NCBI GenBank assembly: GCA_963720265.1
Contig: CAVRET010000002.1
Coordinates: 392,704-456,703, forward strand
DNA length: 64,000 nucleotides
From: an uncultured bacterium
GTDB lineage: Bacteria; Patescibacteriota; Saccharimonadia; UBA4664
Reading direction: 5' to 3'
A program made the translations under genes and the position numbers. This document shows positions 1 through 64,000 of this stretch, one piece after another (within the stretch, counting starts at the first letter, position 1; the number at the start of each line of letters is the position of its first letter). The notes under the pieces were generated by a model. It saw only the letters and a program-made list of their open reading frames with translations. It made no database searches and was not told the DNA's origin.

Positions 1-48
1 AGGTTTTGGCCTGCCATAGACTAGATCCAAATAGGAGGCCGTACGGCT

Positions 49-1041
49 GTGCCAACAAAAACTGCAAAATCAAAAACAACCAGACGTAAAAGTTCGTCCG
101 GCCTGATGACCCCATCAAGGAAATCGTGGCTTATGTTACGAGGCCGATCGGCGAGGTCAATTACCACCATCGCCTTCGCCCTCCTGTTCGTCGTAGTTGG
201 CGGCTACATGCTTTACAACGCCACCCGCGCCGCCTCTCAACCTGAACTCAAGTCCGACCTAGCGGGGGGCTACTGCCTCACCGACGATAACAATGGTGGC
301 GCAGGCTCACTTGTTTCAGCCTATTTGTGTAACGGAGGAGCTGACCAGTACTTCAGCACCCGCAGCGCCGCGAACGGCCCCGAACTCGCCGTCGGCGCGG
401 GCTGCCTGGTACCCCAAGGCAGTTCCTCCACCAGACTTGGTGGCCCTGATGTCGCCATTGGCTCGTGCGGAAGCTCCACTGCCGACGCTGCTTGGGGTGG
501 TCTCTGGACGACAGGGACCTCCGGTGACGGCAATAGGTACTACAGGAACAATCGCACCGGAGAGTGTCTGCATGCTACTGCCGGTAGCTCAGTCACCGTC
601 GCCGCCTGTGACACTGGCGCTGCCAGCATGCAGTGGATTCCCTCTACCTACAGTAGTAGTGGCACGCCACCACCAACGCCAGGTACTAGCACGGGCTGCT
701 ATGGCAAGACGCTGGCGTTGGGTGCAAGCGGATCATGCGTGACGGATGCTCAGATAATAGTTGCATTCGCAGCTCCGGGCCAATCCATGGTGGTTAACGG
801 TAGCTTCGGCACCCCGACCCAGTCCGCTGTTGAGCTATTCCAAAAAATAGCCGTATCGGGCAACGGCGTGACAGTGGGTGCCATTCCTGTGACTGGCAAG
901 ATCGATACCGCTACATGGGGCAAGCTATGCACCGTCGGTACGGTGATAGCAACATCAACTGCGAGGATAGAATCGCCACCACTCACGGGACCGTATTATA
1001 ACGTTCGTGACGCGGCCATAAACGCCGGCTGCCCAAACTAG
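49..1041 (+). CDS. Secreted/membrane-anchored protein with ricin-B-like (QxW) lectin region and C-terminal PG_binding_1 peptidoglycan-binding domain
   Basis: N-terminal TM/signal segment (IAFALLFVVVGGYMLY). The Gly/Cys-rich region carries QxW-like motifs (AAWGGLW, MQWIP). The C-terminus GSFGTPTQSAVELFQKIAVSGNGVTVGAIPVTGKIDTATWGKL matches the PG_binding_1 consensus. AGGAGG RBS upstream. Confidence 0.55.
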   Translation: MPTKTAKSKTTRRKSSSGLMTPSRKSWLMLRGRSARSITTIAFALLFVVVGGYMLYNATRAASQPELKSDLAGGYCLTDDNNGGAGSLVSAYLCNGGADQYFSTRSAANGPELAVGAGCLVPQGSSSTRLGGPDVAIGSCGSSTADAAWGGLWTTGTSGDGNRYYRNNRTGECLHATAGSSVTVAACDTGAASMQWIPSTYSSSGTPPPTPGTSTGCYGKTLALGASGSCVTDAQIIVAFAAPGQSMVVNGSFGTPTQSAVELFQKIAVSGNGVTVGAIPVTGKIDTATWGKLCTVGTVIATSTARIESPPLTGPYYNVRDAAINAGCPN

Positions 1042-1063
1042 CATAACTGTAACGAAAAAAGAC

Positions 1064-1093
1064 AAACCGCTCGCACATCACTGCGAGCGGTTT
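1064..1093. terminator. Stem-loop (aaaccgctcgca / tgcgagcggttt) downstream of the lectin gene; an A-tract precedes it and ggttt follows, so it may terminate transcripts from either strand
   Basis: 12-bp perfect inverted repeat with a 6-nt loop, read directly from the sequence. Confidence 0.4.
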
Positions 1094-1293
1094 GCGGTAC
1101 CGGCCTCCCTTTCGTGTCCGCGCCTCGCCGGTATAGTATCGAGGTCAAAACCCAAACCACGGCAGTGTGGCTCAATGGTGGCTTCGACGAGAACAGCGAC
1201 GACGGACTCATCTGGGTCCAGCCGGCCACCCTACTAGCTCCGCCCTGATACGGTTCCACTGAGATCCGACTAGGCCTACCAAGAAATCATCCA

Positions 1294-1317
1294 AGAGCCA
1301 ACACGGCTCTTTTTTCT
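1294..1317 (+). terminator. Rho-independent terminator (agagcc-aacac-ggctct followed by TTTTTTCTTCT)
   Basis: GC stem plus a U-tract on the + strand. Confidence 0.55.
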
Positions 1318-1403
1318 TCTCCAAAATTAATGGTATAACTACCTAGTTATCGAGGCTACTCGACAACGTCCATCCACATCGGGCCAATGGTTAGAGGTGA
1401 GCC

Positions 1404-2012
1404 ATGCTAGACGAACCCACGATGTACGCGCTGGTAGAAAACACTCCACAGGCTGCGGAACTATATGAACGCCGTGCTTTCCCACACGGAAGCTATCGGA
1501 ACAAGGTTGGCACTATATTCGTCCCAATCGGAGCATCTACGGGCCTCTATGAGATCCCCGAGGTAATACAGTCGCTGCAACCCAAGACGACGTTCAAGCT
1601 GAAGCTCCAGGAGCGAGGAGAGAGTGGTGCCTGGGTGTCTGTCGTGACGGGGTGGGCGGCCACGCCGCTCAGGCCGATCAAAGCCACCGCACGACCATGT
1701 GCCGGTGATTGGCACATTGGAGGCAATTTTATCGGTGACCAAATCGGCCGTGTCGCGGTCGAGTGGGACACACGCCGTTTCGCCGTTCAGGCCGAACGCT
1801 GGCGCCTAGCTCAAACGGAAACCGCTCAAGTGTCCCTGGTGCGCCAGCAGCGAGCGATCATAGGAGGTAGCACCTTCGACGATCGATCATTGCCCGTCCA
1901 ACCCCGACTCCCTGGACATCTCTCTGAGCTGTCGCCAGCCCTCGCGGCACTCTGGGAGCGAATGCACTGTCCAGGGTGCAATAATCTGCACTACTGGATG
2001 GCGAGAAGGTGA
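1404..2012 (+). CDS. Hypothetical protein
   Basis: 202-aa ORF with a balanced composition; no recognisable motif. Confidence 0.45.
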   Translation: MLDEPTMYALVENTPQAAELYERRAFPHGSYRNKVGTIFVPIGASTGLYEIPEVIQSLQPKTTFKLKLQERGESGAWVSVVTGWAATPLRPIKATARPCAGDWHIGGNFIGDQIGRVAVEWDTRRFAVQAERWRLAQTETAQVSLVRQQRAIIGGSTFDDRSLPVQPRLPGHLSELSPALAALWERMHCPGCNNLHYWMARR

Positions 2013-2037
2013 GCTCCCGCATTATGCGGGAGCTCAC
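2010..2037 (+). terminator. 13-bp perfect hairpin overlapping the stop codon of the 1404-2012 ORF; no U-tract follows
   Basis: gtgagctcccgca-tta-tgcgggagctcac. Confidence 0.35.
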
Positions 2038-2115
2038 CGCTCCAGCCCGCCCGTGCCCGCTACCAAAGGGATTATCTAGCCGCCGCTCTGGCGGTCTCTT
2101 TGTACCTAGCTTAAG

Positions 2116-3009
2116 ATGAGGGAAATGAAGCCCACCGTTTCAATCATCATGCCCGCCTTAAATCGCGGGCACATCATCGCCCAGGCCATTCAGACCGTTC
2201 TCGACCAAACCAATCCCAACTGGGAGCTCGTTGTGGTGGACGACGGCTCCACCGACGGCACGGCTGAAGTGGTGAAGCGCATCGCCGGCACCGACGCCCG
2301 CATTCACTACCATTACCAGCCCAACGCCGGCCCGGCCGCGGCCCGCAACGCCGGTATCGGGTTCGCCACCGCGCCCTGGATAGCGCACTTCGACTCCGAT
2401 GACGAGCTTAAGCCGGATTATCTTGATACGATGCTTACCCACCTGCGCCATCACCAGGAGGCTTCTTTTGCCGTCCCTGGCGGCCGCCTCATTCAGGATC
2501 TCTATCAAAACGGCCGGCACATCGCCTGCCGTGACCGCGGCCAAATCTTTCCAAATCCCCCTCACCTCCAAGACTTCTATCACCGTCGCGTGCCGTTCTA
2601 TACCATCGGCTTCATGCACGCTCGCCACTTGGCTAAGGACGGAGCTCGTTTTGACTCCACCCTACCTGGCAAAGACGACTGGGACATGCTCATGCGACTC
2701 GGCGAACTCGCTCCTGCCGGGTATACGTTTGTCTCAGGAAACTTGTTTACCTACCGCCAAACCTTTGGCTCCGACGGCCGCATTGGCGCCGGCTCCTACG
2801 CCACCCGGGCCAGCAAGCTCGAAGCCATCTGGCGCAAGCACCGGTTCGACCGGCTGATGCGCGGCCAAACTTGGTACCCGGCCGAGGTCCAGCATTGGCA
2901 AGAATTGGAGCAGCGCTTCCGTGCCGACGAAATCCCACCCGTTGAGCTTTATGACTTCCCCGAATACTGGCCAAAACCACACGAATCAATATATAATCGT
3001 CCCTTGTAA
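2116..3009 (+). CDS. Glycosyltransferase family 2
   Basis: VSIIMPALNRGHIIAQAIQTVLDQTNPNWELVVVDDGSTDGT is a classic GT2 N-terminal signature including the DxD region. Confidence 0.85.
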   Translation: MREMKPTVSIIMPALNRGHIIAQAIQTVLDQTNPNWELVVVDDGSTDGTAEVVKRIAGTDARIHYHYQPNAGPAAARNAGIGFATAPWIAHFDSDDELKPDYLDTMLTHLRHHQEASFAVPGGRLIQDLYQNGRHIACRDRGQIFPNPPHLQDFYHRRVPFYTIGFMHARHLAKDGARFDSTLPGKDDWDMLMRLGELAPAGYTFVSGNLFTYRQTFGSDGRIGAGSYATRASKLEAIWRKHRFDRLMRGQTWYPAEVQHWQELEQRFRADEIPPVELYDFPEYWPKPHESIYNRPL

Positions 3010-3015
3010 GCACAT

Positions 3016-3090
<75 letters not shown>

Positions 3091-3492
3091 TAGTACTTAT
3101 GCTTATTTCCTGCTGTTATAATGTCTGGCATGGCAAAGACATCATCGATGAAGAAGATACTGGGTGAGGTGGAGTTTTTGCTTGAGCGATATTCAAAGGA
3201 ACGCCGAGCCACTACCCAGCCGTTTCTTCTCGAAGTCGTTCAACAAAAGTTTAAGGATTATCGGTATAATCCAGCAGACCTGCTAGTGCGTGAAACCCTA
3301 ATCGAGCACGTGGGCTCTCTCCCGATAGTGGCAACGGCTCTCTTCCCGTATATCGATGACCAGGATGTGGACTTGGGTAAGGCGCTTGTTATGCTTGCGA
3401 TTCACGATATCGGCGAGCTTGCCACCGGAGACGAGATTACCTTTACCAAGAAGTCAGAGTCAGCAGCAGCCGAGCAACACGAAGCTCTCAAA
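3091..3492 (+). repeat. Left copy of a ~400-bp direct repeat (intact); begins at the nucleotide after the tRNA-Met CCA and covers the 5' UTR plus codons 1-124 of the HD-domain gene
   Basis: Near-identical to 14261-14658. The first ~267 nt have one mismatch; thereafter the right copy carries several 1-nt deletions. Confidence 0.9.
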
Positions 3493-3780
3493 TTGCTGCC
3501 CAAGCAATATCATGAACTTTATCTCGACGTTGAATCTAAGTCCTCCCAGACTGCTAAATTTGCTAAGGCGATTGATAAAATCACTCCGGACATACTAGAC
3601 TACCTCACTCCGGGTAATATTACGGTGCCTCGTCTGCGTCACTTTGTTGGGATAGGGAAAGAGGAAATTGTAGACACCATCGTCAAACATAAGCGTCCTT
3701 ACATGCTCTGGAATCCGTTTATGACTGAGTTCCATGTTTACTTGATGGAGTGCCTGTCCGAAAAACTCTCGAACGATTAA
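3121..3780 (+). CDS. HD-domain phosphohydrolase (YfbR/5'-deoxynucleotidase-like)
   Basis: LAIHDIGELATGDE HD motif; 219 aa, the size of YfbR-like HD proteins. Confidence 0.65.
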   Translation: MSGMAKTSSMKKILGEVEFLLERYSKERRATTQPFLLEVVQQKFKDYRYNPADLLVRETLIEHVGSLPIVATALFPYIDDQDVDLGKALVMLAIHDIGELATGDEITFTKKSESAAAEQHEALKLLPKQYHELYLDVESKSSQTAKFAKAIDKITPDILDYLTPGNITVPRLRHFVGIGKEEIVDTIVKHKRPYMLWNPFMTEFHVYLMECLSEKLSND

Positions 3781-3789
3781 GTTGCTGAC

Positions 3790-5511
3790 CTAGTTCCATA
3801 CAATACTGGTAGTGTTGTTGGCCTCAGTACTGCTTAAGCCAGCGTACCAAGCGTGCAGTTCATCCCATACCTGGTTCCATTGAAACCCATCCAAGTCCAC
3901 CAATGTACGACTATTAGAACCGGAGCCAAATAAAAAGGCTTCCCCAAGCAACTTCGACCCTTTGGTCGATTTTTGCGTTTTAAGAGCTAGTTTTTGGGTA
4001 GCCAGTGCTTCTTTAACGTTTCGTAATGTGTTAAAAGGCTCAGCGGCCTTTCCATCGGCTTTAATCTCATCGTCCACCCGGTCAACCAATATCCGCTCGA
4101 AAATCGCCTGATTTATACGTTTGCGTATAATATCCGGTGCGACTTTGTAGGCCGAAGAGGCCTGCTTCATGAGCTCAATCGCAGCCTCTACGTGCTTCTC
4201 CAAGTCGCCAACATCCCTAGAGGCCATCTTAAGGGATGATTCGGCTTGCCGAATATCTTTGGCCAGTTGTTGCTGTTCTTGGGCTACCAAGTCGTCGGTA
4301 AGCTTGCCCGCGTAAAACAACTGCATGAGCTTATGCCGCGAGGCTGTCAGCTGTTGGATGCGTGTCGTTTGCCGCGTGACCTCTTTGTTTGCCGTCTCAC
4401 GGTCATCTTTGAGCAGCCCATGAATTGCCGCCTTAACATCCGAAGCCTCCTCCCCGGACAAATACACCCAACGATATTGCCGCTCAATGACCTGTTCTAC
4501 TTCGGCCACCGGCAAATATGGTAGGTCGCAGCTGGCATATTTCGTAGTCTTGCCGACGCAAAAGTAATACGGATACGTCTTACCGTAGGTGAAGCACAAC
4601 CGGAAGCCGCATCTCCCACAATATATTGTGCTTCTGAGGTAATGGTCGTATTTGCGTGACCTGTCCCCGGCCAGTTTTGCTTTCAGCATGTCCTGGACGC
4701 GCTGGAACAGATCTGGAGGCACGATTGGCTCATGCTTACCGTCATACGCTATCCCCCGGTATTTAAGCTTTCCGGCGTAGTACTCATTGCGCAGTAGCAC
4801 ATTGAGCCCACTCACCCCCAAACTTTTTGCCCCCGATGATTTATGCGGCCGTGCCGTTAGCCCTTTAGCATCGAGAATATCTACCAAATGCACCAGGGAG
4901 TACTGACCGGTGGCGTATTGCTCAAACGCAAACCGCACTAGCTCAGCCCGTTCGGGATCTAGCACCACGGTCTTTACCTCATGCCCTTCGACGATCTGGC
5001 GCGCGTTCACATAACCCAACGGCGCTTTATACGGCGTCCGGCCCAGCCGAGCTTTAATGGTCGCCCCTTTGATAACCTCATCGCTCAGATTATCTACATA
5101 GTATTCAGCCATATTCGCGAGCATACGCTCCATGAACTTGCCGGACGCCGAATCGTCAATGTGCTCAGACACGGATACCAGGCGCACGCCGTCCTCTAGA
5201 AGCGCATACTTCATGTTGGCATAGTCCCGTGTATTTCGGGCCAGGCGGTCGATCCGGTGAAAGATTGCCAGGTCAACATCTTTTGACTCGTGAACGAACT
5301 TCAGCATGGCTTGTAGTTCAGTTCGGTCGGCAAACTTTGCGCTTTCTCCCCGGTCCACGAACTCGCGCACCACTTCTGCTCCCAACTCCTCGGCCTTTTG
5401 GTGACAGGCTTCGCGCTGGGCCGGAATGCTGTATCCTTCCATGTCCAAGCCTTTTCGGGCTTGGTCGAGGGTTGAAACCCTTAAATATATAACGGCTTTC
5501 TTCATAGGCAC
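3790..5511 (-). CDS. Large serine recombinase (integrase)
   Basis: N-terminal resolvase catalytic domain (AVIYLRVSTLDQ...RIDRLARN), recombinase domain, Cys-containing zinc-ribbon (CGRCGFRLC...C..C) and a C-terminal coiled coil; 573 aa. Confidence 0.9.
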   Translation of the reverse strand: MPMKKAVIYLRVSTLDQARKGLDMEGYSIPAQREACHQKAEELGAEVVREFVDRGESAKFADRTELQAMLKFVHESKDVDLAIFHRIDRLARNTRDYANMKYALLEDGVRLVSVSEHIDDSASGKFMERMLANMAEYYVDNLSDEVIKGATIKARLGRTPYKAPLGYVNARQIVEGHEVKTVVLDPERAELVRFAFEQYATGQYSLVHLVDILDAKGLTARPHKSSGAKSLGVSGLNVLLRNEYYAGKLKYRGIAYDGKHEPIVPPDLFQRVQDMLKAKLAGDRSRKYDHYLRSTIYCGRCGFRLCFTYGKTYPYYFCVGKTTKYASCDLPYLPVAEVEQVIERQYRWVYLSGEEASDVKAAIHGLLKDDRETANKEVTRQTTRIQQLTASRHKLMQLFYAGKLTDDLVAQEQQQLAKDIRQAESSLKMASRDVGDLEKHVEAAIELMKQASSAYKVAPDIIRKRINQAIFERILVDRVDDEIKADGKAAEPFNTLRNVKEALATQKLALKTQKSTKGSKLLGEAFLFGSGSNSRTLVDLDGFQWNQVWDELHAWYAGLSSTEANNTTSIVWN

Positions 5512-5565
5512 GATTCTCCTGTTTAGTTCCGGAGAGGATACCAGATCTGAAGCGGATGGAAAGAG

Positions 5566-5922
5566 CTAATCCGGCCCAATCGTCTTATCTCGTGCATCAA
5601 ATAGGTAAATCTGCCGATCACCAGTAATAACGGTCGTGCCAAGCTGCCCGATTCGCAGGATGAGATCGTGGTACCGAGCACGTTTAGTCAGGTACCGGCC
5701 GCGGCTGGCAATGGCCAGGTCTATGGGTGTTTGCTCAAGATACGCCAGCATAACGTCAAGTCCTGGCCTCACTGCCGCGTCGGCCTTTACTCCGGCATCG
5801 ACAAACTCGGCCTCGATAACCGCACCGAGCTGAATAGCCATATCCTGACAAGCAATCCGTTGCTGCTCAATGGGCTCATCGTTTTTTATTGGCTGAACAC
5901 AAATATATAACCGCATGCACAA
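5566..5922 (-). CDS. Degenerate serine-recombinase (resolvase) catalytic-domain-like protein; the catalytic Ser position is not conserved
   Basis: RPGLDVMLAYLEQ..IDLAIASRGRYLTKRARYHDLILRIGQLGTTVITGD resembles resolvase core motifs. The N-terminus LYICVQP sits where IYxRVST is expected. Confidence 0.4.
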   Translation of the reverse strand: MCMRLYICVQPIKNDEPIEQQRIACQDMAIQLGAVIEAEFVDAGVKADAAVRPGLDVMLAYLEQTPIDLAIASRGRYLTKRARYHDLILRIGQLGTTVITGDRQIYLFDARDKTIGPD

Positions 5923-5982
5923 TACTAACCCTCGTTGTTGGAGGAGGAAGATACCAGAAAGTGGCTGAATTACAGAGGAACG

Positions 5983-6831
5983 TTACTTCTGGGCCAACCC
6001 CGACATCCGCTTAATGAGCAGCGCATATGTGTCCTCATGTTGTAGCAAAACCGTAAAGATCGAACCTAGGTCTTGGTATGGCGAGCGTTTGCGTACTTCT
6101 TTGCGAATATATTCTTCCATACGTTGCTCGCGGTCTTCGTCAAGCACTAAAAATACCACGCGCGGAAAGATGCCATCATAGTACTTCTGCTCCCGCCCTG
6201 TATGAAAATAGTCGCAGTACTGCTTAACTTTTTCACCAATCCGCTCTAGTCGCTCGGTTCCCATGTCGACCTCAATGAATCGGGGGAAGAGTTTGCCCTT
6301 GTCGGTGAGTACCACGAATGCGTCAGGCCGCAGTATCTGATCCTTGCCCCAAGAGAATCGTCGCCAACAATGCGGCTCAGCCACGAATTGCTTCAACGTG
6401 GGCGTCCACTCGGCATCAGATCGTTCCCGGTATGTGACGTATAGTTCGGTAACCGCCAGCCGGTGCTTAAGAAACGGTGCTTCTGGGTAGGGATCGCGCC
6501 AGTAATTAGGCTTATCCGGCATGGCAATCACCTGTCCTACTCGGTCGAGTGCGTAACAATACGGATCTGATCCACCGCCCAGGCCGCCGTTTGGTAATCG
6601 CCATCGGACAACTACTTCGAGGTCCTTTAGTTTCCGTAAGGCGATATTGCGCATCCGTACGCGAGACAAGGATGTGCCGGTAGCAAAGTGCAATCGCTCA
6701 ATCTGCTGACTGGTTGCAATTCTGACAAGTGCTAAGGCCTTGATGATATCTAGTGCCTTTGGTGACAGTTGCTGCCGAATGGTATAAACTCGGTTACCCG
6801 TGAGGCGTGAAGATTTAATCAAGATATACAC
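5983..6831 (-). CDS. Replication-relaxation (Replic_Relax) family protein
   Basis: Its N-terminal wHTH-like segment and overall 282-aa architecture resemble Replic_Relax proteins of actinobacterial integrative/plasmid elements. The assignment is by recall, not by search. Confidence 0.5.
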   Translation of the reverse strand: MYILIKSSRLTGNRVYTIRQQLSPKALDIIKALALVRIATSQQIERLHFATGTSLSRVRMRNIALRKLKDLEVVVRWRLPNGGLGGGSDPYCYALDRVGQVIAMPDKPNYWRDPYPEAPFLKHRLAVTELYVTYRERSDAEWTPTLKQFVAEPHCWRRFSWGKDQILRPDAFVVLTDKGKLFPRFIEVDMGTERLERIGEKVKQYCDYFHTGREQKYYDGIFPRVVFLVLDEDREQRMEEYIRKEVRKRSPYQDLGSIFTVLLQHEDTYALLIKRMSGLAQK

Positions 6832-7022
6832 CCTTTAGGGTTATATATAGTTGCTCCCACTATTTGACCTCGGATGCTTTTCCCAAGTCGAAACTGGCGT
6901 TCCGTCAACGAGGCGAGAGGAGGCACCATTGGAACACCTGATTGTAGCTTATTCCGCCCACCCGGAGCAGTTTCCAAATCGCTCAAGGCGACATGAGTGA
7001 TGGGTTGTTTTGTCATATTTGC

Positions 7023-7060
7023 CCCCTTTCGCAGTTGTGATGGATCACTGTAGCGATGAG
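7023..7060. repeat. Iteron-like 38-bp direct repeat, copy 1 (cccctttcgcagttgtgatggatcactgtagcgatgag) with internal IR GTGATggATCAC
   Basis: Imperfect direct repeat with 7474-7511. Confidence 0.6.
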
Positions 7061-7199
7061 GAGCGGATTAAGCAAGGGGCGCCTCCGACTCTGATTGTGG
7101 TGGTACAATTCGGGCAAGTATGGAAGTCATAGGCGCGTTGTCTAATATGTGAGGCTAAGTGGAATATACAAGGTTGTTACCCTTGGCAGAAGGTGAACT

Positions 7200-7505
7200 A
7201 TGGAAGGTTACGACAGATATACAATTTGGGGGCCAATTAACCAGCGGCGAGATGCGCAGCGAGGCAAGTATGCCGAGATAGAGCGCGCTCAAGCTGGTCT
7301 GAACAAACTTCGCACAAAGAATAGCCGCGAAATCGATCGAATAGCCCAAGAGGCTGATGCGCTGGCTGTTGAGTTTCACCGCTTGTACAACGAGGCGCAC
7401 GAAGCTTACGACAACGAAGATGGTGCCACAGACTTCCGAGTGTTGGATCGAATTGCTGAATATGCCATACGCACCCCCTTTCGCTCCGGTGATGGATCAC
7501 TGTAG
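7200..7505 (+). CDS. Hypothetical small charged/coiled-coil protein
   Basis: 101-aa ORF flanked by the iteron-like repeats. Confidence 0.35.
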   Translation: MEGYDRYTIWGPINQRRDAQRGKYAEIERAQAGLNKLRTKNSREIDRIAQEADALAVEFHRLYNEAHEAYDNEDGATDFRVLDRIAEYAIRTPFRSGDGSL

Positions 7506-7511
7506 CGGTGA
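7474..7511. repeat. Iteron-like 38-bp direct repeat, copy 2 (cccctttcgctccggtgatggatcactgtagcggtgaa)
   Basis: Matches 7023-7060 at about 31 of 38 positions, including the GTGATggATCAC palindrome. Confidence 0.6.
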
Positions 7512-7571
7512 AGTGGACATCAGGCGAGAGAGATTTACATTAGAGACAAGGACCAAAATCGACCAACCTGG

Positions 7572-7925
7572 CTATTTGCTTGCTGAAAGCGCCGCGCCGC
7601 CGTCAGAGCGAGTGCCTGGGGTGGGTAGTACATGCTGGGAGGTGAGCGTGATTGGGGCAAGCTCAGGGCTCCCGTGTGCCGCCATAGTCACTTCACCAAT
7701 AGACAATGAGAGTATCAGCGCTACAGATAAGGCGAAAATAGTGATGGCATATATACATACCAATCGTGGGAAATTAAATAGTTCAGGTACGCGGCTAGAG
7801 CGCTGGAGGTCATGTGTAGTCTCGATAATTACAATCTCTGGGTATGCCAAAGCTAATGCAATGGCCTTAACCAATTTTCGCTGGAGCGGATGCTGCTTGA
7901 GGTAAGGATAGATCGGGCTAGTCAT
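7572..7925 (-). CDS. Hypothetical membrane protein
   Basis: TM helix (LVCIYAITIFALSVALILSL); overlaps the next ORF by 8 nt. Confidence 0.35.
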   Translation of the reverse strand: MTSPIYPYLKQHPLQRKLVKAIALALAYPEIVIIETTHDLQRSSRVPELFNFPRLVCIYAITIFALSVALILSLSIGEVTMAAHGSPELAPITLTSQHVLPTPGTRSDGGAALSASK

Positions 7926-8289
7926 GGGTCTCCCTCCTTATTATCCATCCGAAAGAGTTCGTATGCATACTTAATATAAGAATCAAGCTTGCGACTAGAG
8001 AGCTCACGACTCCCGTTATAAATAACGGGACAGTACTCCAGTGCCACCACTGAACGGCCGCTTTGCCAATAATGCCAGCGATCGCGAACTTGAACAGGAT
8101 GGCGAGTATTAGAGAAAAAGCTCCCGTCAGGAAAGCCGACCATCGGAACGACAACTCGCTTCCGGCGAAAGCTTTGGTTAACTTGGCCGCCATGACAGCC
8201 AGCTCTGGCATTAGCACCAAGGCGCTCCCCACCATTGCCGGTATGATTTGGCTAATAACAGGAGAGCTCAGAAAGGCGCACGAAATCAT
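7918..8289 (-). CDS. Hypothetical multi-TM membrane protein
   Basis: Three or four predicted hydrophobic helices. Confidence 0.4.
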   Translation of the reverse strand: MISCAFLSSPVISQIIPAMVGSALVLMPELAVMAAKLTKAFAGSELSFRWSAFLTGAFSLILAILFKFAIAGIIGKAAVQWWHWSTVPLFITGVVSSLVASLILILSMHTNSFGWIIRRETHD

Positions 8290-8447
8290 ATCTGCTATTC
8301 TACGATGCGGATGTTTGCTTTGGGAAGCCTAGCCCCTACGCGTTCCCTCCCTCACGTATGCCGGTTTATCAAATCCTGGGCAAGGATGCACTGGTTAAGG
8401 CCACAAATTGAAATTAGCCGGTCTGTGTGACCGGCTAAAGTGCACTG

Positions 8448-8699
8448 TTATTTTGCTGCCATGTGTTTCCACCAATCAATGCTCGTTATATTGGGCAATT
8501 CTGCCCCGCGGTTAAGCGAAACAATGACGAGCTCTGGGAACCCAACGGCCACAAAAATAATTAACAGTATCAACTTAGAGACAGAGATCTGCCCATCTTG
8601 TTGTTTGTCCTTACTCATTTGGTAGCCCTCCTGTGGCGCAGTGGGCCCAGGCCCATCTCTGAGCCTTAAGTAAAGTATGAGAACATACTGTACGCACAA
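8448..8699 (-). CDS. Hypothetical small membrane protein
   Basis: Single TM (LILLIIFVAVGF). Confidence 0.25.
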   Translation of the reverse strand: MCVQYVLILYLRLRDGPGPTAPQEGYQMSKDKQQDGQISVSKLILLIIFVAVGFPELVIVSLNRGAELPNITSIDWWKHMAAK

Positions 8700-8758
8700 T
8701 ACCGTCTGCTGTCAAGGCAGATGGTCGGCCCAAATCCGGCGCCATAGGTGCGGATTGT

Positions 8759-10075
8759 CTATTCGGGCTTGGGCGATTGGCCCGTTGGTGCAGCTTTCTT
8801 GGTTTTCTTCCGGCCTTTTGGCCGATTACTTATCTCGGCGAACTCTTCGGCCGAATACTTCACCCATAGAGCGTTATTTCCAGCGTCAAGTCTAAAGGAA
8901 GTCCGGCTTTTGTCTTGGTGTGGCTCTTTGTAAATACTCCGCATAGCATCTAGCACGAAGTCCAGTATTTGCTCCTGGGCGTCGGGACTTGGGAAACGGC
9001 GGGCCAAGAGGTCTGTATATGTCTCCAAGGACAGGGCCATCGCGGCCTTAAATGCGTATCGCTCAGATAGGTTGCGTTCTTTCAGGTACTGACTCCACGC
9101 AAGGCCAAATAAAACCAATAAGGGCGTGAGGTAGACCAGGCGTGTTAGGGCTATCTGTTGCAGCGTCTGTGTTCGATGGGTGAAGGCAAGTATTACTGCG
9201 ATACCGACGATCAGGATTGCAATACCCACCACGCCATTGAGCCAGCTGCCAGACTGTCGCTCGACTGCTTTGCGTCGTTCGTCAAAGGCATTTGCGAGTC
9301 CGGTGTCGGTTGCGAGTTTGAGAACTTTTTCGATCTGTTCCCGTAGGTTCTCGCTCTCACTTTTTGTGTTGTTTATAGCTTCGGAGTCAGTCTGAGCCTG
9401 ATCAAGAAGCTTCTTTATTGCCACTACATCACCCTGGGACTGCCCTTGGAGTGCTCGAATGTCGTCGGTAAGTGATTTAGACTCAGCACGCAAAGCCGTT
9501 ACCTGATCAATAGCGGCCTGGAATCCTGTCGAGGGCTCGTCAATCTGTGCTTTGAGCTCGATGAAAGCTTGATAGCCCGCCCTCATTTCGCCAAGGTTGG
9601 CCTTAACTCCAGACAAGTCGGTTTCGATTTGTTCGACGAGTGTCGTCGAACGACTTGCTTCACCTGTAATCTGGCGGATTAGCTCCGCGGCCTTATTTAA
9701 CACCGCCTGTAATCCAGCACCCGGTTCATCTATCTGCATTTGGAGCTGTTGGAAAGCCGCAAATGCGCTCGCCATCGTGCCCGCGTGTGTCTGGACCTGA
9801 GACAAGGTGGTTTGGATTTCGGTTAATGCAGCGGTGGCTTGGGAACTCTGAGCGCGGATTTGGGCAATCTCTTGCTCCACTCCTTCCAACTTAGCTTCAG
9901 CGCCGATTGTTGGATCTTCAACACGCTTCAGTAGCCCCTCGGAACGAGACAGGTAGCCGTCAAGCTTGGTAGCGATTTCTTCGGCACGATCTAAATCGCT
10001 TTGTACCTGCTCAACTTTGGCGGCAAGCTGTTTACCGACTACGTCTAGAAGCGCCTTTAACTCTTTCTGATTCAT
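8759..10075 (-). CDS. Coiled-coil protein with internal sequence repeats and two C-proximal TM helices
   Basis: Repeated blocks F(Q/I)QL(Q/K)(M/A)QIDEP(G/S)(A/T)G(L/F)QA; hydrophobic segments GVVGIAILIVGIAVILAF and LVYLTPLLVLFGLAW. Confidence 0.55.
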   Translation of the reverse strand: MNQKELKALLDVVGKQLAAKVEQVQSDLDRAEEIATKLDGYLSRSEGLLKRVEDPTIGAEAKLEGVEQEIAQIRAQSSQATAALTEIQTTLSQVQTHAGTMASAFAAFQQLQMQIDEPGAGLQAVLNKAAELIRQITGEASRSTTLVEQIETDLSGVKANLGEMRAGYQAFIELKAQIDEPSTGFQAAIDQVTALRAESKSLTDDIRALQGQSQGDVVAIKKLLDQAQTDSEAINNTKSESENLREQIEKVLKLATDTGLANAFDERRKAVERQSGSWLNGVVGIAILIVGIAVILAFTHRTQTLQQIALTRLVYLTPLLVLFGLAWSQYLKERNLSERYAFKAAMALSLETYTDLLARRFPSPDAQEQILDFVLDAMRSIYKEPHQDKSRTSFRLDAGNNALWVKYSAEEFAEISNRPKGRKKTKKAAPTGQSPKPE

Positions 10076-10416
10076 TGGGCACCAGGATAATAGCTTCCGC
10101 CATAGTAGGCTCTAAATAGGCAATCATCAAGCTTAACCGATGTAACTTGATACTGCACGGGCTATGACGGCCGTGGAATACGGAGCTCGAAAATCTCACC
10201 TCTCCAAACCACCAGATCCCCGCCGCTTAACTGGCGCGCTTAGAACCTGCAGGGTGCACATTTTACGGACATGACCTAAGCCCTTTCTCGTTTTGCAATT
10301 ATCGACGCATCAAACTGCCTGAGAGTGGTCTAAAAAGTACCCCGATTTTACCATAAGGATTTTAATCCTCAACGCTCGCTGTTGATCCCAGATTACAGAA
10401 CCGCAGCTGTACCGTA

Positions 10417-10980
10417 ATGTTACGCTATAACTGGGATTCAATAATTAAACTCGTCATGTGGAAAAGACTAAACTCCAAAACACTGCTTAACCACCCACGA
10501 CTCGTAGTTGTAGAAGATGAAGTCGAATTACCAAACGGTCAGATTGTCGATTATGTAAGATTCGACGGAAATCGTAGGAGCGTAACGGTTATTTGCGTCG
10601 AGCGGGACAAAGTCCTCATTCAGGACGAATACTCATACCCACCTAATGAAGTACTCAAAGAGTTTCCCGGCGGTGGAATTGAAGAAAGCGAAACTCCCAA
10701 AGAAGCTGCCAAGCGCGAGCTTATCGAAGAATGTGGTCTGCTCGCCCACAACCTCACTGGGCTCGGCTGGTATTACATCAATAACCGTCGCAGTGCCGAG
10801 AAAATGTATGTATATCTTGCAGACAACGTCACTAAACACAGAAAAACCGGCGGCGATCCTGAGGAGAACGCCCGACAATCTTGGGTAACTACCAACGAGT
10901 TAAGTAGCATGATTGCCGGTGGCCACATCACCAACTACTCAGTGCTCGCAGCGTGGGCAATATACAAGAGCAAGCAATGA
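10417..10980 (+). CDS. NUDIX hydrolase (ADP-ribose pyrophosphatase-like)
   Basis: Nudix box GGGIEESETPKEAAKRELIEECG. Confidence 0.8.
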   Translation: MLRYNWDSIIKLVMWKRLNSKTLLNHPRLVVVEDEVELPNGQIVDYVRFDGNRRSVTVICVERDKVLIQDEYSYPPNEVLKEFPGGGIEESETPKEAAKRELIEECGLLAHNLTGLGWYYINNRRSAEKMYVYLADNVTKHRKTGGDPEENARQSWVTTNELSSMIAGGHITNYSVLAAWAIYKSKQ

Positions 10981-11786
10981 TAACCGAGATATCTCTTATT
11001 TCCCTAAACATTGCTGGCTTCCCATTCCCACATCACACTCATGCCAGAGTAGCGGCGTTTTGTAGGTCAATCAAATCTTCCGATGCAATAGTAATAAATC
11101 TTCAAGAAGTACATACGTATGCCTTACTTTGGCAGCTCCGTAGGCGCCTGCCGCAATTCCCACACATCAGCTACAATCTCGGAATGCTAGGTCCACGAGC
11201 CGGGCTCGTCACATTCTCGAGACTTCCGATTCAAAGCCAGGACTTCTTTGCGCTCGCGCCAGCCACTAGCGTGCTACCGCACAGTAAACAACCGCCAAGA
11301 GCCATGATGGAGAGCAAGCATAAAGGGGTGCTCATAACACGACTAGGCTCAATGATTATTATGAACGCCCACCTCAACCCCAATATGGATGGCGATTGGT
11401 CGCGGGATAATCGCTTCTATCCGGTACATAACGTCCAGCTCGAAGCAGTCAACAAACTGGTTAATATGAAGTTCCCTGATTCAGTAATAATTCTGAGTGG
11501 GGACTTTAACTTGGCGAAAGACTGCGACTTATTTCCTCAGTTTGTGAATGACGGTAACTGGAATGACACCTTTTCCAGCGATCTGACGCCAACCTTCCAC
11601 TCTGAGTTTCTTAAACCCGGTAGAACCCCACACTGCATAGACTATGTATTATTCCGTGACCCAAAGAACAAATTAAAAGTTGAACAAACCGCATTCATGG
11701 CTGCAGATAAGATCAAGCTCAGAAACGGTGTCGAGTCGTATATCTCAGATCACCTCGGGTTATACGCCAAGCTGACAGGACTCTAG
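10953..11786 (+). CDS. Endonuclease/exonuclease/phosphatase (EEP) family protein
   Basis: INLQEVH, SGDFNL and SDHLGLYAKL motifs typical of the EEP fold; overlaps the NUDIX gene by 28 nt, so they form an operon. Confidence 0.7.
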   Translation: MGNIQEQAMITEISLISLNIAGFPFPHHTHARVAAFCRSIKSSDAIVINLQEVHTYALLWQLRRRLPQFPHISYNLGMLGPRAGLVTFSRLPIQSQDFFALAPATSVLPHSKQPPRAMMESKHKGVLITRLGSMIIMNAHLNPNMDGDWSRDNRFYPVHNVQLEAVNKLVNMKFPDSVIILSGDFNLAKDCDLFPQFVNDGNWNDTFSSDLTPTFHSEFLKPGRTPHCIDYVLFRDPKNKLKVEQTAFMAADKIKLRNGVESYISDHLGLYAKLTGL

Positions 11787-11857
11787 TGGGATTCGGGGAT
11801 CACCCCGGAGGCATTCGCACGTAGCCTCCAGGGTGATCCCGGCATGAGTTAAAGCCC

Positions 11858-12601
11858 CTACCGAGACCTGAATAGCTTCAACTCAAGGAACTTCGCGATC
11901 TGGACGCCCAGGTACTCGACCCAGCCGGGCACATGCTCGCGCGTCTTCGGAAGGATCCACTTGAAGAAAATATACACTGGGTACTTCCGCCTTCGGGCAC
12001 GGATGAACCGGTGGAACTCACGGTACTCTGGTACGTCGTGGAACCCTGCCCCAGACGCCATGATGAGCTTGGCCAGCCGATGTGCAACCGGCCAGTCCTT
12101 GTCTCGCATTACGCCGCCGTTTGTCACGAACGTGTGATATAGCGTATTAAGCTCAAGCGTCACGATCGTGTGCCCGAAAAAGCTCCGCTCTACTGGCCGG
12201 AAGAGGCTTGTTGGTACGGGCATACGAAGATTCCGATGAGTCAGGTACGAGAGCTTCTCATCGGGCCGGAAGTCGATGTGCACGGCTGACGGATGGATCT
12301 CGAGATTAATCGAGAAACCCTCCGCTGTAGCCAGCGCCCTCCGGTAAGGTTCGACACGGGGAAGATCAGCGTGGGGTATTAGCAGATCCACGTCAGGCAC
12401 CTGTTGATGGACGAGCCTTGCTCCCGGTCGGCCGAATCGAGCGAGTGCCGGGTCGTTAAGATACGAACTCGTGGCAAGGCTGCCGATAATTCGGTACTCG
12501 ATGCCGTGCTCTCGGAACCATGCTTGTATCTCATCAAGCTTCGCCAGGAAGAGCACTCGCAGCTCAGCTGGTGAAGCGTCCTCCAACGGTCGTTTTGGCA
12601 T
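11858..12601 (-). CDS. Hypothetical protein with a weak nucleotidyltransferase-fold-like motif (GS...DVDLLI)
   Basis: IIGSLATS....PDVDLLIPH resembles a Pol-beta NTase hG[GS]..D[hD] motif, but the spacing is atypical. Confidence 0.35.
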   Translation of the reverse strand: MPKRPLEDASPAELRVLFLAKLDEIQAWFREHGIEYRIIGSLATSSYLNDPALARFGRPGARLVHQQVPDVDLLIPHADLPRVEPYRRALATAEGFSINLEIHPSAVHIDFRPDEKLSYLTHRNLRMPVPTSLFRPVERSFFGHTIVTLELNTLYHTFVTNGGVMRDKDWPVAHRLAKLIMASGAGFHDVPEYREFHRFIRARRRKYPVYIFFKWILPKTREHVPGWVEYLGVQIAKFLELKLFRSR

Positions 12602-12627
12602 AATTATGTCTCTCCGCTCGGATGGGG

Positions 12628-13764
12628 TCAGCTTTGCCTGATCGACCGGCGCATGTCTTGCAGTAGGAATGTTTCCAACTGAGAGACGAGTGACGGGTGG
12701 TTTGTAGCGATGCCGACCTCTGACGTTCTACCGGCTAGGAAGCCGTTGAAGATGTTAGACCCGTAAAGGCCCCAGTCATCTGCCAGAAGTCCCTTGGCAT
12801 GTGTCATGCCGCCGTTTTCGCGGAACCGGAACACATGAACTCCGGCCGCTCCCATACGGTCAAAGTCGGCCTCGGTTGGCGCTAGGACTCGTCGGTTGTT
12901 ATGCAAAGGGGCTATCACCGACACATCAGCTCGCTGCTCGCGTGCCGACTCGCTAAGGACTCCTTGCATGCCAGAGCCCCACAAGTACGCTGACTCGATG
13001 ATTACCCGTCGCTGGGCCCGCCCAATAAAGAACTGGACGAGCGGCAAGATGAGTGATCGCCGGTATGAATCTGTGACTACGAGCCCGTCGCTATACGGCA
13101 CGATCCTACCTGGGTTGTACTCTGCCCACGTACGGTCGATGTCGTCTTTCAGTACGAGCACCACGTCACCGGTCATCTTGACCATGAAATCGTTCCAGGA
13201 GGCGTTATGCTCGGAGAGATTGATTCCGCCCGCATAGGCTACGGCTAGCTCTGGTGCGTCGCCGTCAATCACGACGATCTTCTTGTGGTTTCTCCTCAGA
13301 GCCCGATACTTCATGCGGCCAAGAGGATTAACCATGCGCACTTCAATACCCTCTCGGCGCATAAAGTCGATCAAGTGGAGGGTTGCCCTCCACTCCTCCA
13401 GGGTTTCCCGATAACGCCACGGCTGGAGGCGAGCGAGCAGTAGATACTCGTCGTTGTGGCTAAGGTTGATATAATCGTCGATGCCGAAACGGACTGGAAT
13501 ACCCGATCCTCTCGCCTCCATAAGGGCATGAGCCACCGGGAGTCCGACAGCGTCGGCCTCGAAAGTATGAAACTGGAGGTCGATTCGCGAGGAAGCTTGG
13601 CTAATCCCCGGAATCAGGTCTGCCAGGAATGTCTCGGCACTCGGCAGAAGCTGGTAGGTGCAAAGATTAGCCGGCGTTGCGGCATTGTGTGCGGCCAGAA
13701 GCGAAGCATACTCACCAACCGAAACGACGGTAACCGCACGTGCTCTTCGCTGAGTCATTATCAA
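12628..13764 (-). CDS. Phospholipase D (HKD) superfamily protein; cardiolipin-synthase/Nuc-like
   Basis: Two HKD motifs: NHKKIVVIDG...GGINLSEHN and THAKGLLADDWGLYGSNIFN. Confidence 0.8.
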   Translation of the reverse strand: MIMTQRRARAVTVVSVGEYASLLAAHNAATPANLCTYQLLPSAETFLADLIPGISQASSRIDLQFHTFEADAVGLPVAHALMEARGSGIPVRFGIDDYINLSHNDEYLLLARLQPWRYRETLEEWRATLHLIDFMRREGIEVRMVNPLGRMKYRALRRNHKKIVVIDGDAPELAVAYAGGINLSEHNASWNDFMVKMTGDVVLVLKDDIDRTWAEYNPGRIVPYSDGLVVTDSYRRSLILPLVQFFIGRAQRRVIIESAYLWGSGMQGVLSESAREQRADVSVIAPLHNNRRVLAPTEADFDRMGAAGVHVFRFRENGGMTHAKGLLADDWGLYGSNIFNGFLAGRTSEVGIATNHPSLVSQLETFLLQDMRRSIRQS

Positions 13765-13904
13765 GCTCCAAAAGCTTACTAAAAATAGCTAGACTGCTGC
13801 CTAGCTACCATCGTGTAAGTTCCAGATGCTCTTTTAGCATAAACCGCATAATTGGGCAAACGAAAAGCAATTATACCCGCCGATTAATTTAATGAACGCT
13901 AACA

Positions 13905-14261
13905 CTATGCACGCAAACTGGTTGCTCGAAGAGCAATATAGCGACCGCGATTGTCTCGAAGCTGAGTGGCAATATTTGGCCCGCGCGACCGCAGCTTTAC
14001 ACCGCTAACAGTTAACAATTCGGCGAGCCGCTCACGATTTATCCCGCTTAAACCGGCCAGCTCCCGAAGCGTTGTACCGGACTGGTAGGCGAGGACAAGT
14101 CTATTTAGCTCGGCCGCGCTGAGCTGCCTAGTTCGGTTCCGGAGCCGTATATGACGCCTTCTAACTACTGGCCACGATTCCCAGCCTTGTAGGTCCTGGT
14201 TAAGTTTGGCGCAAACTTCATATGCCTCGGCTTTCTGATAGCTCTCACGCAGAACCACCAA
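13905..14261 (-). CDS. Small HTH-domain protein, paralog A (putative element-end regulator or directionality factor); TTG start
   Basis: TLRELAGLSGINRERLAELL is an HTH-like segment. It is a paralog of 18276-18647, and its first ~45 nt recur at 14661-14704. Confidence 0.5.
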   Translation of the reverse strand: MVVLRESYQKAEAYEVCAKLNQDLQGWESWPVVRRRHIRLRNRTRQLSAAELNRLVLAYQSGTTLRELAGLSGINRERLAELLTVSGVKLRSRGPNIATQLRDNRGRYIALRATSLRA

Positions 14262-14658
14262 AGTACTTATGCTTATTTCCTGCTGTTATAATGTCTGGCA
14301 TGGCAAAGACATCATCGATGAAGAAGATACTGGGTGAGGTGGAGTTTTTGCTTGAGCGATATTCAAAGGAACGCCGAGCCACCACCCAGCCGTTTCTTCT
14401 CGAAGTCGTTCAACAAAAGTTTAAGGATTATCGGTATAATCCAGCAGACCTGCTAGTGCGTGAAACCCTAATCGAGCACGTGGGCTCTCTCCCGATAGTG
14501 GCAACGGCTCTCTTCCCGTATATCGATACCAGGATTGGACTTGGGTAAGGCGCTGTTATGCTTGCGTTCCGATATCGGCGAGCATGCCACCGGAGACGAG
14601 ATTACCTTTACCAAGAAGTCAGAGTCAGCAGCAGCTGAGCAACACGAAGCTCTCAAAT
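14255..14658 (+). repeat. Right (degraded) copy of the ~400-bp direct repeat
   Basis: Aligns to 3085-3492 at an offset of 11170. It carries 4 single-nt deletions and several substitutions after position ~14527. Confidence 0.9.
14291..14658 (+). pseudogene. Frameshifted 5' fragment of an HD-domain gene (duplicate of the 3121-3780 gene)
   Basis: Identical N-terminal 79 codons, then frameshifts; truncated at codon ~124. Confidence 0.85.
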
Positions 14659-14660
14659 AG

Positions 14661-14704
14661 CTAGGCCTCGGCGTTCTGATAGCTCTCACGCAGAACCACC
14701 AAAG
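14661..14704 (-). repeat. Third, orphan copy of the 5' end of the small HTH gene (encodes only ..VVLRESYQNAEA then a stop)
   Basis: ggcctcggcgttctgatagctctcacgcagaaccaccaaag matches 14224-14263 and 18576-18616. Confidence 0.7.
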
Positions 14705-14762
14705 TAGTTATGCTTATATCAGAATGACAGATTACGACCGACCTAAGGCTTATACTTAAAGC

Positions 14763-15374
14763 ATGGGCAAAGTAGGCCGAAATGATCCATGCCCGTGCGG
14801 CAGTGGAAAGAAGTTCAAGAAGTGTCATTATGGCGACTATGACAGTACTTTCTCACTCGAAGATACAAAACTGCCAGTCGTGACCTGCAGCGTAAATGAC
14901 GACTTTCAAGACTCTGGCTTAGCCGTCGTTTTTGTAGCTAGGCAGCATAATAACGGTCATAATTTGAACATTGTCTGCTATCTTTGCGACATATTTTGTC
15001 TCGGAGTTAAGAACGTTAGCAAGTACCCATCCTCGTCTATTCGCACCGTCGAAACCCTGCAAGAGCGCTATGATCTCGATTTTATGGACATCGATTATCA
15101 GGACGCACGGGACTTGATTTTAGGTAGCGTTCGCTACGCTGGCAATCTTGGGTTTCAACCGCATCGGGACTGGGAGCGAGCCGAGCACTTCATTGAGTCT
15201 GATCAGCCCTTCGATTCTAACCGCTTCTCTTACGGATCTGATGGACGGCCACTCTATGTCGCCGGACCTGATGACGATTATGATTACATCATGTCGACTT
15301 TGAGAGAATGCGTCGGAGAAGGTAGCTTTGAGTACGTAATCGAACCCGGTATGGGCTTTGATACAAAGATTTAA
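14763..15374 (+). CDS. SEC-C motif domain protein
   Basis: N-terminal [16 protein letters not shown] (SEC-C metal-binding motif); the rest is uncharacterised. Confidence 0.65.
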
Positions 15375-17572
15375 AATAAGCTCATTTGATCTGTGCTAAT
15401 CCGCCCCTTCTTGCTAGTGGCTGATTGTCGAGCGATGCCAAGACTACGATATGTCCGCAATCGCTTAAAATACATTGCTTTCAACATTGGTACCCTTAAG
15501 TCGCTGTAATCGTATACAAAAGTTTGCTGGGGTGATGCCGCCGCACTTCGCTGCAATCGACCAACGTACTGAACCACCTTGCCCTTATACGTGAAGGGGA
15601 AAACTAAAAACAAATGGGTCAGTTCCGGCCAGTCAAACCCTTCACCGATGAGCTTCCCAGTAGATATCAGGAGTTTAAAACGCTCCTGAGTAATACGCCT
15701 TCGCAGGCCTGCTCGCTCTTTTAGGGTGTTCTTCCCGGTCACAATTGCGGCATGCGTGCCTTTAGACCGCTGCCTGACCAGATCCAGCAGTATCTGACAG
15801 TGCTCCACTCGCTCGGTTAATACAAGGCACTTTGCGCCAGCCTCCAGCGCAGCTGCAATGTCATCAGCAATCATCTCATTGCGCTCGTTGTCAGCGATTA
15901 GTAGAGATGCTACCTCGTGAAATTCAGAGTTCCTTCGGCCAGCCAGTTCAAACTCAGTGGTCTTCACGACAAGAGACATAGTGGTAATTGGCTCCTGAGA
16001 AAGCTTCGAATCGCCTATCGGTTGGGTCTTGCTTGATACGCGTAAAATTGACCCAATGTAAAACTCCAGCATCCGGTCTAACTGATCTCGCCTCATGGCG
16101 GTTGCAGTTAGCCCCAGTACGTATTTCGCTTCGAGCAACTTGAGCACATTCGTAAATGTTCTGGCGGGTACGTGGTGGCATTCATCGATTATCACGAAAC
16201 CAAATGTGCTGCGGATATCCTCTACGCCGCGCCTATTGAGCGTCTGATAAGAGGCTAGCGTAACTTTACGACCAAGCTGCCATTTGCCTTCCCCAATGAT
16301 GCCAAGATCATCTTCTTTAAGGTCAAAGCACTCGCGAATACGTGTGGCCCATTGTTCAAGGAGTTCTCGAGTATGAACAATGATCAAAGTCTTCTGTCGT
16401 AGCTTACTCATACAGTAAAGGCCCACAATCGTCTTGCCGAACCCGGGGCCAGCTTCCAGGATCGATCTAGGTTTAGCAAGCAGTTCATTCGCAGCTCGTC
16501 GTTGCTCCGGCCGAAGCTTTATGTTCGATTTGACCCGCGTGACAGGTACAATCGCCTGTTGATCGTTGAAGGTTAGCTTAACCTTAGTCTTTTCGGCAAA
16601 CCCACTGATTTCTGTTAAAAATCCAGCTGGAATCAAGATGCCATCCTGTCCTTTTTCTATTGTGGTTATGTAGCGGGGTATGGCATGGGTTGAATAACCG
16701 TTACGCTGGCTCTCCAGGTACTTAGGGTTAGGAAAATTGAGCCGCGATTTTAAGAACTTATAGAGCTCTGCTGGCAACGAAGTCGCCGGTATATATATCT
16801 GGTTACTTAGTACAAGTTCAGCGTGAGATCCGTCAGCAGGGCTATATGCCAGATCTTCGTACTTGTCACATACGTCAGGATCAGCTTGCGGCTTCTCGGC
16901 AGTCGTGTCCGGTGGAGCCAATATGCGGTCTATAGTTAGTTCATCAACTTTAGTCATTGCTTTCAGGATGCTCCACTGGTCCGGATAAGCCTCCCCACGT
17001 TCATCTATAAAAGCTGCCCTACCGGTTGTGATCAGCTCCCCTTGCAGGGGTAGAGCGATCAAATTCCCGAATCCCCGACCAGTATGAAAATCCTGGCTAG
17101 GGAACAATCTATCGTAACTTTGCCGTCGCGTTATGCCCGCCCGCTCAAGTAGCAGTTGCCCCAACTGCCTTGCCTTGGCGCCAGGAATGGTTGTTTGAAA
17201 GAAGATCCATACATGGGCACCATCACCAGATCGTGACCGCTCAACGTAAGCCGGTATGGAATACCTTGCCGCGCTTTTACAAAACCGGTCGGCTTCGTGT
17301 AGCCAGTCGCCGTGGTCAAAGTCCGCAGCCATGAAATACGTAGAGTTTTCCTTAAGAAGGGGATATATGCCGATAGTAACACTGCCGTTCAGGTGAGCCG
17401 CGATAGTGGCATCTGTGAGACCTGCGGGCTGCTTGTTAATAGTGAACACCGGAGCGTATCCGATTCTATTAGCCGCTGGGTTTTGCCAAAGTTTGGCATA
17501 CACGTCAGTGCGCCCACGAAACAGTGAACGGTATAAGCTAATTTGCTCTGGGGTAATAACGCCAGTGTTCAA
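15371..17572 (-). CDS. Primase-polymerase (PrimPol/AEP-like) N-terminal domain fused to an SF2 DExH helicase
   Basis: N-terminal motifs AADFDHGDW and [13 protein letters not shown] (AEP catalytic motifs). Helicase motifs: Walker [16 protein letters not shown], and a C-terminal helicase domain. Confidence 0.7.
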
Positions 17573-17675
17573 TAAGATATCCTAAGCCAAAATACAGATA
17601 CATATTATACCCAAAAGTCTATCCAACATATCTGGTAAATGGTATAATTAGACTAATTAAACGGTAGCAGCGGGT

Positions 17676-17870
17676 ATGGCAGCACGAGATTGGCGAAAGC
17701 TTTACCAACAATATCGAGGACAGTGGGTCGCTCTCAAAGAAGATGAGATCACCGTAATTGCTAGTGGCTCAACGCTAAAAGGAGTACTCGCTGAGGCGGC
17801 AAAGCTTAGCTATCCCGATCCGCCTCGCGTAACCAAAATGCCATCTGACCTGCGGGTCTTCGTAGGTTAA
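17676..17870 (+). CDS. Small protein (64 aa), possibly DUF5678-like; partner of the downstream protease
   Basis: Stops 4 nt before the start of the next ORF; no catalytic motif. Confidence 0.4.
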   Translation: MAARDWRKLYQQYRGQWVALKEDEITVIASGSTLKGVLAEAAKLSYPDPPRVTKMPSDLRVFVG

Positions 17871-17874
17871 CGGC

Positions 17875-18261
17875 TTGAAGTTTAAATACGTCCAGTATTC
17901 GGGTACGGTCGTTCGTCCTGTTATTCCAATACGAGTGAGCAATGGCAAGCAGACAATAGCCTATGATGTGCTTGTCGATTCCGGTGCGGACATTAATGAC
18001 TTCGATGCAGAACTAGCTGAAGTGCTCGGTATTGATTTGAAAACTGGCGTACCGGCCGAGGTCATGGGACCAACTGGCTATCCTGCGGAAGTGTATATTC
18101 ACCCCGTTAAGCTAACTGTCGGCGAGCATACATTTACAGCTCAAGTTGCATTTATGCCGACATCAAATCCATTTGGGCTTGCCGGGCAACGTGGTTTCTT
18201 CGACCAATTTGAGATCAAGTTTAATTTACGTGAGCAAGAAGTAGAGCTTACAAAACTTTAA
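17875..18261 (+). CDS. Retropepsin-like (clan AA) aspartic protease
   Basis: LVDSGADIN is a D(S/T)GA catalytic motif; the 128-aa size is typical of retropepsin-like domains. Confidence 0.65.
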   Translation: MKFKYVQYSGTVVRPVIPIRVSNGKQTIAYDVLVDSGADINDFDAELAEVLGIDLKTGVPAEVMGPTGYPAEVYIHPVKLTVGEHTFTAQVAFMPTSNPFGLAGQRGFFDQFEIKFNLREQEVELTKL

Positions 18262-18275
18262 GGCCGTAGCGTTAA

Positions 18276-18647
18276 TTAGGGCGCCCCCAAATATCTGCCT
18301 TTCTCATCCCGAGGTTGGATGGAGCTATTTGGTCCGCGAGGCCGTAATTCGACTCTAGAGGCCCGAATCAGCAATGCTAACCGTTCCCGATTGATACCAA
18401 ATTCTTGAGTCAATTCTCGTAATGTACGCCCAGCCCGGTAGGCGTCAGTTGCTTTGGCGAGTGTCTCTTCCGCCAGATGCACCGAACGACGTCTCACGCG
18501 TTTAGCTCCACAAGTTCGTGCGCACCAGTTACTCCGGTCTTCCAGATCTTGGCTCAACTTTGTATATTGAGCATAGGCTTCTGCGTTCTGATAGCTCTCA
18601 CGCAGGACCACCAAAGAATTATCAGTGTTCCTCACCCAGCGGCTCAT
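18276..18647 (-). CDS. Small HTH-domain protein, paralog B
   Basis: LVVLRESYQNAEAY...TLRELTQEFGINRERLALLI; paralog of 13905-14261. Confidence 0.5.
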   Translation of the reverse strand: MSRWVRNTDNSLVVLRESYQNAEAYAQYTKLSQDLEDRSNWCARTCGAKRVRRRSVHLAEETLAKATDAYRAGRTLRELTQEFGINRERLALLIRASRVELRPRGPNSSIQPRDEKGRYLGAP

Positions 18648-19038
18648 CCAAAATCCGCGCCAGCATCTTGGCCACCCGGTCGTTTGAATCTTGCAACGAG
18701 CGGTTTTTGGCTAGCAGTTTGCGCTCAGCCTGTCGCAGCCGGTGGATCACCCAGGTCATCACCAGGCCATCAATCAGATAGATGAGAATCTGCAATATCC
18801 CGGCCCAATGCACGTCCGGGTAATATTCCGGGTGGATAAAGATGTAATCGATCAGCCCCGCCGACAGCACGAGCGACAAAATGGCCGGTCCCGTGCCCAG
18901 AAACGCCGCTGACAGAATAATCGCCAAATAGTACAACAGCAGTGGCGTGTGAATGCTCAGCGCCGGCACGTAATATTTCACCATCGTAATGGCTGATACG
19001 AGCAGGAACGATAAGACATACGCAGCCACTTTTCGCAT
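18622..19038 (-). CDS. DUF4118-like membrane domain protein (KdpD-type sensor domain, stand-alone)
   Basis: Three TM helices followed by a charged tail, a pattern resembling DUF4118. Confidence 0.45.
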   Translation of the reverse strand: MRKVAAYVLSFLLVSAITMVKYYVPALSIHTPLLLYYLAIILSAAFLGTGPAILSLVLSAGLIDYIFIHPEYYPDVHWAGILQILIYLIDGLVMTWVIHRLRQAERKLLAKNRSLQDSNDRVAKMLARILDEPLGEEH

Positions 19039-19099
19039 ATGCTGTCATCGTCTGCTTCCAATCTGATATGCGGCTGAAACCGGGCCGTTCTCCCGGCTA

Positions 19100-19948
19100 T
19101 TAGCGCCGGCAGGAATAATCGCTGTCGATCGCGGCATTCGTTGCCGCATATTGCGCCAGCGAGTTATAGCCGCCGGCAGTAAACGGTGAAGAGCTGGTAC
19201 AAGCCTTTTGTGCCTGCGCCAAGCTGGTCGCTCCCGCCACCCAGTTCGGCAGGTTATTCAGCATTCCCAGGTTCGGATACCGGCCGGCGCCGTCGTACTT
19301 GCCCACGATTTGATTCCACTGGTTGCTTGCCGAGTACAGGCCAACCGCACCGCCGGCTGCCCGCAGTGTTGCCACCATGCCTTCAAGGTCGGCCGCGTTG
19401 GCCGCCTGATTGCTGCTCCAAGAATTCTCGGTCTCAACATCAAGCCACCAAAGCGATCCCGGCATCCGCAAGCCCGCTTGCTTGGCCCAACTAAGGTCCT
19501 GGGTTGCCCGTTGCACGCCATACACATAAGCGCAGGCCGCGGTATCAGTCCCACTGCAGGTGCCATACAACGGGCTCGTGCCACTCGCGGGCCAATCCGG
19601 CACTGTAGGGGTCACATCACCAGGGTTGCCAGTATTTGCGTATACGGCCGTTGCCGGCTGACCGGCACCGCCCAAGGCCGATTGCGCCCAGGTCAGCTGG
19701 GTTGCCAGACAGGAGTTCTCGTTGTTGGCAATGCCGCCGTTCACGCCGACCACGGCAAACGGCACAACCGTGGGCAACGTTGCGCCACACTCTGGATAGC
19801 TCACATCATAGCCGGTCACAGTACTGCCGAAAGAGCGGCCGGTCACCACCCCCAAGCCACCGCCGCCGATCGAGACGCTGGTTGCGGCCAACACTGGACT
19901 ACTAAATATTCCTACCGCCGCCAGCGCCAAAAATAGTTGTCGTTTCAA
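19100..19948 (-). CDS. Secreted protein, GH25/Rv2525c-like glycoside-hydrolase-like
   Basis: Signal peptide MKRQLFLALAAVGIFSSPVLA; GYDVSYP...WWLDVETEN resembles the DUF1906/GH25 fold. Confidence 0.4.
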   Translation of the reverse strand: MKRQLFLALAAVGIFSSPVLAATSVSIGGGGLGVVTGRSFGSTVTGYDVSYPECGATLPTVVPFAVVGVNGGIANNENSCLATQLTWAQSALGGAGQPATAVYANTGNPGDVTPTVPDWPASGTSPLYGTCSGTDTAACAYVYGVQRATQDLSWAKQAGLRMPGSLWWLDVETENSWSSNQAANAADLEGMVATLRAAGGAVGLYSASNQWNQIVGKYDGAGRYPNLGMLNNLPNWVAGATSLAQAQKACTSSSPFTAGGYNSLAQYAATNAAIDSDYSCRR

Positions 19949-19978
19949 GATAGAAGCCCCTCTTACTGGGTCATTCTA

Positions 19979-20776
19979 TCATAAGAAAAACGTCGTCAGC
20001 ACTGGCGCAATCGCTTCAGGGGCAACATTATGTGCTTGGCCCCGCAGCGTCTTACGCTCGGCCTGCGGGATCGCTTTTGCCAGCGCATCAGCGGAAGCCG
20101 CCATAAACGGCATAAATTGCGCGCTTGCCTCGCCGTCGATGAGAAACACCGGCATCCGCAAGCTAGCCGCCCGCGCCACCGGCACAGTCCGGTCTTTGCC
20201 AAGTACCGCCGCGTCATACGCCAGCGTCGGCGCCACCGCTTCCATCATCGGCCACATCGGCGAATTCTGCATGCCAACGAGCATCTCGTTTGGCACCCCC
20301 ACAAATTGCATAAACAACGTCGCGGCCTCTTTCCGGTTGCCGGCTCCCAGCGTTTCGTCCAAACGCTTTGTGTACTCATGCCAGGCCCTAATGCCGTTCT
20401 CGCTGTCGTCATAGGGCACCTCATAAATCGCCAGCCGCCTCACCTGCTTTCCCAGCTTAATAGCGGCCTCCAGCGCCAGTGCGCCACCTGATGAAAAGCC
20501 GACCAGCGCCGCCCCGCCCCCGGCGTCACCAATGAGCGCTGCAATGTCCTCCACCTCGCGCGCTACCGCAAACGGCTGAGTGTCAGTGCTGTCGCCCCGC
20601 CCCCGTCGGTCATAGGTGTAAACGGTAAACTTCGGGGCCAGCAGCTCGGCCAATTTAGTTGAGAAACCGGTAGCCCGCCTGCCGGTAGCGCCGTCCACAA
20701 TGACCACCGCCGGACCCGCGCCCGCCTTGTCAAACACAATCTTTGTCCCATCGTTAGAAGCTACGGTTTGCATATT
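19979..20776 (-). CDS. Alpha/beta hydrolase
   Basis: GFSSGG nucleophile elbow; the start is probably MQTVASNDG. Confidence 0.7.
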   Translation of the reverse strand, partial: NMQTVASNDGTKIVFDKAGAGPAVVIVDGATGRRATGFSTKLAELLAPKFTVYTYDRRGRGDSTDTQPFAVAREVEDIAALIGDAGGGAALVGFSSGGALALEAAIKLGKQVRRLAIYEVPYDDSENGIRAWHEYTKRLDETLGAGNRKEAATLFMQFVGVPNEMLVGMQNSPMWPMMEAVAPTLAYDAAVLGKDRTVPVARAASLRMPVFLIDGEASAQFMPFMAASADALAKAIPQAERKTLRGQAHNVAPEAIAPVLTTFFL

Positions 20777-20792
20777 GGCCCTCCTTATCGCC

Positions 20793-21273
20793 TTACTTCC
20801 CCGCCAGCAAGGCCGCAAACTTTTCAAGACTTTGCGTCCAACCCGCTGCCATACCGTCCAACATCTGTGCAGCTTGCGGCACCATGCCCTTGGCCGTAGT
20901 GTGCAATGTCAATTTGGTCTTCCCATGATCATCCTCAAGGGTCACGGTTGTCAGGCCGTCGATCAACATCTTACCCTCCAAATCTACTGCCTGGTTTTTG
21001 AAAGCAAGCTTATTCGGCGGATCAAATTCAGTAAATTCGCCCTCCATTGGCCAGCGCTGCCCGGCGAGCTCGCCCAATTCCGGGCCGGCCAGCATCACCA
21101 CGCGAATTTTGCCGCCGACGCGCGCCCCTACTTCGCACTCCGGATTGGTCACGCCTTGAGGCCCCCACCAGCTTGGCCAGCATTTCAGGATCGGTCCAGG
21201 CCTGAAATACCAGCTCGCGCGGCGCGTCAAATACCCGCGTTAATGTTAACTCTCTATGTAGTTGGTCTGTCAT
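20793..21273 (-). pseudogene. SRPBCC/AHSA1-family protein, apparently frameshifted (a 1-nt insertion near + strand 21171)
   Basis: The N-terminal part (MTDQLHRELTLTRVFDAPRELVFQAWTDPEMLAK) and the continuation (WWGPQGVTNPECEVG...) lie in different frames. Removing one nt restores a single reading frame. Confidence 0.55.
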
Positions 21274-21625
21274 TGCTCTGTCCTTTCGTATCAATTACTC
21301 GTTGTTCTTGTTGCAGAAGTTCATCAAGCGCATCCAGCCGGGTCTGCCACAACTGCTCGTACTGCTTAAGGTATGCCTCGGCCGCAGCCAATGCCCGAGG
21401 GGAAAGTTGTACGATTTGCTCCTTGCCCCGACGGTGTTTAACCACCAACCTGGCCGCCTCCAGCACCTTAAGATGCTTTGACACGGCTGCAAACGTCAGC
21501 TCATACGGCCGCGCGACCTCGCCCACACTCATCTCTCCGCCAAACAACCGCTGCAAAATATCGCGGCGGGTCGGGTCGGCCAGTGAGCTGAATACAGTGT
21601 CAAGTTGTAACGAATATTCAACCAT
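21254..21625 (-). CDS. ArsR/SmtB family transcriptional regulator
   Basis: DPTRRDILQRL...VGEVA....TFAAVSKHLKVLEAARLV is an ArsR HTH. Confidence 0.8.
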   Translation of the reverse strand: MVEYSLQLDTVFSSLADPTRRDILQRLFGGEMSVGEVARPYELTFAAVSKHLKVLEAARLVVKHRRGKEQIVQLSPRALAAAEAYLKQYEQLWQTRLDALDELLQQEQRVIDTKGQSNDRPTT

Positions 21626-21765
21626 ATGGTTGAATGATAGTCGTCATACATCCCCATGTCAACAAACGGGTCATGTATTCAAACAAGACTCTGCTATAAT
21701 GTACCGACTTCATATATACTAGATAGGTATTTGAGGGGGATCCTCGCAAGTGAAAGTAGGTCACA

Positions 21766-23730
21766 ATGAATCTTAAACGTTCCAGCTCCCGCAGCTTTTT
21801 GTTCCTGGTGGGGGCCATCTTAATCGCCGCCGTTCTGCTCGTGCTCACGCTGCCGCAGCCGAAAGTTCAAAACGTATCACTATCCAAGCTCATCGAAGAG
21901 ACTAATGGGGGTCAAATTGCGAGCATTCAAGTTGATGGCAGCAAGCTCACGGCCACACCTAAAGACTCTAACGAGCCCAAGCAAGTTACATACAAGGACA
22001 GCGCCAACGACAACCTGCACGATTACGGCATTGACTACTCCAAAGTTACCGTCACCACGACCAATCCGGATAGTGGCAACAGCATCTGGATTATCCTAGC
22101 CGAGACTCTGATTCCGTCGCTGCTCATCATTGGGTTCTTCTATATCATGATGCGCCAGGCTCAGGGGCAGGGGAATCAGGCCATGAACTTTGGCAAATCG
22201 CGCGCGCGGCTTTACAACGCCGACCGCAAAAAAGTTAGCTTCAAGGATGTGGCCGGTTCCGATGAGGCCAAGCAGGAACTGTCCGAAATCGTTGAGTTCT
22301 TGAAATATCCGTCCAAATTTGAGGCGCTCGGGGCAAAGATTCCCAAAGGGGTGCTGCTGTTTGGGCCGCCAGGAACGGGCAAAACTCTGCTCGCACGGGC
22401 TGTGGCCGGGGAGGCCGGAGTGCCGTTCTTTAGCATCGCCGGCTCGGATTTCGTGGAGATGTTTGTGGGTGTCGGCGCCAGCCGCGTACGCGACCTCTTT
22501 ATGAAAGCCAAAAAGAATTCACCGTGCATCATCTTCATTGATGAAATCGATGCCGTCGGCCGGCAACGTGGCACCGGCATGGGCGGCGGCCACGACGAGC
22601 GCGAGCAGACCCTAAACCAGATCCTGGTCGAAATGGACGGCTTTGAGCAAGGCACCAATGTCATCGTCATGGCTGCCACCAACCGCCCCGACGTGCTCGA
22701 CCCGGCACTCTTGCGCCCCGGCCGCTTCGACCGTCGTGTCACGCTCGATGCGCCGGATCTCAAGTCTCGCCTTGCCATTCTTGAGGTTCACGCCCAGGGC
22801 AAGCCGCTCGACAAAACTGCCGACCTTGACGAAATCGCCAAGAAAACCCCTGGCTTCTCCGGCGCCGACCTCGAAAACCTTCTCAACGAGGCCGCTATTT
22901 TGGCGGCTCGCCAGGACGAGAAGAAGATCACCCGGTTGGACCTCAATTCGAGCGTTGAAAAAGTCCTTATGGGCCCGGAGCGCAAGACTCATGTCATGAA
23001 TCCGCAGGAAAAGGAAATCACTGCCTTCCATGAGGCCGGCCATGCCATTGTGGCGCACATGCTGCCCAACGCCCATCCCGTCAACAAAGTATCGATTGTC
23101 TCGCGCGGGCGTGCCGGCGGCTTTACCTGGCAGCTGCCTGAAGAAGACCGTCATCTTAACACCGTGGCCGAGTACAAAGATGATTTGGCCGTCATGCTCG
23201 GCGGTCGCATGGCTGAGAAAATCATCTTCGGCGACATTACCAACGGCGCCAGCAATGACCTGCAGAAGGCCACCCAGCTCGCCCGCCACATGATCATGGA
23301 CAACGGCATGAGCCCCAAGCTTCCAAACCGAGTCTTCGGCACCGGCGATACGGCCATCTTCCTGGGTCGCGAACTCGGCGAGCAGCGCAACTACTCAGAA
23401 GAAATCGCCGGCATCATTGATGAAGAGGTTGCCGCCTACATTGATGAGGCCGCCAAGCGCGCAGCTGAGGTCATTCACCATCACCGTGCCGAGGTGGACA
23501 AAATTGCTGCCAAACTCATGAAAGATGAGGTTATCGACCGCGACGAATTCGGCGACCTCGTCGGTCCACGTCCGCATAGCAAGCCTGCCCATTCACATCT
23601 GCACATTCCGGAAACTCACCCAGAACCGGCTCACGGCGCCGAGTCTCAGGGTCAAACTGCGCCCAACGCCCATGACCACGACGGCAAAGATGCCGCTGCC
23701 GGTATTCATGGCCGACCCGCCGCCGCCTAA
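21766..23730 (+). CDS. ftsH: ATP-dependent zinc metalloprotease FtsH
   Basis: N-terminal TM, AAA module GPPGTGKT, second region of homology (SRH), and the HEAGH zinc site. Confidence 0.95.
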
Positions 23731-23750
23731 CACATCATAAAAACCAAGAC

Positions 23751-23790
23751 TGGCCCTGGAGTGTAAGCACTGCTTTACACTCCAGGGCCA
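23751..23790. terminator. 16-bp perfect hairpin downstream of ftsH with no U-tract (possible bidirectional terminator or REP-like element)
   Basis: tggccctggagtgtaa-gcactgct-ttacactccagggcca. Confidence 0.45.
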
Positions 23791-23842
23791 TTGTCGTCGA
23801 TCGTCCGGCCGCCCTGCGCAGCCGGCTTTGCGGGGCGACTCG

Positions 23843-24475
23843 TCAGTCGCGCGAGTTGCGGGCGATCTGGCGCAGGAGCGCATCGAGCGCCGACACCTCG
23901 CCCGCGATGGCGTGCAGCTCGCCACTCACCCTAGTTGTCATCGCGCCGTGCACCTCGGACAGGTTCGCGGGGTGATAGGCCAGCGTGGTAACGGCCCGTG
24001 CCGCGCACTCCAGGAGCCAGAACCACTGCCTACTCCGCGCGTCCTGTTCGAGAGCCCTTGCGCTGAGGCACAGAGCCGCGAAAGTGGCCGAAAAGCACCG
24101 CGCCACGCCTCTATATGCGCCGTCAAGAGGCTCGGTAACCTGCAGGGAAACCAGGTTGTCGAGAACCATCAGCTGCCGCTCGGAACGCCCAGCACCCACC
24201 GGCTCTGGATACTGAAACCCCGTCGTCGGCAAACACTGCTTAATTGTCGCGGCGAGACGCGCATAGTACTGCAGGCTGGCCGGTGCCGCCGCGGTGAGCC
24301 GCAACATGCTGCCGAGGGTGTCGACGACGCCGGTAAGCGGCAAGCGCTCGGTCGCACTGGCGACCTGAAAGTTGGCGCCGCTGCCACCAAGCGTGATGAC
24401 GTACGGCATGTCGAGACCTTCCACACCGCCATGGCATGCCACCGAGTCGCCGGCTAGCATGTCCGAGAGAATCAT
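23843..24475 (-). CDS. Hypothetical protein
   Basis: 210-aa ORF with a balanced composition; the overlapping + strand ORF is Arg-rich and probably a shadow. Confidence 0.3.
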   Translation of the reverse strand: MILSDMLAGDSVACHGGVEGLDMPYVITLGGSGANFQVASATERLPLTGVVDTLGSMLRLTAAAPASLQYYARLAATIKQCLPTTGFQYPEPVGAGRSERQLMVLDNLVSLQVTEPLDGAYRGVARCFSATFAALCLSARALEQDARSRQWFWLLECAARAVTTLAYHPANLSEVHGAMTTRVSGELHAIAGEVSALDALLRQIARNSRD

Positions 24476-24647
24476 CCAGATCTCCTCTGGTCGTGGCCGG
24501 ATTCGCCCGGCCTGTCATCGGTTGGGCTCTAAACTACACAGTAAGTATTTTTACAACAAGCTAGCAAAAAAGTCAATTACTATCACAATTACACTTGTCG
24601 GTCCGCTCGTTGAACCACCTGCCCGAAAAGCTTATGCTCGTAGCAAG

Positions 24648-25493
24648 ATGAAGACTGCCGTTCACAAACTCGCTCTGCGTACCTGGTTGGCGCTTGCCAT
24701 GTTGGGTATCGTCGGCAGCGTCGTACTCAGCCTCCTGCCGCCGCTGTTCCGGCATAGCGCCGGCAGTCAACCACCGCTCACCATCTACCTCGTCGCCGGC
24801 CTTGTTGGCCTGGTTGTGACAGCCGCGGCGCTAGCCCTGGCCGGCAAGTTTGAGCCCAGTCTCAAGCGCCGGTTGCTCTGGCTAGCCTTCGTCTACAATG
24901 CTTTCATCGTAGCCGTCAAGCTCGTCTTAGCACCCTTTGGCCTCTATGAGCTCAACCAAACCAGTGCGTTCACCGCGACTCCGTTTGACCCAAATGCTTC
25001 CATCTATTACGTCATTGCGGCAGTCGTCATCTTTTTTCTCTACGCCGGCGTGTGGGCCGCCATCTATCACGTCCACAAGCGCCGCGCGACCACCAAGCTG
25101 GCGGCCGCATCCAAAACCCCGCCAGCCAGCCCCAAACCCCGCCGGCGCTGGCATGTAATTGTGCCGCTAGCTGTCGTAGTGGCGATCGTTCTCTACCTCT
25201 CTGGCGCGCTCTGGCTACTGGCCATCGGTTTCGGCGGACTAAACTACCTCACTCTCGTGGCTTCCAGCGCCATGGCGTTGCCCATTGCGATCCTGCTGCT
25301 TGCGGCTGTGGCTCTGGCTAGCGGCGCTTTTCATGAAGCCGAGGAAACAGCCGTGAACGTAAACGACGCAGCCGTGCTCGCAAGTCTCTTCTGGCTCGGC
25401 CTCGGGCTTATTGTTCTCTACCACATCATGTGGCTCGTGTTTATGGTGTCGCTGGTCTCTACCTGGCCGTTTAATACCTACACACCAAAATAA
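24648..25493 (+). CDS. Integral membrane protein (multi-TM)
   Basis: The start was moved to MKTAVHKL; 7-8 hydrophobic helices. Confidence 0.5.
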   Translation: MKTAVHKLALRTWLALAMLGIVGSVVLSLLPPLFRHSAGSQPPLTIYLVAGLVGLVVTAAALALAGKFEPSLKRRLLWLAFVYNAFIVAVKLVLAPFGLYELNQTSAFTATPFDPNASIYYVIAAVVIFFLYAGVWAAIYHVHKRRATTKLAAASKTPPASPKPRRRWHVIVPLAVVVAIVLYLSGALWLLAIGFGGLNYLTLVASSAMALPIAILLLAAVALASGAFHEAEETAVNVNDAAVLASLFWLGLGLIVLYHIMWLVFMVSLVSTWPFNTYTPK

Positions 25494-25495
25494 TC

Positions 25496-26476
25496 GTGCA
25501 CCTGGTTCGTCTTTTCTGGCGCTTGTTGCGTTACCGCGTCGCGGTCATGCTGGTGCTGTTTTTGCTCGTTGGCGCGGCCGCTACCGGCAACCTCGGCCTG
25601 CATCTCTGGCAGCTCGGCCTAGCAGCCGCGGCACTTGCAAGCGGCTACGTCAGCGCCACCAGCAGCAATGACCTGGCCGATCAGGAAATCGACGCAGTCA
25701 ATCACGCTGGTCATCGCGCGCGCCCACTGATCAGCGGCGAGGCCACCCGCGCCCAGATGTGGCAGCTGTTTGGCCTCGCGAGTGCGATCGCCATTGGGCT
25801 GGCCGCTCTACTAAGTCCGCCCGCCGCCGGCATCATGGTTATATCCATTCTTGTTAATGTCGCCTATTCGCTCCCGCCCCTGAGGCTCTCGTTTCGAACC
25901 TGGCTGGCACCTCTGGTGCTCGGCGTAGGCTATGTCGGCGTGCCATTTGCGCTCGGCATCGCCGTAGTCCATGGTGAGTCAAGTGCCGCAACGCGCTGTC
26001 TTGCCGCCGCTTGCTACTGCCTGTTTGTCGGCCGTATCGTGCTCAAAGATTTTCGCGACCGCGCGGGCGACGCCAAATACGGCAAACCCACCCTGTTGCT
26101 CGCGCACGGCAAAACCACCACCTGCCTGGTAAGCGGCCTTATGGTTGTGCTCGGTCTCGTGCTGCTTGTAATTGCTCGTCCGCTCCAGCCGGTATGGCTT
26201 CTCATCGCCCCTCTCACATTGTTTGCGTTTGTGCTAATACAACTCGAACGGCTCTGGCGGGCGCAGGTAAAGCAAGAACAAATCGCCATCGGCATTGGCG
26301 CCAAGCTCGGCAACGCCGCGCTCATTATTCTGCTCGGGCTCATGATCCTAGACCGGTCCGGCGCGTCGCTGGGTTTGCGCACCACCTTTGCAGCGGCTAT
26401 GCTCGCAATCACCCTCTATGCCTACGCGCAGCTCGTTATGCAGCCCGAGTCAGCCGTTAACTCATACCGTGGCTGA
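25496..26476 (+). CDS. UbiA-family prenyltransferase
   Basis: NDLADQEIDAVN (first Asp-rich motif) and KDFRDRAGDAKYG (second); multi-TM. Confidence 0.75.
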   Translation: MHLVRLFWRLLRYRVAVMLVLFLLVGAAATGNLGLHLWQLGLAAAALASGYVSATSSNDLADQEIDAVNHAGHRARPLISGEATRAQMWQLFGLASAIAIGLAALLSPPAAGIMVISILVNVAYSLPPLRLSFRTWLAPLVLGVGYVGVPFALGIAVVHGESSAATRCLAAACYCLFVGRIVLKDFRDRAGDAKYGKPTLLLAHGKTTTCLVSGLMVVLGLVLLVIARPLQPVWLLIAPLTLFAFVLIQLERLWRAQVKQEQIAIGIGAKLGNAALIILLGLMILDRSGASLGLRTTFAAAMLAITLYAYAQLVMQPESAVNSYRG

Positions 26477-26545
26477 AAACTCACATACCCGCCCGTTACG
26501 CTATAATTACCCCAGCATGAACCAACCTCAAACGCCCTCCACACC

Positions 26546-28135
26546 ATGGTGAGCCAAGCTCGCGCGCTGCTCGGCCGCGCCAACCGCCGCCAAACCGTTG
26601 GCAATGCGGCGGTAATTATATCAACCGCATATTTACTCTCACGCCTGCTTGGTTTTCTGCGCGATCGCTTGCTGGTGGCACACTTCGGCATTGGCCCGCA
26701 GACCTCGGCTTACTACGCCGCTTTCCGTCTGCCCGACCTGCTCTTCGCGTTGCTTGTCTCCGGTGCCTTTGCTGTCTCGTTCATCCCGGTCTTCACCAGT
26801 TATCTCCAAAAAGATGAACAGGACGTGGCTTGGCGAGTTACCACAAGCCTGCTCAACCTGCTTGTGGTGGGCACTATCCTCGGTGCCGTACTCATCATCA
26901 TATTTGCCGGCCCACTCACCACCCTCCTCACGCCCGGCTTCAATCCAGCCACCCATAATTTTGCCGTCCACCTGATCCGTATTATGGCCGTCACTCCGGT
27001 CTTTTTTGCCATTTCCAGTGTGCTGGGCAGCATTCAGCAGGCGTTCAACCGTTTCGTCATTTTCTCGTTGTCGGGTATTCTCTACAATCTGGGCATCATC
27101 TTTGGCATCGTCTTCTTTGCGCCCCACCTCGGCATTTACGGTGTGGCTTGGGGAGTTGTGCTCGGCGTCGTGCTCCAAAGTCTATTGCAATGGCTCGGCC
27201 TCGTGGGCCTTGGCTTTCGCTATCGCCCCGTTATTAACCTGCGCTTGGCCGGCGTCCGCCGCATTCTGGTCCTCATGGTGCCGCGCAGTATCGACCAAGG
27301 CATTGACCAAATCAACTACTCGGTCGAGACCATCATCGGCTCCACTATTAGTTCGAGCGCCATCGCTCAATTTTCACTGGCCAACAATCTGCGCAACGTC
27401 CCGCTCGTACTCATTGGTAGCTCCATCACTACCGCCGTGTTTCCGCGCCTGGCCTCTCGTGCCGCTGCCGGCGCCCGCGAATCGCTCATCGAAGGCTATG
27501 TTACAACTGCACGCATGCTATTGTTCTTGGCAATTCCCTCGGCTCTGTTTTGCATCGTGGCCCGGGGTTACATCGTGCGGCTGCTTTACGGCTTTGGTGA
27601 TCCTGCTACAGCCAATACCTTGGGCTGGTTCGCCGGTACGATCGTGTTCACAAGCTTGTTCATGCTCGTGTCCCGCATCTTTTTCGCCATGCAAGACACC
27701 AAAACACCGCTCTACACGAGTTTGGGCTCAATTCCGCTCAATATTTTGCTCAGCTTCGTCTTGGCCCGCATGTACGGCGTTTCGGGGCTGGCCATGGCCG
27801 CCTCGGCCTGTGCACTGCTTGAAACAGTCGTGCTGGCGGCCATTTTGCGTCTGCGCCAAGGCAGTTTCGGTGAAGCCAACATCCTTCGTGCCGCTGGCCC
27901 CATGCTGATTGCCGGCCTCATAATGGCTGGAGTGGTCTACATTATCATTAACCGCTTCCTACCGCTCTACGCCAGCGACCGCGGCTTCATAACCTTAGCA
28001 CCCAAGTTTCTCGTGATCCTAGGCACGGCTACCATCGCCTATTTTGTACCGTGCTCACTCCTGCGTCTGGCTGAAGCCAAACTGTTTATCGGCCGCCTTG
28101 CCGGCGTCATGTCAAAATCACTCAATCTCACCTAA
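26546..28135 (+). CDS. murJ: Lipid II flippase MurJ
   Basis: LGFLRDRLLVAHFG...YYAAFRLPDLLF; 14-TM MOP/MviN architecture. Confidence 0.9.
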   Translation: MVSQARALLGRANRRQTVGNAAVIISTAYLLSRLLGFLRDRLLVAHFGIGPQTSAYYAAFRLPDLLFALLVSGAFAVSFIPVFTSYLQKDEQDVAWRVTTSLLNLLVVGTILGAVLIIIFAGPLTTLLTPGFNPATHNFAVHLIRIMAVTPVFFAISSVLGSIQQAFNRFVIFSLSGILYNLGIIFGIVFFAPHLGIYGVAWGVVLGVVLQSLLQWLGLVGLGFRYRPVINLRLAGVRRILVLMVPRSIDQGIDQINYSVETIIGSTISSSAIAQFSLANNLRNVPLVLIGSSITTAVFPRLASRAAAGARESLIEGYVTTARMLLFLAIPSALFCIVARGYIVRLLYGFGDPATANTLGWFAGTIVFTSLFMLVSRIFFAMQDTKTPLYTSLGSIPLNILLSFVLARMYGVSGLAMAASACALLETVVLAAILRLRQGSFGEANILRAAGPMLIAGLIMAGVVYIIINRFLPLYASDRGFITLAPKFLVILGTATIAYFVPCSLLRLAEAKLFIGRLAGVMSKSLNLT

Positions 28136-28144
28136 TTTCCACGC

Positions 28145-28897
28145 ATGAAAGTTATCGTCAACAATATCGCCCTCAATTACACCGACGAAGGCCGCGGGCC
28201 GGCTATGGTATTTCTCCACGGTTGGGCGGACCAGCTCCATACCTTCGACCAGCTCACAGGTGCGCTCGGGGGGCACTGGCGGCTCATCAAGCTTGATCTG
28301 CCCGGCTTTGGCGGCAGCGAAGCTCCGCCCGAGACGTGGTCGCTCGACAACTATGTTGAACTTGTACAGGCCTTCGTCGATAAACTCGGAATTGAGGTGG
28401 ATACCATGGTGTGTCACTCACTCGGCGGCCGTATCGCGCTCAAGGGTGTTGGGACAGGCCGGCTTAGGCCACGCCGAATCATCCTGATCGCTTCGGCCGG
28501 TATTGCCAAATCCCGCAGCCTGCGCAACCAGGCTTACAAAGCTGTGGCCAAAATCGGCAAAGTTGTCACCGCTGTGCCGCCTCTGTCGCTCGCTCGAGGC
28601 AGGTTGCGCCGCCGCCTGTACGACCGCGCCGGCAGCGACTACCTAAACGCCGGAACCCTCCAGGCCACGTTTCTCAACCTCATCGCAGAAGACCTCCAGA
28701 CCGCGGCCGCCCATATTACGGTCCCAACCCTCCTCATTTGGGGCGCAAATGACACCGCCACCCCGCTGACCGACGGCCGCCGCTTGCACCACCTTATCCC
28801 CGGTTCCCGTCTCGAAATTATTGCCGGCGCCAGCCACTTCGTACACCAGGAACAGCCCGCTGCGGTGGCGCAGCTAATCCAGGAGTTTGCATCCTAA
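28145..28897 (+). CDS. Alpha/beta hydrolase
   Basis: HGWAD and CHSLGG (GxSxG) motifs. Confidence 0.7.
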   Translation: MKVIVNNIALNYTDEGRGPAMVFLHGWADQLHTFDQLTGALGGHWRLIKLDLPGFGGSEAPPETWSLDNYVELVQAFVDKLGIEVDTMVCHSLGGRIALKGVGTGRLRPRRIILIASAGIAKSRSLRNQAYKAVAKIGKVVTAVPPLSLARGRLRRRLYDRAGSDYLNAGTLQATFLNLIAEDLQTAAAHITVPTLLIWGANDTATPLTDGRRLHHLIPGSRLEIIAGASHFVHQEQPAAVAQLIQEFAS

Positions 28898-30318
28898 TGC
28901 CGGCCTGGCTGTCACGTTACCGGCCGCGCTACGTTCGTTCGCTCGTCTATATGCTGCAGGCCACAGAATATAACACCAACGATTACCTTGGCTGGTACCG
29001 TCGCACCAGCGATTTTGGTCATGTCGAAATTCGTCATCGACTCAAAAAAACTCCCAAAGCTCTCGCCCTGCTCGCCGCCTGCTGGCTGATCGTGGCAGTT
29101 CTCATTGGCCTGATGACCGCATTCGCGTTGCGCACTACGCCACCGTTACGATTCATTGTGCCGATCGTTGGATTGCTACTTGTGCCATACCTTACCGCTT
29201 ATCTCGTGCTCTTGCCGCTCTTCATTGTGCGGCTAGCCGAGATCCCAGTCGTCCATGCCCGCATGCGTCGGGCTCGTCGCACACTCGCCGCTCATCCGGG
29301 GGTCAAGATTGCTGTTGCCGGCAGCTACGGCAAGACCACCATGCGCGAAATCCTGCGCGCGGTCCTCGCCGAGGGCAAAGCAGTAGCCGCCCCGCCCCAC
29401 AGCTTCAACACGCCGCTCGGCATCAGCGGGTTCGTGCGCGGACTGACTGGCCGCGAGCAAGTACTCATCTTCGAACTCGGTGAGTATTATCCCGGCGATA
29501 TCAGGCGTTTGTGCGAACTGGTTGACCCGGACATGGGCGTTATTACCGGCATCAATGAAGCTCACCTCAGCCGGTTTAAGAAGCTTGAGCGCACGACCGC
29601 CACTATCTTTGAGCTGGCCGACTGGCTGGGTAACAAACCACTCTACGTCAACGGTGAAAGCGAACTCGCCCGCCACCGTGTGCAACAGCATCTGGAATAC
29701 ACCCGTGCTGGCGTGGCTGGTTGGCACGTTAGCCGCGCCGAAACGAGCTTGGGTGGCACAACATTTGCGCTCACCAAAGGTTCCACGAAGATGCATATCA
29801 AGTCCCATTTGCTCGGGCTCCACCAAATTGGGCCACTGGCCGCCGCCGCCGCTATTGCCGCCGAGCTTGGATGCACGGCCGACCAGATCGAGCGCGGACT
29901 CGGTAGTGTTCAGCCGTTCGAACACCGCCTGCAGCCCTCCACCGATGCTGCCGGTATCACCATCATCGATGACAGCTACAACGGTAATCCCGACGGCGTT
30001 CGCGCCTGCATCGACTTCTTAGCAACACTGAAAGGCCGCCGCTTCTACGTCACGCCTGGCCTGGTTGAAATGGGTCCGAGCAGCCGAGCGGTCCACGAGG
30101 CTATTGGCCACCAGCTCGCTGCCGAAGGCATTGAGCAGGTCGTGCTCGTGCGCAACTCGGTCACGCCACACATTGCCGAGGGACTGGGGGCCGCGCATTA
30201 CAAAGGCCACATCACCTGGTACGATACCGGCCCGGCTGCGCTCGCCGCCCTGCCGCAGCTCACCGTGCGCGGCGATATTGTTTTACTGCAAAACGACTGG
30301 CCCGATCAGTACGCATGA
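28897..30318 (+). CDS. murF: Mur ligase, MurF-type (UDP-MurNAc-tripeptide--D-Ala-D-Ala ligase), with an N-terminal ~120-aa transmembrane extension
   Basis: P-loop VAGSYGKTT and the MurF signature DDSYNGNP; two hydrophobic helices precede the ligase core. Confidence 0.75.
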   Translation: MPAWLSRYRPRYVRSLVYMLQATEYNTNDYLGWYRRTSDFGHVEIRHRLKKTPKALALLAACWLIVAVLIGLMTAFALRTTPPLRFIVPIVGLLLVPYLTAYLVLLPLFIVRLAEIPVVHARMRRARRTLAAHPGVKIAVAGSYGKTTMREILRAVLAEGKAVAAPPHSFNTPLGISGFVRGLTGREQVLIFELGEYYPGDIRRLCELVDPDMGVITGINEAHLSRFKKLERTTATIFELADWLGNKPLYVNGESELARHRVQQHLEYTRAGVAGWHVSRAETSLGGTTFALTKGSTKMHIKSHLLGLHQIGPLAAAAAIAAELGCTADQIERGLGSVQPFEHRLQPSTDAAGITIIDDSYNGNPDGVRACIDFLATLKGRRFYVTPGLVEMGPSSRAVHEAIGHQLAAEGIEQVVLVRNSVTPHIAEGLGAAHYKGHITWYDTGPAALAALPQLTVRGDIVLLQNDWPDQYA

Positions 30319-30331
30319 TACAATCTGACCT

Positions 30332-31495
30332 ATGAAGAAAACCGTTGCCGTTATCTTCGGCGGTCACAGCGCCGAGCACGATGTTTCTATCATCACCGGC
30401 CACATTCCTGTCATCCAAGCGCTCGAGGCCGCCGGCGACTACGAAATCGTACCCATCTATATCACGACCGACGGCGCCTGGTACTCCGAGCCTGCCATGG
30501 CGAAGCTCGAATATTTTCAGCGCGCAGATTATCTCGAAAACCTAAAAAAACAAAAGCAGCTCCAGTTCTCGTTCGAAAGCGGGCTCAAATTCATCTGGCC
30601 GGGCGGTTTGCGTCCGCGCACCGTCGCGGTTAACATCGTCTTCCCGGCGCTGCACGGCACCTATGGCGAAGACGGCACCCTCATGGGCTTCTTACGCCTG
30701 GCCAACATCCCGTTCGTCGGCTGCGACCTCGAAGCTTCGAACATCGCCATGGACAAAGTGCTGACCAAACTCGCCACCGAGCCGCTCGGCATCCACAGCA
30801 CACCCTACGTTTGGTTTACGGCTGTGGATTGGGCCGAACGCGCCGCCGATTACCGCGCGCAAATCGCGCAAAAGCTCGAGTACCCCTTGTTCGTCAAGCC
30901 GGTCCATCTCGGCTCCACCATCGCCATCACCCGCGTCACCAAACCCGCCGAACTCGACAACGCCATTGAGGTCGCACTCCATTACGATGACAAAGTCATC
31001 GTGGAGCAGGGCGTGCAAAATCTCGTCGAAGTCACCCTTCCCATCATCGGCAACGACGAGCTCGAGCTTGCTCACATCGAGCAGCCACTCGCAACCTTCT
31101 TCGACTTTGAAGAAAAATATCTTAAAAACGGCAAAAAGGGAAGCAGCGGCGTCAACACCCAGTACAGTAACATTCCCGCGCATATCTCCGACGAGCTCGC
31201 CGAACGCGTGCGCGAGCTTGGAGCTGCTACCTACCGAGCCATCGGCGCCAGCGGCACCGCCCGTATCGATTTCCTCATTAATGGTAAAACGAATGAAGTC
31301 TTCATGAACGAGGTCAACACCCTGCCGGGCAGCCTCTATGTACACAACTGGAAGCAAAAAGGCGTTTCGGCGGTTGAGCTCGTCACCAAACTCATCGCCC
31401 TGGCCGAAGAGCGCCACCAAGCCGTTCAGCAAAAGAGCTTTATCTTTAAGTCCGATATCCTAAATAAGCTTAGCGGCTCGAAATTTCAAGAATAG
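30332..31495 (+). CDS. ddl: D-alanine--D-alanine ligase
   Basis: MKKTVAVIFGGHSAEHDVSIITG, an ATP-grasp enzyme. Confidence 0.9.
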   Translation: MKKTVAVIFGGHSAEHDVSIITGHIPVIQALEAAGDYEIVPIYITTDGAWYSEPAMAKLEYFQRADYLENLKKQKQLQFSFESGLKFIWPGGLRPRTVAVNIVFPALHGTYGEDGTLMGFLRLANIPFVGCDLEASNIAMDKVLTKLATEPLGIHSTPYVWFTAVDWAERAADYRAQIAQKLEYPLFVKPVHLGSTIAITRVTKPAELDNAIEVALHYDDKVIVEQGVQNLVEVTLPIIGNDELELAHIEQPLATFFDFEEKYLKNGKKGSSGVNTQYSNIPAHISDELAERVRELGAATYRAIGASGTARIDFLINGKTNEVFMNEVNTLPGSLYVHNWKQKGVSAVELVTKLIALAEERHQAVQQKSFIFKSDILNKLSGSKFQE

Positions 31496-31509
31496 TAGAC
31501 AACAGATTA

Positions 31510-31544
31510 TTGACATAGTACCAAATTTCTGCTAATGTTATATT
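31510..31544 (+). promoter_or_regulatory. Sigma70-like promoter (TTGACA -17- TAATGT/TATATT) in an AT-rich spacer; a second attattgaca box lies at ~31610
   Basis: Consensus -35 hexamer read directly from the sequence. Confidence 0.4.
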
Positions 31545-31707
31545 AGTGCCGTCGCATTTTCACTATTGTGTCAACACATCATTGGTAACACATAGTTCTC
31601 GACTCACTCATTATTGACATCACCTATTTTTCTCAAACCTCATCGCCTGCGGCGGCGCGAGGTTGTCCTCTCCCGTAAGGTGGAGGGGCGGAAAAAGGGA
31701 GAAAGTC

Positions 31708-32127
31708 ATGAGTCACAAGCCCGACACCACGGACACCCAGACGACCGCCTCGCTCATTACCAGGAGCCGGCACATCATCGAGGAGCGGAGCTGGAATTAC
31801 CCGGCCGAGCTCTTCAACTGGCTGTCCGAGGACGACCCCGAGGCCCTGCTGGCGAAGTACGCTGCCAACCTGCAGGACCTCACCGCGGGCCGTCCGCGTC
31901 GCACCGAAGTCAACCTGACCGTTCAGGATCCGGATCACGGCAACGTGGGCCTGCACTTCGCGGTGGACACCTTCCGCATCGTGCACTACGTCAGCCCCGT
32001 GCACTGGGTCTTCGCCGGCCGGGCCACCGGAGACAGCGACAACCGGGTGGAGCTCCACTTCGTGAACGGCAAGGCCAGCCTGGCGGTGCTGATCGCCCAG
32101 GACGGCCTGCCCGAAACGACGGAGTAA
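31708..32127 (+). CDS. Hypothetical protein encoded by a locally very GC-rich gene
   Basis: Strong SD (AAAGGGAGAAAGTC ATG); ~68% GC compared with ~60% in the surrounding sequence. Confidence 0.45.
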   Translation: MSHKPDTTDTQTTASLITRSRHIIEERSWNYPAELFNWLSEDDPEALLAKYAANLQDLTAGRPRRTEVNLTVQDPDHGNVGLHFAVDTFRIVHYVSPVHWVFAGRATGDSDNRVELHFVNGKASLAVLIAQDGLPETTE

Positions 32128-32182
32128 CACCAAATCGGGCGGCACAACCCCGTGGAGTTCCCGGCGCCGGCTCTCGGCACCG

Positions 32183-32206
32183 GGGACCCCGCGGGTTCCT
32201 TTTTTG
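32183..32206 (+). terminator. Rho-independent terminator (gggaccccgcgggttcc + TTTTTTG), immediately followed by a TATAAT -10 for lepA
   Basis: Stem plus U-tract. Confidence 0.6.
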
Positions 32207-32221
32207 TTATAATGTGCTCCC

Positions 32222-34006
32222 GTGAACCAAACTCATATTAGAAATTTTTGTATCATCGCCCACATCGACCATGGCAAGTCCACGCTGGCCGATCGCATGC
32301 TCGAGCTCACCGGCACGGTTGAGCGCCGCAACATGCATGCACAACTGCTCGACACCATGGAGCTCGAGCAAGAAAAGGGGATTACCATCAAGCTCCAGCC
32401 GGTGCGCATGAGCTGGCATGATTACACGCTCAACTTAATTGATACTCCCGGCCACGTTGATTTTAGCTACGAAGTCTCCCGCAGCCTGGCCGCCTGCGAA
32501 GGCGCCGTACTCGTGGTAGACGCCAGCCAAGGCATTCAGGCCCAAACCTTAGCCAATGTCTACCTTGCCATTGAGGCCGGCCTTACCATCATTCCGGTGC
32601 TCAATAAAATCGACCTGCCGGCCGCCGATCCCGAGCGAGTAGCAAATGAGATTGCCAACCTGCTCGATTGCGCGCCCGAAGGCATCTTGCGCGTGTCGGC
32701 CAAAACCGGTGACGGCGTGGCCGAGTTGCTCGACCGCATCGTGGCCGTTGTTCCGCCGCCGGCCGGTAATGCCGAAGCGCCGCTGCGTGGCCTTATTTTC
32801 GACTCTGTTTACGACATCCACCGCGGTGTCATTCTCTACTTGCGCATTGTCGACGGCCGGCTTGCCAAAGGCGACGGGTTAGCCCTCATGGCCACACAAT
32901 CCCGCGGCCTGGCCGTCGAAACCGGTATCTTTACCCCAGCCCAAACCCCAGCCCCAGAGCTTACCGTCGGTTCCATCGGCTATGTTGTCACCAACCTCAA
33001 ATCCATTACCGAAGCCCGCGTCGGCGACACTGTAACGCTGGTCGCAGGTCCCGCCACTGAGCCACTGCCCGGCTACCGCACGGTTAAACCCTTCGTGTTC
33101 GCCGGTTTCTTCCCCGCCTCAGCCGAGCAATACCCAGCACTCAAAGATGCGCTCGAAAAGCTCCGCCTCAACGACGCCGCCCTCCAGTACGAGCCCGAAT
33201 CCAGCCAAGTACTCGGCTTCGGCTACCGAGTCGGCTTCTTGGGCCTGCTCCACCTTGATATCATCAAAGAACGGCTCGAGCGCGAATACGGCCTCGAGCT
33301 TGTGGTCACAAGTCCGTCCACAGATTACATCATCGAGACCACGAGCGGCGAAACCCGCACTATCCGTGCCGCCTCAGAGCTGCCCGACGTCTCAAGCCTT
33401 GCCGCTATCCGCGAGCCCTGGATTCACGGCGAGATCGTCGTGCCGGGAACCTACATCGGCGCCTGCATCCAGCTCATCAACCGCGTGCGCGGCCACCAAT
33501 CCAACCTCAGCTATCTCGACGAATCACTTGCCCTCATCACCTTCGAAGCGCCGCTGTCCGGCGTGTTAACGGATTTCTATGACCAGCTCAAATCCCTCAC
33601 CGCCGGCTACGGCAGCTTCAATTACGACCTCGGCGACTACCGTCCCGAGGCGCTGGTGCGGCTCGATATCCTCATTGCCGGTGAGCTCATCGACTCGCTC
33701 TCATCAATAGTTCATCGCGACGAAGCCGCCCGCCTCGGGCAGGCGACCGTTAATAAACTCAAAGAACTCATCCCGCGCCAAAACTTTGAGGTTGCGCTAC
33801 AGGCCGCTATCGGCAGCAAAATTATCGCCCGCGCCGACGTCAAAGCCGTGCGCAAAGACGTCACCGCTAAACTCTACGGCGGCGACGTTACCCGCAAAAA
33901 CAAGCTCCTCGACAAGCAAAAGAAAGGCAAAGCCCGCATGAAGCGCATCGGTAAGGTAGATCTCCCACCCGAAGCCTTCATGGTGCTCGTTCGCAAAGAC
34001 AGCTAA
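32222..34006 (+). CDS. lepA: Elongation factor 4 (LepA)
   Basis: IRNFCIIAHIDHGKSTLADR G1 motif; full-length EF4 architecture. Confidence 0.95.
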   Translation: MNQTHIRNFCIIAHIDHGKSTLADRMLELTGTVERRNMHAQLLDTMELEQEKGITIKLQPVRMSWHDYTLNLIDTPGHVDFSYEVSRSLAACEGAVLVVDASQGIQAQTLANVYLAIEAGLTIIPVLNKIDLPAADPERVANEIANLLDCAPEGILRVSAKTGDGVAELLDRIVAVVPPPAGNAEAPLRGLIFDSVYDIHRGVILYLRIVDGRLAKGDGLALMATQSRGLAVETGIFTPAQTPAPELTVGSIGYVVTNLKSITEARVGDTVTLVAGPATEPLPGYRTVKPFVFAGFFPASAEQYPALKDALEKLRLNDAALQYEPESSQVLGFGYRVGFLGLLHLDIIKERLEREYGLELVVTSPSTDYIIETTSGETRTIRAASELPDVSSLAAIREPWIHGEIVVPGTYIGACIQLINRVRGHQSNLSYLDESLALITFEAPLSGVLTDFYDQLKSLTAGYGSFNYDLGDYRPEALVRLDILIAGELIDSLSSIVHRDEAARLGQATVNKLKELIPRQNFEVALQAAIGSKIIARADVKAVRKDVTAKLYGGDVTRKNKLLDKQKKGKARMKRIGKVDLPPEAFMVLVRKDS

Positions 34007-34064
34007 ACACCAAACCGCCGGCTGCCGCCCCCAGTACTCAGGGACCGCAGCCGGCGGGTAAGCC

Positions 34065-34730
34065 TCATATGAAGGCAGTCAGCCGCTGAAGTATCGGCAC
34101 TGCCTCCCGGCCCTCACGTCCGTCGGTACCGGCGATATTCACGACCATGCGGAGTGTGGTGATCAGTTGTCCGCGCAGGCAGCGCGCCTCAATGAGCCGG
34201 AGTAGCACTTGCTGCTCTTCGGTGACCTCGAGGTCGGAACTTCCATTCAGCAGGTCCCGCACCGTGCGGAGTGCCCGTTCGTAATACCCGTACGCATTGG
34301 GCGAACCGGCCTGGCCAAGCTCGAGGTTGGCGAATACCCCGACCATGACCTGCGCCCACCGCGAACCGACAAAAGCCTGCCGAATCGCCTCCTCGTCCAT
34401 TCGAGTGATCGGATCCGGCTCGGCCGTGCATTCCAGTAGAGCGAGCGCGCGCGCCAGTCCGACCGAACCATCCGGCATGTCTGCGGAGGCGTCGTTCCCC
34501 CAGATTCGTGCCATTCCCATGCAGCACTCGGTCAGGTGGAGTTTGAGAGTCCCACGCTCTTCGGGTTCCAGCTCGCCCTCGCCCTCGAGAATCTTCTCAA
34601 AGCACTCGATCGCGCGCTCGAGCAGGCCTAGATCGCCTAGCTCGAGGCCATCGGTCATTAGGCCGCGGGCCGCCCGGTAGAGGGCGTCATGCACCGGGTC
34701 TAGGAGTGCCAATTCGATTGTCATGTTCAC
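34065..34730 (-). CDS. Hypothetical protein (helical, GC-rich gene)
   Basis: 221-aa ORF. Confidence 0.4.
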   Translation of the reverse strand: MNMTIELALLDPVHDALYRAARGLMTDGLELGDLGLLERAIECFEKILEGEGELEPEERGTLKLHLTECCMGMARIWGNDASADMPDGSVGLARALALLECTAEPDPITRMDEEAIRQAFVGSRWAQVMVGVFANLELGQAGSPNAYGYYERALRTVRDLLNGSSDLEVTEEQQVLLRLIEARCLRGQLITTLRMVVNIAGTDGREGREAVPILQRLTAFI

Positions 34731-34790
34731 CTCTCGACCAACGTTTGGTTGTGAGCCCCCAAATCATATCACGGCAACATATCCCGGCAC

Positions 34791-35792
34791 GTGTACAATA
34801 CCGTTATGACCCATAAGCAAGCCGAATCCATACTGAGTCGCATCCTGTCGCGCACGATAGAGGTGAGTCGTCTCGACCAACTTCGCCATCCCGGCACTGG
34901 TACCGTATGCCGCATTGCTGTAGCGAACGGAACCATCTATTTGCTCAAAAGCTACCCCTTAGACCTTAGGCCCTCGCCGGATTCCCGCCCGTTCTGGGAC
35001 ACCGAAAGCCGCAACCTCAAGTGCATCGATCCTGCTATCACAATCAACAAGCCGCGCTATTTTGGTAGCTATCAAAATTATTTTCTCGAGGAGTTTATTG
35101 CCGGTGATTTATTCGAGGACCTACTCAATAGTCAAAAGCTCACTACTGAGGAGAACCGGGTGTTGTTCCGGGCGGCCATCGACGAGCTCGTTAACATTCA
35201 CTCCGCCGCTTCACTCATTCGCGACCGACGCCTGTTGCGGCGCCCGTTCGAGCCAGCGAAACTTCTGCGAACGCTAGATGATGCCCGCCAACAGATTGAG
35301 CAAGACGGCTTCCCGGCTTACGCGGGCCGTGGGCTCGAGCACAATCCGCATTGGATCAAAGCCCTCGGTCAGTTGCCCGTCAAGCAAGTAGAAGCCGACC
35401 TCAATACATCGCACTCGTACATTATTGGCCACGGCGACTTTAAGCCCAACAATCTCATCGTTACGCCCGCTCGTCGGGTTGCAGTTGTTGATTGGCTAGG
35501 TCTAGGCAAAGCGCAGCCGTGGTTTGACCTGTCCTATCTGCTCAACTCCGCTCCTCCAGCCGAGCGGCCGGTGCATGTTGCATATTATCTTGAACAGATG
35601 GAAAACCGAGGCCTCCTGTCCGGCATTACCGTCTCGGGAGCTCAACGACTGCTAAAAAGCGGCAGTATCTACCAGGAACTGGTTCGTGCCCGCTCAAACT
35701 CGCGCTATATCGGTACACGAGCTGACCCTCACCACGTCAATGAGTTTACTGCCGCGCTCGATGGACTTACGCGCCTTGTGCTGGACGAATAA
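34791..35792 (+). CDS. Phosphotransferase (APH/choline-kinase-like protein-kinase fold)
   Basis: HGDFKPNNLIV catalytic loop and VDWLGLG. Confidence 0.65.
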   Translation: MYNTVMTHKQAESILSRILSRTIEVSRLDQLRHPGTGTVCRIAVANGTIYLLKSYPLDLRPSPDSRPFWDTESRNLKCIDPAITINKPRYFGSYQNYFLEEFIAGDLFEDLLNSQKLTTEENRVLFRAAIDELVNIHSAASLIRDRRLLRRPFEPAKLLRTLDDARQQIEQDGFPAYAGRGLEHNPHWIKALGQLPVKQVEADLNTSHSYIIGHGDFKPNNLIVTPARRVAVVDWLGLGKAQPWFDLSYLLNSAPPAERPVHVAYYLEQMENRGLLSGITVSGAQRLLKSGSIYQELVRARSNSRYIGTRADPHHVNEFTAALDGLTRLVLDE

Positions 35793-36237
35793 GCGCCGCC
35801 ACATCCGCCAAAATCTGTTCGCCGTGCCCCTCCGGCGTCACGTCCGGATAAACCTTAGCGATCTGGCCATCCGGATTCACCAGCACTGTCGTCCGCACAA
35901 TTCCATCAAATTCCCGGCCCGCAAACTTCTTCGGTCCCCATGCGCCATAGGCTTTTATTACCTCGGCCGATACATCGGCCAGCAGTGAGAAATTCAAATG
36001 ATACTTCTCCGCGAATTTGGCATGGCTCCTCACCGAATCTTTCGAAATGCCCACGACGCCCACACCCGCTTTCTCCAGTTCGCTGTACACATCACGGAAA
36101 CTGCACGCCTCTTTGGTGCAACCCGGTGTGTCGTCCTTGGGATAGAAATATATCACCAGCCACTGGCCGGCATAATCGGCCAGCGTCCGGATTGTTCCAG
36201 TCTGGTCTGGCAAGGCAAATGTTGGTGCTGGCTGCAT
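35767..36237 (-). CDS. bcp: Peroxiredoxin Bcp (thiol peroxidase)
   Basis: DDTPGCTKEACSFRD; the start was set at MQPAPTF. Confidence 0.85.
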   Translation of the reverse strand: MQPAPTFALPDQTGTIRTLADYAGQWLVIYFYPKDDTPGCTKEACSFRDVYSELEKAGVGVVGISKDSVRSHAKFAEKYHLNFSLLADVSAEVIKAYGAWGPKKFAGREFDGIVRTTVLVNPDGQIAKVYPDVTPEGHGEQILADVAALIRPAQGA

Positions 36238-36341
36238 GGTAAATTCTCCAATTTCTATCTCATTATAGCCCTGCCGGCCTGCAGACAAAGTTAGGCGTAA
36301 GTGCTATAAATGAAGTCAGTTTCTAACGCCAAGGACGCTCA

Positions 36342-36812
36342 ATGCCTGATAACCCACCTGACCAACCGGCAAACGACGCCAACCAGCCGGCCGAGTCAGA
36401 CTCTGCCCCTCAACCGGCGCCTGCCAGGCCGTCTATTCCGCCTCCGCCCGCCGTTCCGCCGCCGTCAGCAATCGTGCAACCGTTTGAATCAGCCGGCGGG
36501 CCGCCCCCCGCACAGTCCGAAACCAAGCCTTCAGCCAAGCCTCGCAAGGGCCTCATACTTGTATTAATTCTCGTGCTATTGTTGCTAGCCGCAGCCGGAT
36601 TCTATGTTTGGCACGCCGGAGTCAAAATCGGACTAAACAACACCGCGAAATCAACCTCCACACCAAAGCCTTCGGCCAGCGCCACTCCGGTGAGTTCCGT
36701 CGGCCTCAATCAGTCGCTACAGCAAGTTAATACCAGTCTGACCGATTTAAACACCAGCCTCTCGTCCGCCGACACGAGCTTAAATGACAAATCCGGAGAC
36801 TTAAGCGAATGA
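36342..36812 (+). CDS. Proline-rich membrane-anchored protein
   Basis: Pro-rich N-terminus, one TM (LILVLILVLLLLAAAGFYVW), Ser/Thr-rich tail. Confidence 0.45.
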   Translation: MPDNPPDQPANDANQPAESDSAPQPAPARPSIPPPPAVPPPSAIVQPFESAGGPPPAQSETKPSAKPRKGLILVLILVLLLLAAAGFYVWHAGVKIGLNNTAKSTSTPKPSASATPVSSVGLNQSLQQVNTSLTDLNTSLSSADTSLNDKSGDLSE

Positions 36813-37660
36813 TTTCCTTTCTCCGCTCTCGCCGACTGCCCGAACTGGCCTTGATATCGGTACTCATCGCCGCCTCTCCGCTCGCGAGCACGGCCGCGAC
36901 CGGCGGCCCGGTTCAGGCCAAATCCACACCCACACCTTCGCCTGCCTCCACCGTGGCGCCGGACGCCACGCCCAATCCGCCCGCCATCACAAGCCTATCA
37001 GCCACAGCCCAGGCCCAGCGTCTGTCCACGCTCAAAGCCCGCGGCGATGCCGAAATTACCCGCCGCCTCACTAACCTAAACAGCGCCCTCTCCGCCGTGC
37101 AATTTACGACCACCCTGACCTCAAGCGATAAATCAGCGCTGGTCAGCCAGATCCAGACCGAAATCTCCGGCCTGTCCGCGCTCAAGACCAAGCTTGACGC
37201 CGACACCACATTGGCCGAGGCCCGCACCGACGTTCAAAGCATTGTGACCGATTACCGCGTGTATGCGCTTATGCTCCCCAAGGCCCGGCTTGCAGCTGCC
37301 TTCGACCGCTTGGCAACAGTAAACGCCAAGCTTACAACGCTCGAGACCCAGCTCCAAACGGCCATTGGCAGCGCCAGATCGGCCGGCCGTGACGTTACCG
37401 GCATGCAAGCCAGTCTCTCCGATATGCAAGCCAAAATCACAGCCATCACCGCGCTCTCAAGCGACCAGGTAGCCGAGCTCATCGCCCTGCAGCCAAGCGA
37501 TTACAATACTGACCACACGGTACTCGTTGGTTATCGCACGACGCTTGCCACCGGCCAGACCGACGCCAAGGCCGCGGTGGCCGACGCCACCAGTATTATT
37601 CAGTCCCTGAGCGCAAATACCTCGCCGTCGCCTTCACCATCCGCGTCGCCGGCCAGCTAA
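36809..37660 (+). CDS. Secreted Ala/Thr-rich coiled-coil protein
   Basis: Signal/TM N-terminus, an S/T/P-rich linker, then heptad-like helical repeats. Confidence 0.45.
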   Translation: MISFLRSRRLPELALISVLIAASPLASTAATGGPVQAKSTPTPSPASTVAPDATPNPPAITSLSATAQAQRLSTLKARGDAEITRRLTNLNSALSAVQFTTTLTSSDKSALVSQIQTEISGLSALKTKLDADTTLAEARTDVQSIVTDYRVYALMLPKARLAAAFDRLATVNAKLTTLETQLQTAIGSARSAGRDVTGMQASLSDMQAKITAITALSSDQVAELIALQPSDYNTDHTVLVGYRTTLATGQTDAKAAVADATSIIQSLSANTSPSPSPSASPAS

Positions 37661-37661
37661 A

Positions 37662-37688
37662 CTAGCACTCTTGACGCCTGAGTGCTAG
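37662..37688. promoter_or_regulatory. CIRCE operator (cTAGCACTC-N9-GAGTGCTAg) upstream of hrcA
   Basis: Matches the TTAGCACTC-N9-GAGTGCTAA consensus at 16 of 18 positions. Confidence 0.8.
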
Positions 37689-37733
37689 TATTGCTACGCT
37701 AAAACCATCCAGTTAACGCCCGGGAGTTTTCCT

Positions 37734-38429
37734 ATGACACCGCGCCAAGAGCGCATTCTGCACGCTATAGTTGAGACCTACGCCCACACTGCCGAACCAG
37801 TTGGCTCCGCCTCGCTTTGCGAGCAATTTGGCGCCAGTAGTGCTACCATTCGCGCCGAAATGGCGGCCCTCGAAGCCCTCGGTCTCATCACGCAGCCACA
37901 CATTTCCGCCGGACGCGTGCCCACCGACCGCGGCTACCGTCACTATGTTAATGCCCTTGGGCCCACGCCGGCGCCCGACCGCCGCCACGAGCAGGCTCTG
38001 GCCCGCCGAGTCAACAACGCCGGTGAAGTTGAGCGCGCCATTAAGAACGCGGTTGAATCACTGGCACATGTCACCCATAATCTCGGCCTGGCCACTATTG
38101 CCGGCAATCTGTACCTCTCGGGCATCGCTTCGCTGTTTCAACATCCGGAATTCTCGGCCGGCCCGGCTGCCTACGAGGTCGCCCGCCTACTCGATAGTCT
38201 TGAAGAATGGCTGGCCGAAGCCGCGCCGGGCGCCTCAGTGAGCTGCTACATCGGCCGCGAAAACCCCATTGGCCGCACTTCCGGCGCCACGCTCATTATT
38301 AGCAGGTTCAATTCGCCGTATTCCGATCGCAGCTATATCGGCGTGCTCGGCCCCACCAGGCAGCAATATGGCCCGGTCATCGGCCTAGTTGAATACACAG
38401 GTCGTTTGCTCGAAGAAGCGCTAAACTAG
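37734..38429 (+). CDS. hrcA: Heat-inducible transcription repressor HrcA (short, 231 aa)
   Basis: ILHAIVETYAHTAEPVGSASL....SSATIRAEMAALEALGLITQPHISAGRVPTDRGYRHYV. Confidence 0.8.
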   Translation: MTPRQERILHAIVETYAHTAEPVGSASLCEQFGASSATIRAEMAALEALGLITQPHISAGRVPTDRGYRHYVNALGPTPAPDRRHEQALARRVNNAGEVERAIKNAVESLAHVTHNLGLATIAGNLYLSGIASLFQHPEFSAGPAAYEVARLLDSLEEWLAEAAPGASVSCYIGRENPIGRTSGATLIISRFNSPYSDRSYIGVLGPTRQQYGPVIGLVEYTGRLLEEALN

Positions 38430-38437
38430 GAGGCATC

Positions 38438-39019
38438 ATGCCAAAGAAAATCGATCCCATTCCCCCGGAGTCTGGCCTCTCCGAGCCCGAAATTGAGCCC
38501 GATACAGCAGCTGACGACGCTCAACCAGCCGATGATCAGCCTGCTATCGTAACGCACCAACCGCGCAGCGCCGACCCGACCCCCGAAGATCGCGTTGCCG
38601 AGCTCACCACCGACCTCCAGCGCCTCCAGGCCGAGTTTCAAAATTTTCGGCGCCGCGCTGACGCTGACCGCGCCGACCTCATGTCGCTGGCTACTGCCCG
38701 CATTGCGCGCGAATTTCTAGCCGTCCGCGATAGCTTTGATGCCGAGGCCCAGCACCGCCCGCCCGGCGCCGATCTCGAATGGGCGAAATCCATTGACGCC
38801 ATCCGCACCCAGTTCGATCAGGTCCTAACCACCTTAGGCGTCACCCGCTTTGCCTCACTCGGCCAGCCTTTTGACCCCCGCCGCCACGAAGCCGTGGCCT
38901 CCGAGGGCGACGGCAATACTGTAATCGAAGAGCTCCAGCCCGGTTACGAGCTTGGCGGCCGGATTTTACGCCCCGCCATGGTCAAAGTCGGACCGGCACC
39001 GGCAAATGACGCAAACTAA
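38438..39019 (+). CDS. grpE: Nucleotide exchange factor GrpE
   Basis: LQRLQAEFQNFRRRADADRADL....; the C-terminal beta domain. Confidence 0.85.
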   Translation: MPKKIDPIPPESGLSEPEIEPDTAADDAQPADDQPAIVTHQPRSADPTPEDRVAELTTDLQRLQAEFQNFRRRADADRADLMSLATARIAREFLAVRDSFDAEAQHRPPGADLEWAKSIDAIRTQFDQVLTTLGVTRFASLGQPFDPRRHEAVASEGDGNTVIEELQPGYELGGRILRPAMVKVGPAPANDAN

Positions 39020-39061
39020 AAAGGCCGCCGCTGAGGCGACCTCTTTAGTGCTGGTATAGCT

Positions 39062-39310
39062 CTAGCGCTTGGCCAGAACCCACAAGCATCCGGCTGTCGA
39101 CAGCACGATCAGGGCATAGCCCAACCCCAACCCTACCGGCGAGCCCCACGAAAACCACGAGCCCCAGGACCGCCAATATTTCAAGGAGTCCTCGTGACTC
39201 CAGTTCTTGGCGCGATGCTCGTCGTGGACCTGTTTCAGCGACTTTTTCGCTTCCTCTTCCACGCTATTGTTCCTTTTACTACTTGCCGTAACATCCGCAC
39301 GATCGACCAC
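39062..39310 (-). CDS. Small membrane protein
   Basis: One TM near the C-terminus. Confidence 0.3.
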   Translation of the reverse strand: MVDRADVTASSKRNNSVEEEAKKSLKQVHDEHRAKNWSHEDSLKYWRSWGSWFSWGSPVGLGLGYALIVLSTAGCLWVLAKR

Positions 39311-39379
39311 ATGCCGATGTGCTCATATTCATGAAGACCACGTGCCCTGATAGCCGCGAGTCCGGCCGAGCGTTGCAAG

Positions 39380-39830
39380 GTGGATTTATATCAACCTATT
39401 AATATCATCTGCCAAAGAAAAGTCAAAACTCGTGTATGTGCTACCATAATGAAGCTCCGCCGCAAGCCTAAGGAGGCTGCTTTGACGAATGGTCCCGAGC
39501 GACGCCCCTTCCACCCCGAAGCCGGTGCGCTCATTCGCAATCCCGCAGGCCAACTCTTGCTCGTCCGCTACCGCGCCGAGCCGGGCCTATGGAGCGCACC
39601 GCGCATGCGTATCGGATGGGGCCATGAGCCCTAGGATGACGCGGTATTGGCTGCGCTCCTTCATGCCTGCGCGGACGTTGAGGTAATACATGCGCTGCAG
39701 TACGGAGACGACATCCGTCCTGCCAATGGTGTGCATCTGATCGTCTTTTGGTTTGAGTGCATACTCTTGGAGGACGACCATCAACCTACCGCACTCAAGC
39801 GTCCTCGAACAAATTTGGGCCCACCCCGCC
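39380..39830 (+). pseudogene. Nudix-like ORF interrupted by an in-frame TAG at the position where the Nudix-box Glu codon (GAG) is expected
   Basis: LIRNPAGQLLLVRY..GLWSAPRMRIGWGHEP*DDAVLAAL..; the reading frame continues past the stop. Confidence 0.3.
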
Positions 39831-39936
39831 CAAGTCCCGCTGCATCCGGCAGTTGTCGGAGCGGCACTAAGCCCAACTTTGTGCGTATGAGGCCGGGGCT
39901 AACCGCCCCGGCCCCTCACAATTTAGCGACCACTTT

Positions 39937-39963
39937 CTAGCACTCTTGACGTACGAGTGCCAG
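39937..39963. promoter_or_regulatory. CIRCE-like operator upstream of dnaK (cTAGCACTC-N9-GAGTGCcAg); an additional GAGTGCTAA half-site lies at ~40001
   Basis: One or two mismatches to the consensus. Confidence 0.65.
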
Positions 39964-40040
39964 CTTCCTACAATTGAAACAGTTCCAGCACCCGCATCGT
40001 AGGAGTGCTAAAATAACGTTTGAAATGGGAGATCCACAAG

Positions 40041-41957
40041 TTGGGTAAAATTATTGGAATCGATCTGGGCACTACCAACTCGGCCATGGCCGTTATGGAA
40101 GGCGGGCAGCCCACTATTATCGCTAACGCCGAGGGCGGCCGCACCACACCAAGCATGGTGGCGGTGAGCAAAAACGGCGAGCGCCTCGTGGGCCAAGTTG
40201 CCAAGCGCCAGTCCGTTATTAACCCGGACAACACTATCTTTAGTGTCAAGCGCCTCATCGGCCGCAGTTTCGACGATCCGGAAGTACAGCGTGACCTCAA
40301 GCTGCTGCCCTACAAAGTGGTGAAGGCAAACGGCGGCGTTAAGGTCAAAATGGGCGACAAAGACTACACGCCGGAAGAAATCTCGGCCATGATCCTAGCC
40401 AAGCTCAAAGCCGACGCCGAAAAATTCCTCGGCGGCCCGGTTACCGAAGCCGTCATCACTGTGCCGGCCTATTTCAACGACTCGCAGCGCCAAGCCACCA
40501 AAGATGCCGGTAAGATTGCCGGCCTCGAGGTCAAGCGCATTATTAACGAACCCACCGCCGCCGCTCTCGCCTACGGCCTGGACAAGAAAAACGAAGAAAA
40601 GATCGTGGTCTACGACCTCGGCGGCGGCACCTTTGACGTCTCCGTTCTCGAGCTCGGCGACGGCGTGTTTGAGGTCCGCTCCACCAATGGCGACACTCAC
40701 CTCGGCGGCGATGACTTTGACCAGGTCATCATGAGCCACCTGGTTGATGAGTTTAAGCGCGAGCAGGGTATTGACCTAAGCGTTGACAAAGCGGCTATCC
40801 AACGCCTTAAAGAAGCCGCTGAGAAAGCTAAAATCGAGCTCTCCACCACGACCGAGTCGGAAATTAACCTCCCATTCATTACCGCCGATGCGTCAGGCCC
40901 CAAGCACTTCACCTACACCCTCTCCCGGGCCAAGCTCGAATCGCTCGTGTCAGACCTTATCACGAAGACCGCCGGCCCCTGCCAGGCGGCTCTCAAAGAT
41001 GCCGGCCTGTCCAAAGACGAAATCAACGCCGTCGTGCTCGTGGGCGGCATGACCCGCATGCCGGCCGTCCAGGCCAAGGTCGAAGAGCTGTTCGGCAAAA
41101 AGCCGCTCCAAGGTGTCAATCCGGATGAAGTCGTAGCCGTGGGCGCCGCAGTGCAGGGCGGCGTCCTGGCCGGCGACGTTAAGGACGTACTGTTGCTCGA
41201 CGTCACCCCGCTCAGCTTAAGTATCGAAACCATGGGCGGCGTGGCTACCAAGATGATCGAGCGTAACACCACCATCCCCACCAGCAAATCCCAAGTCTTC
41301 TCCACCGCCGCCGACGGCCAGACCCAGGTCGAGATCAACGTTCTCCAGGGTGAGCGCGAGTTTGCACAGGATAATAAGTCGCTCGGCCGCTTCATCCTCG
41401 ACGGCATCGCTCCGTCCCCGCGCGGCATCCCGCAGGTTGAGGTCACCTTCAACATCGACGCCAACGGCATTGTAAACGTCAAAGCCGCGGACAAAGGCAC
41501 GGGCAAGGAGCAGCACATCACCATTCAAAACTCCGGCAACCTGTCCGAAGACGAGGTGAAACGCATGCAGCAAGAGGCAGAACAAAACGCCGAAGCCGAC
41601 TCCAAGCGCAAAATCTTGGTCGACGCCCGTAATCGCCTCGATTCCACCGTTTACACGGCCGAAAAAACCCTCAAAGACGCCGGCGACAAAGCTTCATCCG
41701 AAGACAAATCAGCGCTTGAGGAGGCCATAAAAGCCGCCAAGGCCCAACTCGAATCCGACGATAAAGACCTGCTCGAGCAGGAGGCTGACAAGCTCAGCGA
41801 AGCTATGCAAAAAGTCGGCGCCGCCATGTACCAAGAATCCAGCGCGCCCGGCGGCGAGCAAGCCGCCCCCGAAGTCGAGTCCACCGAGGACGAAGGCCAA
41901 ACCGGCGACTCCGGTCCGGTTGAAGGCGAGGTGGTTGACGAAGGCGGAGACAACTAA
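40041..41957 (+). CDS. dnaK: Chaperone DnaK (Hsp70)
   Basis: [17 protein letters not shown] and full-length Hsp70; a TTG start preceded by GGGAGA. An upstream in-frame TTG at 40020 is also possible. Confidence 0.95.
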
Positions 41958-42220
41958 TGCAAGAGAACACCGACACCGCCCAGCTCGAATTACTCGCCAA
42001 GATTCACAACCAACTCGTTGACCTTAAAAAGATTCTCGTCGAAATCGAATCCGTCCGGCCAGGCACACCACATGAGCTCCAAGCCCGCCTCCGTCAAATC
42101 GTTGCCGCCGACAAGCACATCGACGCAGCTTCCGGCGCCGCACCTGCCCGCCAGCACCAAACCATCGCACCCACCAACACCAACATCACGCCCGGTGAAG
42201 GCAAGGACAGCGAACGGTAA
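41957..42220 (+). CDS. Hypothetical small protein
   Basis: 87-aa ORF directly after dnaK. Confidence 0.3.
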   Translation: MQENTDTAQLELLAKIHNQLVDLKKILVEIESVRPGTPHELQARLRQIVAADKHIDAASGAAPARQHQTIAPTNTNITPGEGKDSER

Positions 42221-42223
42221 ACA

Positions 42224-43114
42224 GTGACCCATACGTCGCTTCAACTCCGCCGCCTCAAACCCACCGATCCAGATCTGGCCGTCATTGCTAATGAGCTCAA
42301 CGAAGCCGATTCCGAAATCTCGGTCAAAAACTTTAGCCCGGAGTCACTCCGCGTCTTTCTCTCAGATCCCGCACGCTTCTACCTTATCGGGCAGATCGAC
42401 AGCCACATAGCCGGCGCGGTCCACGGCTACCTGCTCGTCCATCCCACCGGCATCAAGTACCTCTACATAGACGAGGTCGATACAGTCGCTCAGTTCCGTC
42501 GCCAAGGCGTGGCCACTGCCCTCTTAAAGGAAACGTTCAATTACGCCCGCATCCTCGGCGCATCCGAAGTCTGGGTTGGTACCGAAGCCGACAACGAACC
42601 AGCTAAAAAGCTTTACCTCGGCCTCAAACCAGCTGAGGTCGTCAACGGCCCCATCTATACCTACAAAATCAGTGACCCCCAGCACGCCGTCAAGTACGTC
42701 CCCTATGCCATCCCAATTTCCTGCAAAGGTATCGTACTTGAAGATAACAAGGTCTGGTTGCGGCACAACGAGCGCGGCGAATGGGAGCTGCCGGGTGGCA
42801 AACTCGACCCCGGAGAGCAACCGGAGGAGACGGTTGAACGGGAAATGCACGAAGAGCTGGGCGTAAAAGTTCGTGTCGACCGCGTCGTCAGCAACTACCT
42901 GTACACCATTCAGGCCAGTATCGATGAAACGCGCGGTGTGCTCGTTGCCTGTTATGCTTGCCAGTTCATTGAGCGGGTTGGGGATGTTGAGCATATCGGC
43001 GAAGCCGGCCGAGCCACATTCAAGCAATTTGCACTCACTGAAATCAAAGGCCTTAAAATGCCGGAGTTCTACAAACAAGCCATTAATATAGCAAGTCATG
43101 AGTACACCAAATAA
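42224..43114 (+). CDS. GNAT acetyltransferase - NUDIX hydrolase fusion protein
   Basis: N-terminal GNAT motif (QFRRQGVATALL); C-terminal Nudix box GGKLDPGEQPEETVEREMHEELG. Confidence 0.7.
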   Translation: MTHTSLQLRRLKPTDPDLAVIANELNEADSEISVKNFSPESLRVFLSDPARFYLIGQIDSHIAGAVHGYLLVHPTGIKYLYIDEVDTVAQFRRQGVATALLKETFNYARILGASEVWVGTEADNEPAKKLYLGLKPAEVVNGPIYTYKISDPQHAVKYVPYAIPISCKGIVLEDNKVWLRHNERGEWELPGGKLDPGEQPEETVEREMHEELGVKVRVDRVVSNYLYTIQASIDETRGVLVACYACQFIERVGDVEHIGEAGRATFKQFALTEIKGLKMPEFYKQAINIASHEYTK

Positions 43115-43703
43115 CCAACTAAAATCCGATCTCCTGGCCGCTCTCGACCAGGCTGCACCGCCGCGCGGCATGACCACGAAAATCATCGCCATTGACGGCG
43201 GCGGGGGAGCGGGCAAAACCACCTTTGCGGAAACGCTATCCGGGTGGCTGAGCGGCGCGCCCATCGTTATCACCGACGATTTCGCCTCCTGGGGCAACCC
43301 GCTCGACTGGTGGCCGCGCCTGCTCGAGCAAGTGCTTGAGCCGCTGGGCAAAAACGAACCCGCCCATTATCAGCGTTACGATTGGGGCAAACTCGAGCTC
43401 GCCGAGTGGCACGACCTGGCGCCCGGCGGCACGGTTATTCTCGAAGGCGTCTCATCATTGCGCCAGGAATTCCGGCCCTACCTTGCTTATCGCATCTGGA
43501 TCGAAGCCCCGGCCAGCCTCCGTCTCGAGCGCGGCGTCGCCCGCGACCGCGGCATCGAAGGTGAAGATAATCGCGAACGCTGGGTGAAATGGCAGGCCGC
43601 CGAAGAAGAACATTTTGCGCAAGATCAACCGCAAGCGGCCGCCGCCCTCATCATTGAAGCCGATACTCATTATCACTTTACCGCCAACCGAGGCCAAAAA
43701 TGA
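43098..43703 (+). CDS. P-loop nucleoside/nucleotide kinase-like protein
   Basis: Walker A IIAIDGGGGAGKTTFAETL; overlaps the upstream gene by 17 nt. Confidence 0.55.
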   Translation: MSTPNNQLKSDLLAALDQAAPPRGMTTKIIAIDGGGGAGKTTFAETLSGWLSGAPIVITDDFASWGNPLDWWPRLLEQVLEPLGKNEPAHYQRYDWGKLELAEWHDLAPGGTVILEGVSSLRQEFRPYLAYRIWIEAPASLRLERGVARDRGIEGEDNRERWVKWQAAEEEHFAQDQPQAAAALIIEADTHYHFTANRGQK

Positions 43704-43806
43704 CCACATTCATCACATTGACAACCCGCCGTCTGGCGGCTAATCTTAACCCAAGCCACCCCGCTTGGAGTCCAGCCTCGCGGGGCTTTTGTATAGGAGG
43801 GTCCGT

Positions 43807-44451
43807 ATGATTGTCTACGTTGACGGCGAAAACGTCGTTCACCAAATAATGGATGCGCTCAAGCGCACCGGCCGCGAAAGCTTGCGCGAAGAGCTTCTAA
43901 CCGTTGATATGGCCGGGCTCATTCGCCACCTCGTGCGCAAAAAAGACCTGACCATCAAGTACTACGCCACCACCCTGCAGGTCGTGAAAACCGACGCCGA
44001 GGTCGAGCAGCGCAGCCGCGATATGATCGCCTGGACCGCACGCTGGGTTAACCATTTAACCAACCAAGGTATCGAAGTTATCAAGGCTGGCAAATTGATG
44101 GCTAGAGAGGGGATTGTGTGTAAAAACTGCGGCTATCAACAAACCGTTTTTCGCGAAAAAGGCGTCGACGTGCGCCTGGCCGTCGATCTGGTGGTCGACG
44201 CCGAAGACGAAAAACTGCTCGTTGTCTGGAGCTCAGACGCCGACCTGCTCCCTGCCGTCCAAGTCGCCAAAGACCGCGGTGCCCGCGTTAAGAACCTGGC
44301 TCACAAAGACGCCCTCAACTGGGCTCTCGCCCGCCAGTGCGGTGAGTGGCAGACCTTCACCGATGCCGAATTAATTAAACTCGTGAGCAAGGCCGAGCCT
44401 CCGCTTGACGTAATCCAGGAAGAAAAAGCCAACCATGGCGACCAAACGTGA
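43807..44451 (+). CDS. NYN-domain (LabA/YacP-like) putative RNase with a CxxC zinc ribbon
   Basis: [23 protein letters not shown] and SSDADLLP motifs; an AGGAGG RBS 8 nt upstream of ATG 43807. Confidence 0.65.
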
Positions 44452-45556
44452 TTATTATGAAATTTTGGGCGTGAGCAAATCGGCCTCAGCCGATGAAATT
44501 AAGCGCGCCTATCGCAAGCTCGCGCTCGAGCACCACCCCGACCGCCACGGCGGTGACGACTCAAAATTCAAGGAAGTCGGTGAGGCTTACGAGGTCTTAA
44601 AAGACCAGCAAAAGCGCACCGCCTATGATCAATTCGGGCACGCCGGTGCACAGGGCAATCCATTTGGCGGCGGGCAAGGTGCCGGCGGGGCAGCCGGCTT
44701 TGGCGGTTTTGATTTTAACAATGCCCAGAGCTTTGATTTTGGCGATATTCTGCGTGACTTCATGGGCGGCGGCATGGGCCAGCAGCGCCCCAGCGGCCCG
44801 CCCACCGGCCGCGACCTCGAAACCCACGTTACCATCAATTTTCAAGAAGCGGTCTTTGGAACGGAAAAATCCATCACCATCACCCTCGACGACACCTGTG
44901 AGCACTGCCACGGCTCAGGCGCCGAACCCGGCACCAAGAAGAAAACTTGCCCCACCTGCCAAGGCCGCGGCCAAGTTACGCGCACACAACAAACCATCCT
45001 CGGCGCGATTCAACACACCGCCACCTGCCCGACCTGCCACGGCTCTGGCCAGGTTCCCGAAACCGAGTGCAAGGTCTGCCACGGCTCCGGAGTGCAGCGC
45101 CGCCAGCGCACGCTAACCGTCAAAATCCCGGCCGGCGTCGACGACCACGCCACCATCCGCCTCTCGGGCCAAGGCGCTGCGCCCAAAGGAGGCGGCGCCA
45201 AGGGCGACTTGTTCGTGCAGATTCGCGTTCGCTCCGACTCGCGCTTTGTCCGCCGCGGCCGGGAGATTCTCTCCGAAGCTACCATTCCTATGGTTGCGGC
45301 CGCGCTCGGCACCGAAATCCCGGTCGAGACTGTCGACGGCCCGCTCACGCTCAAAATCCCGGCCGGCACCCAATCCGGACGCACCTTCAAGCTATCCGGC
45401 CACGGTGTTCCCGGCCTCGGCCGCAGCACTGCCCGTGGCGATCACCTCGTCACTGTCACCGTCGAAATCCCCACCAAGCTCTCCGCCAAGCAGCGCGAGC
45501 TCCTCGAGCAATTCGCCAATGAATCCGCCGGCAAAAAAGGCTTCTTTCACCGCTAA
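44435..45556 (+). CDS. dnaJ: Chaperone DnaJ
   Basis: J domain with HPD, G/F-rich region, four CxxCxGxG repeats. Confidence 0.95.
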
Positions 45557-45565
45557 CTGGAAAGC

Positions 45566-45871
45566 TTGCGCATGAACCCACCTCTGCCAGACAATCCCAC
45601 CCCGTCCAATCCTGTCGGGCTGGCCAAACGTCAGCTGCGCTTCATGGTCATCTCCACCGGCCTCCTCGCCGTGCCGCAGCTCGACCGAATCTGGCATTCC
45701 ACGGTAATCTTTGAGTTTATCGGCCTCTTCTCAGTCCCCACCGGCCTTATTCTCACGGCTGCCATCACCTGGAGTGTTCGCCGCCGCTGGCAAGACCATG
45801 GCCTGCTCATTGCCGTCGCCGCACTCAACCTCATCCTTGTCCTCGCTCTGGTTCCGCTTATGCTACGATAA
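45566..45871 (+). CDS. Small membrane protein
   Basis: Three TM helices. Confidence 0.35.
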   Translation: MRMNPPLPDNPTPSNPVGLAKRQLRFMVISTGLLAVPQLDRIWHSTVIFEFIGLFSVPTGLILTAAITWSVRRRWQDHGLLIAVAALNLILVLALVPLMLR

Positions 45872-46117
45872 AACCGTGAAAGCCATCCGGACCGTAAGCC
45901 ACATCGTAAGCCTGGTAGCGCCTTGCGTGGTGTTCGGCGCGCTCCTATTCTTCACCTATTACTCACTCGTTATCTACAAGTCAACTGGGCACGTCGCCTG
46001 CTATTCATCGCCCATTGCCCGCCAAACCGATGTCGCCGTGCACGTGGTACGCCAATGGTTTGGCCGCGAAAGCAATCTCTACCAACCCTGCCCATCAGGA
46101 AACCAAGGAGCCGCCGG

Positions 46118-47305
46118 ATGAAAATCGAGCGCATCGAGCTCGGCTACTGGTACCCGCTCACCACCCTGCATCTGGCTGAAATCCAAGACTTTTTTGCCGC
46201 CCATCGCACGCCGCCGCATTTGAATGCCGCCAAACTCACGGCCCTGCGTTCCAAGCTCGGCATTAAAAGTTCCGAACTCAAGCTTGGCGAACTCGAATAT
46301 ATCGACATGGTGGCCACCTCAGACATTCGCGTACGCGTATTCGAAGATGGGCTCGTCACGGTCTCCGACGACCACACTATGCTGCGCCGCGATATCCAGG
46401 AGCTCACTAACTACTTCGACCGCTCCTACCAGCCGGCCATGAGCTACCTCTTTAGTGTCGGGGCGCCGCAGCCCAAAGAGCTTGCGGGCATGAACTATGA
46501 ATCGCCGGTCTTTGTTGTAACCCGCGGCGCCTCCCGCGCGCAGGCCGTCGCCATTCTAAAAGAGCTCGACCAAACCCTCGAATTCGAGCTCGACACCAAA
46601 GACATGGAGCTCTACCGCGGCGGCGAATTCTTCGTCGTCAACGCCAAACCCCACTTCACCGGCACCGAAGAGCTCATCGAAACCTGGATCTATTTCAAAG
46701 AGTTCAAAAGCCAGCTCCACCATTACATGAATCTCCACCGTTCGATTTGGGAACGCATCGAAGCCATTAAAGAAGAGCGCTACATCTCGGGCTGGCAAGT
46801 CAAAACCCAGCGCACCAGGCTCGAGTCCTACAAGAAAACCATTGAGCTCATCGAGGCCCGCATCAGCCAGATGGATCTCTATATTAGCTCTCGCAACCAT
46901 GTCGCAACCTCACGCGGTTGGGATTCCTACCTCTCCGACGTGCTACAGTTCCGCTATACCAACCTCGAACACAGTCACGATTACGTCAAATCGCTCTGGA
47001 CTATGACCCGCCAATACGTCGACTCGGCCATCCAGCTCATGTCCGAGATCAACGCGCAGAGCACCAAAACCTCTGTCCAGACTCTTACCGTTATCTCCAG
47101 CATTGGCGTCATCTCCAATGTCATCACGTATCTTAGCCTCACCAAGCTGCCCAAATTCAGCCACGTCGGCATCCGGTATTTCCTTATCCTGCTGACCGCC
47201 GCGTTGCTCGTGAATGCCGCAGTTGCCGTTATCTACCGCACCATGCGCTACCGCATTAACGCCACCGAGCTGGCCAAAGACCTGCACAAATTCCGCCGCA
47301 AATAG
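46118..47305 (+). CDS. Hypothetical membrane protein with a large cytoplasmic helical domain and two C-terminal TM helices (CorA-like topology, no GMN motif)
   Basis: AAGGAG RBS; hydrophobic segments near the C-terminus. Confidence 0.45.
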   Translation: MKIERIELGYWYPLTTLHLAEIQDFFAAHRTPPHLNAAKLTALRSKLGIKSSELKLGELEYIDMVATSDIRVRVFEDGLVTVSDDHTMLRRDIQELTNYFDRSYQPAMSYLFSVGAPQPKELAGMNYESPVFVVTRGASRAQAVAILKELDQTLEFELDTKDMELYRGGEFFVVNAKPHFTGTEELIETWIYFKEFKSQLHHYMNLHRSIWERIEAIKEERYISGWQVKTQRTRLESYKKTIELIEARISQMDLYISSRNHVATSRGWDSYLSDVLQFRYTNLEHSHDYVKSLWTMTRQYVDSAIQLMSEINAQSTKTSVQTLTVISSIGVISNVITYLSLTKLPKFSHVGIRYFLILLTAALLVNAAVAVIYRTMRYRINATELAKDLHKFRRK

Positions 47306-47366
47306 CTCTCGTCCGGGAGTGGTATACTGTAGCCAACCATAAGCGCATACGAAAAACCCCAAAACT

Positions 47367-47876
47367 ATGGTCCTCGCCACCATGCCCACACCCCAAATGC
47401 CCGCACTGAACACTACCACGGTGATCATCGCCATTCTGGTAGTCGCGGCGGTTTATGGCTTGGTGGCCGGTAAACAACGTCTGCGCATCCTCATTTTAAG
47501 CATCTATGTTGGCATCGTACTGGCTGAGCAATTTGCCAGTCCGCTCGCACCATCCCTGCGTATGATCGGAACTGATCAAATCAGCTGGCTGCTCTTAGGT
47601 CTGCCCATTTTGCTCTTTGGCTTCTTCGGCGTCACTCATGCAAAGCACCATCCCAAGGGCTCAGCTATCGCCAACCTGATCGTGGGCTTGCTCGCCGGCT
47701 GCCTCATCGTCTCCAGCGCCATCCGCTTGCTGCCGATAAGCGAAATGGCTGGGGTAAAAAACAGCTCATTCCTGGCTCTCAATCTTGAGCAGTTTCACCT
47801 CTTCTTCCTCGGCGGGCTGCCGCTTGTGGTACTCCTCCTCGGCTGGTTCATGAAAGGCGAGCACAAAAAAGATTAA
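47367..47876 (+). CDS. Membrane protein
   Basis: 4-5 TM helices. Confidence 0.4.
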   Translation: MVLATMPTPQMPALNTTTVIIAILVVAAVYGLVAGKQRLRILILSIYVGIVLAEQFASPLAPSLRMIGTDQISWLLLGLPILLFGFFGVTHAKHHPKGSAIANLIVGLLAGCLIVSSAIRLLPISEMAGVKNSSFLALNLEQFHLFFLGGLPLVVLLLGWFMKGEHKKD

Positions 47877-47952
47877 TTGATTTTAGCCCGGTATAACGCC
47901 TATAATTCCACCTCGGGCGCAGGCTGCACAGATACCCCTAGGAGGTACCGGC

Positions 47953-48447
47953 ATGCCGGAAGAAGCATCATTGAAGGAAACGGCCCGAACCGCCATCAAG
48001 GCGCTCGTGGCAGCGCTGAGCGATCGCCAGGACGGTGTCATTGCGGAAGTCACTGTGATCCAGGCCGTCGACCCGCTCCTCATGCCCGACGAGCAGTTCA
48101 TGTGGTTCGACGACAACACCGGCGACAGAGCCATGACGAATCGCGCGGAAGTCGCCACATTCCTGGGCCAGTGGCTCGCGGCCTTCCCGGATCTGCAAGC
48201 CGAGTGGACTGCCCCAGAGGCTGCCCAAATCACCGACGACGGCTACTTCGAATGCGAGCTCGCGTTCACCGGCACGCATCAAGGCCCCTTCGCGCTCGGC
48301 GGCTCTGAGCTCATGCCTGCCGGAGCCAAACTGAGTTTTTCTGCTGTACTCGCCGGGCAAGTCCAAGCCGACGGCCGGTTCGACTACATCGAGACCGGGT
48401 TCAACTACGGCGACGTCAGAAGCGTAATCGAAGCCGCCGCTAAGTAG
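47953..48447 (+). CDS. SnoaL-like ester cyclase family protein
   Basis: FTGTHQGPFALGGSELMPAGAKLSF and GRFDYIETGFNYGD resemble the ester-cyclase consensus. Confidence 0.55.
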   Translation: MPEEASLKETARTAIKALVAALSDRQDGVIAEVTVIQAVDPLLMPDEQFMWFDDNTGDRAMTNRAEVATFLGQWLAAFPDLQAEWTAPEAAQITDDGYFECELAFTGTHQGPFALGGSELMPAGAKLSFSAVLAGQVQADGRFDYIETGFNYGDVRSVIEAAAK

Positions 48448-48590
48448 GCACGTTCAACCCCGCAACCTGCGCCCAACCCTGGTACGCCGGCCGTTCATCA
48501 TGAGCCGCCGGCGTACCAGCAGCGTTGCCAGAACGGTCGATTTAGGTTAAAATTAGGTGGTTATCATTCTGCCCGCAGTCCACATCACGC

Positions 48591-48667
48591 GGGCCCATAG
48601 CTCAGTTGGTTAGAGCAGCTGCCTTTTAAGCAGCGTGTCGTGGGTTCGAGTCCCACTGGGCCCTCCA
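48591..48667 (+). tRNA. tRNA-Lys (anticodon TTT) with encoded CCA
   Basis: Acceptor gggccca/tgggccc, anticodon arm gctgc-cuUUUaa-gcagc, T-arm gtggg-ttcgagt-cccac. Confidence 0.9.
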
Positions 48668-48742
48668 GGAATTATTCTTCATAAACCAACTTGCGCCACC
48701 GACCTGCGTCGAGGGCAAGTCAGTGGCGCGAAAGTGAGGCAA

Positions 48743-49210
48743 TCAGGCTTCCTGAAGATATCCCCCCCAGAACTGGCTGACCTGATACTCCTCGATCGCT
48801 ACCAGCATCCGGACTCGGCCTTCCGGCCAGATCCTGAAATTTGCCCCGCCGATTGTGGCATCGACCAGCCGGCCGAGCATTGCCACGTGCAAGTACGCGA
48901 TCCCCTCGCCCTCTTGCGTCAGCAGGAGCCCCAGCAGTTCATTCATCTGCTCGATAGTGGCCTGGGCCACAACGGTGTCGATGCCCGGGAAATACATCTG
49001 CGCGCCGGCGCAATCCCTGCACAGCCGAGGCACCGGTGCTGCTGCTCCCTCCCGTAGGCCCTGGGGCCTAAGGCACAGCCCGCAGCAGTGGTTCTGGGTG
49101 GGGTGATCTAGGTCCACGTCGGCCATGTGGACCAGCTCGCCGGCTCGAAGCCGTGCCATCCTGTGCAGCTCTCGCAAGGCCATGTCAGCGGTCACGGGTC
49201 CATCTGTCAT
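48743..49210 (-). CDS. Hypothetical Cys-rich protein
   Basis: HCCGLC....CRDC cluster; 155 aa. Confidence 0.35.
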   Translation of the reverse strand: MTDGPVTADMALRELHRMARLRAGELVHMADVDLDHPTQNHCCGLCLRPQGLREGAAAPVPRLCRDCAGAQMYFPGIDTVVAQATIEQMNELLGLLLTQEGEGIAYLHVAMLGRLVDATIGGANFRIWPEGRVRMLVAIEEYQVSQFWGGYLQEA

Positions 49211-49316
49211 CTAGACCTCTTTTCGGCTCGGGTGCGACTATTATAGCCTACTGCAATAAGGTAACTTCCATGCAACGCGTAAGCGTAAGCACATTGATTA
49301 GGCTATACTGCTTGGT

Positions 49317-50153
49317 ATGGGAGACCCCAGCAACGTAATGCTCGTCATTGCCGTCGGTTCAACCCTGGCGGCCGTGCTACTCTACGGTGTTGGCGCGGTC
49401 TATCAGCAAATCGGCGCCAAGCAGGTGCCGGAGCAAACCGAATTCAACGTCCTCATCATGGCGCAACTGCTACGTCAGCCATACTATGCCGTTGGCATTA
49501 TTTGCGGGCTCGTTGGTTGGGCGTTGTCGCTGATCGCGCTTCGCTCACTGCCGCTGTTTCTCGTACAATCGGCTCTAGCGGCCAGCGTGGCCGTGACAGC
49601 TGTGTACGCCGGCTATCACTATCACGTCAAGCTGCCGGTTTCCGACCGCCTGGCAATCGGCGGGTTGGTGGTGGGTATTGCCGCGCTCACCGCCGCCGCC
49701 TTACCCGGCCCGGCCCGGCCCACTGACCCCAATTTTATTACCGGTCTCACCCTGGCACCGATCGCCATCGGCCTGGCTGCCAGCGTCGTTTTGGGCAGTC
49801 TCAAAAAGCACCAGGGCCCCCGGGCCCTGGCTGCCATCGCCGGTATTTGCTTTAGCGGCGCTGCCCTCGGTGCCCGCGCCATCACCCTGCCAAGCCACCT
49901 GGCTCTCCTGGCCGCAAGTCCGCTGGCCTGGGCAGTACTGGCCTATACGGTGGTCGGCGCCATCACCTTCGCTGGTTCACTGCAGCGCGGTTCAGCCGCC
50001 AACACCGCGGCCGTATCGCATGCCGGGGAAATCTCCATCCCTACCATTTTAGGCATAACTTTCTTGGGCGAAGGCGTGCGGCCTGGATTCTGGCCTGCCA
50101 TTGTTATCGGCTGCCTTGTGATCATAATGTCGGTGCGCCAGCTCTCAGCTTGA
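49317..50153 (+). CDS. Multi-TM membrane protein (DMT/EamA-like)
   Basis: ~10 predicted TM helices. Confidence 0.4.
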   Translation: MGDPSNVMLVIAVGSTLAAVLLYGVGAVYQQIGAKQVPEQTEFNVLIMAQLLRQPYYAVGIICGLVGWALSLIALRSLPLFLVQSALAASVAVTAVYAGYHYHVKLPVSDRLAIGGLVVGIAALTAAALPGPARPTDPNFITGLTLAPIAIGLAASVVLGSLKKHQGPRALAAIAGICFSGAALGARAITLPSHLALLAASPLAWAVLAYTVVGAITFAGSLQRGSAANTAAVSHAGEISIPTILGITFLGEGVRPGFWPAIVIGCLVIIMSVRQLSA

Positions 50154-50176
50154 CTTAAGCAATAACTCGGCGTACC

Positions 50177-50836
50177 TTGAAAATAACTATGGAACAAAGT
50201 CCAAACACTCATACCTGGCCCGGCGCTTTCGGCGCCTTCAAACCGTCACGCGAAGCCGTCCGCAACAACCTCGGCACGCTCATCTGGTTAACGCTCATCA
50301 TCATTATTGTGGCAACCCTGCCCGACAGCCTGAGAAGCCAAAATCACCATGTAGTTTGGCCGGGTTGGCCATGGCTGCTTGCTGAAATCATAATTTGGCT
50401 CGTTAATTCCTGGCTGCAGGCGGCCCAGATCATTACCTATTTAAGCGGCGCTAAAGGGCAAAAAATCGGGCTTAGTGCAGCCACCGACGCGGCCCGGCCG
50501 GTCTTCCTTAAGCTGGCGGTAATGAATCTACTCACGGGTATACTGCTTGCTGTCTCATTTCTGCTGCTGATTGTTCCCTTCTTCTTTGTACTACCCAGGC
50601 TACAGCTTGCACCTTATTTCCTCATCAACCAAAAGCTCGGCATTATCGATGCTATTAAGGCTAGCTGGCACGATACCAAAGGCCACAGTGGGGAAGTGTG
50701 GGGGATAATTGGAGCCACGTTTCTCATGTTTTTGCCGGTGCTAACGATTATCGGCATTCCGTTTACGATCTACCTCGTCTTCATGTATCAAAATGCCCCC
50801 GCCTTGCTCTACAACCACATTAGAGAGGCCGCTTAA
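50177..50836 (+). CDS. Membrane protein
   Basis: 4-5 TM helices. Confidence 0.4.
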   Translation: MKITMEQSPNTHTWPGAFGAFKPSREAVRNNLGTLIWLTLIIIIVATLPDSLRSQNHHVVWPGWPWLLAEIIIWLVNSWLQAAQIITYLSGAKGQKIGLSAATDAARPVFLKLAVMNLLTGILLAVSFLLLIVPFFFVLPRLQLAPYFLINQKLGIIDAIKASWHDTKGHSGEVWGIIGATFLMFLPVLTIIGIPFTIYLVFMYQNAPALLYNHIREAA

Positions 50837-50859
50837 CGACCATTAATGGAGGGTAGCAA

Positions 50860-51510
50860 GGCCCTCTTTGCGCAAGGTCCGTCAGCACCAATCCACCGCA
50901 CCACTGCCATGAGTCTAATAACCTCCCAGAGACCCCTGGGCCTTTAGGCCAGGGATGAATGGGTCCGCTTAAGGCGGTAGCACCAAGGCTAAGTCGGATG
51001 GCGGTCAACCTTGGCGCTGGCGCCGACAGTCTGGCATGCTGGGTATGTGAAGTCAGGTAAAAAATATTATTCCGGTGCGCATACGCTATATCGCCTGCAA
51101 TTTCATATCGTCTGGATACCCAAGTACCGCAAAAGCATCCTGCGGGGCGAAGTCGCCACTGACCTGAAGCGATTATTCTTTCAGTGCGCAGAGATGAACG
51201 ACTGGTGGATTGAGCGGCTGGCAGTGATGCCCGACCACATTCATATGCTTATTGAACTACCTCCCAGCATCTCGGTGTCACAGGTAGTACAAATATTCAA
51301 AGGTGGCTCAAGTCGGGCTATCCGCCAGACGCATCCTGAACTGGAAGAATGGTTATGGGGAGATAGCTTCTGGGCGGATGGCTACTTCGCCGAGAGTGTT
51401 GGTCGTAACACGGAGCAGGCGATTAAACGGTATATCGAAAATCAATGGAAAGCTAAACCCAGCATGCCGCCCCAAGGAAGCCTCGGGCTTTAGCCCGAGG
51501 TGGTTCACTC
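50860..51510 (+). mobile_element. IS200-type insertion sequence (TnpA only) with sub-terminal hairpins
   Basis: TnpA CDS; imperfect palindrome cctgggcc-ttta-ggccaggg at ~50936-50955 and a perfect palindrome cctcgggc-ttta-gcccgagg at 51481-51500. The outer limits are approximate. Confidence 0.55.
51011..51493 (+). CDS. tnpA: IS200/IS605 family transposase TnpA (Y1 HUH)
   Basis: FHIVWIPKYRK and the HIHMLIELPP HuH motif; catalytic Tyr region WGDSFWADGYF. Confidence 0.85.
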   Translation: MALAPTVWHAGYVKSGKKYYSGAHTLYRLQFHIVWIPKYRKSILRGEVATDLKRLFFQCAEMNDWWIERLAVMPDHIHMLIELPPSISVSQVVQIFKGGSSRAIRQTHPELEEWLWGDSFWADGYFAESVGRNTEQAIKRYIENQWKAKPSMPPQGSLGL

Positions 51511-51537
51511 TGCGGCTGGCTGCTCTCATTCTGGCCC

Positions 51538-52284
51538 TTACTTTAATGTTGGTTCGCGCGCCCCGCCGACTGCGTCCTGTCCAAAAAATTGCAGATATTG
51601 CCGCCCGCCCAGGCCGTTACGTAGCGCCGCCCAGTAATGGCTAGCGCGCGGATTCTCGTAATAGGTGAGTTCACAATCGCTTGACCGCAGCCGTTCCAGC
51701 AGCTGCCGGGTATGACGATACTGCAAGAGACGGTCGCGCCGGGCAAGGTATAGCAGCACTTGTTTGCCTGTCATCTGACTAGCCAGGTTAAGCGGCGCAT
51801 AGGCATCAAAATTGCGATGCATGCCTACCTCACCGCCGCTCGCCTCAAGATACCGATCCCACACCGACCGCGGCACCAGCTTGAGTGCCGGCATTGCAAT
51901 AATGTGATCGGCCACATTACTATAGCTCAAATTCAGCACCACCTTCGTAACTTCCAGATGCCGAGCGGCCAGATTGATCGCAAAATTTGTCCCCATACTC
52001 GTTCCAAAGGCGTAGAACTCGCGCACCCCGTCCACATTGTATGCCCGCAGGCGCGACGCAGCATCGCCCAGAATAGCCTCAAACCGCCCAAGGGTCACCT
52101 GCGCGCTCACGGTGGCGATGGTTGCATCATAGTCATACACCACGACTCGGTATCCGGCTCGCACCAGCCGCCACACCGGCAGCCCCGGCAACGCCGCCTG
52201 CCAGCTGGGAATGTTAAACGGGCAAAAGAAAAACACCACCGGCCCAGCTCCCCGGCCATACACTTTAACTCTGAATGCCTGCAT
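51538..52284 (-). CDS. Alpha/beta hydrolase
   Basis: GTSMG nucleophile elbow. Confidence 0.5.
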   Translation of the reverse strand: MQAFRVKVYGRGAGPVVFFFCPFNIPSWQAALPGLPVWRLVRAGYRVVVYDYDATIATVSAQVTLGRFEAILGDAASRLRAYNVDGVREFYAFGTSMGTNFAINLAARHLEVTKVVLNLSYSNVADHIIAMPALKLVPRSVWDRYLEASGGEVGMHRNFDAYAPLNLASQMTGKQVLLYLARRDRLLQYRHTRQLLERLRSSDCELTYYENPRASHYWAALRNGLGGRQYLQFFGQDAVGGAREPTLK

Positions 52285-52372
52285 ATGCCCAGCATAGTAC
52301 AGGTTTACTTAGCGAAAAGCTATGTTATAATAATAAATAACCAAGACACACCGACTAACCTGCGAGAAACAC

Positions 52373-53113
52373 ATGTCCGGACACTCCAAGTGGGCTTCCA
52401 TCAAGCACCAAAAAGGCATCAAAGACGCCCGCCGCGGCGCCAGCTTTACCAAATTCGCCAACCTCATTTCAGTCGCGGCCAGGGCCGGCGGCGACCCAGC
52501 CACCAACTTTAAACTCCGCCTAGTTGTCGACACGGCCAAAAAAGCCGGCGTACCCAACTCCAACATTGAGCGCGCCATTAAACGTGGCGCCGGCCTTGAC
52601 GGCGGCGGCATTTTCGAAGAAGTCACCTACGAGGGTTATGGTCCCGGCGGTGTCGCTGTAATGGTCGAAACTGCTACCGACAATCGCAACCGCACGGCGC
52701 CGGAAGTCCGTTCCGCCTTCACCAAGCACGGCGGCTCGCTCGGCACCGTTGGCTCGGTGGCTTACCAGTTCACCCAGCGGGGTGTGATTGTCATTCCGAC
52801 CACCGACCTCGAGTCCGCCACGTTTGCCGCCATCGAAGCCGGGGCCGACGACGTCGAAGAGGGCGACGGCGAGCTCATCGTTTACACCAAGCCGACCGAA
52901 CTCGAGGCTGTCCGCAAAGCCCTTGCGGTCACGGGTTACGAGCCCACTAAGGCCGAGCTTTCGTTTGAGCCCGCAACCACCATTTCCATAACCGACCCTG
53001 ACATTGCCAAAAAACTCGTCCGCCTCATGGACGCCCTCGATGACCTCGACGACGTCACCGCAACCTACGCCAATTTCGACATCGCCCCCGAGCTCATGGA
53101 GCAACTAGCGTAG
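52373..53113 (+). CDS. yebC: YebC/PmpR family DNA-binding regulator
   Basis: MSGHSKWASIKHQKG N-terminus. Confidence 0.9.
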   Translation: MSGHSKWASIKHQKGIKDARRGASFTKFANLISVAARAGGDPATNFKLRLVVDTAKKAGVPNSNIERAIKRGAGLDGGGIFEEVTYEGYGPGGVAVMVETATDNRNRTAPEVRSAFTKHGGSLGTVGSVAYQFTQRGVIVIPTTDLESATFAAIEAGADDVEEGDGELIVYTKPTELEAVRKALAVTGYEPTKAELSFEPATTISITDPDIAKKLVRLMDALDDLDDVTATYANFDIAPELMEQLA

Positions 53114-53218
53114 CGGCCTATATTATTTGACATTATACTAAAAATAGTTTAATATATACAAAGGCCACAAAGACATACCGCTTGCTACCTCCCCAGGCTC
53201 ACACAGGAAGGGGTCCAT

Positions 53219-53602
53219 GTGGACATGCACCAACCGGCGGCTAGCCGGCATGAGTGGAAAGAGGAGTTTGGCGAACTGATGTTCAGGATCGTCGGAGACG
53301 CCTATGGTCGCCTCCCGGACGAGTCCGACGACGCGGATATCCGCAGAGCGACCGAAGAGGCCGTGGATGCGGCCAACGCAGCCGGTCGGATCGGCTGGGA
53401 TACCGTCAAGGCTGGCGTTCTGCCCTGGACTGAGCCCGGCAACATCTACACGAACGCCGACGCGGCGAAGTACCTGCCGACGGGATTCCGCGACCAAGTC
53501 GTGGCGCTGCCGAATGGCATGCCCGCCGACATCGCATCATGCCGTGAGATCCTCGTCCTGGCGGCTTCGCTGTTTCTAGAACCAAACGTCTTGATAAGAT
53601 AA
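53219..53602 (+). CDS. Hypothetical protein
   Basis: ORF downstream of an AT-rich promoter-like region (ttgaca at ~53140). Confidence 0.3.
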   Translation: MDMHQPAASRHEWKEEFGELMFRIVGDAYGRLPDESDDADIRRATEEAVDAANAAGRIGWDTVKAGVLPWTEPGNIYTNADAAKYLPTGFRDQVVALPNGMPADIASCREILVLAASLFLEPNVLIR

Positions 53603-53606
53603 TCTC

Positions 53607-54083
53607 ATGAGAATTCTCGGCATTGATCCCGGCACGGCCACCACCGGCTTCGGCGTCATTGAGTACGAGCGCGGCCGTTTCACCTTCATTGACGCCGGTG
53701 TCATTACCACCCTGCCGAACGAACCCATGCCAAACCGCCTCGTTACGCTCTACACCGAGCTGACCGAAGTCATTCGCACCGTCCAGCCGGACCAGGCCGC
53801 CGTTGAGCAACTCTTTTTTGCTACCAACGTCACCACCGCCATTAGTGTCGGCCAGGCCCGCGGTGTCATTCTTCTTGCCTTAGCCGAAGCCGGCCTCATC
53901 CCGGCCGAATACACGCCCATGCAAATAAAGCAGGCCGTTACCGGCTACGGTGGCGCCAAAAAGCCGCAAATTCAGGCCATGGTGGCGCGCTTATTAAAGC
54001 TTCGGGTTATACCCAAGCCCGACGACGCCGCAGACGCCCTCGCCGCCGCCATTACCCACGCCGGGCGCGGGCAGACGGCTTAG
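53607..54083 (+). CDS. ruvC: Holliday junction resolvase RuvC
   Basis: MRILGIDPGTATTGFGVI; 158 aa. Confidence 0.9.
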   Translation: MRILGIDPGTATTGFGVIEYERGRFTFIDAGVITTLPNEPMPNRLVTLYTELTEVIRTVQPDQAAVEQLFFATNVTTAISVGQARGVILLALAEAGLIPAEYTPMQIKQAVTGYGGAKKPQIQAMVARLLKLRVIPKPDDAADALAAAITHAGRGQTA

Positions 54084-55710
54084 TGTAGAGCTTGTCATAA
54101 TAATCGTCCAGCATGCGGTGGGCCGTAAACTGTTGCTCCATCAGCTCCAGCGCCGCTCGTAGCTTTATCAGCCATGCCTCCGGTAGTCCATCCTTACCCC
54201 GTTCATAAAACAGCGGCGCCACATTATGCTCAAGTAGTTCATACAGCGCCTCGGCCGAATCCTCCTCCGGCAACACCCAGCCGATGCGGTCGCCTTCGAT
54301 CTCGTCAAACCAACCGTCCGAGGTAGAGAGCTGAACTGCGCCGTTCAAACTCGCCTTCATACCCGATGTCCCGCACGCCTCCATGCCCCGGATCGGCGTG
54401 TTGAGCCACAGGTCGGCCCCGCCGGCCAACCACTTGGTAGTGTCGGTTACATAGTGCGGCCAATACACCAGCCGCCCGCCAAATTGCTCATGCTGCACCG
54501 CCGCCGTAATTGCTTCCGCCGCCGCCATTCCCTCTACGTCGCTCTCGTTGGCATTACCGGAAATAATAATTTGCATCGGCCGCTTAGCATCGCCCAGCAA
54601 TTTGCCCAACCGCACTAGGTCGTTCAGTAGCAGCGTTGGCCGCTTGTAGGCCGCAAACCGGCGTGCCCACACTACCGTCAGTCGTTCGGGGTCAAGCTCC
54701 GTGCCAAGTTCCCGATTAATGTGTGCCACCATACCGGCCCGATTCTCTTCATGCATCTGCCACAGCGCGGTGTCAGCGGTCTTGCGGTCGCGTTCGCCGA
54801 GGTTGTGGTGCTGCCAGCGCGGTGCGTACACTCCGTTGGTAATCGGAATGAGCCGGCTGTGAGGGTGCGCTGCCCGCTCAGCCACGCAATGCATCGCGCT
54901 GACGCCGTTGGCCGTCCGGGCGGTCGCAAGCAACAGACGGGTCGTCGAAAACGTCTCCGGTGACTCCGGCATGCAGCCCGCTTCAAACAATTCTTCAGCC
55001 GAAAAACCGGCCCGTTCCAGCACGCCGCCAAACAATTCCCTAAGTACCCCCAGCTCGGCAAAATCACCGGCGCCGGGCAAAATCGTATGCTTGGTTGCTA
55101 CTATCTGCGGACTCACAGCCGAAAGCACCTTAGCCAACGGCGCGCGCGGATGATGCCCGGCTTCCTTCAGCGCCAGTGCCACGGTTACGAGCGCCATGTG
55201 TCCCTCGTTCAAATGGTACACATCCGGCTTAATATCGAGCGCCTCAAGCACTTTCAAACTCGCCACCGCCAACAAAAACTGCTGCTGCAAGCGGGTGCGC
55301 AAGTCTGGGTCGTACAAATTGGCCATTAAATTACGGTTAATCGCCGCATTGGGCGGAAAATCCGTATCAAGTAGCAGCAGCCTCGCCGACGCCCCAAACC
55401 GCCGCTCCCACACGCGCACATCCGCCTCCCAGGTCGCGAACTCAACCGACACAACCAGCGGCTGGTCGTCAGCTGCCTGGACCAGGTGAAAGCCATGCTC
55501 AGCTAATTGTTGATCAAGCGGTGTATCGTGGCTCGTGTGTACGGCTACGTTATGCCGATAGGCCGGTCCAAACGCCACCAGCTCCCGGCCGTCATCACCC
55601 GCTTGTCGCACCAGATCGCCGGCTAATACGCCGAGGCCCCCGGCATACGTCGGCAGCGCGTCAGAGATTGCATATTCGGCGCTGTAATAAGCCACCACCG
55701 GCTGTTTCAT
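54052..55710 (-). CDS. glgP: Alpha-glucan (glycogen/maltodextrin) phosphorylase, short GT35 form
   Basis: EACGTSGMKASLNGAVQLSTSDGW is the PLP-Lys motif. Confidence 0.85.
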   Translation of the reverse strand: MKQPVVAYYSAEYAISDALPTYAGGLGVLAGDLVRQAGDDGRELVAFGPAYRHNVAVHTSHDTPLDQQLAEHGFHLVQAADDQPLVVSVEFATWEADVRVWERRFGASARLLLLDTDFPPNAAINRNLMANLYDPDLRTRLQQQFLLAVASLKVLEALDIKPDVYHLNEGHMALVTVALALKEAGHHPRAPLAKVLSAVSPQIVATKHTILPGAGDFAELGVLRELFGGVLERAGFSAEELFEAGCMPESPETFSTTRLLLATARTANGVSAMHCVAERAAHPHSRLIPITNGVYAPRWQHHNLGERDRKTADTALWQMHEENRAGMVAHINRELGTELDPERLTVVWARRFAAYKRPTLLLNDLVRLGKLLGDAKRPMQIIISGNANESDVEGMAAAEAITAAVQHEQFGGRLVYWPHYVTDTTKWLAGGADLWLNTPIRGMEACGTSGMKASLNGAVQLSTSDGWFDEIEGDRIGWVLPEEDSAEALYELLEHNVAPLFYERGKDGLPEAWLIKLRAALELMEQQFTAHRMLDDYYDKLYTKPSARARRG

Positions 55711-56693
55711 AATGTCTCCTTTATCTCATCATACTGCACCATACCCCATGCCTGTCTCTCGAGCACCGCTATCGCCGCTCTTCGCTCAGCTTCAGGCTCT
55801 GCCCGCGACCAATACAAATAGTCCAAATTACCAAACACCTGCAATAAAGCCTCAAGGTGCCAAAGATGTTCATCCAAAGCTGTCGCGATGAGTTCTTTTC
55901 GCTTCAATAACGCCATAAATTCCGACTGCCAAGCAGTCTGCGCATAACCTCGGACCCACAGCGCGGCCACATCCTCCAGTGCGTGTGAAGTCCGGGCGCC
56001 TTCCCAGTCGATCAAGCTCGGCCGCCCGTCTGTCACAAAGATATGCGGCGGAAACACCTGGCTATGCATAATCGTTGTCGGACTGTCATCGTACAATCTT
56101 TGCCGTGCCATCGCGTATGATCGCACCGCCGCGGCCAGCTCTCGGAGCCGCTCATGCGGGGTCAGGACATGCACAGACGCCAACCTGGCCGCAAGTGATA
56201 GGCGGTCGGCCCCCGGTAACAACCGCAGGTGGGCGAGTAGCTTTGGCGCCATCCGCTGATAGCTTAAGATGTAATCCACGACGGTCCCAGCCTGATCGCC
56301 CTGAAAAAACTCCGGCTCAAACAGAAATGGGCCGTCGCAGGCTGCCAAGCTTCGTCCAGGCACCAATGTCCGCAATAACCAGCTGGGCCGTGTGTCCGAC
56401 CACGCCACTAGCCGGGCTATATCGCCCTGGAGCTCCCCGGCTGCTTCGCCCAGCAAACGCGTCATGGCGATCTCCACCCGCAACTGGTCGGACGGCCAGA
56501 AAGTCTGACCACTAAATCCATCCTGCCATGGCTCGTCATTGATAACGGTCTTGAGCACCAGCACTTCTTTGCCCCTGCGGACCCGGCCCACCCAATAACG
56601 CGGGCCGTGGCGGTAAACCCGCTCCACTACCAAGTCCTGGTCTGCCAGAATCGCCTCCGGAACTAGCTGGCCCTGGAAAGCCCGACGTCTCAT
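55707..56693 (-). CDS. APH-like phosphotransferase (possible maltokinase-like kinase)
   Basis: HSQVFPPHIFV...LIDWEGA, a kinase catalytic-loop-like segment; lies inside the glycogen operon. Confidence 0.45.
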   Translation of the reverse strand: MRRRAFQGQLVPEAILADQDLVVERVYRHGPRYWVGRVRRGKEVLVLKTVINDEPWQDGFSGQTFWPSDQLRVEIAMTRLLGEAAGELQGDIARLVAWSDTRPSWLLRTLVPGRSLAACDGPFLFEPEFFQGDQAGTVVDYILSYQRMAPKLLAHLRLLPGADRLSLAARLASVHVLTPHERLRELAAAVRSYAMARQRLYDDSPTTIMHSQVFPPHIFVTDGRPSLIDWEGARTSHALEDVAALWVRGYAQTAWQSEFMALLKRKELIATALDEHLWHLEALLQVFGNLDYLYWSRAEPEAERRAAIAVLERQAWGMVQYDEIKETL

Positions 56694-57583
56694 ACTGCCT
56701 GTTGGCCGACCGGTGGATGACCGGCTGGCTTACCTTGGGTGAGCCACTGCCGCAGACCGGCATAAGCCGCATTCACTACCCGCTCCGGCTCAATGCCGGC
56801 CGCCGCCAGCTCGTGGACAAATTCGGTCAAGGCATTTGGCCGTCCCTGTTCCAGGGCGCGCCACAACGCCACAAACTGCTGTAATTGGTCGGTTGTATGT
56901 AGATCCTCGCCAATAAACACGACGGCTTTCGAAGCCCCGAGCTGCCATAGCCAATGCCTCCACGCCATCCGGGCCGCCGGCTGCAACCGCCAAAAACTAT
57001 TAAAATTCACCTCCACCGCCGTACCAGTATCAGCCGCCCAGGTAAACACCTGCGTCCAATCCACTGCTCCCAAAGCCTCAATATTGCGTAGGGGATGTCC
57101 CAAAATATCGATCACGCTATCACGGCAAGCTATCTCGAACATCTGCATGATTGCCGCTGGGTCCTCAGCGGTTATGTCCGGCAGACGGTGGCGCGAACCA
57201 ATCACAACCGGGCAACGCGCGGCCAATTCAGCTGTGAGATCGGTGTGGCCGTCCCGCAGCAAGCTCACCTCCAGGCCAAACATTACCGGCACACCCTGGA
57301 CCGACTCTCGGCGACGGCGATGGAGCAGCAGACGTGTACGCCAATTGAAGCGACCCAAGCGGTGTGGCGCGGCCGGATTGGACGAATGTTCGTTGAACAA
57401 AATATAGCCGAGCGGCGACTCCGGCCGGCCGCACAGGCCCGCACCGATCAAGGTTCGTACGACCGCTGACACATGTAGGTTGCTCTCGGCATGGCCGGGG
57501 TAATTGGATAATTTCGTGTGCACATGTGCAAGTCCACCAAAATACCTGCGCACAAGAACCTCATCACTGTCCCGCTCTGGCAT
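56690..57583 (-). CDS. PHP-domain phosphoesterase
   Basis: The GGLAHVHTKLSNYPGH N-terminal PHP motif. Confidence 0.5.
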   Translation of the reverse strand: MPERDSDEVLVRRYFGGLAHVHTKLSNYPGHAESNLHVSAVVRTLIGAGLCGRPESPLGYILFNEHSSNPAAPHRLGRFNWRTRLLLHRRRRESVQGVPVMFGLEVSLLRDGHTDLTAELAARCPVVIGSRHRLPDITAEDPAAIMQMFEIACRDSVIDILGHPLRNIEALGAVDWTQVFTWAADTGTAVEVNFNSFWRLQPAARMAWRHWLWQLGASKAVVFIGEDLHTTDQLQQFVALWRALEQGRPNALTEFVHELAAAGIEPERVVNAAYAGLRQWLTQGKPAGHPPVGQQAV

Positions 57584-57584
57584 A

Positions 57585-59111
57585 CTAGTTACTCCGCTGC
57601 TCCACCTGGCCCCCGCGGATATGGTCGTACTTAGCCTTATACTTCGCCAACCTCTGCTCCCATTTGCCTTCGGGCAAGCGCGCTTTCAAGCGGTCAATGA
57701 TATAGGTCGGACTATGAAGATCGATGACATACAGGGCGTCATAGATATCAAGCTTATGCTCCAGCTTGTACCAACCGTCACGCCACAAAATCGCGGCCTC
57801 GTAGTCACCGCGCTGCGCCGCCGCCAGTTCCTCCTCATGCAGAAGGGCCTTAAAGGCTTCCCACGTCGGCCGGTCGCCGGCCTCCAGTGTCATCTCCTTA
57901 AACGGTATCCGCACCGCCCCAGCCCGTGCTCGCCGCATTTCACCCGTGAGCTCATCAAGTTTACCTGTCCGCTGCCAGTCCCAGGCCAGCGCCATGATGC
58001 GTTGATACAAGTCCAAACCCTGCGCCGCGGCCCGATTATGGCCGTCCGGTAACCCTTGCAGAACCGCGAGCAGCCCATGAGCGCCCCGTTCGATATGTTC
58101 GATCATCCACCAGGGCCTGGCGGCCGCCCAAAAAAATTGATCAGACGCCACTGCCGGGTCCAATTGCGCCCGCAGCTTCGCATAGGCCGCCGCCCGGTGC
58201 GATAACGCCTCCACCTCCGCGACAGCTAGTCGCAAGAGTTGCCACTGCAGCTGGTGAATCTCGTTATCGGGATCATTCCACGAAATAAACTGAATACCAC
58301 GGGCGATATCATCCGCGCTCGACGCCCACGTACATGCCACTGTCGGCACCTCTTGAACATCAGGGAAGCGGTCAATAACGCCGCTCACCAGTAGCGTCTC
58401 AAGCGCAGGATCGCGCCACAGCGCCAGCAATAACTGTTCGTGGCCAACCCGGTGGTGACCGAAGGTTTCACCGTCCATGCCGGTGATCACATACCGGCCG
58501 GCCGCAAACTCCTCCTTTGCCGCGCGCTTCAACGCCTGCGCTTCACGAATCGCGGCCGACATCAATGCCGCGCTCAGCCGGTGCTGGCGAAATACGGCTT
58601 TCAGGCCGGTACCTTGCACCCGGTATATTTTTGTGTAATCAACCTGCCCCACCTGCCCGTCATACGCCAGCTCATCGAGCAGCACCCACTCAAAACCAAC
58701 TGCCTCAAGCATTGGCGCAAGCTCGGGCGACCACGCCATTTCCGGCAAAAAGATCCCTCTCGGCTGATACAGCTCACCAAAATAATGCCGGCTCGTATCA
58801 TTGTTGATCTCAACCTGGCGCTTTGCCTCTTCCGGGCTGAGCAGTGGCAAAATCGTATGGAATTTGGCTGATCCCACGAGCTCTACTTGGCCGCGTCGCA
58901 CGCCCTCTGCATAGAGCTCAATCACATCTTGATGGCCATACTGAGCCAGTAAATCCAGCAATACGCCGGTAAAGTTAATAGTCACCCTGGCGCGTGGATT
59001 TGCGAGTATCCCTGCGCCAATTGGCCGATAGCATTGCTCCACAATGGCATCGATAATTTCGCGCTTTTGTCCGTAGGGCTGATAAAAGTGCAAAACATTC
59101 GCCCACGCCAT
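57585..59111 (-). CDS. GH57-family alpha-glucan-active enzyme (branching enzyme/amylase-like)
   Basis: VLHFYQPYGQ resembles the GH57 LHxHxPY N-terminus; ~500 aa; sits between glgA and glgP. Confidence 0.5.
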   Translation of the reverse strand: MAWANVLHFYQPYGQKREIIDAIVEQCYRPIGAGILANPRARVTINFTGVLLDLLAQYGHQDVIELYAEGVRRGQVELVGSAKFHTILPLLSPEEAKRQVEINNDTSRHYFGELYQPRGIFLPEMAWSPELAPMLEAVGFEWVLLDELAYDGQVGQVDYTKIYRVQGTGLKAVFRQHRLSAALMSAAIREAQALKRAAKEEFAAGRYVITGMDGETFGHHRVGHEQLLLALWRDPALETLLVSGVIDRFPDVQEVPTVACTWASSADDIARGIQFISWNDPDNEIHQLQWQLLRLAVAEVEALSHRAAAYAKLRAQLDPAVASDQFFWAAARPWWMIEHIERGAHGLLAVLQGLPDGHNRAAAQGLDLYQRIMALAWDWQRTGKLDELTGEMRRARAGAVRIPFKEMTLEAGDRPTWEAFKALLHEEELAAAQRGDYEAAILWRDGWYKLEHKLDIYDALYVIDLHSPTYIIDRLKARLPEGKWEQRLAKYKAKYDHIRGGQVEQRSN

Positions 59112-59113
59112 GG

Positions 59114-60664
59114 CTACAACACTCGCTGCCGGTACGCCGACGGCGGATTAAGTGCTGTAGCCTCTTTGCGGTAGTCAATTGTACGGCCGTACAAGTCTAC
59201 ATATTGCCGCGCCACGTGATCCCAGCTAAAGTCTTGCTCCATGGCCCGCCGCACAATACCCAGCCACGATTCTTTCCGCTGATAGGTCATAAGTGCTCGC
59301 ACCATTGCCACTAAAAAGCTCTTGTCGGCGAAATTCTTAAACGCGAACCCTGTACCGCTCTCGCTCGCTGAGTTGTAATCTTCCACAATGTCGGCCAGAC
59401 CCCCGACCGCCCGCACAATCGGCACGCAGCCGTAGCGCATGGCCTCAATTGCCACAATGCCGCCCGGCTCATAATAACTGGGCATGAGAATCATATCGGC
59501 CCCGGCGAAAATCTTCCTCGGCATCATAAAGTCAGCCATCAGGTGCGTGCCCACGCGGCCGCCGTATTGGTGCTCCAGGCCCTCAAAAAAGCCTAAGTAC
59601 CGACCGTCACACGGGCCGCACACCACCAGCTGCACATTAAACTCGTCAAGCACAAACTCCATGGTCTCGCGTATGAGGTCCATGCCTTTTTGTTGGTCAA
59701 TCCGCCCCTCAATCGCGAAGATTGGTACACTGGGGTCCAAGTTAAGGTCAAACTCGCGCTGCAAAGCCAGCTTGTTAGCCGCCCGCGCATCAAGGTCCTC
59801 AAGCGAAAAGTTCTGCTTAATCAGTGTGTCGGTGGCCGGGTCAAAGTCAGTGTAATCCAGCCCGTTTAAAATCCCACTGGTCTTCCCGCGAAGCTCGCGA
59901 AACAGCTTGTGCAAGCCCCCGCCGTACTTTTCGTCCAGCAGCTCACGGGCATACTTTTCACTCACAGTGTTAATCCGGTCGGCGTGCATCACGCCCCGCT
60001 TGAGTGCATTTTGCCTCACGAAACGCTCGCCAAAAAATGGCGCCAGCTCGCTCTTGCCGTCATCAAAGTCCATTTCACTGGCCCGGTTGTAATCAAAATT
60101 GCCCTGGTAGGTATTGTGCACACTCATGAGTGCCGCTATCCGCGCTAGCCGCGGGTTTGTATCGCGCTCGGCGGCCAGCATATTTACGAGATAACCGGTG
60201 TGCCAATCATTGCAATGCACCACATCCGGCACGAACTCGCCGCGCTTAATAAATTCAAGCGCCGCGCGGCTTAGCAGCCCAAAGCGGATATGGTCGTCCG
60301 AGTACCCGTAGACGTTGTTCCGCAACTCGTAGTATTCCATGTTCTCAACGAAATAAACCCTCAGCGGGTCGCCGTTATTAAGCGTCGTCACCTTCACGTT
60401 GCAAATCAACTTTTCCGGCCCGCGTTTCGGGTCAGTCTCGCCGGTCGGCACTTCCATGCCTTCCATGAGCATGGCCAGGTCAAAATTTTGATCAATCTGC
60501 GTGCCGTATTTCGGGGTAAAAATGCGCACATCCACCCCCTGACGAAGCAAGGCGTGCGGCAAGAAATACGACACCTGGCTTAAGCCCCCCTGCCGGGAGA
60601 ACGGTGCTACTTCGGCTGAGACAAACAAAACCTTGAGCGGCTCTTCTGCGCCCTTTGCCATCAC
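59114..60664 (-). CDS. glgA: Glycogen synthase (GT5 GlgA-like)
   Basis: LKVLFVSAEVAPFSRQGGLSQV...; starch-synthase catalytic domain plus GT1 C-terminus. Confidence 0.85.
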   Translation of the reverse strand: MMAKGAEEPLKVLFVSAEVAPFSRQGGLSQVSYFLPHALLRQGVDVRIFTPKYGTQIDQNFDLAMLMEGMEVPTGETDPKRGPEKLICNVKVTTLNNGDPLRVYFVENMEYYELRNNVYGYSDDHIRFGLLSRAALEFIKRGEFVPDVVHCNDWHTGYLVNMLAAERDTNPRLARIAALMSVHNTYQGNFDYNRASEMDFDDGKSELAPFFGERFVRQNALKRGVMHADRINTVSEKYARELLDEKYGGGLHKLFRELRGKTSGILNGLDYTDFDPATDTLIKQNFSLEDLDARAANKLALQREFDLNLDPSVPIFAIEGRIDQQKGMDLIRETMEFVLDEFNVQLVVCGPCDGRYLGFFEGLEHQYGGRVGTHLMADFMMPRKIFAGADMILMPSYYEPGGIVAIEAMRYGCVPIVRAVGGLADIVEDYNSASESGTGFAFKNFADKSFLVAMVRALMTYQRKESWLGIVRRAMEQDFSWDHVARQYVDLYGRTIDYRKEATALNPPSAYRQRVL

Positions 60665-60756
60665 GCGTCCCCACTTACGAGTAATCTAGTACCCCCATTG
60701 TAGTCTCCCGCGTCCTCAGCCACAACTAGCGGTATAATGAGGCAGCCCACCGGAAC

Positions 60757-61473
60757 TTGAAGCGAAGCACGAGGTGTAGTGATATGAATGCGATCAGCCG
60801 GCCGGAGCAGTTGCTGCAGCGGCTTCTGCAGGGAAATCCCGTAACACCATACCAGCTCGTCGAAGCGATACTGACTGACCAGGACCCAGATTCGCTGGCA
60901 AGCCTGGCCCGCGACCTGCTGCCGGCGATCATGCGGTACCATGACCGCATGAGCCAGCTGCCGAGCTCGCGCAAAGCCATCGGCGCTAGCCGGGATTCAC
61001 TGCACAACGCTCGGCGCGAGCTCCAGCACAAGCTCGCCAGGACCAGGGCCTGGACCGAGGCCGATGCTGATGAAGCACTCGAAAAGGAGATTCGCTGGCG
61101 AAGCAGCACAGCCGCTCGTGCCGAGTCTGAAGCCGCACCCGCACTCGAGGCGGTCCGCAGCCTCACGGTTCAATTCCAAGGCTGGGGCAAACGGCCCGGT
61201 CCCAGGCTCGATGTCGCGGTGTTCGCGGCCGACCTGCCTGAGCACGTGCTGGACATCCTGTACGAGGCAAATACGCAGCTCCAGGAGGGTATATTTGCAG
61301 CCGAGGCGCCAGTCTATGCCAGCGGGGCGGACTTCCGTTGCCAAGAGATCACCCGTCTCACCTATGCTAGCGCTGAACTCGATAGACGAATCGATCATCG
61401 TCGCCGGCTATGGCAGCAGGCGTTCATCTTCGCCCGGTGGACAGCAAAGATGCTGGTCACAGCACCCACGTAA
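60757..61473 (+). CDS. Hypothetical protein
   Basis: 238-aa ORF, helical. Confidence 0.35.
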   Translation: MKRSTRCSDMNAISRPEQLLQRLLQGNPVTPYQLVEAILTDQDPDSLASLARDLLPAIMRYHDRMSQLPSSRKAIGASRDSLHNARRELQHKLARTRAWTEADADEALEKEIRWRSSTAARAESEAAPALEAVRSLTVQFQGWGKRPGPRLDVAVFAADLPEHVLDILYEANTQLQEGIFAAEAPVYASGADFRCQEITRLTYASAELDRRIDHRRRLWQQAFIFARWTAKMLVTAPT

Positions 61474-61562
61474 CTTGCCGAAGTCTGCGGCACGCACGCG
61501 GCCCGTCTCTCTCGGGATTCGAGGGACGGGCCGCTGCCATGTTGGCCTGCTACAATAGCCCC

Positions 61563-62123
61563 ATGATTGCAACCTTACGTGGCACCATAATCGAGAAGCT
61601 GCCCTCCAGCCTCATTCTTGAAGCCGGAGGCGTCGGCTACGAGCTATCCGTAACAGTAGACGAATGGGGGAGCGCCACACTCGGCTCCGAAGCCCGCTAC
61701 TATATATACGAGCAAATCCGCGAGGACGTGCACAACCTCTACGGCTTCAACGCGCTCGCTTCTCGTGAACTCTTCACACAGCTGCTCGGTGTCTCCGGCG
61801 TTGGGCCGAAACTCGCCATGCAAATCCTATCGGCCGCCGGCGAATTACGCCTGCGCCAAGCCATTGGCTCTGGCGATCCAGCTTTGCTCAAGGGCATCAC
61901 CGGCGTCGGCCCCAAAACCGCTCAGCGCGTCATGGTTGAGCTGCGCGGCAAAGTCGAAGAGGGGAGCGCCGGCCTCGCCCCGGTAGCCGATCCCACCTAC
62001 CAGGCACTTATTGCGCTCGGCTACACCCCGGTCCAAGCCACTTCGGCCGTTGCCGCTCTACCACCTGACCTCGAGGGCGACCAGACCCGCCTCAAAGCCG
62101 CGCTCAAAGGGGTAGGAAAGTGA
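61563..62123 (+). CDS. ruvA: Holliday junction DNA helicase RuvA
   Basis: MIATLRGTIIEKLPSSLILEAGGVGYEL...; HhH motifs LLGVSGVGPKLA and GITGVGPKTAQR. Confidence 0.85.
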   Translation: MIATLRGTIIEKLPSSLILEAGGVGYELSVTVDEWGSATLGSEARYYIYEQIREDVHNLYGFNALASRELFTQLLGVSGVGPKLAMQILSAAGELRLRQAIGSGDPALLKGITGVGPKTAQRVMVELRGKVEEGSAGLAPVADPTYQALIALGYTPVQATSAVAALPPDLEGDQTRLKAALKGVGK

Positions 62124-62839
62124 CCCTGCGGCTCAACCCCTGGGACGACCCTGGCTTTGCCGGTACGTACGCCGAAGAATCTGCTAACCCTACTAGCGGT
62201 TGGTACGAGCAGCAGGTCAACGCACCATCCGTGATCGCACTTATACCCCAAGGTGCCAAACGCTTGCTCGATTTTGGCTCTGGCCCCGGAGATTTTACCG
62301 CCATGTTGTCCAAACAATTCCAGCACGTGGAAGGTTGTGACCACTCGCCGGCCATGGTAAGCATTGCTAAACAGCAGCATTCAGAACTGACGTTCTTTCA
62401 GTGGGACGGCCAAGCTCCGCTTCCCACTCAGCGCGACCCTTACGACCTGATCGTCAGTAAGCTGGTCGTGCCGTTTATTCGTGACCTGAGCAGTCACATC
62501 AGACGGCTCAGAGAATCGCTGCAGCCATCGGGTAGTCTCGTCATTTCCACGGTCCATCCTGTTCATTCGGCCAAACAAGTAGCCAATTACTGGCAGACCG
62601 CCGAATACCAGCAGCAAATCGGGCGGTTTGGCATTTATGACGTTGTCCTGCACCGCAGTCTCGAGACTATAATTGCGGAATTCTCGGACAACGGTTTCAT
62701 GCTTGCGCGCCTGTCAGAGCCCAAAACGCCGGAACACCTGGCTCGGGTTCATCAAGGCCGTCCCTGCGAATTCGCACTGCCCAAGCGTATTAATCTTCAC
62801 TTTCGTCTAATCGGAGGCTCCAACCATGAATTCCGTTAA
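62120..62839 (+). CDS. Class I SAM-dependent methyltransferase
   Basis: LLDFGSGPGDFT motif I. Confidence 0.7.
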   Translation: MTLRLNPWDDPGFAGTYAEESANPTSGWYEQQVNAPSVIALIPQGAKRLLDFGSGPGDFTAMLSKQFQHVEGCDHSPAMVSIAKQQHSELTFFQWDGQAPLPTQRDPYDLIVSKLVVPFIRDLSSHIRRLRESLQPSGSLVISTVHPVHSAKQVANYWQTAEYQQQIGRFGIYDVVLHRSLETIIAEFSDNGFMLARLSEPKTPEHLARVHQGRPCEFALPKRINLHFRLIGGSNHEFR

Positions 62840-63638
62840 ACTAGGTTCCGGCCAACTGATGCCGCCCATCGGCTACGGCATGTGGCTGATCAAAAACAAA
62901 GCCGAGGCCATAAACGGCGTCGAAGTCGCCCTCGATGCTGGCTACCGCCACTTTGACACGGCCCAGTACTACGGCAACGAGCAGTATCTGGGCGAAACTC
63001 TTGAACGATCTGACGTCTCACGTGACGATCTCTTCATTACCACCAAAATCAAAAACGAAAACCAAGCTCAGCAAACTCTCATCCCTAGCTACGAGGAATC
63101 ACTCGAAAAGCTTCGCACCAACTACGCTGACCTCCTCTTGCTACACTTCCCAGTTACTAAGATGCGCGGCCCGGCTTGGCGCCTCATGGAGCGGCTGTAT
63201 CAGGAAGGCCGCGCAAAGTCCATCGGCGTTTCAAATTACACCACCCGCCATCTCGAAGAACTCTTAAGTGAATGTTCTGTGCCGCCGGCCGTCAACCAAG
63301 TTGAGCTGCATGTTTATCTGCAACAGCCCGAGCTGGTCGACTTTTGTAAAAAGCACAACATCCTTATCGAAGCCTATTCGCCGCTCGCCCACGGCGAAGG
63401 CCTGGATAATCCCAAGCTCGTCGAAATCGCAGAGAAATATGATAAAACGCCGGCCCAAATCATGATCCGCTGGTGCATTGATATCGACACCGTGCCCCTG
63501 CCCAAATCCGTTACTCCCGTGCGCATCAAGTCCAACTTCGACGTGTTCGATTTCTCACTCGACGAAGGTGATATGAAAGTGGTCAAATCGCTAGACGCCA
63601 ACCTCCGTACCGCCTGGGACCCTACTGACGTCGCCTAA
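62826..63638 (+). CDS. Aldo/keto reductase
   Basis: IGYGMW...ALDAGYRHFDTAQYYGNE; a 2,5-DKG-reductase-like AKR. Confidence 0.85.
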   Translation: MNSVKLGSGQLMPPIGYGMWLIKNKAEAINGVEVALDAGYRHFDTAQYYGNEQYLGETLERSDVSRDDLFITTKIKNENQAQQTLIPSYEESLEKLRTNYADLLLLHFPVTKMRGPAWRLMERLYQEGRAKSIGVSNYTTRHLEELLSECSVPPAVNQVELHVYLQQPELVDFCKKHNILIEAYSPLAHGEGLDNPKLVEIAEKYDKTPAQIMIRWCIDIDTVPLPKSVTPVRIKSNFDVFDFSLDEGDMKVVKSLDANLRTAWDPTDVA

Positions 63639-64000
63639 GCTGCTTCGGAATACTCGCTATGGTCAACCAGGCGCCCAAAAGCCCGGCGCCACAGCGTTCG
63701 GTTTGCACGCTCGGTTTCAGCATTGCCCAACCATACGCGCCTCGCAAGTCCATTCACCAGACTTTGCGCTAACGTTCGGTCGGCCATGCCCACATACTGG
63801 TCTCCGGCCAATTCGTGCTCATGGCTCGCAGCTTCAGCCTCAATCGCGAGTGCCAACATTTCCTGCTCAAATGCGTTAAGCGGGCGATCAAGCGGAACCA
63901 GTGTTGCATCCCGCCACTGTTCGAGCATTTGCTCGGAGTGCTCCGCAAAATGCGGCTGAATGCCGCTTTCGTGAAGTCGCCGCATTGATGCGGACGAATT
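63635..64000 (-). CDS. Hypothetical protein (partial; extends beyond the window)
   Basis: The ORF is open to the window edge. Confidence 0.3.
   Translation of the reverse strand, partial: NSSASMRRLHESGIQPHFAEHSEQMLEQWRDATLVPLDRPLNAFEQEMLALAIEAEAASHEHELAGDQYVGMADRTLAQSLVNGLARRVWLGNAETERANRTLWRRAFGRLVDHSEYSEAA

Follow-up and report, generated by a model that had tools for sequence, protein, structure and literature searches.

SCCmec is known for serine-recombinase (Ccr) elements that are stacked at one site, and for pseudo-SCC units that lack ccr and carry the same site sequence. Canonical large serine recombinases (LSRs) do not accept attL or attR as a partner of attP, and the textbook rules for these enzymes thus leave serial insertion unexplained; some LSRs use small recombination directionality factors (RDFs). 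Accretion of ICEs and CIMEs in streptococci and tandem arrays of integrative elements at tRNA genes have been described (PMC7192596). The SSV-type archaeal tyrosine integrases have attP inside the int ORF and are termed "suicidal" integrases (PMC7253208, PMC8371274). Serine-recombinase AICEs of Mycobacterium are integrated in tRNA-Leu; in the accessible text of this source, integration of serine recombinases at tRNA genes is described as rare, and there is no mention of an attP-spanning ORF or a detached HTH (PMC3218068).

The window, a stretch of 64,000 nt from an uncultured bacterium of the Saccharimonadia, contains an island of 15.5 kb with a GC content of 0.47-0.52, compared to 0.58-0.60 in the flanks (Table 1). 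GC falls from 0.58 to the island value at the tRNA-Met 3′ end (3090), and to the right of motif copy 3 it climbs to 0.54 and then to 0.60. We put the probability at roughly 70% that this island consists of three units (E1, E2 and E3) stacked at tRNA-Met, that a repeated motif represents the left arm on the element side (P arm) of an LSR attachment site at the tRNA-Met CCA end, and that the small HTH ORFs in the island are the split-off C-terminal module of the LSR. The original prediction of tandem insertions at one attB holds with regard to the tandem array, while the attB is assigned here to the 3′ CCA end of tRNA-Met and not to the HTH gene. The number of units is at least three and E1 is itself composite, which corrects the earlier picture.

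Table 1. Features of the island and its borders in the window. Assignments to att sites and arms are putative.
Feature	Position	Strand	Remarks
tRNA-Met (CAT)	3016-3090	+	ARAGORN, Rfam; CCACCA at 3085-3090 is left half of attB and left island boundary
E1	3091-14260		Carries LSR; composite
HD module, left part of E1	3091-3902	+	Left arm, HD gene, decayed tRNA-Met 3′ fragment
HD-domain gene	3121/3130-3780	+	Pfam HD_3
LSR, 573 aa	3790-5511	-	Pfam; transcribed towards tRNA
E1 body	5566-13764		Pfam-annotated cargo and unassigned ORFs
Resolvase-N fragment	5566-5922	-	Pfam
Replic_Relax	5983-6831	-	Pfam
Coiled-coil protein	8759-10075	-	
NUDIX	10417-10980	+	Pfam
EEP nuclease/phosphatase	10953-11786	+	Pfam
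PLD-like protein	12628-13764	-	Pfam
HTH-A, 118 aa	13905-14261	-	TTG/GTG start at junction; right end of E1; weak Pfam HTH_58
Motif copy 1	14221-14263	+	Core 14255-14260; P arm; 5′ end of HTH-A ORF
E2	14261-14701		0.44 kb; HD-gene 5′ part, HTH relic, motif copy 2
Motif copy 2	14662-14704		Core 14696-14701; 13 codons and stop (14661-14702, -)
E3	14702-18613		No recombinase; both att arms kept
SEC-C-motif protein	14763-15374	+	Pfam
AEP primase-polymerase and SF2 helicase	15371-17572	-	Pfam, PADLOC
DUF5678	17676-17870	+	Pfam
Aspartyl protease	17875-18261	+	Pfam
HTH-B	18276-18614 (18276-18647 from upstream ATG)	-	Right end of E3
Motif copy 3	18574-18616	+	Core 18608-18613; P arm of E3; right island boundary
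DUF4118 membrane-protein gene	18622-19038	-	Pfam; right flank, outside element

The 26-nt core of the motif, CTGATAGCTCTCACGCAGRACCACCA, is present on the + strand at the three predicted sites (14235-14260, 14676-14701 and 18588-18613). The number of matches stayed at three when up to 3 mismatches were allowed, and none was found in 100 dinucleotide shuffles. The extended copies show identities of 93% and 71% over 59 nt. Each of the three copies terminates in CCACCA, the sequence that also ends tRNA-Met, and it is exactly there that the flanking DNA switches, giving array junctions at 3090/3091, 14260/14261, 14701/14702 and 18613/18614. This supports the earlier view of the copies as att-type junctions. 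Except for its first base, the DNA to the right of copy 1 equals the DNA that follows the tRNA from 3091 on, and copy 1 together with the following arm (14261-14280) forms an attP-like junction of E1 and E2. The right boundary of the island, at copy 3, is an attR-type junction with the flank AAGAATTATCAGTG. The tRNA junction and the P-arm junctions have CCACCA plus 2-5 nt in common and no long direct repeat of the target; the common core measures just about 6 nt. Candidate crossover positions lie inside CCACCA or up to about 9 nt 3′ of it, and the junction pairs give differing offsets. A symmetry scan of the reconstructed attP and attB, run without shuffle control, gave 10-15 matches out of 25 at several centres, none of them clearly highest, and the best attB centres fall within the tRNA's own stems. 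That the P arm might be a tRNA 3′ half that decayed, or a mimic of one (58% identity by eye), was also considered and rejected: the similarity is not significant when CCACCA is kept fixed, since the observed score was reached in 68, 696 and 502 of 2000 shuffles. The motif was not found in viral contigs.

Metagenome contigs show the units independently of each other. The target is an identical tRNA-Met wherever a related contig extends that far, and its CCACCA is directly followed by three different sequences, one in the window, one in L002/L015 and one in L019/L020. L002/L015 carry one LSR unit and no E3-type unit between this tRNA-Met and a motif-bearing HTH ORF, whereas L019/L020 have an E3-type unit and no recombinase between the same tRNA-Met and the same motif. 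The E3-type segment thus varies independently of E1, as had been predicted. A second array, in which an LSR-type unit is followed by an E3-type unit, is present in L025, a contig unrelated to the window. An HTH ORF is located at the unit end in every contig long enough to show the flanks, in line with the predicted unit structure, in which each unit terminates in an HTH ORF with an att arm in its 5′ end. The E3 gene set recurs with 75-92% amino acid identity and the same bounding arms in L019-L021, L025 and L026, in other contexts. E3 itself is presumably mobilised by an LSR provided in trans, or along with an adjacent unit. In the right flank of the island, the genes for a 282-aa protein and an alpha/beta-hydrolase that follow the DUF4118 gene are 66% and 74% identical to the flanks of the L015 array.

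The LSR next to tRNA-Met is the only recombinase that Pfam detects in the island. It has the domains Resolvase (PF00239), Recombinase (PF07508) and Zn_ribbon_recom (PF13408), and the alignment shows YLRVSTLDQ as the context of the catalytic serine. The enzyme shares 82% identity with its counterpart in L002, an LSR with an ORF that extends 44 nt into tRNA-Met. The Replic_Relax gene and the resolvase-N ORF adjoin the LSR in L015 as well (77% and 67% identity). To the left of the LSR gene, E1 contains the HD module, the left arm of which (TAGTACTTATGCTTATTTCC) resembles native tRNA trailers. The left arms of the units do so in general, and this makes element-derived and host-derived sequence on the right-hand side hard to separate. 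A decayed tRNA-Met 3′ fragment at about 3874-3902, with a junction-like core at 3897-3902, falls within the 3′-terminal part of the LSR gene, and the last ~35 LSR codons cross the fossil junction 3902/3903. Alignment of this region with the attL of L002 reaches 19 nt into the tRNA, with 14 of 19 positions identical. An entire pseudo-tRNA at 3818-3902 was also considered; similarity is not significant beyond the last ~19-29 nt (488 of 3000 shuffles).

E2 starts with the 5′ part of a frame-shifted HD gene (14261-14662), and positions 14255-14662 match 3085-3497 at 97-99% identity. To this truncated repeat the orphan remnant of about 13 codons is joined as originally described (14661-14702, - strand), and it matches HTH N-termini in tblastn. 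On these matches, E2 is evidently a deletion relic of an E1-like copy. Since the HD module lies between the LSR and the left arm, E1 cannot form the LSR-HTH fusion described below. A second E1-like copy nevertheless exists in E2, and the fusion was therefore not obligatory for whatever made this second copy.

HTH-A and HTH-B are 49% identical along their whole length, which confirms the two paralogues with the motif at their 5′ ends. A first word-index search with HTH-A gave no matches, while a profile search placed it in a family with only about 5 members among 5.8 billion proteins. Within seven HTH genes, identity at third codon positions is 0.83 in codons 1-13 versus 0.36-0.38 in codons 41-118. 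This indicates a constraint on the arm at the DNA level, with the first ~11 codons probably acting as a DNA site. In one member, the conserved DNA is read in another frame after a 4-nt insertion. Identity at second codon positions stays at about 0.70 in the same genes, and such a pattern indicates that the protein is likely under purifying selection, also in units without LSR. Matches to known domains point at most to a generic HTH, in NCBIfam as in Pfam, PHROGs and PDB sequences. The only Pfam match, HTH_58, is below threshold, PHROGs gave none, and the PDB sequence search had a best E value of 0.055. Foldseek with the AlphaFold model (pLDDT 67; 84-88 in the HTH core) returned generic three-helix HTH folds with E > 0.4. 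Among Pfam, PHROGs, PDB sequences and folds, no similarity of the family to known Xis or RDF families was detectable.

The origin of the HTH module is suggested by its reading frame. In the rebuilt excised circle of L002 one uninterrupted ORF of 647 aa joins the LSR in frame with the HTH, and to the right of the L002 junction the 3′ end of a relic LSR is likewise in frame with the HTH. This continuity is found in three divergent lineages. Naturally fused LSR-HTH proteins also exist (P0206, 657 aa; P0155, 624 aa), and their DNA has the same right arm, CACCA|ATG.A...CAGAAC. The HTH family is homologous end to end with the C-terminal ~105 residues of the fused LSR; in hhalign against P0206 the probability was 95.4% (E 1.8e-8), and the alignment begins at the conserved N(S/T)LV junction. 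All three LSR core domains are upstream of the split point. At the other end of the split, the C-terminal LSR peptide matches the complement of the tRNA T-arm in 83 of the 120 best-scoring homologues, and the read-through was checked in DNA for tRNA-Met, tRNA-Val and tRNA-Ala. LSR relatives in GTDB representative genomes (24-34% identity, mostly from Saccharibacteria/Patescibacteria MAGs) had no HTH-family ORF, and L031, a more distant member of the clade at tRNA-Ala, has no HTH module within 10 kb.

Other explanations of these data have to be weighed. An excisionase or RDF role had been proposed for the HTH proteins; their genes would then be free-standing Xis/RDF genes that overlap the att arm, and the frame continuity with the LSR would be incidental. 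This would suit small DNA-binding proteins that are located inside elements, have their own TTG, GTG or ATG start at the junction, and appear to be under purifying selection even in units without LSR. It would also suit HTH-A, which is kept although E1 is unable to form the fusion, and artificial Int-RDF fusions have been described (PMC12286644). The lack of similarity to any Xis or RDF family, the frame continuity in divergent lineages, and a homology to the fused LSR that begins exactly at the junction argue against it. We consider this alternative unlikely, and the HTH proteins are better explained as a detached C-terminal module of the LSR. Both views are not mutually exclusive, as a detached module could still modulate directionality and may have RDF-like activity. 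Segmental duplication or gene conversion among chromosomal HTH paralogues, without any site-specific recombination, could account for the 410 nt that E1 and E2 have in common at 97-99% identity, and such a repeat could result from unequal crossing-over or from homologous recombination of a circle with an integrated copy. It would not explain why similarity ends exactly at CCACCA in at least nine junctions from different samples, a tRNA end included, nor why the units are found separately in other contigs. The island also differs from the host in GC, and the very rare HTH family is located at unit ends where flanks are visible, which makes duplication alone very improbable.

The tRNA-Met 3′ fragments raise another alternative, a tyrosine-type integrase that acts within the tRNA T-loop and is supplied from elsewhere in the genome; the accessible text of one source names tyrosine integrases as the usual agents at tRNA genes (PMC4383910). 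Besides the decayed fragment at 3874-3902, an internal boundary of L019 (5177-5194) has a fragment that is identical at 18 of 18 positions with a sharp edge in the T-loop, and both fragments are incompatible with an exchange at or after CCA. However, tRNA fragments are present only at these two internal boundaries and not, like the displaced fragment of a classical tRNA island, at the far ends, where the HTH arm is found. This arm is not tRNA-like beyond CCACCA in the shuffles mentioned above. The ORFs scanned in the window island and L002 included no tyrosine recombinase, nor did one appear in the precomputed Pfam annotation of genes from L015, L019/L020, L025 and L026, and in most of its best-scoring homologues the LSR ORF reaches up to or into the tRNA. 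We give very little credence to this alternative. Finally, the tandem structure might be an assembly artefact produced by merging reads from integrated and excised forms, as a contig from a separate short-read assembly of this sample, L029, breaks off within the HD repeat, about 314 nt past the LSR. But relative to the first HD copy, the second has 5 substitutions and five 1-nt deletions, and it adjoins a distinct HTH relic; the junction at copy 3 is reproduced in L001, an independent assembly from the same sample, and analogous attP-like junctions are present in L015, L025 and L027 from other samples. An artefact is thus extremely improbable.

Considering the stacking of LSR units at tRNA-Met as the preferred reading, we infer that the LSR catalyses the integrations. 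In the excised form, the recombinase ORF would span attP and run on into the HTH without a change of frame, so that an LSR-HTH protein of about 650 aa would be encoded. Upon integration this ORF would be cut at the CCACCA core (TGGTGG in the coding orientation), after which the LSR would adjoin the tRNA and read a few codons into it, and the HTH module would come to lie at the element's distal end, its TTG or GTG start right at the junction. The arm would be represented by the first ~11 HTH codons because the recombinase ORF crosses attP into the HTH, and each motif copy would mark the distal end of one unit because integration leaves the HTH module there. A more tentative extension, which we regard as possible and rather doubtful, is that the excised LSR-HTH would be integration-competent, that the integrated state would provide a truncated LSR and a free HTH, and that directionality would follow from this split with no need of a conventional RDF, the free HTH being a detachable subunit or an RDF. 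Because the att arm lies within the HTH ORF, recombinase-less units that keep the HTH, like E3, would persist as satellites, and might be mobilised and stacked by the same enzyme.

Further scans of the locus gave little additional information. Rfam detected only the tRNA, and a promoter and terminator scan of 13700-19200 gave fewer sites than shuffles. Neither an empty tRNA-Met site nor an excised circle came to light; a genome-collection search with the neighbouring GT2 protein gave no relatives, and exact-protein look-ups of this protein and of HTH-A were without matches.

Tandem islands at tRNA genes are ordinary. Arrays like this one need an explanation because the textbook rules for serine recombinases forbid re-use of attL and attR, and serine-recombinase stacking of this kind, a recombinase ORF that spans attP, and a large related clade reading into tRNA genes are not described in the searchable literature. 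Of the 120 best-scoring homologues, 83 read into tRNA genes, although such integration is called rare in the accessible text of PMC3218068. Our data point to an HTH module that would be detached by integration and then evolve as a stand-alone protein. Control of directionality is the main practical limit of serine integrases in genome engineering, and an enzyme whose composition changes with the integration state would, if true, bear on it. For annotation, a small orphan HTH ORF starting with TGGTGG beside an island may be the missing half of a recombinase gene, marking the distal end of the island.

As in ICE/CIME accretion, unrelated units lie side by side and each is bounded by att-type sites, and like a cis-mobilisable element, E3 has no recombinase and keeps its att arms; E1 shows in addition that units can merge into a composite. 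Unlike those cases, in which tyrosine integrases regenerate the core at both ends, the island has an LSR only and a core of about 6 nt. With the Mycobacterium AICEs, as far as they are covered in the accessible text (PMC3218068), this system shares a serine recombinase at a tRNA gene and a Replic_Relax or FtsK-like transfer/replication gene set (in L027 and L030), a likeness of gene content. The island resembles SCCmec in stacking serine-recombinase elements and recombinase-less units that are bounded by the same site sequence. In contrast to SCCmec, its LSR is not a Ccr (107.7 bits versus the NCBIfam CcrB cut-off of 900), the target is the CCA end of tRNA-Met and not rlmH, and the att arm is contained in an ORF that forms the continuation of the recombinase gene. 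It is the SSV integrases that share a site within the recombinase ORF, a tRNA target, and a gene split to opposite ends of the element. Here, however, the enzyme is a serine recombinase whose catalytic, recombinase and zinc-ribbon domains stay intact while only the C-terminal HTH module is detached, and this module is no pseudogene, as it keeps a start codon and appears to be under purifying selection.

Three copies of one 26-mer (CTGATAGCTCTCACGCAGRACCACCA) lie in the window of 64 kb: 14235-14260, 14676-14701 and 18588-18613. Dinucleotide shuffles gave 0 matches, even with 3 mismatches permitted. The extended copies (motif copies 1-3) from a repeat finder agree with the coordinates in the original prediction, which is thereby confirmed for the motif and also for the paralogy of the two small HTH genes: HTH-A and HTH-B have 49% amino-acid identity from end to end.

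Features of the window island and gene order at related metagenome loci
Feature	Position	Strand	Description
tRNA-Met	3016-3090		3' end CCACCA, the same ending as all three motif copies
LSR (large serine recombinase)	3790-5511	-	573 aa; Resolvase, Recombinase and Zn-ribbon domains; transcribed towards the tRNA
HTH-A	13905-14261	-	5' end is motif copy 1
ORF relic of motif copy 2	14661-14702	-	13 codons plus stop; joined to a damaged HD-gene 5' copy
HTH-B	18276-18614 (18276-18647 from the upstream ATG)	-	5' end is motif copy 3
L002 = L016, L015			identical tRNA-Met, then LSR, Replic_Relax, methyltransferases, GreA-like, CYTH, dTMP kinase, motif-bearing HTH ORF, other DNA
L019/L020			same tRNA-Met, then 6.1-kb block ending with SEC-C, AEP primase-helicase, DUF5678, aspartyl protease, DUF6155, motif-bearing HTH ORF
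L025			flank, HTH, protease, DUF5678, helicase, SEC-C, then HTH, small ORFs, FUR, protease, Replic_Relax and further genes

The GC content is 0.47-0.52 for positions 3091-18613 versus 0.58-0.60 on either side. The sequence to the right of tRNA-Met (TAGTACTTATGCTTATTTCC...) is found again, with one base changed, after motif copy 1. Copy 2 has a related sequence on its right, and the flank DNA to the right of copy 3 is unrelated. The attB of the array is tRNA-Met, and the region is, as predicted, an array of units integrated in tandem, with the att-type motifs in the 5' ends of the HTH ORFs as their limits. The empty site would read tRNA-Met...CCACCA joined to ...AATTATCAGTG.

The first unit, E1 (3091-14260), is composite, with two parts. 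An HD module (3091-3902), which opens with an arm resembling native tRNA trailers and closes with a decayed tRNA-Met 3' fragment, is followed by an LSR element of the type found at L002, with HTH-A at its end. The ORF of the LSR continues across the fossil junction 3902/3903 and is therefore frozen in split form. It is the only recombinase in the island, and a domain scan of the island ORFs found no tyrosine integrase. It was also considered as a Ccr recombinase and is not one (NCBIfam CcrB score below the cut-off). Past the LSR, on the tRNA-distal side, lie a resolvase-N fragment, Replic_Relax and cargo genes. E2 (14261-14701) is the remnant of a closely related copy that lost the stretch between a point within its HD gene and HTH codon 13; positions 14255-14662 differ from the HD-gene 5' region (3085-3497) by 5 substitutions and five 1-nt deletions. 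The five 1-nt deletions cluster in about 55 nt (14520-14580), and the other ~350 nt are almost identical. E3 (14702-18613) is an AEP primase-helicase unit without recombinase. Since its primase domain belongs to the Pfam class "TOTE conflict system" and the PADLOC match is CRISPR-associated PrimPol, the primase-helicase could be either a replication module or defence cargo.

Several further features were observed within E1. The resolvase-N ORF (5566-5922, 118 aa), between LSR and Replic_Relax, comprises only the N-terminal part of the resolvase catalytic domain; L015 has it in the corresponding place (67% identity over 107 aa), with just 61 aa annotated by the gene caller. An extended -10 element (TGTTATAAT) lies directly 5' of the HD gene (3114-3132, and 14284-14302 before the damaged copy), and the position of the HD-gene ATG (3130), only 7 nt past this element, suggests a leaderless transcript. 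The sequence TGCCATCATAGTACTTCTGCT at 6171-6191, inside the Replic_Relax gene and coding for QKYYDGIF, shares 19 of 21 positions with the tRNA/left-arm junction (3083-3103), with about 6e-5 such matches expected in the window by our estimate; the L002 homologue has QERFDGLF at this position. A direct repeat of 66 nt (7011-7076 and 7463-7528, 452 nt apart, 73% identical) has the conserved core CCCCCTTTCGC...GTGATGGATCACTGTAGCG.

The HTH family is tiny, with four full-length clusters in a profile search of 1.84 billion representatives and five members in a search of 5.8 billion proteins. In every contig long enough for flanks the HTH ORF lies at a unit end, and wherever a contig reaches the tRNA end (L002/L015, L019/L020) the units sit at the identical tRNA-Met. 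The L002-type LSR is 82% identical to that of the window, and its ORF enters tRNA-Met by 44 nt. No recombinase was found in the L019/L020 unit. L025 holds another array, independent of the first, in which an E3-type unit comes after an LSR-type unit. E3-type proteins are 75-92% identical between the window, L019/L020 and L025, and the left end of this unit is homologous in the window and L025. The occurrence of units separately and stacked in L002/L015, L019/L020 and L025 demonstrates that they are discrete, in agreement with the independent variation that the original prediction implied. To the right of the island, the 282-aa gene and the hydrolase gene have counterparts (66% and 74% identical) beside the L015 array, so the window and L015 hosts are related. 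L015 also has, at 16333-16408, a tRNA-Ile gene whose anticodon is TAT (UAU), an isoacceptor that is uncommon in bacteria; the gene lies upstream of the array with two tRNA-Met genes beside it.

In a codon alignment of 7 HTH genes, pairwise identity at third positions was 0.83 in codons 1-13 versus 0.36-0.38 in codons 41-118. In the L019 lineage the frame is shifted by a 4-nt insertion, and the conserved stretch TGGTGGTTCTGC translates to WWFC rather than VVL. The motif in the HTH genes thus acts as a DNA site. Second positions stay at about 0.70 identity in codons 41-118, and the HTH protein is therefore under purifying selection.

As to the function of this protein, a role as recombination directionality factor (RDF) had been proposed. 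This role is unsupported; the better-supported reading, drawn from sequence comparison, is that the HTH ORFs represent a C-terminal module that becomes detached when an LSR-HTH gene is split. The L002 LSR ORF (534 aa with its tRNA-encoded tail) runs ...SSNKLT-LV and then on into the tRNA complement. When LSR and HTH ORF were joined in silico at the shared core, as in an excised circle, one uninterrupted ORF of 647 aa resulted (...SSNKLTLVVLRESYQ...). To the right of the L002 junction lies a 57-nt relic of an LSR 3' end, ~84% identical (48/57) to that of the window LSR, which encodes ETQKSARGSKLLGDANFF (versus KTQKSTKGSKLLGEAFLF in the window LSR) and is also in frame with the HTH. This junction is a natural attP-like join, and L002 is therefore itself a tandem. 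The 647-aa query matched proteins that are naturally fused: P0206 (657 aa, 97% coverage) and P0155 (624 aa, 96%). Comparison of the HTH family with P0206 by hhalign gave 95.4% probability (E 1.8e-8, 99 columns), starting at the conserved N(S/T)LV boundary; the match to P0155 was weaker (30%, E 5e-4). In tRNA orientation the boundary DNA of P0206 and P0155 reads CACCA|ATGTATTATCATCAGAAC and CACCA|ATGAAGCTTCTTCAGAAC, the same arm as CCACCA|GTGTAAGCTTATTAGAAC in L002 and CCACCA|ATGTACGACTATTAGAAC in the window (3897-3920). L027 carries the fused ORF at a unit junction within another array and a second, stand-alone HTH copy (85% identical) 1.7 kb on. The HTH module (Y.aG.tLrEla..fgi.Re.v...l...Gv.lR.rG) was also seen as 3-12 tandem repeats in proteins P0005-P0078 of up to 1242 aa; P0005 (836 aa) has 11 copies.

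The peptide G[FLIVM]EP, which corresponds to the translated T-arm complement of a tRNA, occurs within the last 45 residues in 83 of the 120 top LSR homologues. At the DNA level, LSR ORFs running into the tRNA were verified for tRNA-Met (L002), tRNA-Val (L030) and tRNA-Ala (L031). From this count and these checks, integration at tRNA CCA ends with an ORF crossing the site is common in the clade. That the detached piece is always an HTH was shown for the window subfamily and the P0206/P0155 lineages only; no HTH module was found within 10 kb at L031. The L030 element (contig ERR11523669_424380) is a second LSR element of this clade from the same sample as the window, with the junction GCCCACCA|AAAGTTTATGTTCAGAACC; its genes (FtsK/TraD-like, Replic_Relax, N6/N4 methyltransferase, HTH_3) are syntenic with the L027 element bearing the fused LSR-HTH.

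To our knowledge, canonical serine recombinases do not recombine with attL or attR; how an enzyme of this class could stack units therefore needs explaining. The junction pairs allow crossover inside CCACCA or up to ~9 nt on its 3' side, and L019 shares GCAATTATT on both sides; a symmetry scan was uninformative and favoured no centre. Native tRNA trailers are AAGATCTTATGCTTAAG after L015 tRNA-Met2, ATGTTTTTATGCTTAAT after L015 tRNA-Ile and GGAATTATTCTTCAT after window tRNA-Lys, the last resembling the flanks AAGAATTATCAG, TTGAATTATTGCC and GCAATTATT. If right-hand element arms resemble native trailers, attL would be similar to attB, and attR to attP; this resemblance is a possible explanation of stacking. 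Arms of LSR-type and E3-type units had no systematic difference. The short conserved trailers lie at 15719-15733 and 16409-16425 in L015 (NNGNNCTTATGCTTA, after tRNA-Met2 and tRNA-Ile) and at 48668-48690 in the window (GGAATTATTC, after tRNA-Lys at 48591-48667), and these resemble unit left arms and flanks to the right of arrays. Exchange at or after CCA cannot produce the tRNA-Met 3' fragments present at two internal unit boundaries (window 3874-3902, decayed, 14/19; L019 5177-5194, 18/18 identical). They may plausibly stem from capture of flanking DNA via excision at a secondary site. The L019 fragment breaks off sharply in the T-loop, and TAGAACTTATGCTTAG and the SEC-C gene come after it.

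Units that lack a recombinase and have att sites at their ends go by the names CIME and pseudo-SCC element. Arrays of integrative elements in tandem are well documented (PMC7192596). Integration into tRNA genes by serine recombinases has been called rare, the examples being eight AICEs of Mycobacterium at tRNA-Leu (PMC3218068). Archaeal SSV-type tyrosine integrases have attP inside the integrase ORF, and the gene is split on integration (PMC7253208, PMC8371274); integrase-RDF fusions have been made artificially (PMC12286644). A full-text literature search aimed at it found no account of a serine recombinase with an ORF across attP that sheds a C-terminal HTH module. The array itself is ordinary. 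What is new is the split serine recombinase, together with the stacking of units by an enzyme of this kind; both are variations on known themes.

Follow-up and report, generated by a model that had tools for sequence, protein, structure and literature searches.

A gene encoding a primase-polymerase domain joined to a helicase lies in the 64,000-nucleotide stretch of DNA that we analyzed, referred to here as the window (positions 392,704 to 456,703 of contig CAVRET010000002.1, from an uncultured bacterium of the Saccharimonadia). Judging from sequence comparisons, this gene on balance probably belongs, as a distant member with its catalytic residues intact, to the family of IEE, the IS-excision enhancer of Escherichia coli O157 (ECs1305/Z1568), and rides as accessory cargo in a low-GC mobile region integrated beside a tRNA-Met gene. 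IEE is a characterized fusion of an archaeo-eukaryotic primase (AEP, or Prim-Pol) domain with an SF2 helicase (PMC9943667).

Domain organization of the protein

The open reading frame occupies positions 15371 to 17572 on the minus strand (733 codons plus a stop codon at 15371 to 15373), exactly the interval given in the original prediction, which had reported a 733-aa frame with no strand. Translation starts at a TTG codon with AGGA 7 nt upstream, a plausible ribosome-binding site for the gene, and the N terminus is kept in the relative L001 (tblastn, residues 1 to 733). All of the motifs that had been quoted from the translation were found in the protein, far beyond chance expectation.

The AEP catalytic domain of this IEE-family fusion spans aa 9 to 216 (16925 to 17548) and was recognized by Pfam as AEP-TOTE (1.9e-68) and by PADLOC as PrimPol (6.8e-63). 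The best PADLOC match was the Cas-associated PrimPol, accompanied by a weak match to RT_UG10_large over aa 92 to 194. Among solved structures, the Marinitoga CAPP enzymes (MsCAPP/MpCAPP) were closest both by sequence (PDB 7nqd, 6e-30) and by fold: in the AlphaFold model of the 733-aa protein (pLDDT 87), this domain matched the CAPP Prim-Pol entries 7nqe and 7p9j in Foldseek (TMt 0.78 to 0.80, rmsd 2.7 to 3.5 Å, 25 to 26% identity). The original assignment of the N terminus to the AEP/Prim-Pol fold is thus upheld by profile, sequence, and structure. Motif I, DFD at aa 84 to 86 (17315 to 17323), is invariant in both of our homologue alignments, and its residues D84 and D86 align with D142 and D144 of IEE. 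In motif II, SRSGDGAH at aa 113 to 120 (17213 to 17236), H120 corresponds to IEE H178; in the motif III region, YDRLFPSQD (17090 to 17116), D154 corresponds to IEE D216 and D161 is invariant.

Following the AEP domain is a linker (aa 222 to 240; 16853 to 16909) that is modeled at low confidence (pLDDT below 50) and is variable in the alignment. A small alpha/beta domain at aa 245 to 340 (16553 to 16840) is confidently modeled and belongs to the helicase module, given that matches to phage and viral helicases begin at about residue 250 and that the XPB and UvsW alignments extend over ∼490 to 500 columns. RecA-like domain 1 (aa 351 to 492; 16097 to 16522; Pfam ResIII, 6.4e-25) contains the Walker A motif GPGFGKT (aa 375 to 381; 16430 to 16450; K380, the counterpart of IEE K451, invariant) and DECHH (aa 463 to 467; 16172 to 16186), in which D463 to H466 are invariant in both alignments and H467 is invariant in one and nearly so in the other. 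TAT (aa 489 to 491), together with a RED-like RRD, covers 16085 to 16108, with T489 to T491 and R494 invariant. RecA-like domain 2 (aa 550 to 710; 15443 to 15925) was matched by Pfam Helicase_C over aa 576 to 675 (5.2e-7) and contains a helicase motif (aa 668 to 675; 15548 to 15571) whose R672 corresponds to the arginine finger R735 of IEE. Alignments with 16 and with 58 homologues showed invariant or nearly invariant catalytic residues in each module, among them, in the larger set, D84, D86, H120, D154, K380, and R672. The C-terminal part is a complete SF2 DExH helicase, as had been proposed from its motifs.

The earlier description of this helicase as "type-III-restriction-Res-like" was right about SF2 membership but imprecise about kinship. 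Over aa ∼250 to 710 the best matches were to XPBII (3e-39 by sequence; 9e-23 in Foldseek), with UvsW and RadD also scoring high and XPB chains at the top by fold, and no Mod or nuclease partner was found. As in XPB/Rad25, T4 UvsW, and RadD, a small N-terminal domain precedes RecA-like domain 1, and the RED-like R-R-D follows TAT at the XPB spacing. In the model, an insertion at aa 505 to 550 and the small domain at aa 245 to 340 are candidate counterparts of the XPB thumb and of the XPB damage-recognition domain, respectively. None of these helicases has a polymerase domain, and the protein described here is not part of TFIIH or of an XPB-Bax1 system.

Two Pfam names, AEP-TOTE and ResIII, and a match to the NCBIfam CRISPR-associated PrimPol model (PrimPol_Msp) could be taken to mean that the protein is a component of a multigene TOTE system, a CRISPR-associated CAPP, or a type III restriction Res subunit. 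Such an identity is scarcely credible, and gene context already largely refutes it. The NCBIfam match scored 104 bits against a cutoff of 200. TOTE (TPR, OB, TBP, Effector), as summarized in PMC12458937, has a TPR-cold-shock (OB) fusion and a TATA-binding-protein homologue as operon partners. We found no OB or TBP partner within ∼10 kb in the window and no TPR protein near the gene; across ∼80 loci of the family, TPR occurred in only 2 of 144 immediate neighbors, and neither OB/cold-shock nor TBP was among the 25 commonest neighbor families. TOTE operon membership was rejected. CRISPR association was likewise rejected: the neighboring frames encode no Cas domains, no repeat arrays are present, and the protein differs from CAPP in having neither TPR nor a PriL-like C-terminal domain. 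As for a Res subunit, there is no methyltransferase nearby and no nuclease domain, and the ResIII match covers only the generic RecA-like domain 1. The two outcomes that had been named as arguing against a Prim-Pol-helicase, profiles missing the AEP fold and homologues turning out to be plain Res subunits, did not occur.

Comparison with IEE of E. coli

BLASTP against the 786-aa protein of E. coli EDL933 gave a collinear alignment with 34% identity (E 5e-118; query 7 to 712 versus IEE 47 to 774). The residues published for IEE (D142, D144, H178, D216, K451, and R735; PMC9943667) are all found at those positions in the EDL933 protein, which has the same Pfam architecture as the window protein (AEP-TOTE, 1.7e-98). 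Common to both proteins is an AEP-TOTE Prim-Pol followed by a small domain and a DEAH SF2 helicase, with all published catalytic residues kept. Both genes are also cargo of an integrated mobile element, that of E. coli IEE being an integrase-AlpA-YfjI element. In contrast to IEE, the protein from the window is 53 aa shorter and has neither the ∼45-aa extension at the N terminus nor the Cys4 insertion that follows GYxP. Extension and insertion (or an equivalent), which are traits of a subfamily and do not define the family, are absent from the clade to which the window protein belongs; in other homologues the insertion is Cys-rich, non-Cys, or missing, in frequencies that are only indicative since 59 of 87 proteins were not parsed by the regular expression. 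The neighbors of the window gene, which encode SEC-C, DUF5678, and retropepsin-like protease proteins (see below), differ from those of IEE.

Biochemically, IEE is a Mn-dependent DNA polymerase that performs microhomology-mediated end joining and a DNA-dependent ATPase without unwinding activity (PMC9943667); further biochemistry and genetics are available in a preprint (bioRxiv 10.1101/2023.06.07.543989). Enhancement of IS excision by IEE depends on transposase, according to Kusumoto 2011 as cited in PMC9943667. The AEP-SF2 architecture is reportedly carried by >30% of E. coli assemblies (PMC9943667). What IEE does physiologically is itself debated.

By homology to E. coli IEE, similar enzymatic activities and a similar in vivo substrate may be expected for the window protein. 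The SF2 module, together with the small domain at its N-terminal side, would bind DNA, hydrolyze ATP in a DNA-dependent manner, and hold or remodel duplex DNA and its ends. The fused AEP domain would then copy a template in a distributive, error-prone way, with microhomology as its guide. Instead of replicating DNA processively, the enzyme is predicted to fill gaps, switch strands, or join ends where transposases or recombinases of mobile elements have left broken or abortive intermediates. Because 34% identity to IEE is distant, function may have diverged.

The integrated island and its 4-kb block

The gene lies in a part of the window (4 to 18 kb) where GC content falls to 0.48 to 0.52, with a tRNA-Met at 3016 to 3090 and a large serine recombinase and a Replic_Relax gene nearby. 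At the tRNA we found no attL-type junction, and the site nearest the tRNA resembles an intact attB. Scanning 26 kb around the gene revealed no transposase gene; therefore, IS excision in the narrow sense cannot be its local role.

Within this region, 59-nt direct repeats (14662 to 14720 and 18574 to 18632) bound a block of ∼4 kb (14662 to 18632), so the "second tandem unit" noted earlier corresponds to a real repeat structure. Besides the Prim-Pol-helicase gene, the block holds a SEC-C gene, a DUF5678 gene, a protease gene, and an HTH-like frame on the minus strand (18276 to 18647). It is 82% identical to positions 4526 to 8497 of the close relative L002 and 79% identical to L001. The neighbors named in the original prediction, a SEC-C protein and a protease pair, are real. 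The 203-aa SEC-C-motif protein is encoded convergently on the plus strand (14763 to 15374; Pfam SEC-C, 2e-10), with a 4-nt overlap at the helicase stop codon, and its gene is syntenic in L001 and L002. As a conserved partner of the family it was rejected, since it accompanies the gene in only 3 of 89 loci, all of them close relatives. On the other side, DUF5678 (17676 to 17870) and a retropepsin-like aspartyl protease (17875 to 18261), both assigned by Pfam, are divergently encoded on the plus strand, and this pair also recurs in L001 and L002.

Some genes of the island are decayed. A copy of an HD gene (14255 to 14662) and a truncated HTH 5′ end (14662 to 14703) are pseudogene fragments, and the L002 copy of the Prim-Pol-helicase gene is itself a pseudogene with frameshifts and in-frame stops. 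This raises the possibility that the window gene, too, has lost its function and merely survives from a degenerate element, which we regard as very unlikely: the frame is intact over 733 codons with all catalytic motifs and the putative ribosome-binding site, and the L001 orthologue (80% identity) is intact as well. The disruption in L002 indicates that the gene is dispensable.

A more speculative picture, to which we give a low probability, is that the Patescibacteria clade represents a stripped-down IEE and that the 4-kb block, which has no recombinase of its own, is a miniature integrative satellite. Such a satellite would be replicated or mobilized by its PrimPol-helicase and would borrow the large serine recombinase of the neighboring element at the tRNA-Met site.

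Distribution of the family and candidate roles

A fusion of an AEP domain to an SF2 helicase had been called an uncommon architecture, which does not hold: it is the layout of the IEE, or "Z1568-like," AEP family, and full-length homologues occurred in at least 596 species genomes of many phyla and in 97 plasmid records. Pfam AEP-TOTE includes IEE itself, and a "CAPP-Helicase" type (Prim-Pol plus helicase) was described by Zabrady 2021 as the prevalent form outside CRISPR loci. None of 50,697 phage records held a full-length match, and about 11 of 254 relatives in IMG/VR were full length. A metagenome scan with the single protein returned three loci, one of them a duplicate of L001.

Both roles offered in the original prediction, replication initiator and conflict module, keep some probability but are less supported. 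The closest characterized relative points instead to a repair-type polymerase and end joining on mobile-element intermediates. As a replication initiator, the protein would serve as primase and helicase of the 4-kb unit or of the larger element, priming and unwinding it after excision. Fusions of AEP domains to helicases are well known as replication proteins of mobile elements (PMC5862659), the Prim-Pol domain of CAPP acts as a primase (PDB 7p9j, a primer initiation complex), and the gene is the only large one in a discrete block with direct-repeat ends; carriage on plasmids and the recombinases often found near Patescibacteria homologues are also consistent with this role. Like pRN1 ORF904, the D5-like proteins, and the PrimPol-PV1 group, the window protein places its AEP domain at the N terminus, ahead of a DNA motor that runs on NTP, and is carried on a mobile element. 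However, the motors of those replicative enzymes are SF3, D5, or MCM rings, usually with PriCT, zinc, or winged-helix origin-binding modules (PMC5862659), whereas the helicase here is SF2, of monomeric type, and belongs with the repair enzymes XPB, UvsW, and RadD rather than with replicative rings of SF3, SF4, or MCM type. Pfam detected no origin-binding winged-helix domain, PriCT, or zinc module in the protein, and a search for iterons or tandem repeats found none. The ATPase of IEE is not accompanied by unwinding, plasmid carriers have replicons of their own (e.g., IncFII RepA on pDSJ06), full-length matches are missing from the phage records, and L002 tolerates a pseudogene copy. Taken with the features in its favor, these observations make a replication initiator improbable.

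Neighborhoods were compared across the family. No conserved neighbor gene emerged from 89 loci, the best cluster of frames being present in only 8. In purely descriptive terms, toxin-antitoxin, Abi, and restriction-modification genes are frequent among the neighbors, and immediate neighbors elsewhere include AbiEii/AbiEi, HipA, Fic, Schlafen/AlbA_2, AAA_14-DUF4143, and HsdM. Near Patescibacteria homologues, serine or tyrosine recombinases were present in 6 of 10 contexts.

These neighbors bear on a defense role, in which the protein would be a stand-alone antiphage or antiplasmid effector related to the CAPP, DRT7, and TOTE Prim-Pols. In this scheme the helicase would detect foreign DNA or load onto it, and aberrant DNA synthesized by the AEP domain would block the invader or trigger abortive infection. 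The neighbor classes and the naming of the Pfam family after the TOTE conflict system fit such a role as well as they fit IEE-family membership, and the best PADLOC match, to a Cas-associated PrimPol, points the same way. Some family variants carry a C-terminal DUF559 nuclease, and E. coli IEE-like genes occupy an AlpA-YfjI-YfjJ slot in which K-12 has Hachiman (abpAB). In addition, DRT7, a related PrimPol-RT protein, defends against phage and has dual roles in defense and damage tolerance (PMC12439943). DRT7/UG10 PPRT resembles the window protein in fusing a CAPP-type PrimPol to a second nucleic-acid enzyme but differs in the partner, which is an RT-like domain plus a long C-terminal domain instead of an SF2 helicase. 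Against a defense role, PADLOC 2.0.0 has no defense-system model for the AEP-SF2 architecture, the other island genes gave no decisive defense matches (short-motif and coiled-coil noise in PADLOC), our literature searches revealed no published phage-defense phenotype for IEE, and the same neighbor classes are equally typical of mobile elements. We therefore consider a defense effector possible but unlikely. The Hachiman helicase of K-12, YfjK (HamB/AbpB), whose partner AbpA is a Cap4-nuclease/HamA protein, is of similar size (729 aa), is an SF2 helicase, and sits in the same island slot as the IEE-like genes. It was rejected as a family member, having no AEP domain, no significant BLASTP match, and homology limited to the generic helicase core.

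For the IEE family, to which we probably assign the gene, these data show that fusion of a PrimPol to an SF2 helicase is not unusual but extends across many bacterial phyla. What they add is modest: a compact subfamily that is common in Patescibacteria and rides recombinase-bearing islands. This setting, with no transposase gene detected in the 26 kb scanned around the window copy, suggests that the family does more than promote the excision of IS629 in E. coli. The minimal 733-aa version, free of the insertion, could be convenient for biochemistry, and the family as a whole may act generally as a polymerase for end joining or template switching, or may work against mobile elements.

Domain structure and conservation of the AEP-helicase

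The gene is an ORF of 733 codons plus a stop at exactly the originally predicted position, 15371-17572, and lies on the minus strand. Its start codon is TTG, an AGGA stands 7 nt before it, and the first residues of its N terminus are kept in a relative. All motifs quoted in the original prediction were found in the ORF; the set comprises DFD (aa 84-86), SRSGDGAH (aa 113-120), GPGFGKT (aa 375-381), DECHH (aa 463-467), TAT (aa 489-491), and QYVGRLQR (aa 668-675). The predicted joining of an AEP primase-polymerase to an SF2 helicase was borne out both by Pfam matches (AEP-TOTE, aa 9-216, 1.9e-68; ResIII, aa 351-492, 6.4e-25; Helicase_C, aa 576-675, 5.2e-7) and by an AlphaFold2 model built from 58 homologues (mean pLDDT of 87.3), which recovered both folds. 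In the model, an AEP domain (aa 1-220) is followed by a disordered, little-conserved linker (aa 222-240), a confident small alpha/beta domain (aa 245-340), and two RecA-like domains (about aa 350-500 and 550-710) separated by an insertion (aa 505-550). Since matches of phage and viral helicases to the protein begin at about residue 250, the small domain is part of the helicase module. We conclude that the gene is real and intact and that its domains were read correctly.

Compared with the PDB, the AEP part of the model resembles the Prim-Pol domain of the Marinitoga CRISPR-associated Prim-Pol, CAPP (7nqe, 7p9j; TMt of 0.78-0.80; rmsd of 2.7-3.5 Å), and the helicase part resembles XPB (S. tokodaii XPBII, TFIIH XPB), T4 UvsW, and RadD. 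A profile search of PDB sequences agreed (XPBII, 3e-39; CAPP 7nqd, 6e-30; also RadD and UvsW). Just past motif III, the window protein has R-R-D, spaced as the RED motif is in XPB. Across two alignments of 16 and 58 homologues, AEP residues D84, D86, S113, S115, H120, D154, and D161 were invariant or nearly so, as were helicase K380, DECHH, TAT, R494 (the invariant arginine of the R-R-D segment), G671, R672, and R675. This pattern of residues indicates purifying selection on both predicted activities.

Distribution and membership in the IS-excision enhancer family

The original prediction held this architecture to be uncommon, which the searches did not support. Among 8,000 candidates scored, 7,939 proteins matched with E ≤ 1e-5; the top 120 were nearly all of the same three-domain architecture, ~730 aa long, and from Patescibacteria. 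A scan of one genome per species placed relatives at no fewer than 596 loci, the 80 best of which are full length (32-36% identity) and span Bacteroidota, Proteobacteria, Bacillota, Verrucomicrobiota, Acidobacteriota, Chloroflexota, Planctomycetota, and Patescibacteria. Full-length homologues were found on 97 plasmid records and in 0 of 50,697 phage records, and only about 11 of 254 IMG/VR relatives are full length. Widespread across plasmids and cellular genomes, the fusion is rare among viruses.

One plasmid-collection match was a 786-aa protein of E. coli O157:H7 EDL933, encoded inside an integrase-AlpA-YfjI-Gp2 element. It carries D142, D144, H178, D216, K451, and R735 at the exact positions published for the IS-excision enhancer, IEE (PMC9943667). 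Aligned with it end to end, the window protein shows 34% identity (E of 5e-118), and IEE matches AEP-TOTE (1.7e-98) with an equal Pfam architecture. The Z1568-like family, which includes IEE, is one of 13 classical AEP families (PMC5862659), and a Prim-Pol plus helicase type is described as predominating among CAPP relatives outside CRISPR loci (Zabrady et al. 2021); the architecture was therefore already known. The window protein does not represent a new architecture; it adds a new, distant, and compact member to a known family.

IEE differs from the window clade in having an ~45-aa N-terminal extension and a Cys-rich insertion (C..C..KCxDCxH) past GYxP. In an alignment of the window protein with homologues (A2), the post-GYxP segment (columns ~90-115; window aa 41-49) differs by clade, its insertion being Cys-rich in many Proteobacteria and non-Cys in Bacteroidota and some Patescibacteria; the window clade has no insertion there. 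Extra C-terminal parts occur in relatives (loci L066, 7956-10826; L077, 1757-5347; L018, 7992-10955; L029, 7980-11348): a DUF559/REase_MTES_1575 endonuclease domain in two family members and, in Bacteroidota homologues of about 990-1130 aa, an unannotated extension of about 300 aa. Of these forms, the window protein is the minimal one.

The PADLOC model for Cas-associated PrimPol also matched (6.8e-63), and NCBIfam matches to CRISPR-associated PrimPol and XPB were significant yet well under family cut-offs. CAPP and a type III Res subunit were both rejected for the window gene, as no cas genes, arrays, or methyltransferases were found nearby.

A tRNA-associated island of tandem units

GC content falls from ~0.58 to 0.48-0.52 across 4-18 kb of the window. 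Past tRNA-Met (3016-3090) lie an HD-domain gene, a large serine recombinase gene (573 aa; 3790-5511), an adjoining minus-strand ORF of 118 aa (5566-5922), which has just the N-terminal portion of a resolvase domain and looks like a recombinase fragment, and a Replic_Relax gene (5983-6831). The first-unit cargo (8759-13764) includes overlapping NUDIX (10417-10980) and EEP (10953-11786) genes, a PLD-family protein (12628-13764), a 438-aa coiled-coil protein, and an unannotated 247-aa ORF; PADLOC matched this cargo to no known defence system. An HTH gene lies past the PLD gene.

The segment 3085-3497, which spans the tRNA-Met 3' flank and the initial ~125 codons of the HD-domain gene, recurs at 14255-14662 with 97-99% identity, small indels making the second copy a pseudogene. 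The copy near the tRNA resembles an intact attB; a matching attL was not found. Tandem units are bordered by three repeats of a 59-nt junction sequence (14221-14279, 14662-14720, and 18574-18632), whose 20-nt core, TTCTGATAGCTCTCACGCAG, is identical in all three and overlies the 5' end of an HTH gene or gene fragment in each. The junction sequence encodes the N terminus (VVLRESYQ) of paralogous minus-strand HTH-like ORFs (13905-14261 and 18276-18647) and of a third, truncated copy.

Between 14662 and 18632 lies a block comprising SEC-C, the AEP-helicase, DUF5678, a retropepsin-like protease, and an HTH-like ORF; it is 82% and 79% identical to blocks in two close relatives, a Saccharimonadia MAG (L002) and L001, respectively. 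In L001, tRNA-Met lies 1.7 kb past the SEC-C gene. The AEP-helicase orthologue in L002 (GCA_035510295.1, 5576-7773) is broken by two frameshifts and in-frame stops, one of them inside the SRSGDG motif; it is thus an accessory, dispensable gene. DUF5678 and the retropepsin-like aspartyl protease recur as a pair (window, 17676-18261; L001, 1568-2168), twice in L002 (4886-5486 and 10315-10905); PADLOC gave no match for the pair.

Neighbourhoods and candidate roles

Homologue neighbourhoods, which the original prediction had proposed to examine, were compared by clustering the ORFs flanking 89 loci in search of partner genes. There was no conserved partner: the best family occurred in only 8 loci, and SEC-C adjoined the AEP-helicase in only 3 of 89. 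Pfam families of 144 immediate neighbours included AbiEii (11), DUF6088, AAA_14/DUF4143, HipA, resolvases, Schlafen/AlbA_2, DUF6155, and Fic, among others. A TOTE operon was rejected despite the Pfam name, with TPR in only 2 of the 144 and TBP and OB absent from the 25 commonest families. At 17 of 94 loci a Ser or Tyr recombinase lay no more than 7 kb away; among distinct Patescibacteria contexts, 6 of 10 had one no more than 10 kb away. One Patescibacteria locus (L100, 4313-6172) has the IEE-type gene about 800 nt from a canonical dnaG-rpoD operon, so that host has its own bacterial primase beside the AEP. In E. coli elements (L013, 3052-9229; L096, 4000-10223), the IEE-type gene comes after AlpA-YfjI-YfjJ; in CP4-57 of K-12 (L015, 5645-12154) its slot is taken by abpB/abpA, a Hachiman-type pair of an SF2 helicase (AbpB) and a Cap4-nuclease/HamA protein (AbpA).

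A role in defence, raised originally as a conflict module, is the main rival reading. The neighbour classes are compatible with it, as are the slot that Hachiman also occupies in E. coli islands, the DUF559-fused variants, and the precedent of DRT7 (PMC12439943); however, neither the literature nor PADLOC yielded a defence phenotype or model for the AEP-SF2 architecture. [quoted passage not shown]

The IEE of E. coli polymerizes DNA in a Mn-dependent, error-prone manner and joins 3' overhangs by microhomology, for which both domains are required; it also promotes, in vivo, the transposase-dependent excision of copy-out-paste-in IS elements (PMC9943667; bioRxiv 10.1101/2023.06.07.543989). Given the homology, motif conservation, and context observed here, the best-supported reading is that the window protein belongs to the IEE type of enzyme and is cargo of a mobile element. 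By analogy with E. coli IEE, its SF2 module would use ATP to hold or remodel DNA while the AEP domain carries out short, microhomology-guided DNA synthesis, and its substrates may be breaks or abortive intermediates made by transposases or recombinases.

Follow-up and report, generated by a model that had tools for sequence, protein, structure and literature searches.

A conserved two-gene cassette of a DUF5678 protein and a retropepsin-like aspartic protease, found mainly in ultra-small bacteria

A small DUF5678 protein and a retropepsin-like aspartic protease are encoded side by side in a strictly conserved two-gene cassette that occurs mainly in ultra-small (CPR) bacteria. One copy lies in the window analysed here, by which we mean the whole stretch of 64,000 nucleotides from an uncultured bacterium of the Saccharimonadia. 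The proteins already have database names ("DUF5678 domain-containing protein" and "retropepsin-like aspartic protease"), but no description of the pair was found in the literature searched for DUF5678, PF18929, PF13650 with antitoxin, and retropepsin with toxin-antitoxin. What is new is the conserved pairing and a probable contact between the two proteins, read from covariation; the function that we propose for them is one that we infer from sequence. We tentatively favour a reading in which DUF5678 is an antitoxin-like inhibitor and the protease its effector, and we hold this reading to be possible, if somewhat short of probable.

The first-pass annotation had described an open reading frame (ORF) of 64 codons that ends 4 nucleotides before an ORF of 128 codons with the motif LVDSGADIN, and the ORF list and the sequence bear this out in every detail. 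The features of the pair and its upstream region are as follows.

17639 to 17648, forward strand: candidate extended -10 promoter element TGGTATAAT, read from the sequence, 28 nucleotides 5' of the DUF5678 start.
17642 to 17662: imperfect palindrome GTATAATTAG/CTAATTAAAC, from an inverted-repeat search, overlapping the candidate -10.
17676 to 17870, forward strand: DUF5678 gene, ATG start, 64 amino acids; from the ORF list, Pfam (PF18929), homologues and an AlphaFold2 (AF2) model.
17835 to 17867, forward strand: codons of the tail KMPSDLRVFVG, DUF5678 residues 54 to 64, from conservation in the paired sequences.
17871 to 17874, forward strand: spacer CGGC, 4 nucleotides, from the stop of the small gene to the TTG of the protease gene, from the sequence.
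17875 to 18261, forward strand: gene of the retropepsin-like aspartic protease, TTG start, 128 amino acids; from the ORF list, Pfam (PF13650 and PF13975), AF2 and Foldseek.
17971 to 17997, forward strand: codons of the catalytic-site motif LVDSGADIN, protease residues 33 to 41, from the sequence.

The TAA stop codon of the DUF5678 gene occupies 17868-17870, and the codon of the catalytic Asp35 of the protease is at 17977-17979. The TTG is the earliest start codon in the open frame of the protease, and the N-terminus that it gives, (M)KFKY, lines up with residue 1 (MKFxY) of the homologues. Since the homologues start at the same aligned position with M-K-F-x-Y, we regard the TTG start as sound. 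Among the relatives, the two genes share a -4 (ATGA) overlap in 49 of 76 loci and overlap by 11 or 17 nucleotides in 9, and the remaining 18 have gaps of 0 to 12 nucleotides. Judged from this junction geometry, translational coupling of the two genes is plausible. Upstream, the candidate -10 was not called in a scan for consensus promoters because it has no matching -35 hexamer. Palindromes upstream of 126 related loci were not enriched over control windows (mean z of 0.41 versus 0.33), and an operator role of the palindrome, or autoregulation, is therefore unsupported. The missing enrichment is one of several observations that speak against the inhibitor model.

That the larger ORF is retropepsin-like had been proposed beforehand, and Pfam, the family profile, the AF2 model and Foldseek agree on it. 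Taken alone, the window protein is a borderline match to Asp_protease_2 (PF13650), scoring 24.4 bits where the gathering threshold is 24.3, and its match to gag-asp_proteas is below threshold. The borderline score is backed, however, by 75 homologues in a collection of 5.8 billion proteins (E down to 1e-78), by an AF2 model with a pLDDT of 93.9 and a pTM of 0.86, and by the retropepsins that Foldseek matched to this model; the majority of the homologues carry precomputed PF13650/PF13975 matches. In an alignment of 68 homologues, D35, S36 and G37 are invariant, and so are P15, F93, G104, Q105, G107, F108, F109 and F116, whereas L33, A38 and D39 are near-invariant. The protein also has a second conserved glycine motif, GLAGQRGFF. 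Among PDB sequences, the family profile matched chains of yeast Ddi1, of the FIV, HIV-1 and HIV-2 proteases and of Rickettsia APRc with E values of 0.004-0.05. The AF2 model has a retropepsin fold and gave 227 Foldseek matches in the PDB at E <= 0.001; the best 50 of these 227 are all retropepsins, and among these 50 the highest query TM-score, 0.70, belongs to APRc (5c9f). HIV-1 protease was matched at E = 2e-5. A glycine-containing hairpin (residues 59-82) takes the position of the flap and shows a local dip in pLDDT (77), as expected of a flap.

The window protease thus combines the features of clan AA: a D-[TS]-G-A motif after hydrophobic residues, the family profile, and a predicted beta-barrel fold with a flap hairpin. 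It consists of the retropepsin domain alone, with no extra domain detected. Neither the protease nor DUF5678 was matched by any NCBIfam model, so that the protease is ruled out as a member of TIGR02281 and TIGR03698, which we take to be the clan-AA models of that collection. Together, the alignment, the profile, the AF2 model and the Foldseek matches identify a genuine retropepsin-fold protein whose catalytic motif is intact. Presumably two such proteins form a homodimer to which each contributes one catalytic Asp35; the invariant D35, S36 and G37 together with the high-confidence predicted fold suggest that the enzyme is active.

The 64-residue protein matches DUF5678 (PF18929) over residues 9-49 with 29.2 bits (gathering score, 23.2), and all 75 aligned relatives match this family as well. 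A profile search yielded 118 homologues. When 1.84 billion cluster representatives were scanned, DUF5678 was found in 1391 clusters (50% identity) at E <= 1e-3 and in 244 at E <= 1e-10, nearly all of them stand-alone proteins of 60-90 residues. Natural fusions were sought among the top 150 representatives, but the longer matches look like mis-called starts or read-through and have no recurring extra domain. The AF2 model is of moderate confidence (pLDDT 74) and predicts the order alpha1 (6-13), beta1 (17-20), beta2 (27-31), alpha2 (34-43) and beta3 (51-54), followed by a poorly ordered tail; the mean pLDDT of this last block in the monomer model is 49. The tail falls outside the residues matched by Pfam, but its motif, [KR][MV]PxxLxx[YF]VG, is among the best-conserved parts of the protein in 143 paired sequences, and P56 and G64 are almost invariant. 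Any residues after the VG number from 0 to about 5 and are not conserved in sequence; the window protein and its close relatives end in ...FVG. Type II antitoxins are classically built in this way, as a folded core that continues into a conserved but poorly ordered C-terminal tail.

A Foldseek search of the PDB with the DUF5678 model gave no significant match (best E = 2.1), and the profile matched only one spurious repeat protein among the PDB sequences. In BFVD, the structure search returned other DUF5678 proteins only, from Pandoraviruses. We also searched the 75 members with Pfam at E <= 1 for known DNA-binding signatures (HTH, RHH, AbrB and Phd) and found none. The weak cross-matches at the same threshold gave no consistent second family, and DUF5678 is therefore not linked to a known antitoxin fold. 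That the protein has neither a recognisable DNA-binding domain nor a fold match in the PDB is a second observation against the inhibitor model.

To follow the pair across genomes, we scanned GTDB, with one genome per species, with the protease profile and took the best 80 of 183 relatives as loci. In these other genomes, all 78 protease loci that could be evaluated have a DUF5678 gene immediately upstream in the same orientation; the other 2 of the 80 end at a contig edge just before the protease. The reverse scan used metagenome contigs seeded with DUF5678, and its loci comprised 67 paired, 10 unpaired and 3 cut by the contig end. The protease gene thus followed directly downstream in 67 of 77 evaluable loci, and the 10 orphans were alone despite at least 300 nucleotides of room. 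The tails of these orphans are intact, and they have no D[ST]GA motif downstream and no consistent alternative neighbour. A protease without its partner was found in none of the 78 evaluable loci, whereas DUF5678 is sometimes alone. By their labels, the records belong mostly to Patescibacteria/CPR, with exceptions that include Gemmataceae and Frigoriglobus (Planctomycetota), Actinomycetota and Streptomyces; ten records bear the label Gammaproteobacteria, which is a database label alone. One protein of at least 90% identity is labelled Candidatus Saccharimonadia; the window itself contains no rRNA.

This pairing is far beyond chance. In addition, the pairwise identities of the two proteins are correlated, with r = 0.657 over 134 non-redundant pairs against a maximum of 0.17 in 500 permutations. 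The two genes have therefore stayed together as one unit in inheritance and transfer. The pair had been put forward as a tightly linked two-component module, and the pairing in both directions, the ATGA overlaps and the correlated divergence confirm this. A lack of conservation in other genomes, with a small ORF devoid of homologues, had been named as what would overturn the proposal, and a neighbourhood analysis as the way to find out; the neighbourhoods show the pair conserved together, and the small ORF has its 118 homologues and 1391 clusters. One might still suppose that two unrelated genes are neighbours by chance, or that the small ORF is spurious, and point to the Pfam score of the protease, which exceeds its threshold by a hair (24.4 versus 24.3 bits). 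The pairing in 78 of 78 and 67 of 77 loci, the number of DUF5678 clusters, the co-evolution and the confident retropepsin model rule this out, and we regard its probability as negligible.

Apart from the pair, the loci have little in common. After the flanking ORFs of the 80 genome loci had been clustered, no further gene was common to more than 9 of them. Directly beside the pair are various unrelated housekeeping genes, such as rplE (ribosomal protein L5) in 7 loci and genes for glycosyltransferases and EF-Tu. Those beside it in CPR genomes do not form defence or toxin-antitoxin islands, and this housekeeping context is a further observation that does not favour an inhibitor model. The limits of the cassette are seen directly in two Curtissbacteria loci, L012 and L035, in which 93% nucleotide identity is restricted to 741 nucleotides that are exactly the cassette. 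In both L012 and L042, there is a second copy no more than 3 kb away. That of L012 is a divergent pair whose motif is DTGA and whose genes overlap by 29 nucleotides, and the pair architecture therefore reaches distant paralogues. In L042, DUF5678 of the second copy is intact and the protease is truncated. Likewise, the Streptomyces locus L083 has an intact DUF5678 beside a protease with a stop codon and a frameshift; the Streptomyces pair sits amid Replic_Relax, ParA-like and Mrr_cat genes. These comparisons of sequences indicate that the locus is an autonomous two-gene operon that has moved between lineages.

No relatives of the pair were found in PLSDB plasmids, IMG/VR viral contigs or PHROGs, and their absence from these collections is likewise at odds with an inhibitor model. 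In PADLOC-DB 2.0, DUF5678 had no match, and the protease had only superfamily-level matches with E values of about 0.01, to the candidate-system models PDC-M08B and PDC-M52B. Such weak matches for the protease also count against the inhibitor model.

In the window, the cassette lies in a block of lower G+C content next to a tRNA-Met gene. The features of this block to which we refer are as follows.

3016 to 3090: tRNA-Met gene.
3790 to 5511: large serine recombinase gene.
5983 to 6831: Replic_Relax gene.
15371 to 17572, divergent from the cassette: gene of an AEP-TOTE primase-polymerase fused to an SF2 helicase.

The block extends up to about 18.6 kb and has a G+C content of about 0.47-0.53 (locally up to 0.57 near 12-13 kb), versus 0.56-0.61 on both sides. 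It also holds a resolvase fragment, genes of NUDIX, EEP and PLD type and a gene for a SEC-C protein. The cassette is at the end of the block far from the tRNA-Met gene and is followed by an HTH-like gene. Comparison of the tRNA-Met end with the right edge of the island gave no attachment-site repeat longer than 10 nucleotides. The pair had been assigned to a mobile unit, and the lower-G+C block with the tRNA-Met gene, the large serine recombinase and the Replic_Relax gene supports this assignment, which is a reasonable one. The primase-helicase gene was considered as a part of the module but was kept only in the close relatives L086 and L087 (about 80% protein identity) and was absent from all distant loci. 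Because it accompanies the cassette in close relatives only, we regard it as a neighbour rather than a component.

The location on an integrated element brings to mind a switch of the ImmR/ImmA type, in which DUF5678 would repress the element and the protease would cleave DUF5678 to allow excision or transfer. The order of the genes, a small regulator followed by a protease, is that of immR-immA, the window and Streptomyces pairs both lie on integrated elements with recombinase or Replic_Relax genes, and the palindrome overlaps the candidate -10. However, DUF5678 has no helix-turn-helix or other DNA-binding signature, palindromes are not enriched upstream of the relatives, and most of the 80 loci have no mobile-element genes nearby, only the pair itself being conserved. 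Such a switch fails for want of an HTH domain and of a conserved element context, and we consider it very improbable.

Contact between the two proteins was addressed by covariation, calculated as mutual information with average-product correction (MI-APC) on the concatenated alignment, which contains about 108 effective sequences. The top inter-protein scores (0.37, 0.36 and 0.29) are as high as those of the best pairs within the protease (0.51 and 0.30). The inter-protein pairs are not scattered but clustered, and they join columns 34-52 of DUF5678 to columns 6-31 and 47-57 of the protease. Of the three best, two make physical sense. At DUF5678 position 48 and protease position 20, the combinations K-E (30), D-R (13), T-K (9) and E-R (3) amount to a charge swap, for which the window proteins have D48 and R20. 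At DUF5678 position 34 and protease position 50, A occurs with I or L (53) and L or V with A (37), which is a size swap. When partners were permuted within 32 sequence clades, the top scores fell to about 0.20 and those of the pairs 48-20 and 34-50 to about 0.11. The covariation is good, though not conclusive, evidence of direct contact between DUF5678 and the protease, as about 108 effective sequences could still carry phylogenetic signal. The contact would place the alpha2-beta3 face of DUF5678 against the first hairpin and the short helix of the protease, a region that, by the order of secondary-structure elements, we take to be the fulcrum and flap-elbow side of retroviral proteases.

The reading that we tentatively favour, that of an antitoxin-like inhibitor and a protease effector, can be put in the form of a mechanism. 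DUF5678 would be made just upstream of the protease, probably by coupled translation, and its alpha2-loop-beta3 face (34-52) would dock on two parts of the protease, residues 6-31 (its N-terminal strand and first beta-hairpin) and the short helix at 45-50. From this anchor, the invariant, poorly ordered tail MPxxLxx[YF]VG could reach the substrate cleft or the dimer-interface sheet and block either the cleft, by mimicking a product or pseudo-substrate, or the dimer interface of the terminal strands. As a cognate inhibitor, DUF5678 would thus keep a potentially self-damaging protease silent, and the protease would be set free once the inhibitor is lost or titrated away. The cassette would then be an abortive-type or a type II toxin-antitoxin-like module. 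That the tail inhibits and that the free protease is toxic are both steps that we infer.

A toxin-antitoxin-like model is favoured because of the compact, overlapping operon, its autonomy, patchy spread and extra copies, the asymmetry between the partners, the decayed proteases and the arrangement of core and tail. The strict pairing, the co-evolution and covariation of the two proteins, the invariant catalytic residues in a confidently predicted fold and the carriage on mobile elements in the window and in Streptomyces also speak for it. In particular, a protease that is never alone, a partner that sometimes is, and proteases that have decayed beside intact partners are typical of toxin/antitoxin pairs and lean the comparison in this direction, as do the variable neighbourhoods. 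The first-pass annotation had left the choice between a toxin/antitoxin-like module and a substrate/processing pair. The genomic behaviour leans towards the former, although a DNA-binding domain, an operator signal and carriage on the plasmids and phages searched were not found.

Strict co-occurrence and covariation suit any obligate complex, however, and DUF5678 might instead be an obligate cofactor or adaptor that stabilises the protease dimer or recruits substrates, with the pair serving its host in non-toxic, selective processing, for example, in CPR episymbionts. The housekeeping neighbours in CPR genomes, including rplE in 7 loci, would be in keeping with such a role, as would the lack of relatives on the plasmids and viral contigs searched and the lack of a DNA-binding domain or operator signal. 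Retropepsins are usually selective. Those known so far process particular sequences and do not act as general toxins, and this, too, is an observation against the inhibitor model. On the other hand, 10 orphans among 77 DUF5678 loci, all with intact tails, and intact DUF5678 genes beside decayed proteases are unexpected if the partner only serves the protease, and a distribution that is patchy over phyla, with further copies in tandem and sites on integrated elements, suggests a selfish cassette rather than a housekeeping one. We therefore judge a cofactor or adaptor to be unlikely, but it is an explanation to be taken seriously.

Alternatively, DUF5678 could be the substrate: the protease would clip its tail, for example, at [YF]-V, and thereby activate or inactivate it. 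In favour of this, the conserved, poorly ordered tail is hydrophobic/aromatic and adjoins the predicted docking surface, retropepsins are generally known to cut extended segments at hydrophobic or aromatic P1 residues, and overlapping genes fit stoichiometric co-synthesis. Yet in the window and its close relatives the tail ends in ...FVG, so that a cut at [YF]-V would leave two residues on the primed side, where retropepsins normally need three to four on each side; the substrate model is weakened because DUF5678 of the window type stops two residues past the aromatic position. Since the extensions after the VG vary from 0 to about 5 residues and are not conserved in sequence, the cut would not release a functional piece either. 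Moreover, a substrate that is turned over once leaves the constant partner of the protease unexplained. We consider a substrate/processing pair to be quite unlikely.

If the inhibitor model that we favour applies, an aspartic protease would join the chemistries of toxins or effectors, and DUF5678 would be a naturally occurring protein that anchors at an exosite of a retropepsin and inhibits it with its tail as a plug; this would be of comparative interest for the regulation of retroviral proteases. If the toxin-antitoxin-like reading is true, the reduced genomes of CPR/Patescibacteria carry an addiction or abortive module of a previously undescribed mechanistic class. If, by contrast, the pair is an ordinary processing enzyme with its cofactor, the result would be a useful annotation and no surprise. 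In either case, DUF5678 comprises at least 1391 clusters at 50% identity with no assigned function, and constant pairing and probable binding provide a testable hypothesis for both families. The module is concentrated in uncultivated CPR bacteria and may bear on the stability of their genomes or on their interactions with host cells.

To our knowledge, stand-alone retropepsins of prokaryotes are few and poorly understood. Rickettsia APRc (RC1339) is a membrane-embedded, stand-alone retropepsin-like protease (PDB 5c9f; PMC4140852), and the retropepsin-like enzymes of Pseudomonas aeruginosa are secreted (PMC11957051). Like the window protease, they contain one retropepsin-type domain, whose motif is D-[ST]-G-A, but APRc is only 16% identical to it, and the window protease is nothing but its 128-residue domain. 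Unlike the window protease, APRc and the Pseudomonas enzymes have no DUF5678 partner in their descriptions. Small retropepsin-domain proteins (Asp_prot, e.g., Saci_1895) are encoded beside type III CRISPR-Cas loci in Sulfolobales (PMC3973734). Going by their description, these are similar to the window protease in being stand-alone retropepsin domains of about 100 amino acids in a prokaryotic defence context; they differ in being archaeal and CRISPR-linked, and no DUF5678 partner is reported for them.

The retropepsins of retroviruses and Ddi1 (HIV-1, HIV-2 and FIV protease, yeast Ddi1) share the fold and the catalytic motif with the window protease (profile E of about 0.004-0.01; Foldseek probability, 1.0). 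Their polyprotein or ubiquitin-like/UBA architecture is absent from the window protease, which has instead an extra, highly conserved N-terminal segment (MKFxYxxY...RPVIPI) and a dedicated small partner gene. ImmR/ImmA and Xre/COG2856 pairs resemble the cassette in that the gene of a small protein precedes that of a protease in the same operon, which sometimes lies on an integrated element, but they combine zinc metalloproteases with helix-turn-helix repressors, whereas the cassette has an aspartic protease and no HTH. Among the known anti-phage systems in PADLOC-DB 2.0, none is matched significantly by the components of the cassette.

The closest resemblance in genomic behaviour is to type II toxin-antitoxin modules. 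With them, the cassette shares a small upstream gene that abuts or overlaps a larger one (the 4-nucleotide gap in the window; ATGA in 49 of 76 relatives), autonomy in a variable context, a patchy distribution that speaks for horizontal spread, additional copies in tandem, orphan partners, decayed effectors, a core with a poorly ordered tail and, probably, direct binding. It differs from them in that neither a DNA-binding domain in DUF5678 nor an operator signal could be recognised and that relatives are not found on the plasmids and phages searched. The pair therefore behaves like a type II module genomically but, with no DNA-binding domain recognised, cannot be filed as one. DNA binding by the antitoxin and autoregulation at an operator are not universal among type II systems, and we know of no aspartic protease that has been described as a toxin. 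With some more reserve than we attach to the inhibitor reading itself, we suggest that the cassette might be the founding member of a toxin-antitoxin-like family, enriched in CPR bacteria, in which a retropepsin is the effector and the tail of a docked partner plugs its cleft or its dimer interface.

In the window, the cassette of a DUF5678 gene (17676-17870, plus strand) and a retropepsin-like aspartic protease gene (17875-18261, plus strand) lies within a block of about 15.5 kb that follows a tRNA-Met gene and has a G+C content of about 0.47 to 0.53, with a local rise near 12 to 13 kb, against 0.56 to 0.61 in the flanks. This region (3016-18650) probably represents an integrated mobile or defence island, and the following features were found at its start and inside it.

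Features of the lower-G+C block (window positions)
3016-3090, tRNA-Met, preceding the block
3790-5511, minus strand, large serine recombinase
5566-5922, minus strand, resolvase fragment
5983-6831, minus strand, Replic_Relax protein
10417-10980, NUDIX protein
10953-11786, EEP-family nuclease/phosphatase
12628-13764, minus strand, PLD-like protein

Between the end of the tRNA-Met and the right edge of the island, the search for an attachment site turned up no repeat of more than 10 nt. Closer to the cassette, five genes were annotated.

Genes adjoining the cassette (window positions)
13905-14261, minus strand, first paralogue, ~120 aa, weak HTH_58 match
14763-15374, plus strand, SEC-C-motif protein, convergent with the next gene
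15371-17572, minus strand, fusion of an AEP-TOTE primase-polymerase and an SF2/ResIII helicase, 733 aa
18276-18647, minus strand, second paralogue, ~120 aa, weak HTH_58 match, right edge of the island
18622-19038, minus strand, stand-alone DUF4118 membrane-domain protein, 138 aa

The primase-polymerase domain of the fusion matched PF22548 (E = 2e-68) and, in PADLOC, CRISPR-associated PrimPol (E = 7e-63); the gene for the fusion overlaps the SEC-C gene by 4 nt at their 3' ends. The two paralogues, whose products are 50% identical (E = 6e-31), flank the block of SEC-C, AEP-TOTE, DUF5678 and protease genes on either side, and in L086 and L087, which are close relatives, the downstream one has likewise been kept beside the cassette. 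The end of this HTH-like gene is overlapped by the start region of the gene for DUF4118, a domain known as the N-terminal module of sensor kinases.

When loci from other genomes were compared, two Curtissbacteria loci (L012, 4763-5503; L035, 4765-5503) had 93% nucleotide identity and a second pair (L025 and L030, 4763-5381) had 85%, in both cases limited to a stretch of 620 to 741 nt covering the cassette; neither comparison contained a flanking segment of at least 300 nt with at least 85% identity. That the identity is confined to the cassette suggests either that the cassette alone was recently exchanged or that it is unusually strongly conserved. In seven CPR loci, among them L031 (4176-4739), the cassette is located directly downstream of a ribosomal protein L5 gene (Ribosomal_L5 plus Ribosomal_L5_C). 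In Streptomyces, the cassette shares an element with genes of the Replic_Relax, ParA-like and Mrr_cat types (L085, 6001-6650; L083, 6001-6500). DUF5678 is intact in one strain (L083, also L082 and L084) whose protease frame is interrupted by a stop and a frameshift.

An extra copy of the cassette was present less than 3 kb from the first in two loci. The copy in L012 (7568-8165) is a divergent pair with a DTGA motif, a different tail and a gene overlap of 29 nt; in L042 (8105-8520), an intact DUF5678 precedes a protease that breaks off after about 65 residues.

Some orphan DUF5678 genes, which have no protease directly downstream, adjoin other putative toxin-antitoxin genes, as judged by eye: in L096 (2607-3380), a 58-aa ORF and a putative Fic/Doc-like ORF whose product carries the motif HPFREGNGR, and in L160 (83-1514), several further small paired ORFs of toxin-antitoxin-like appearance.

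Finally, the predicted structure of the small protein of the window (ma6a2cae0a47a) was searched against the viral protein models of BFVD. The best matches were Pandoravirus proteins, both DUF5678-annotated and unannotated (probability, 0.99 to 1.0; TMq, 0.57 to 0.67). As judged from these models, the predicted DUF5678 fold occurs also in giant viruses of amoebae.
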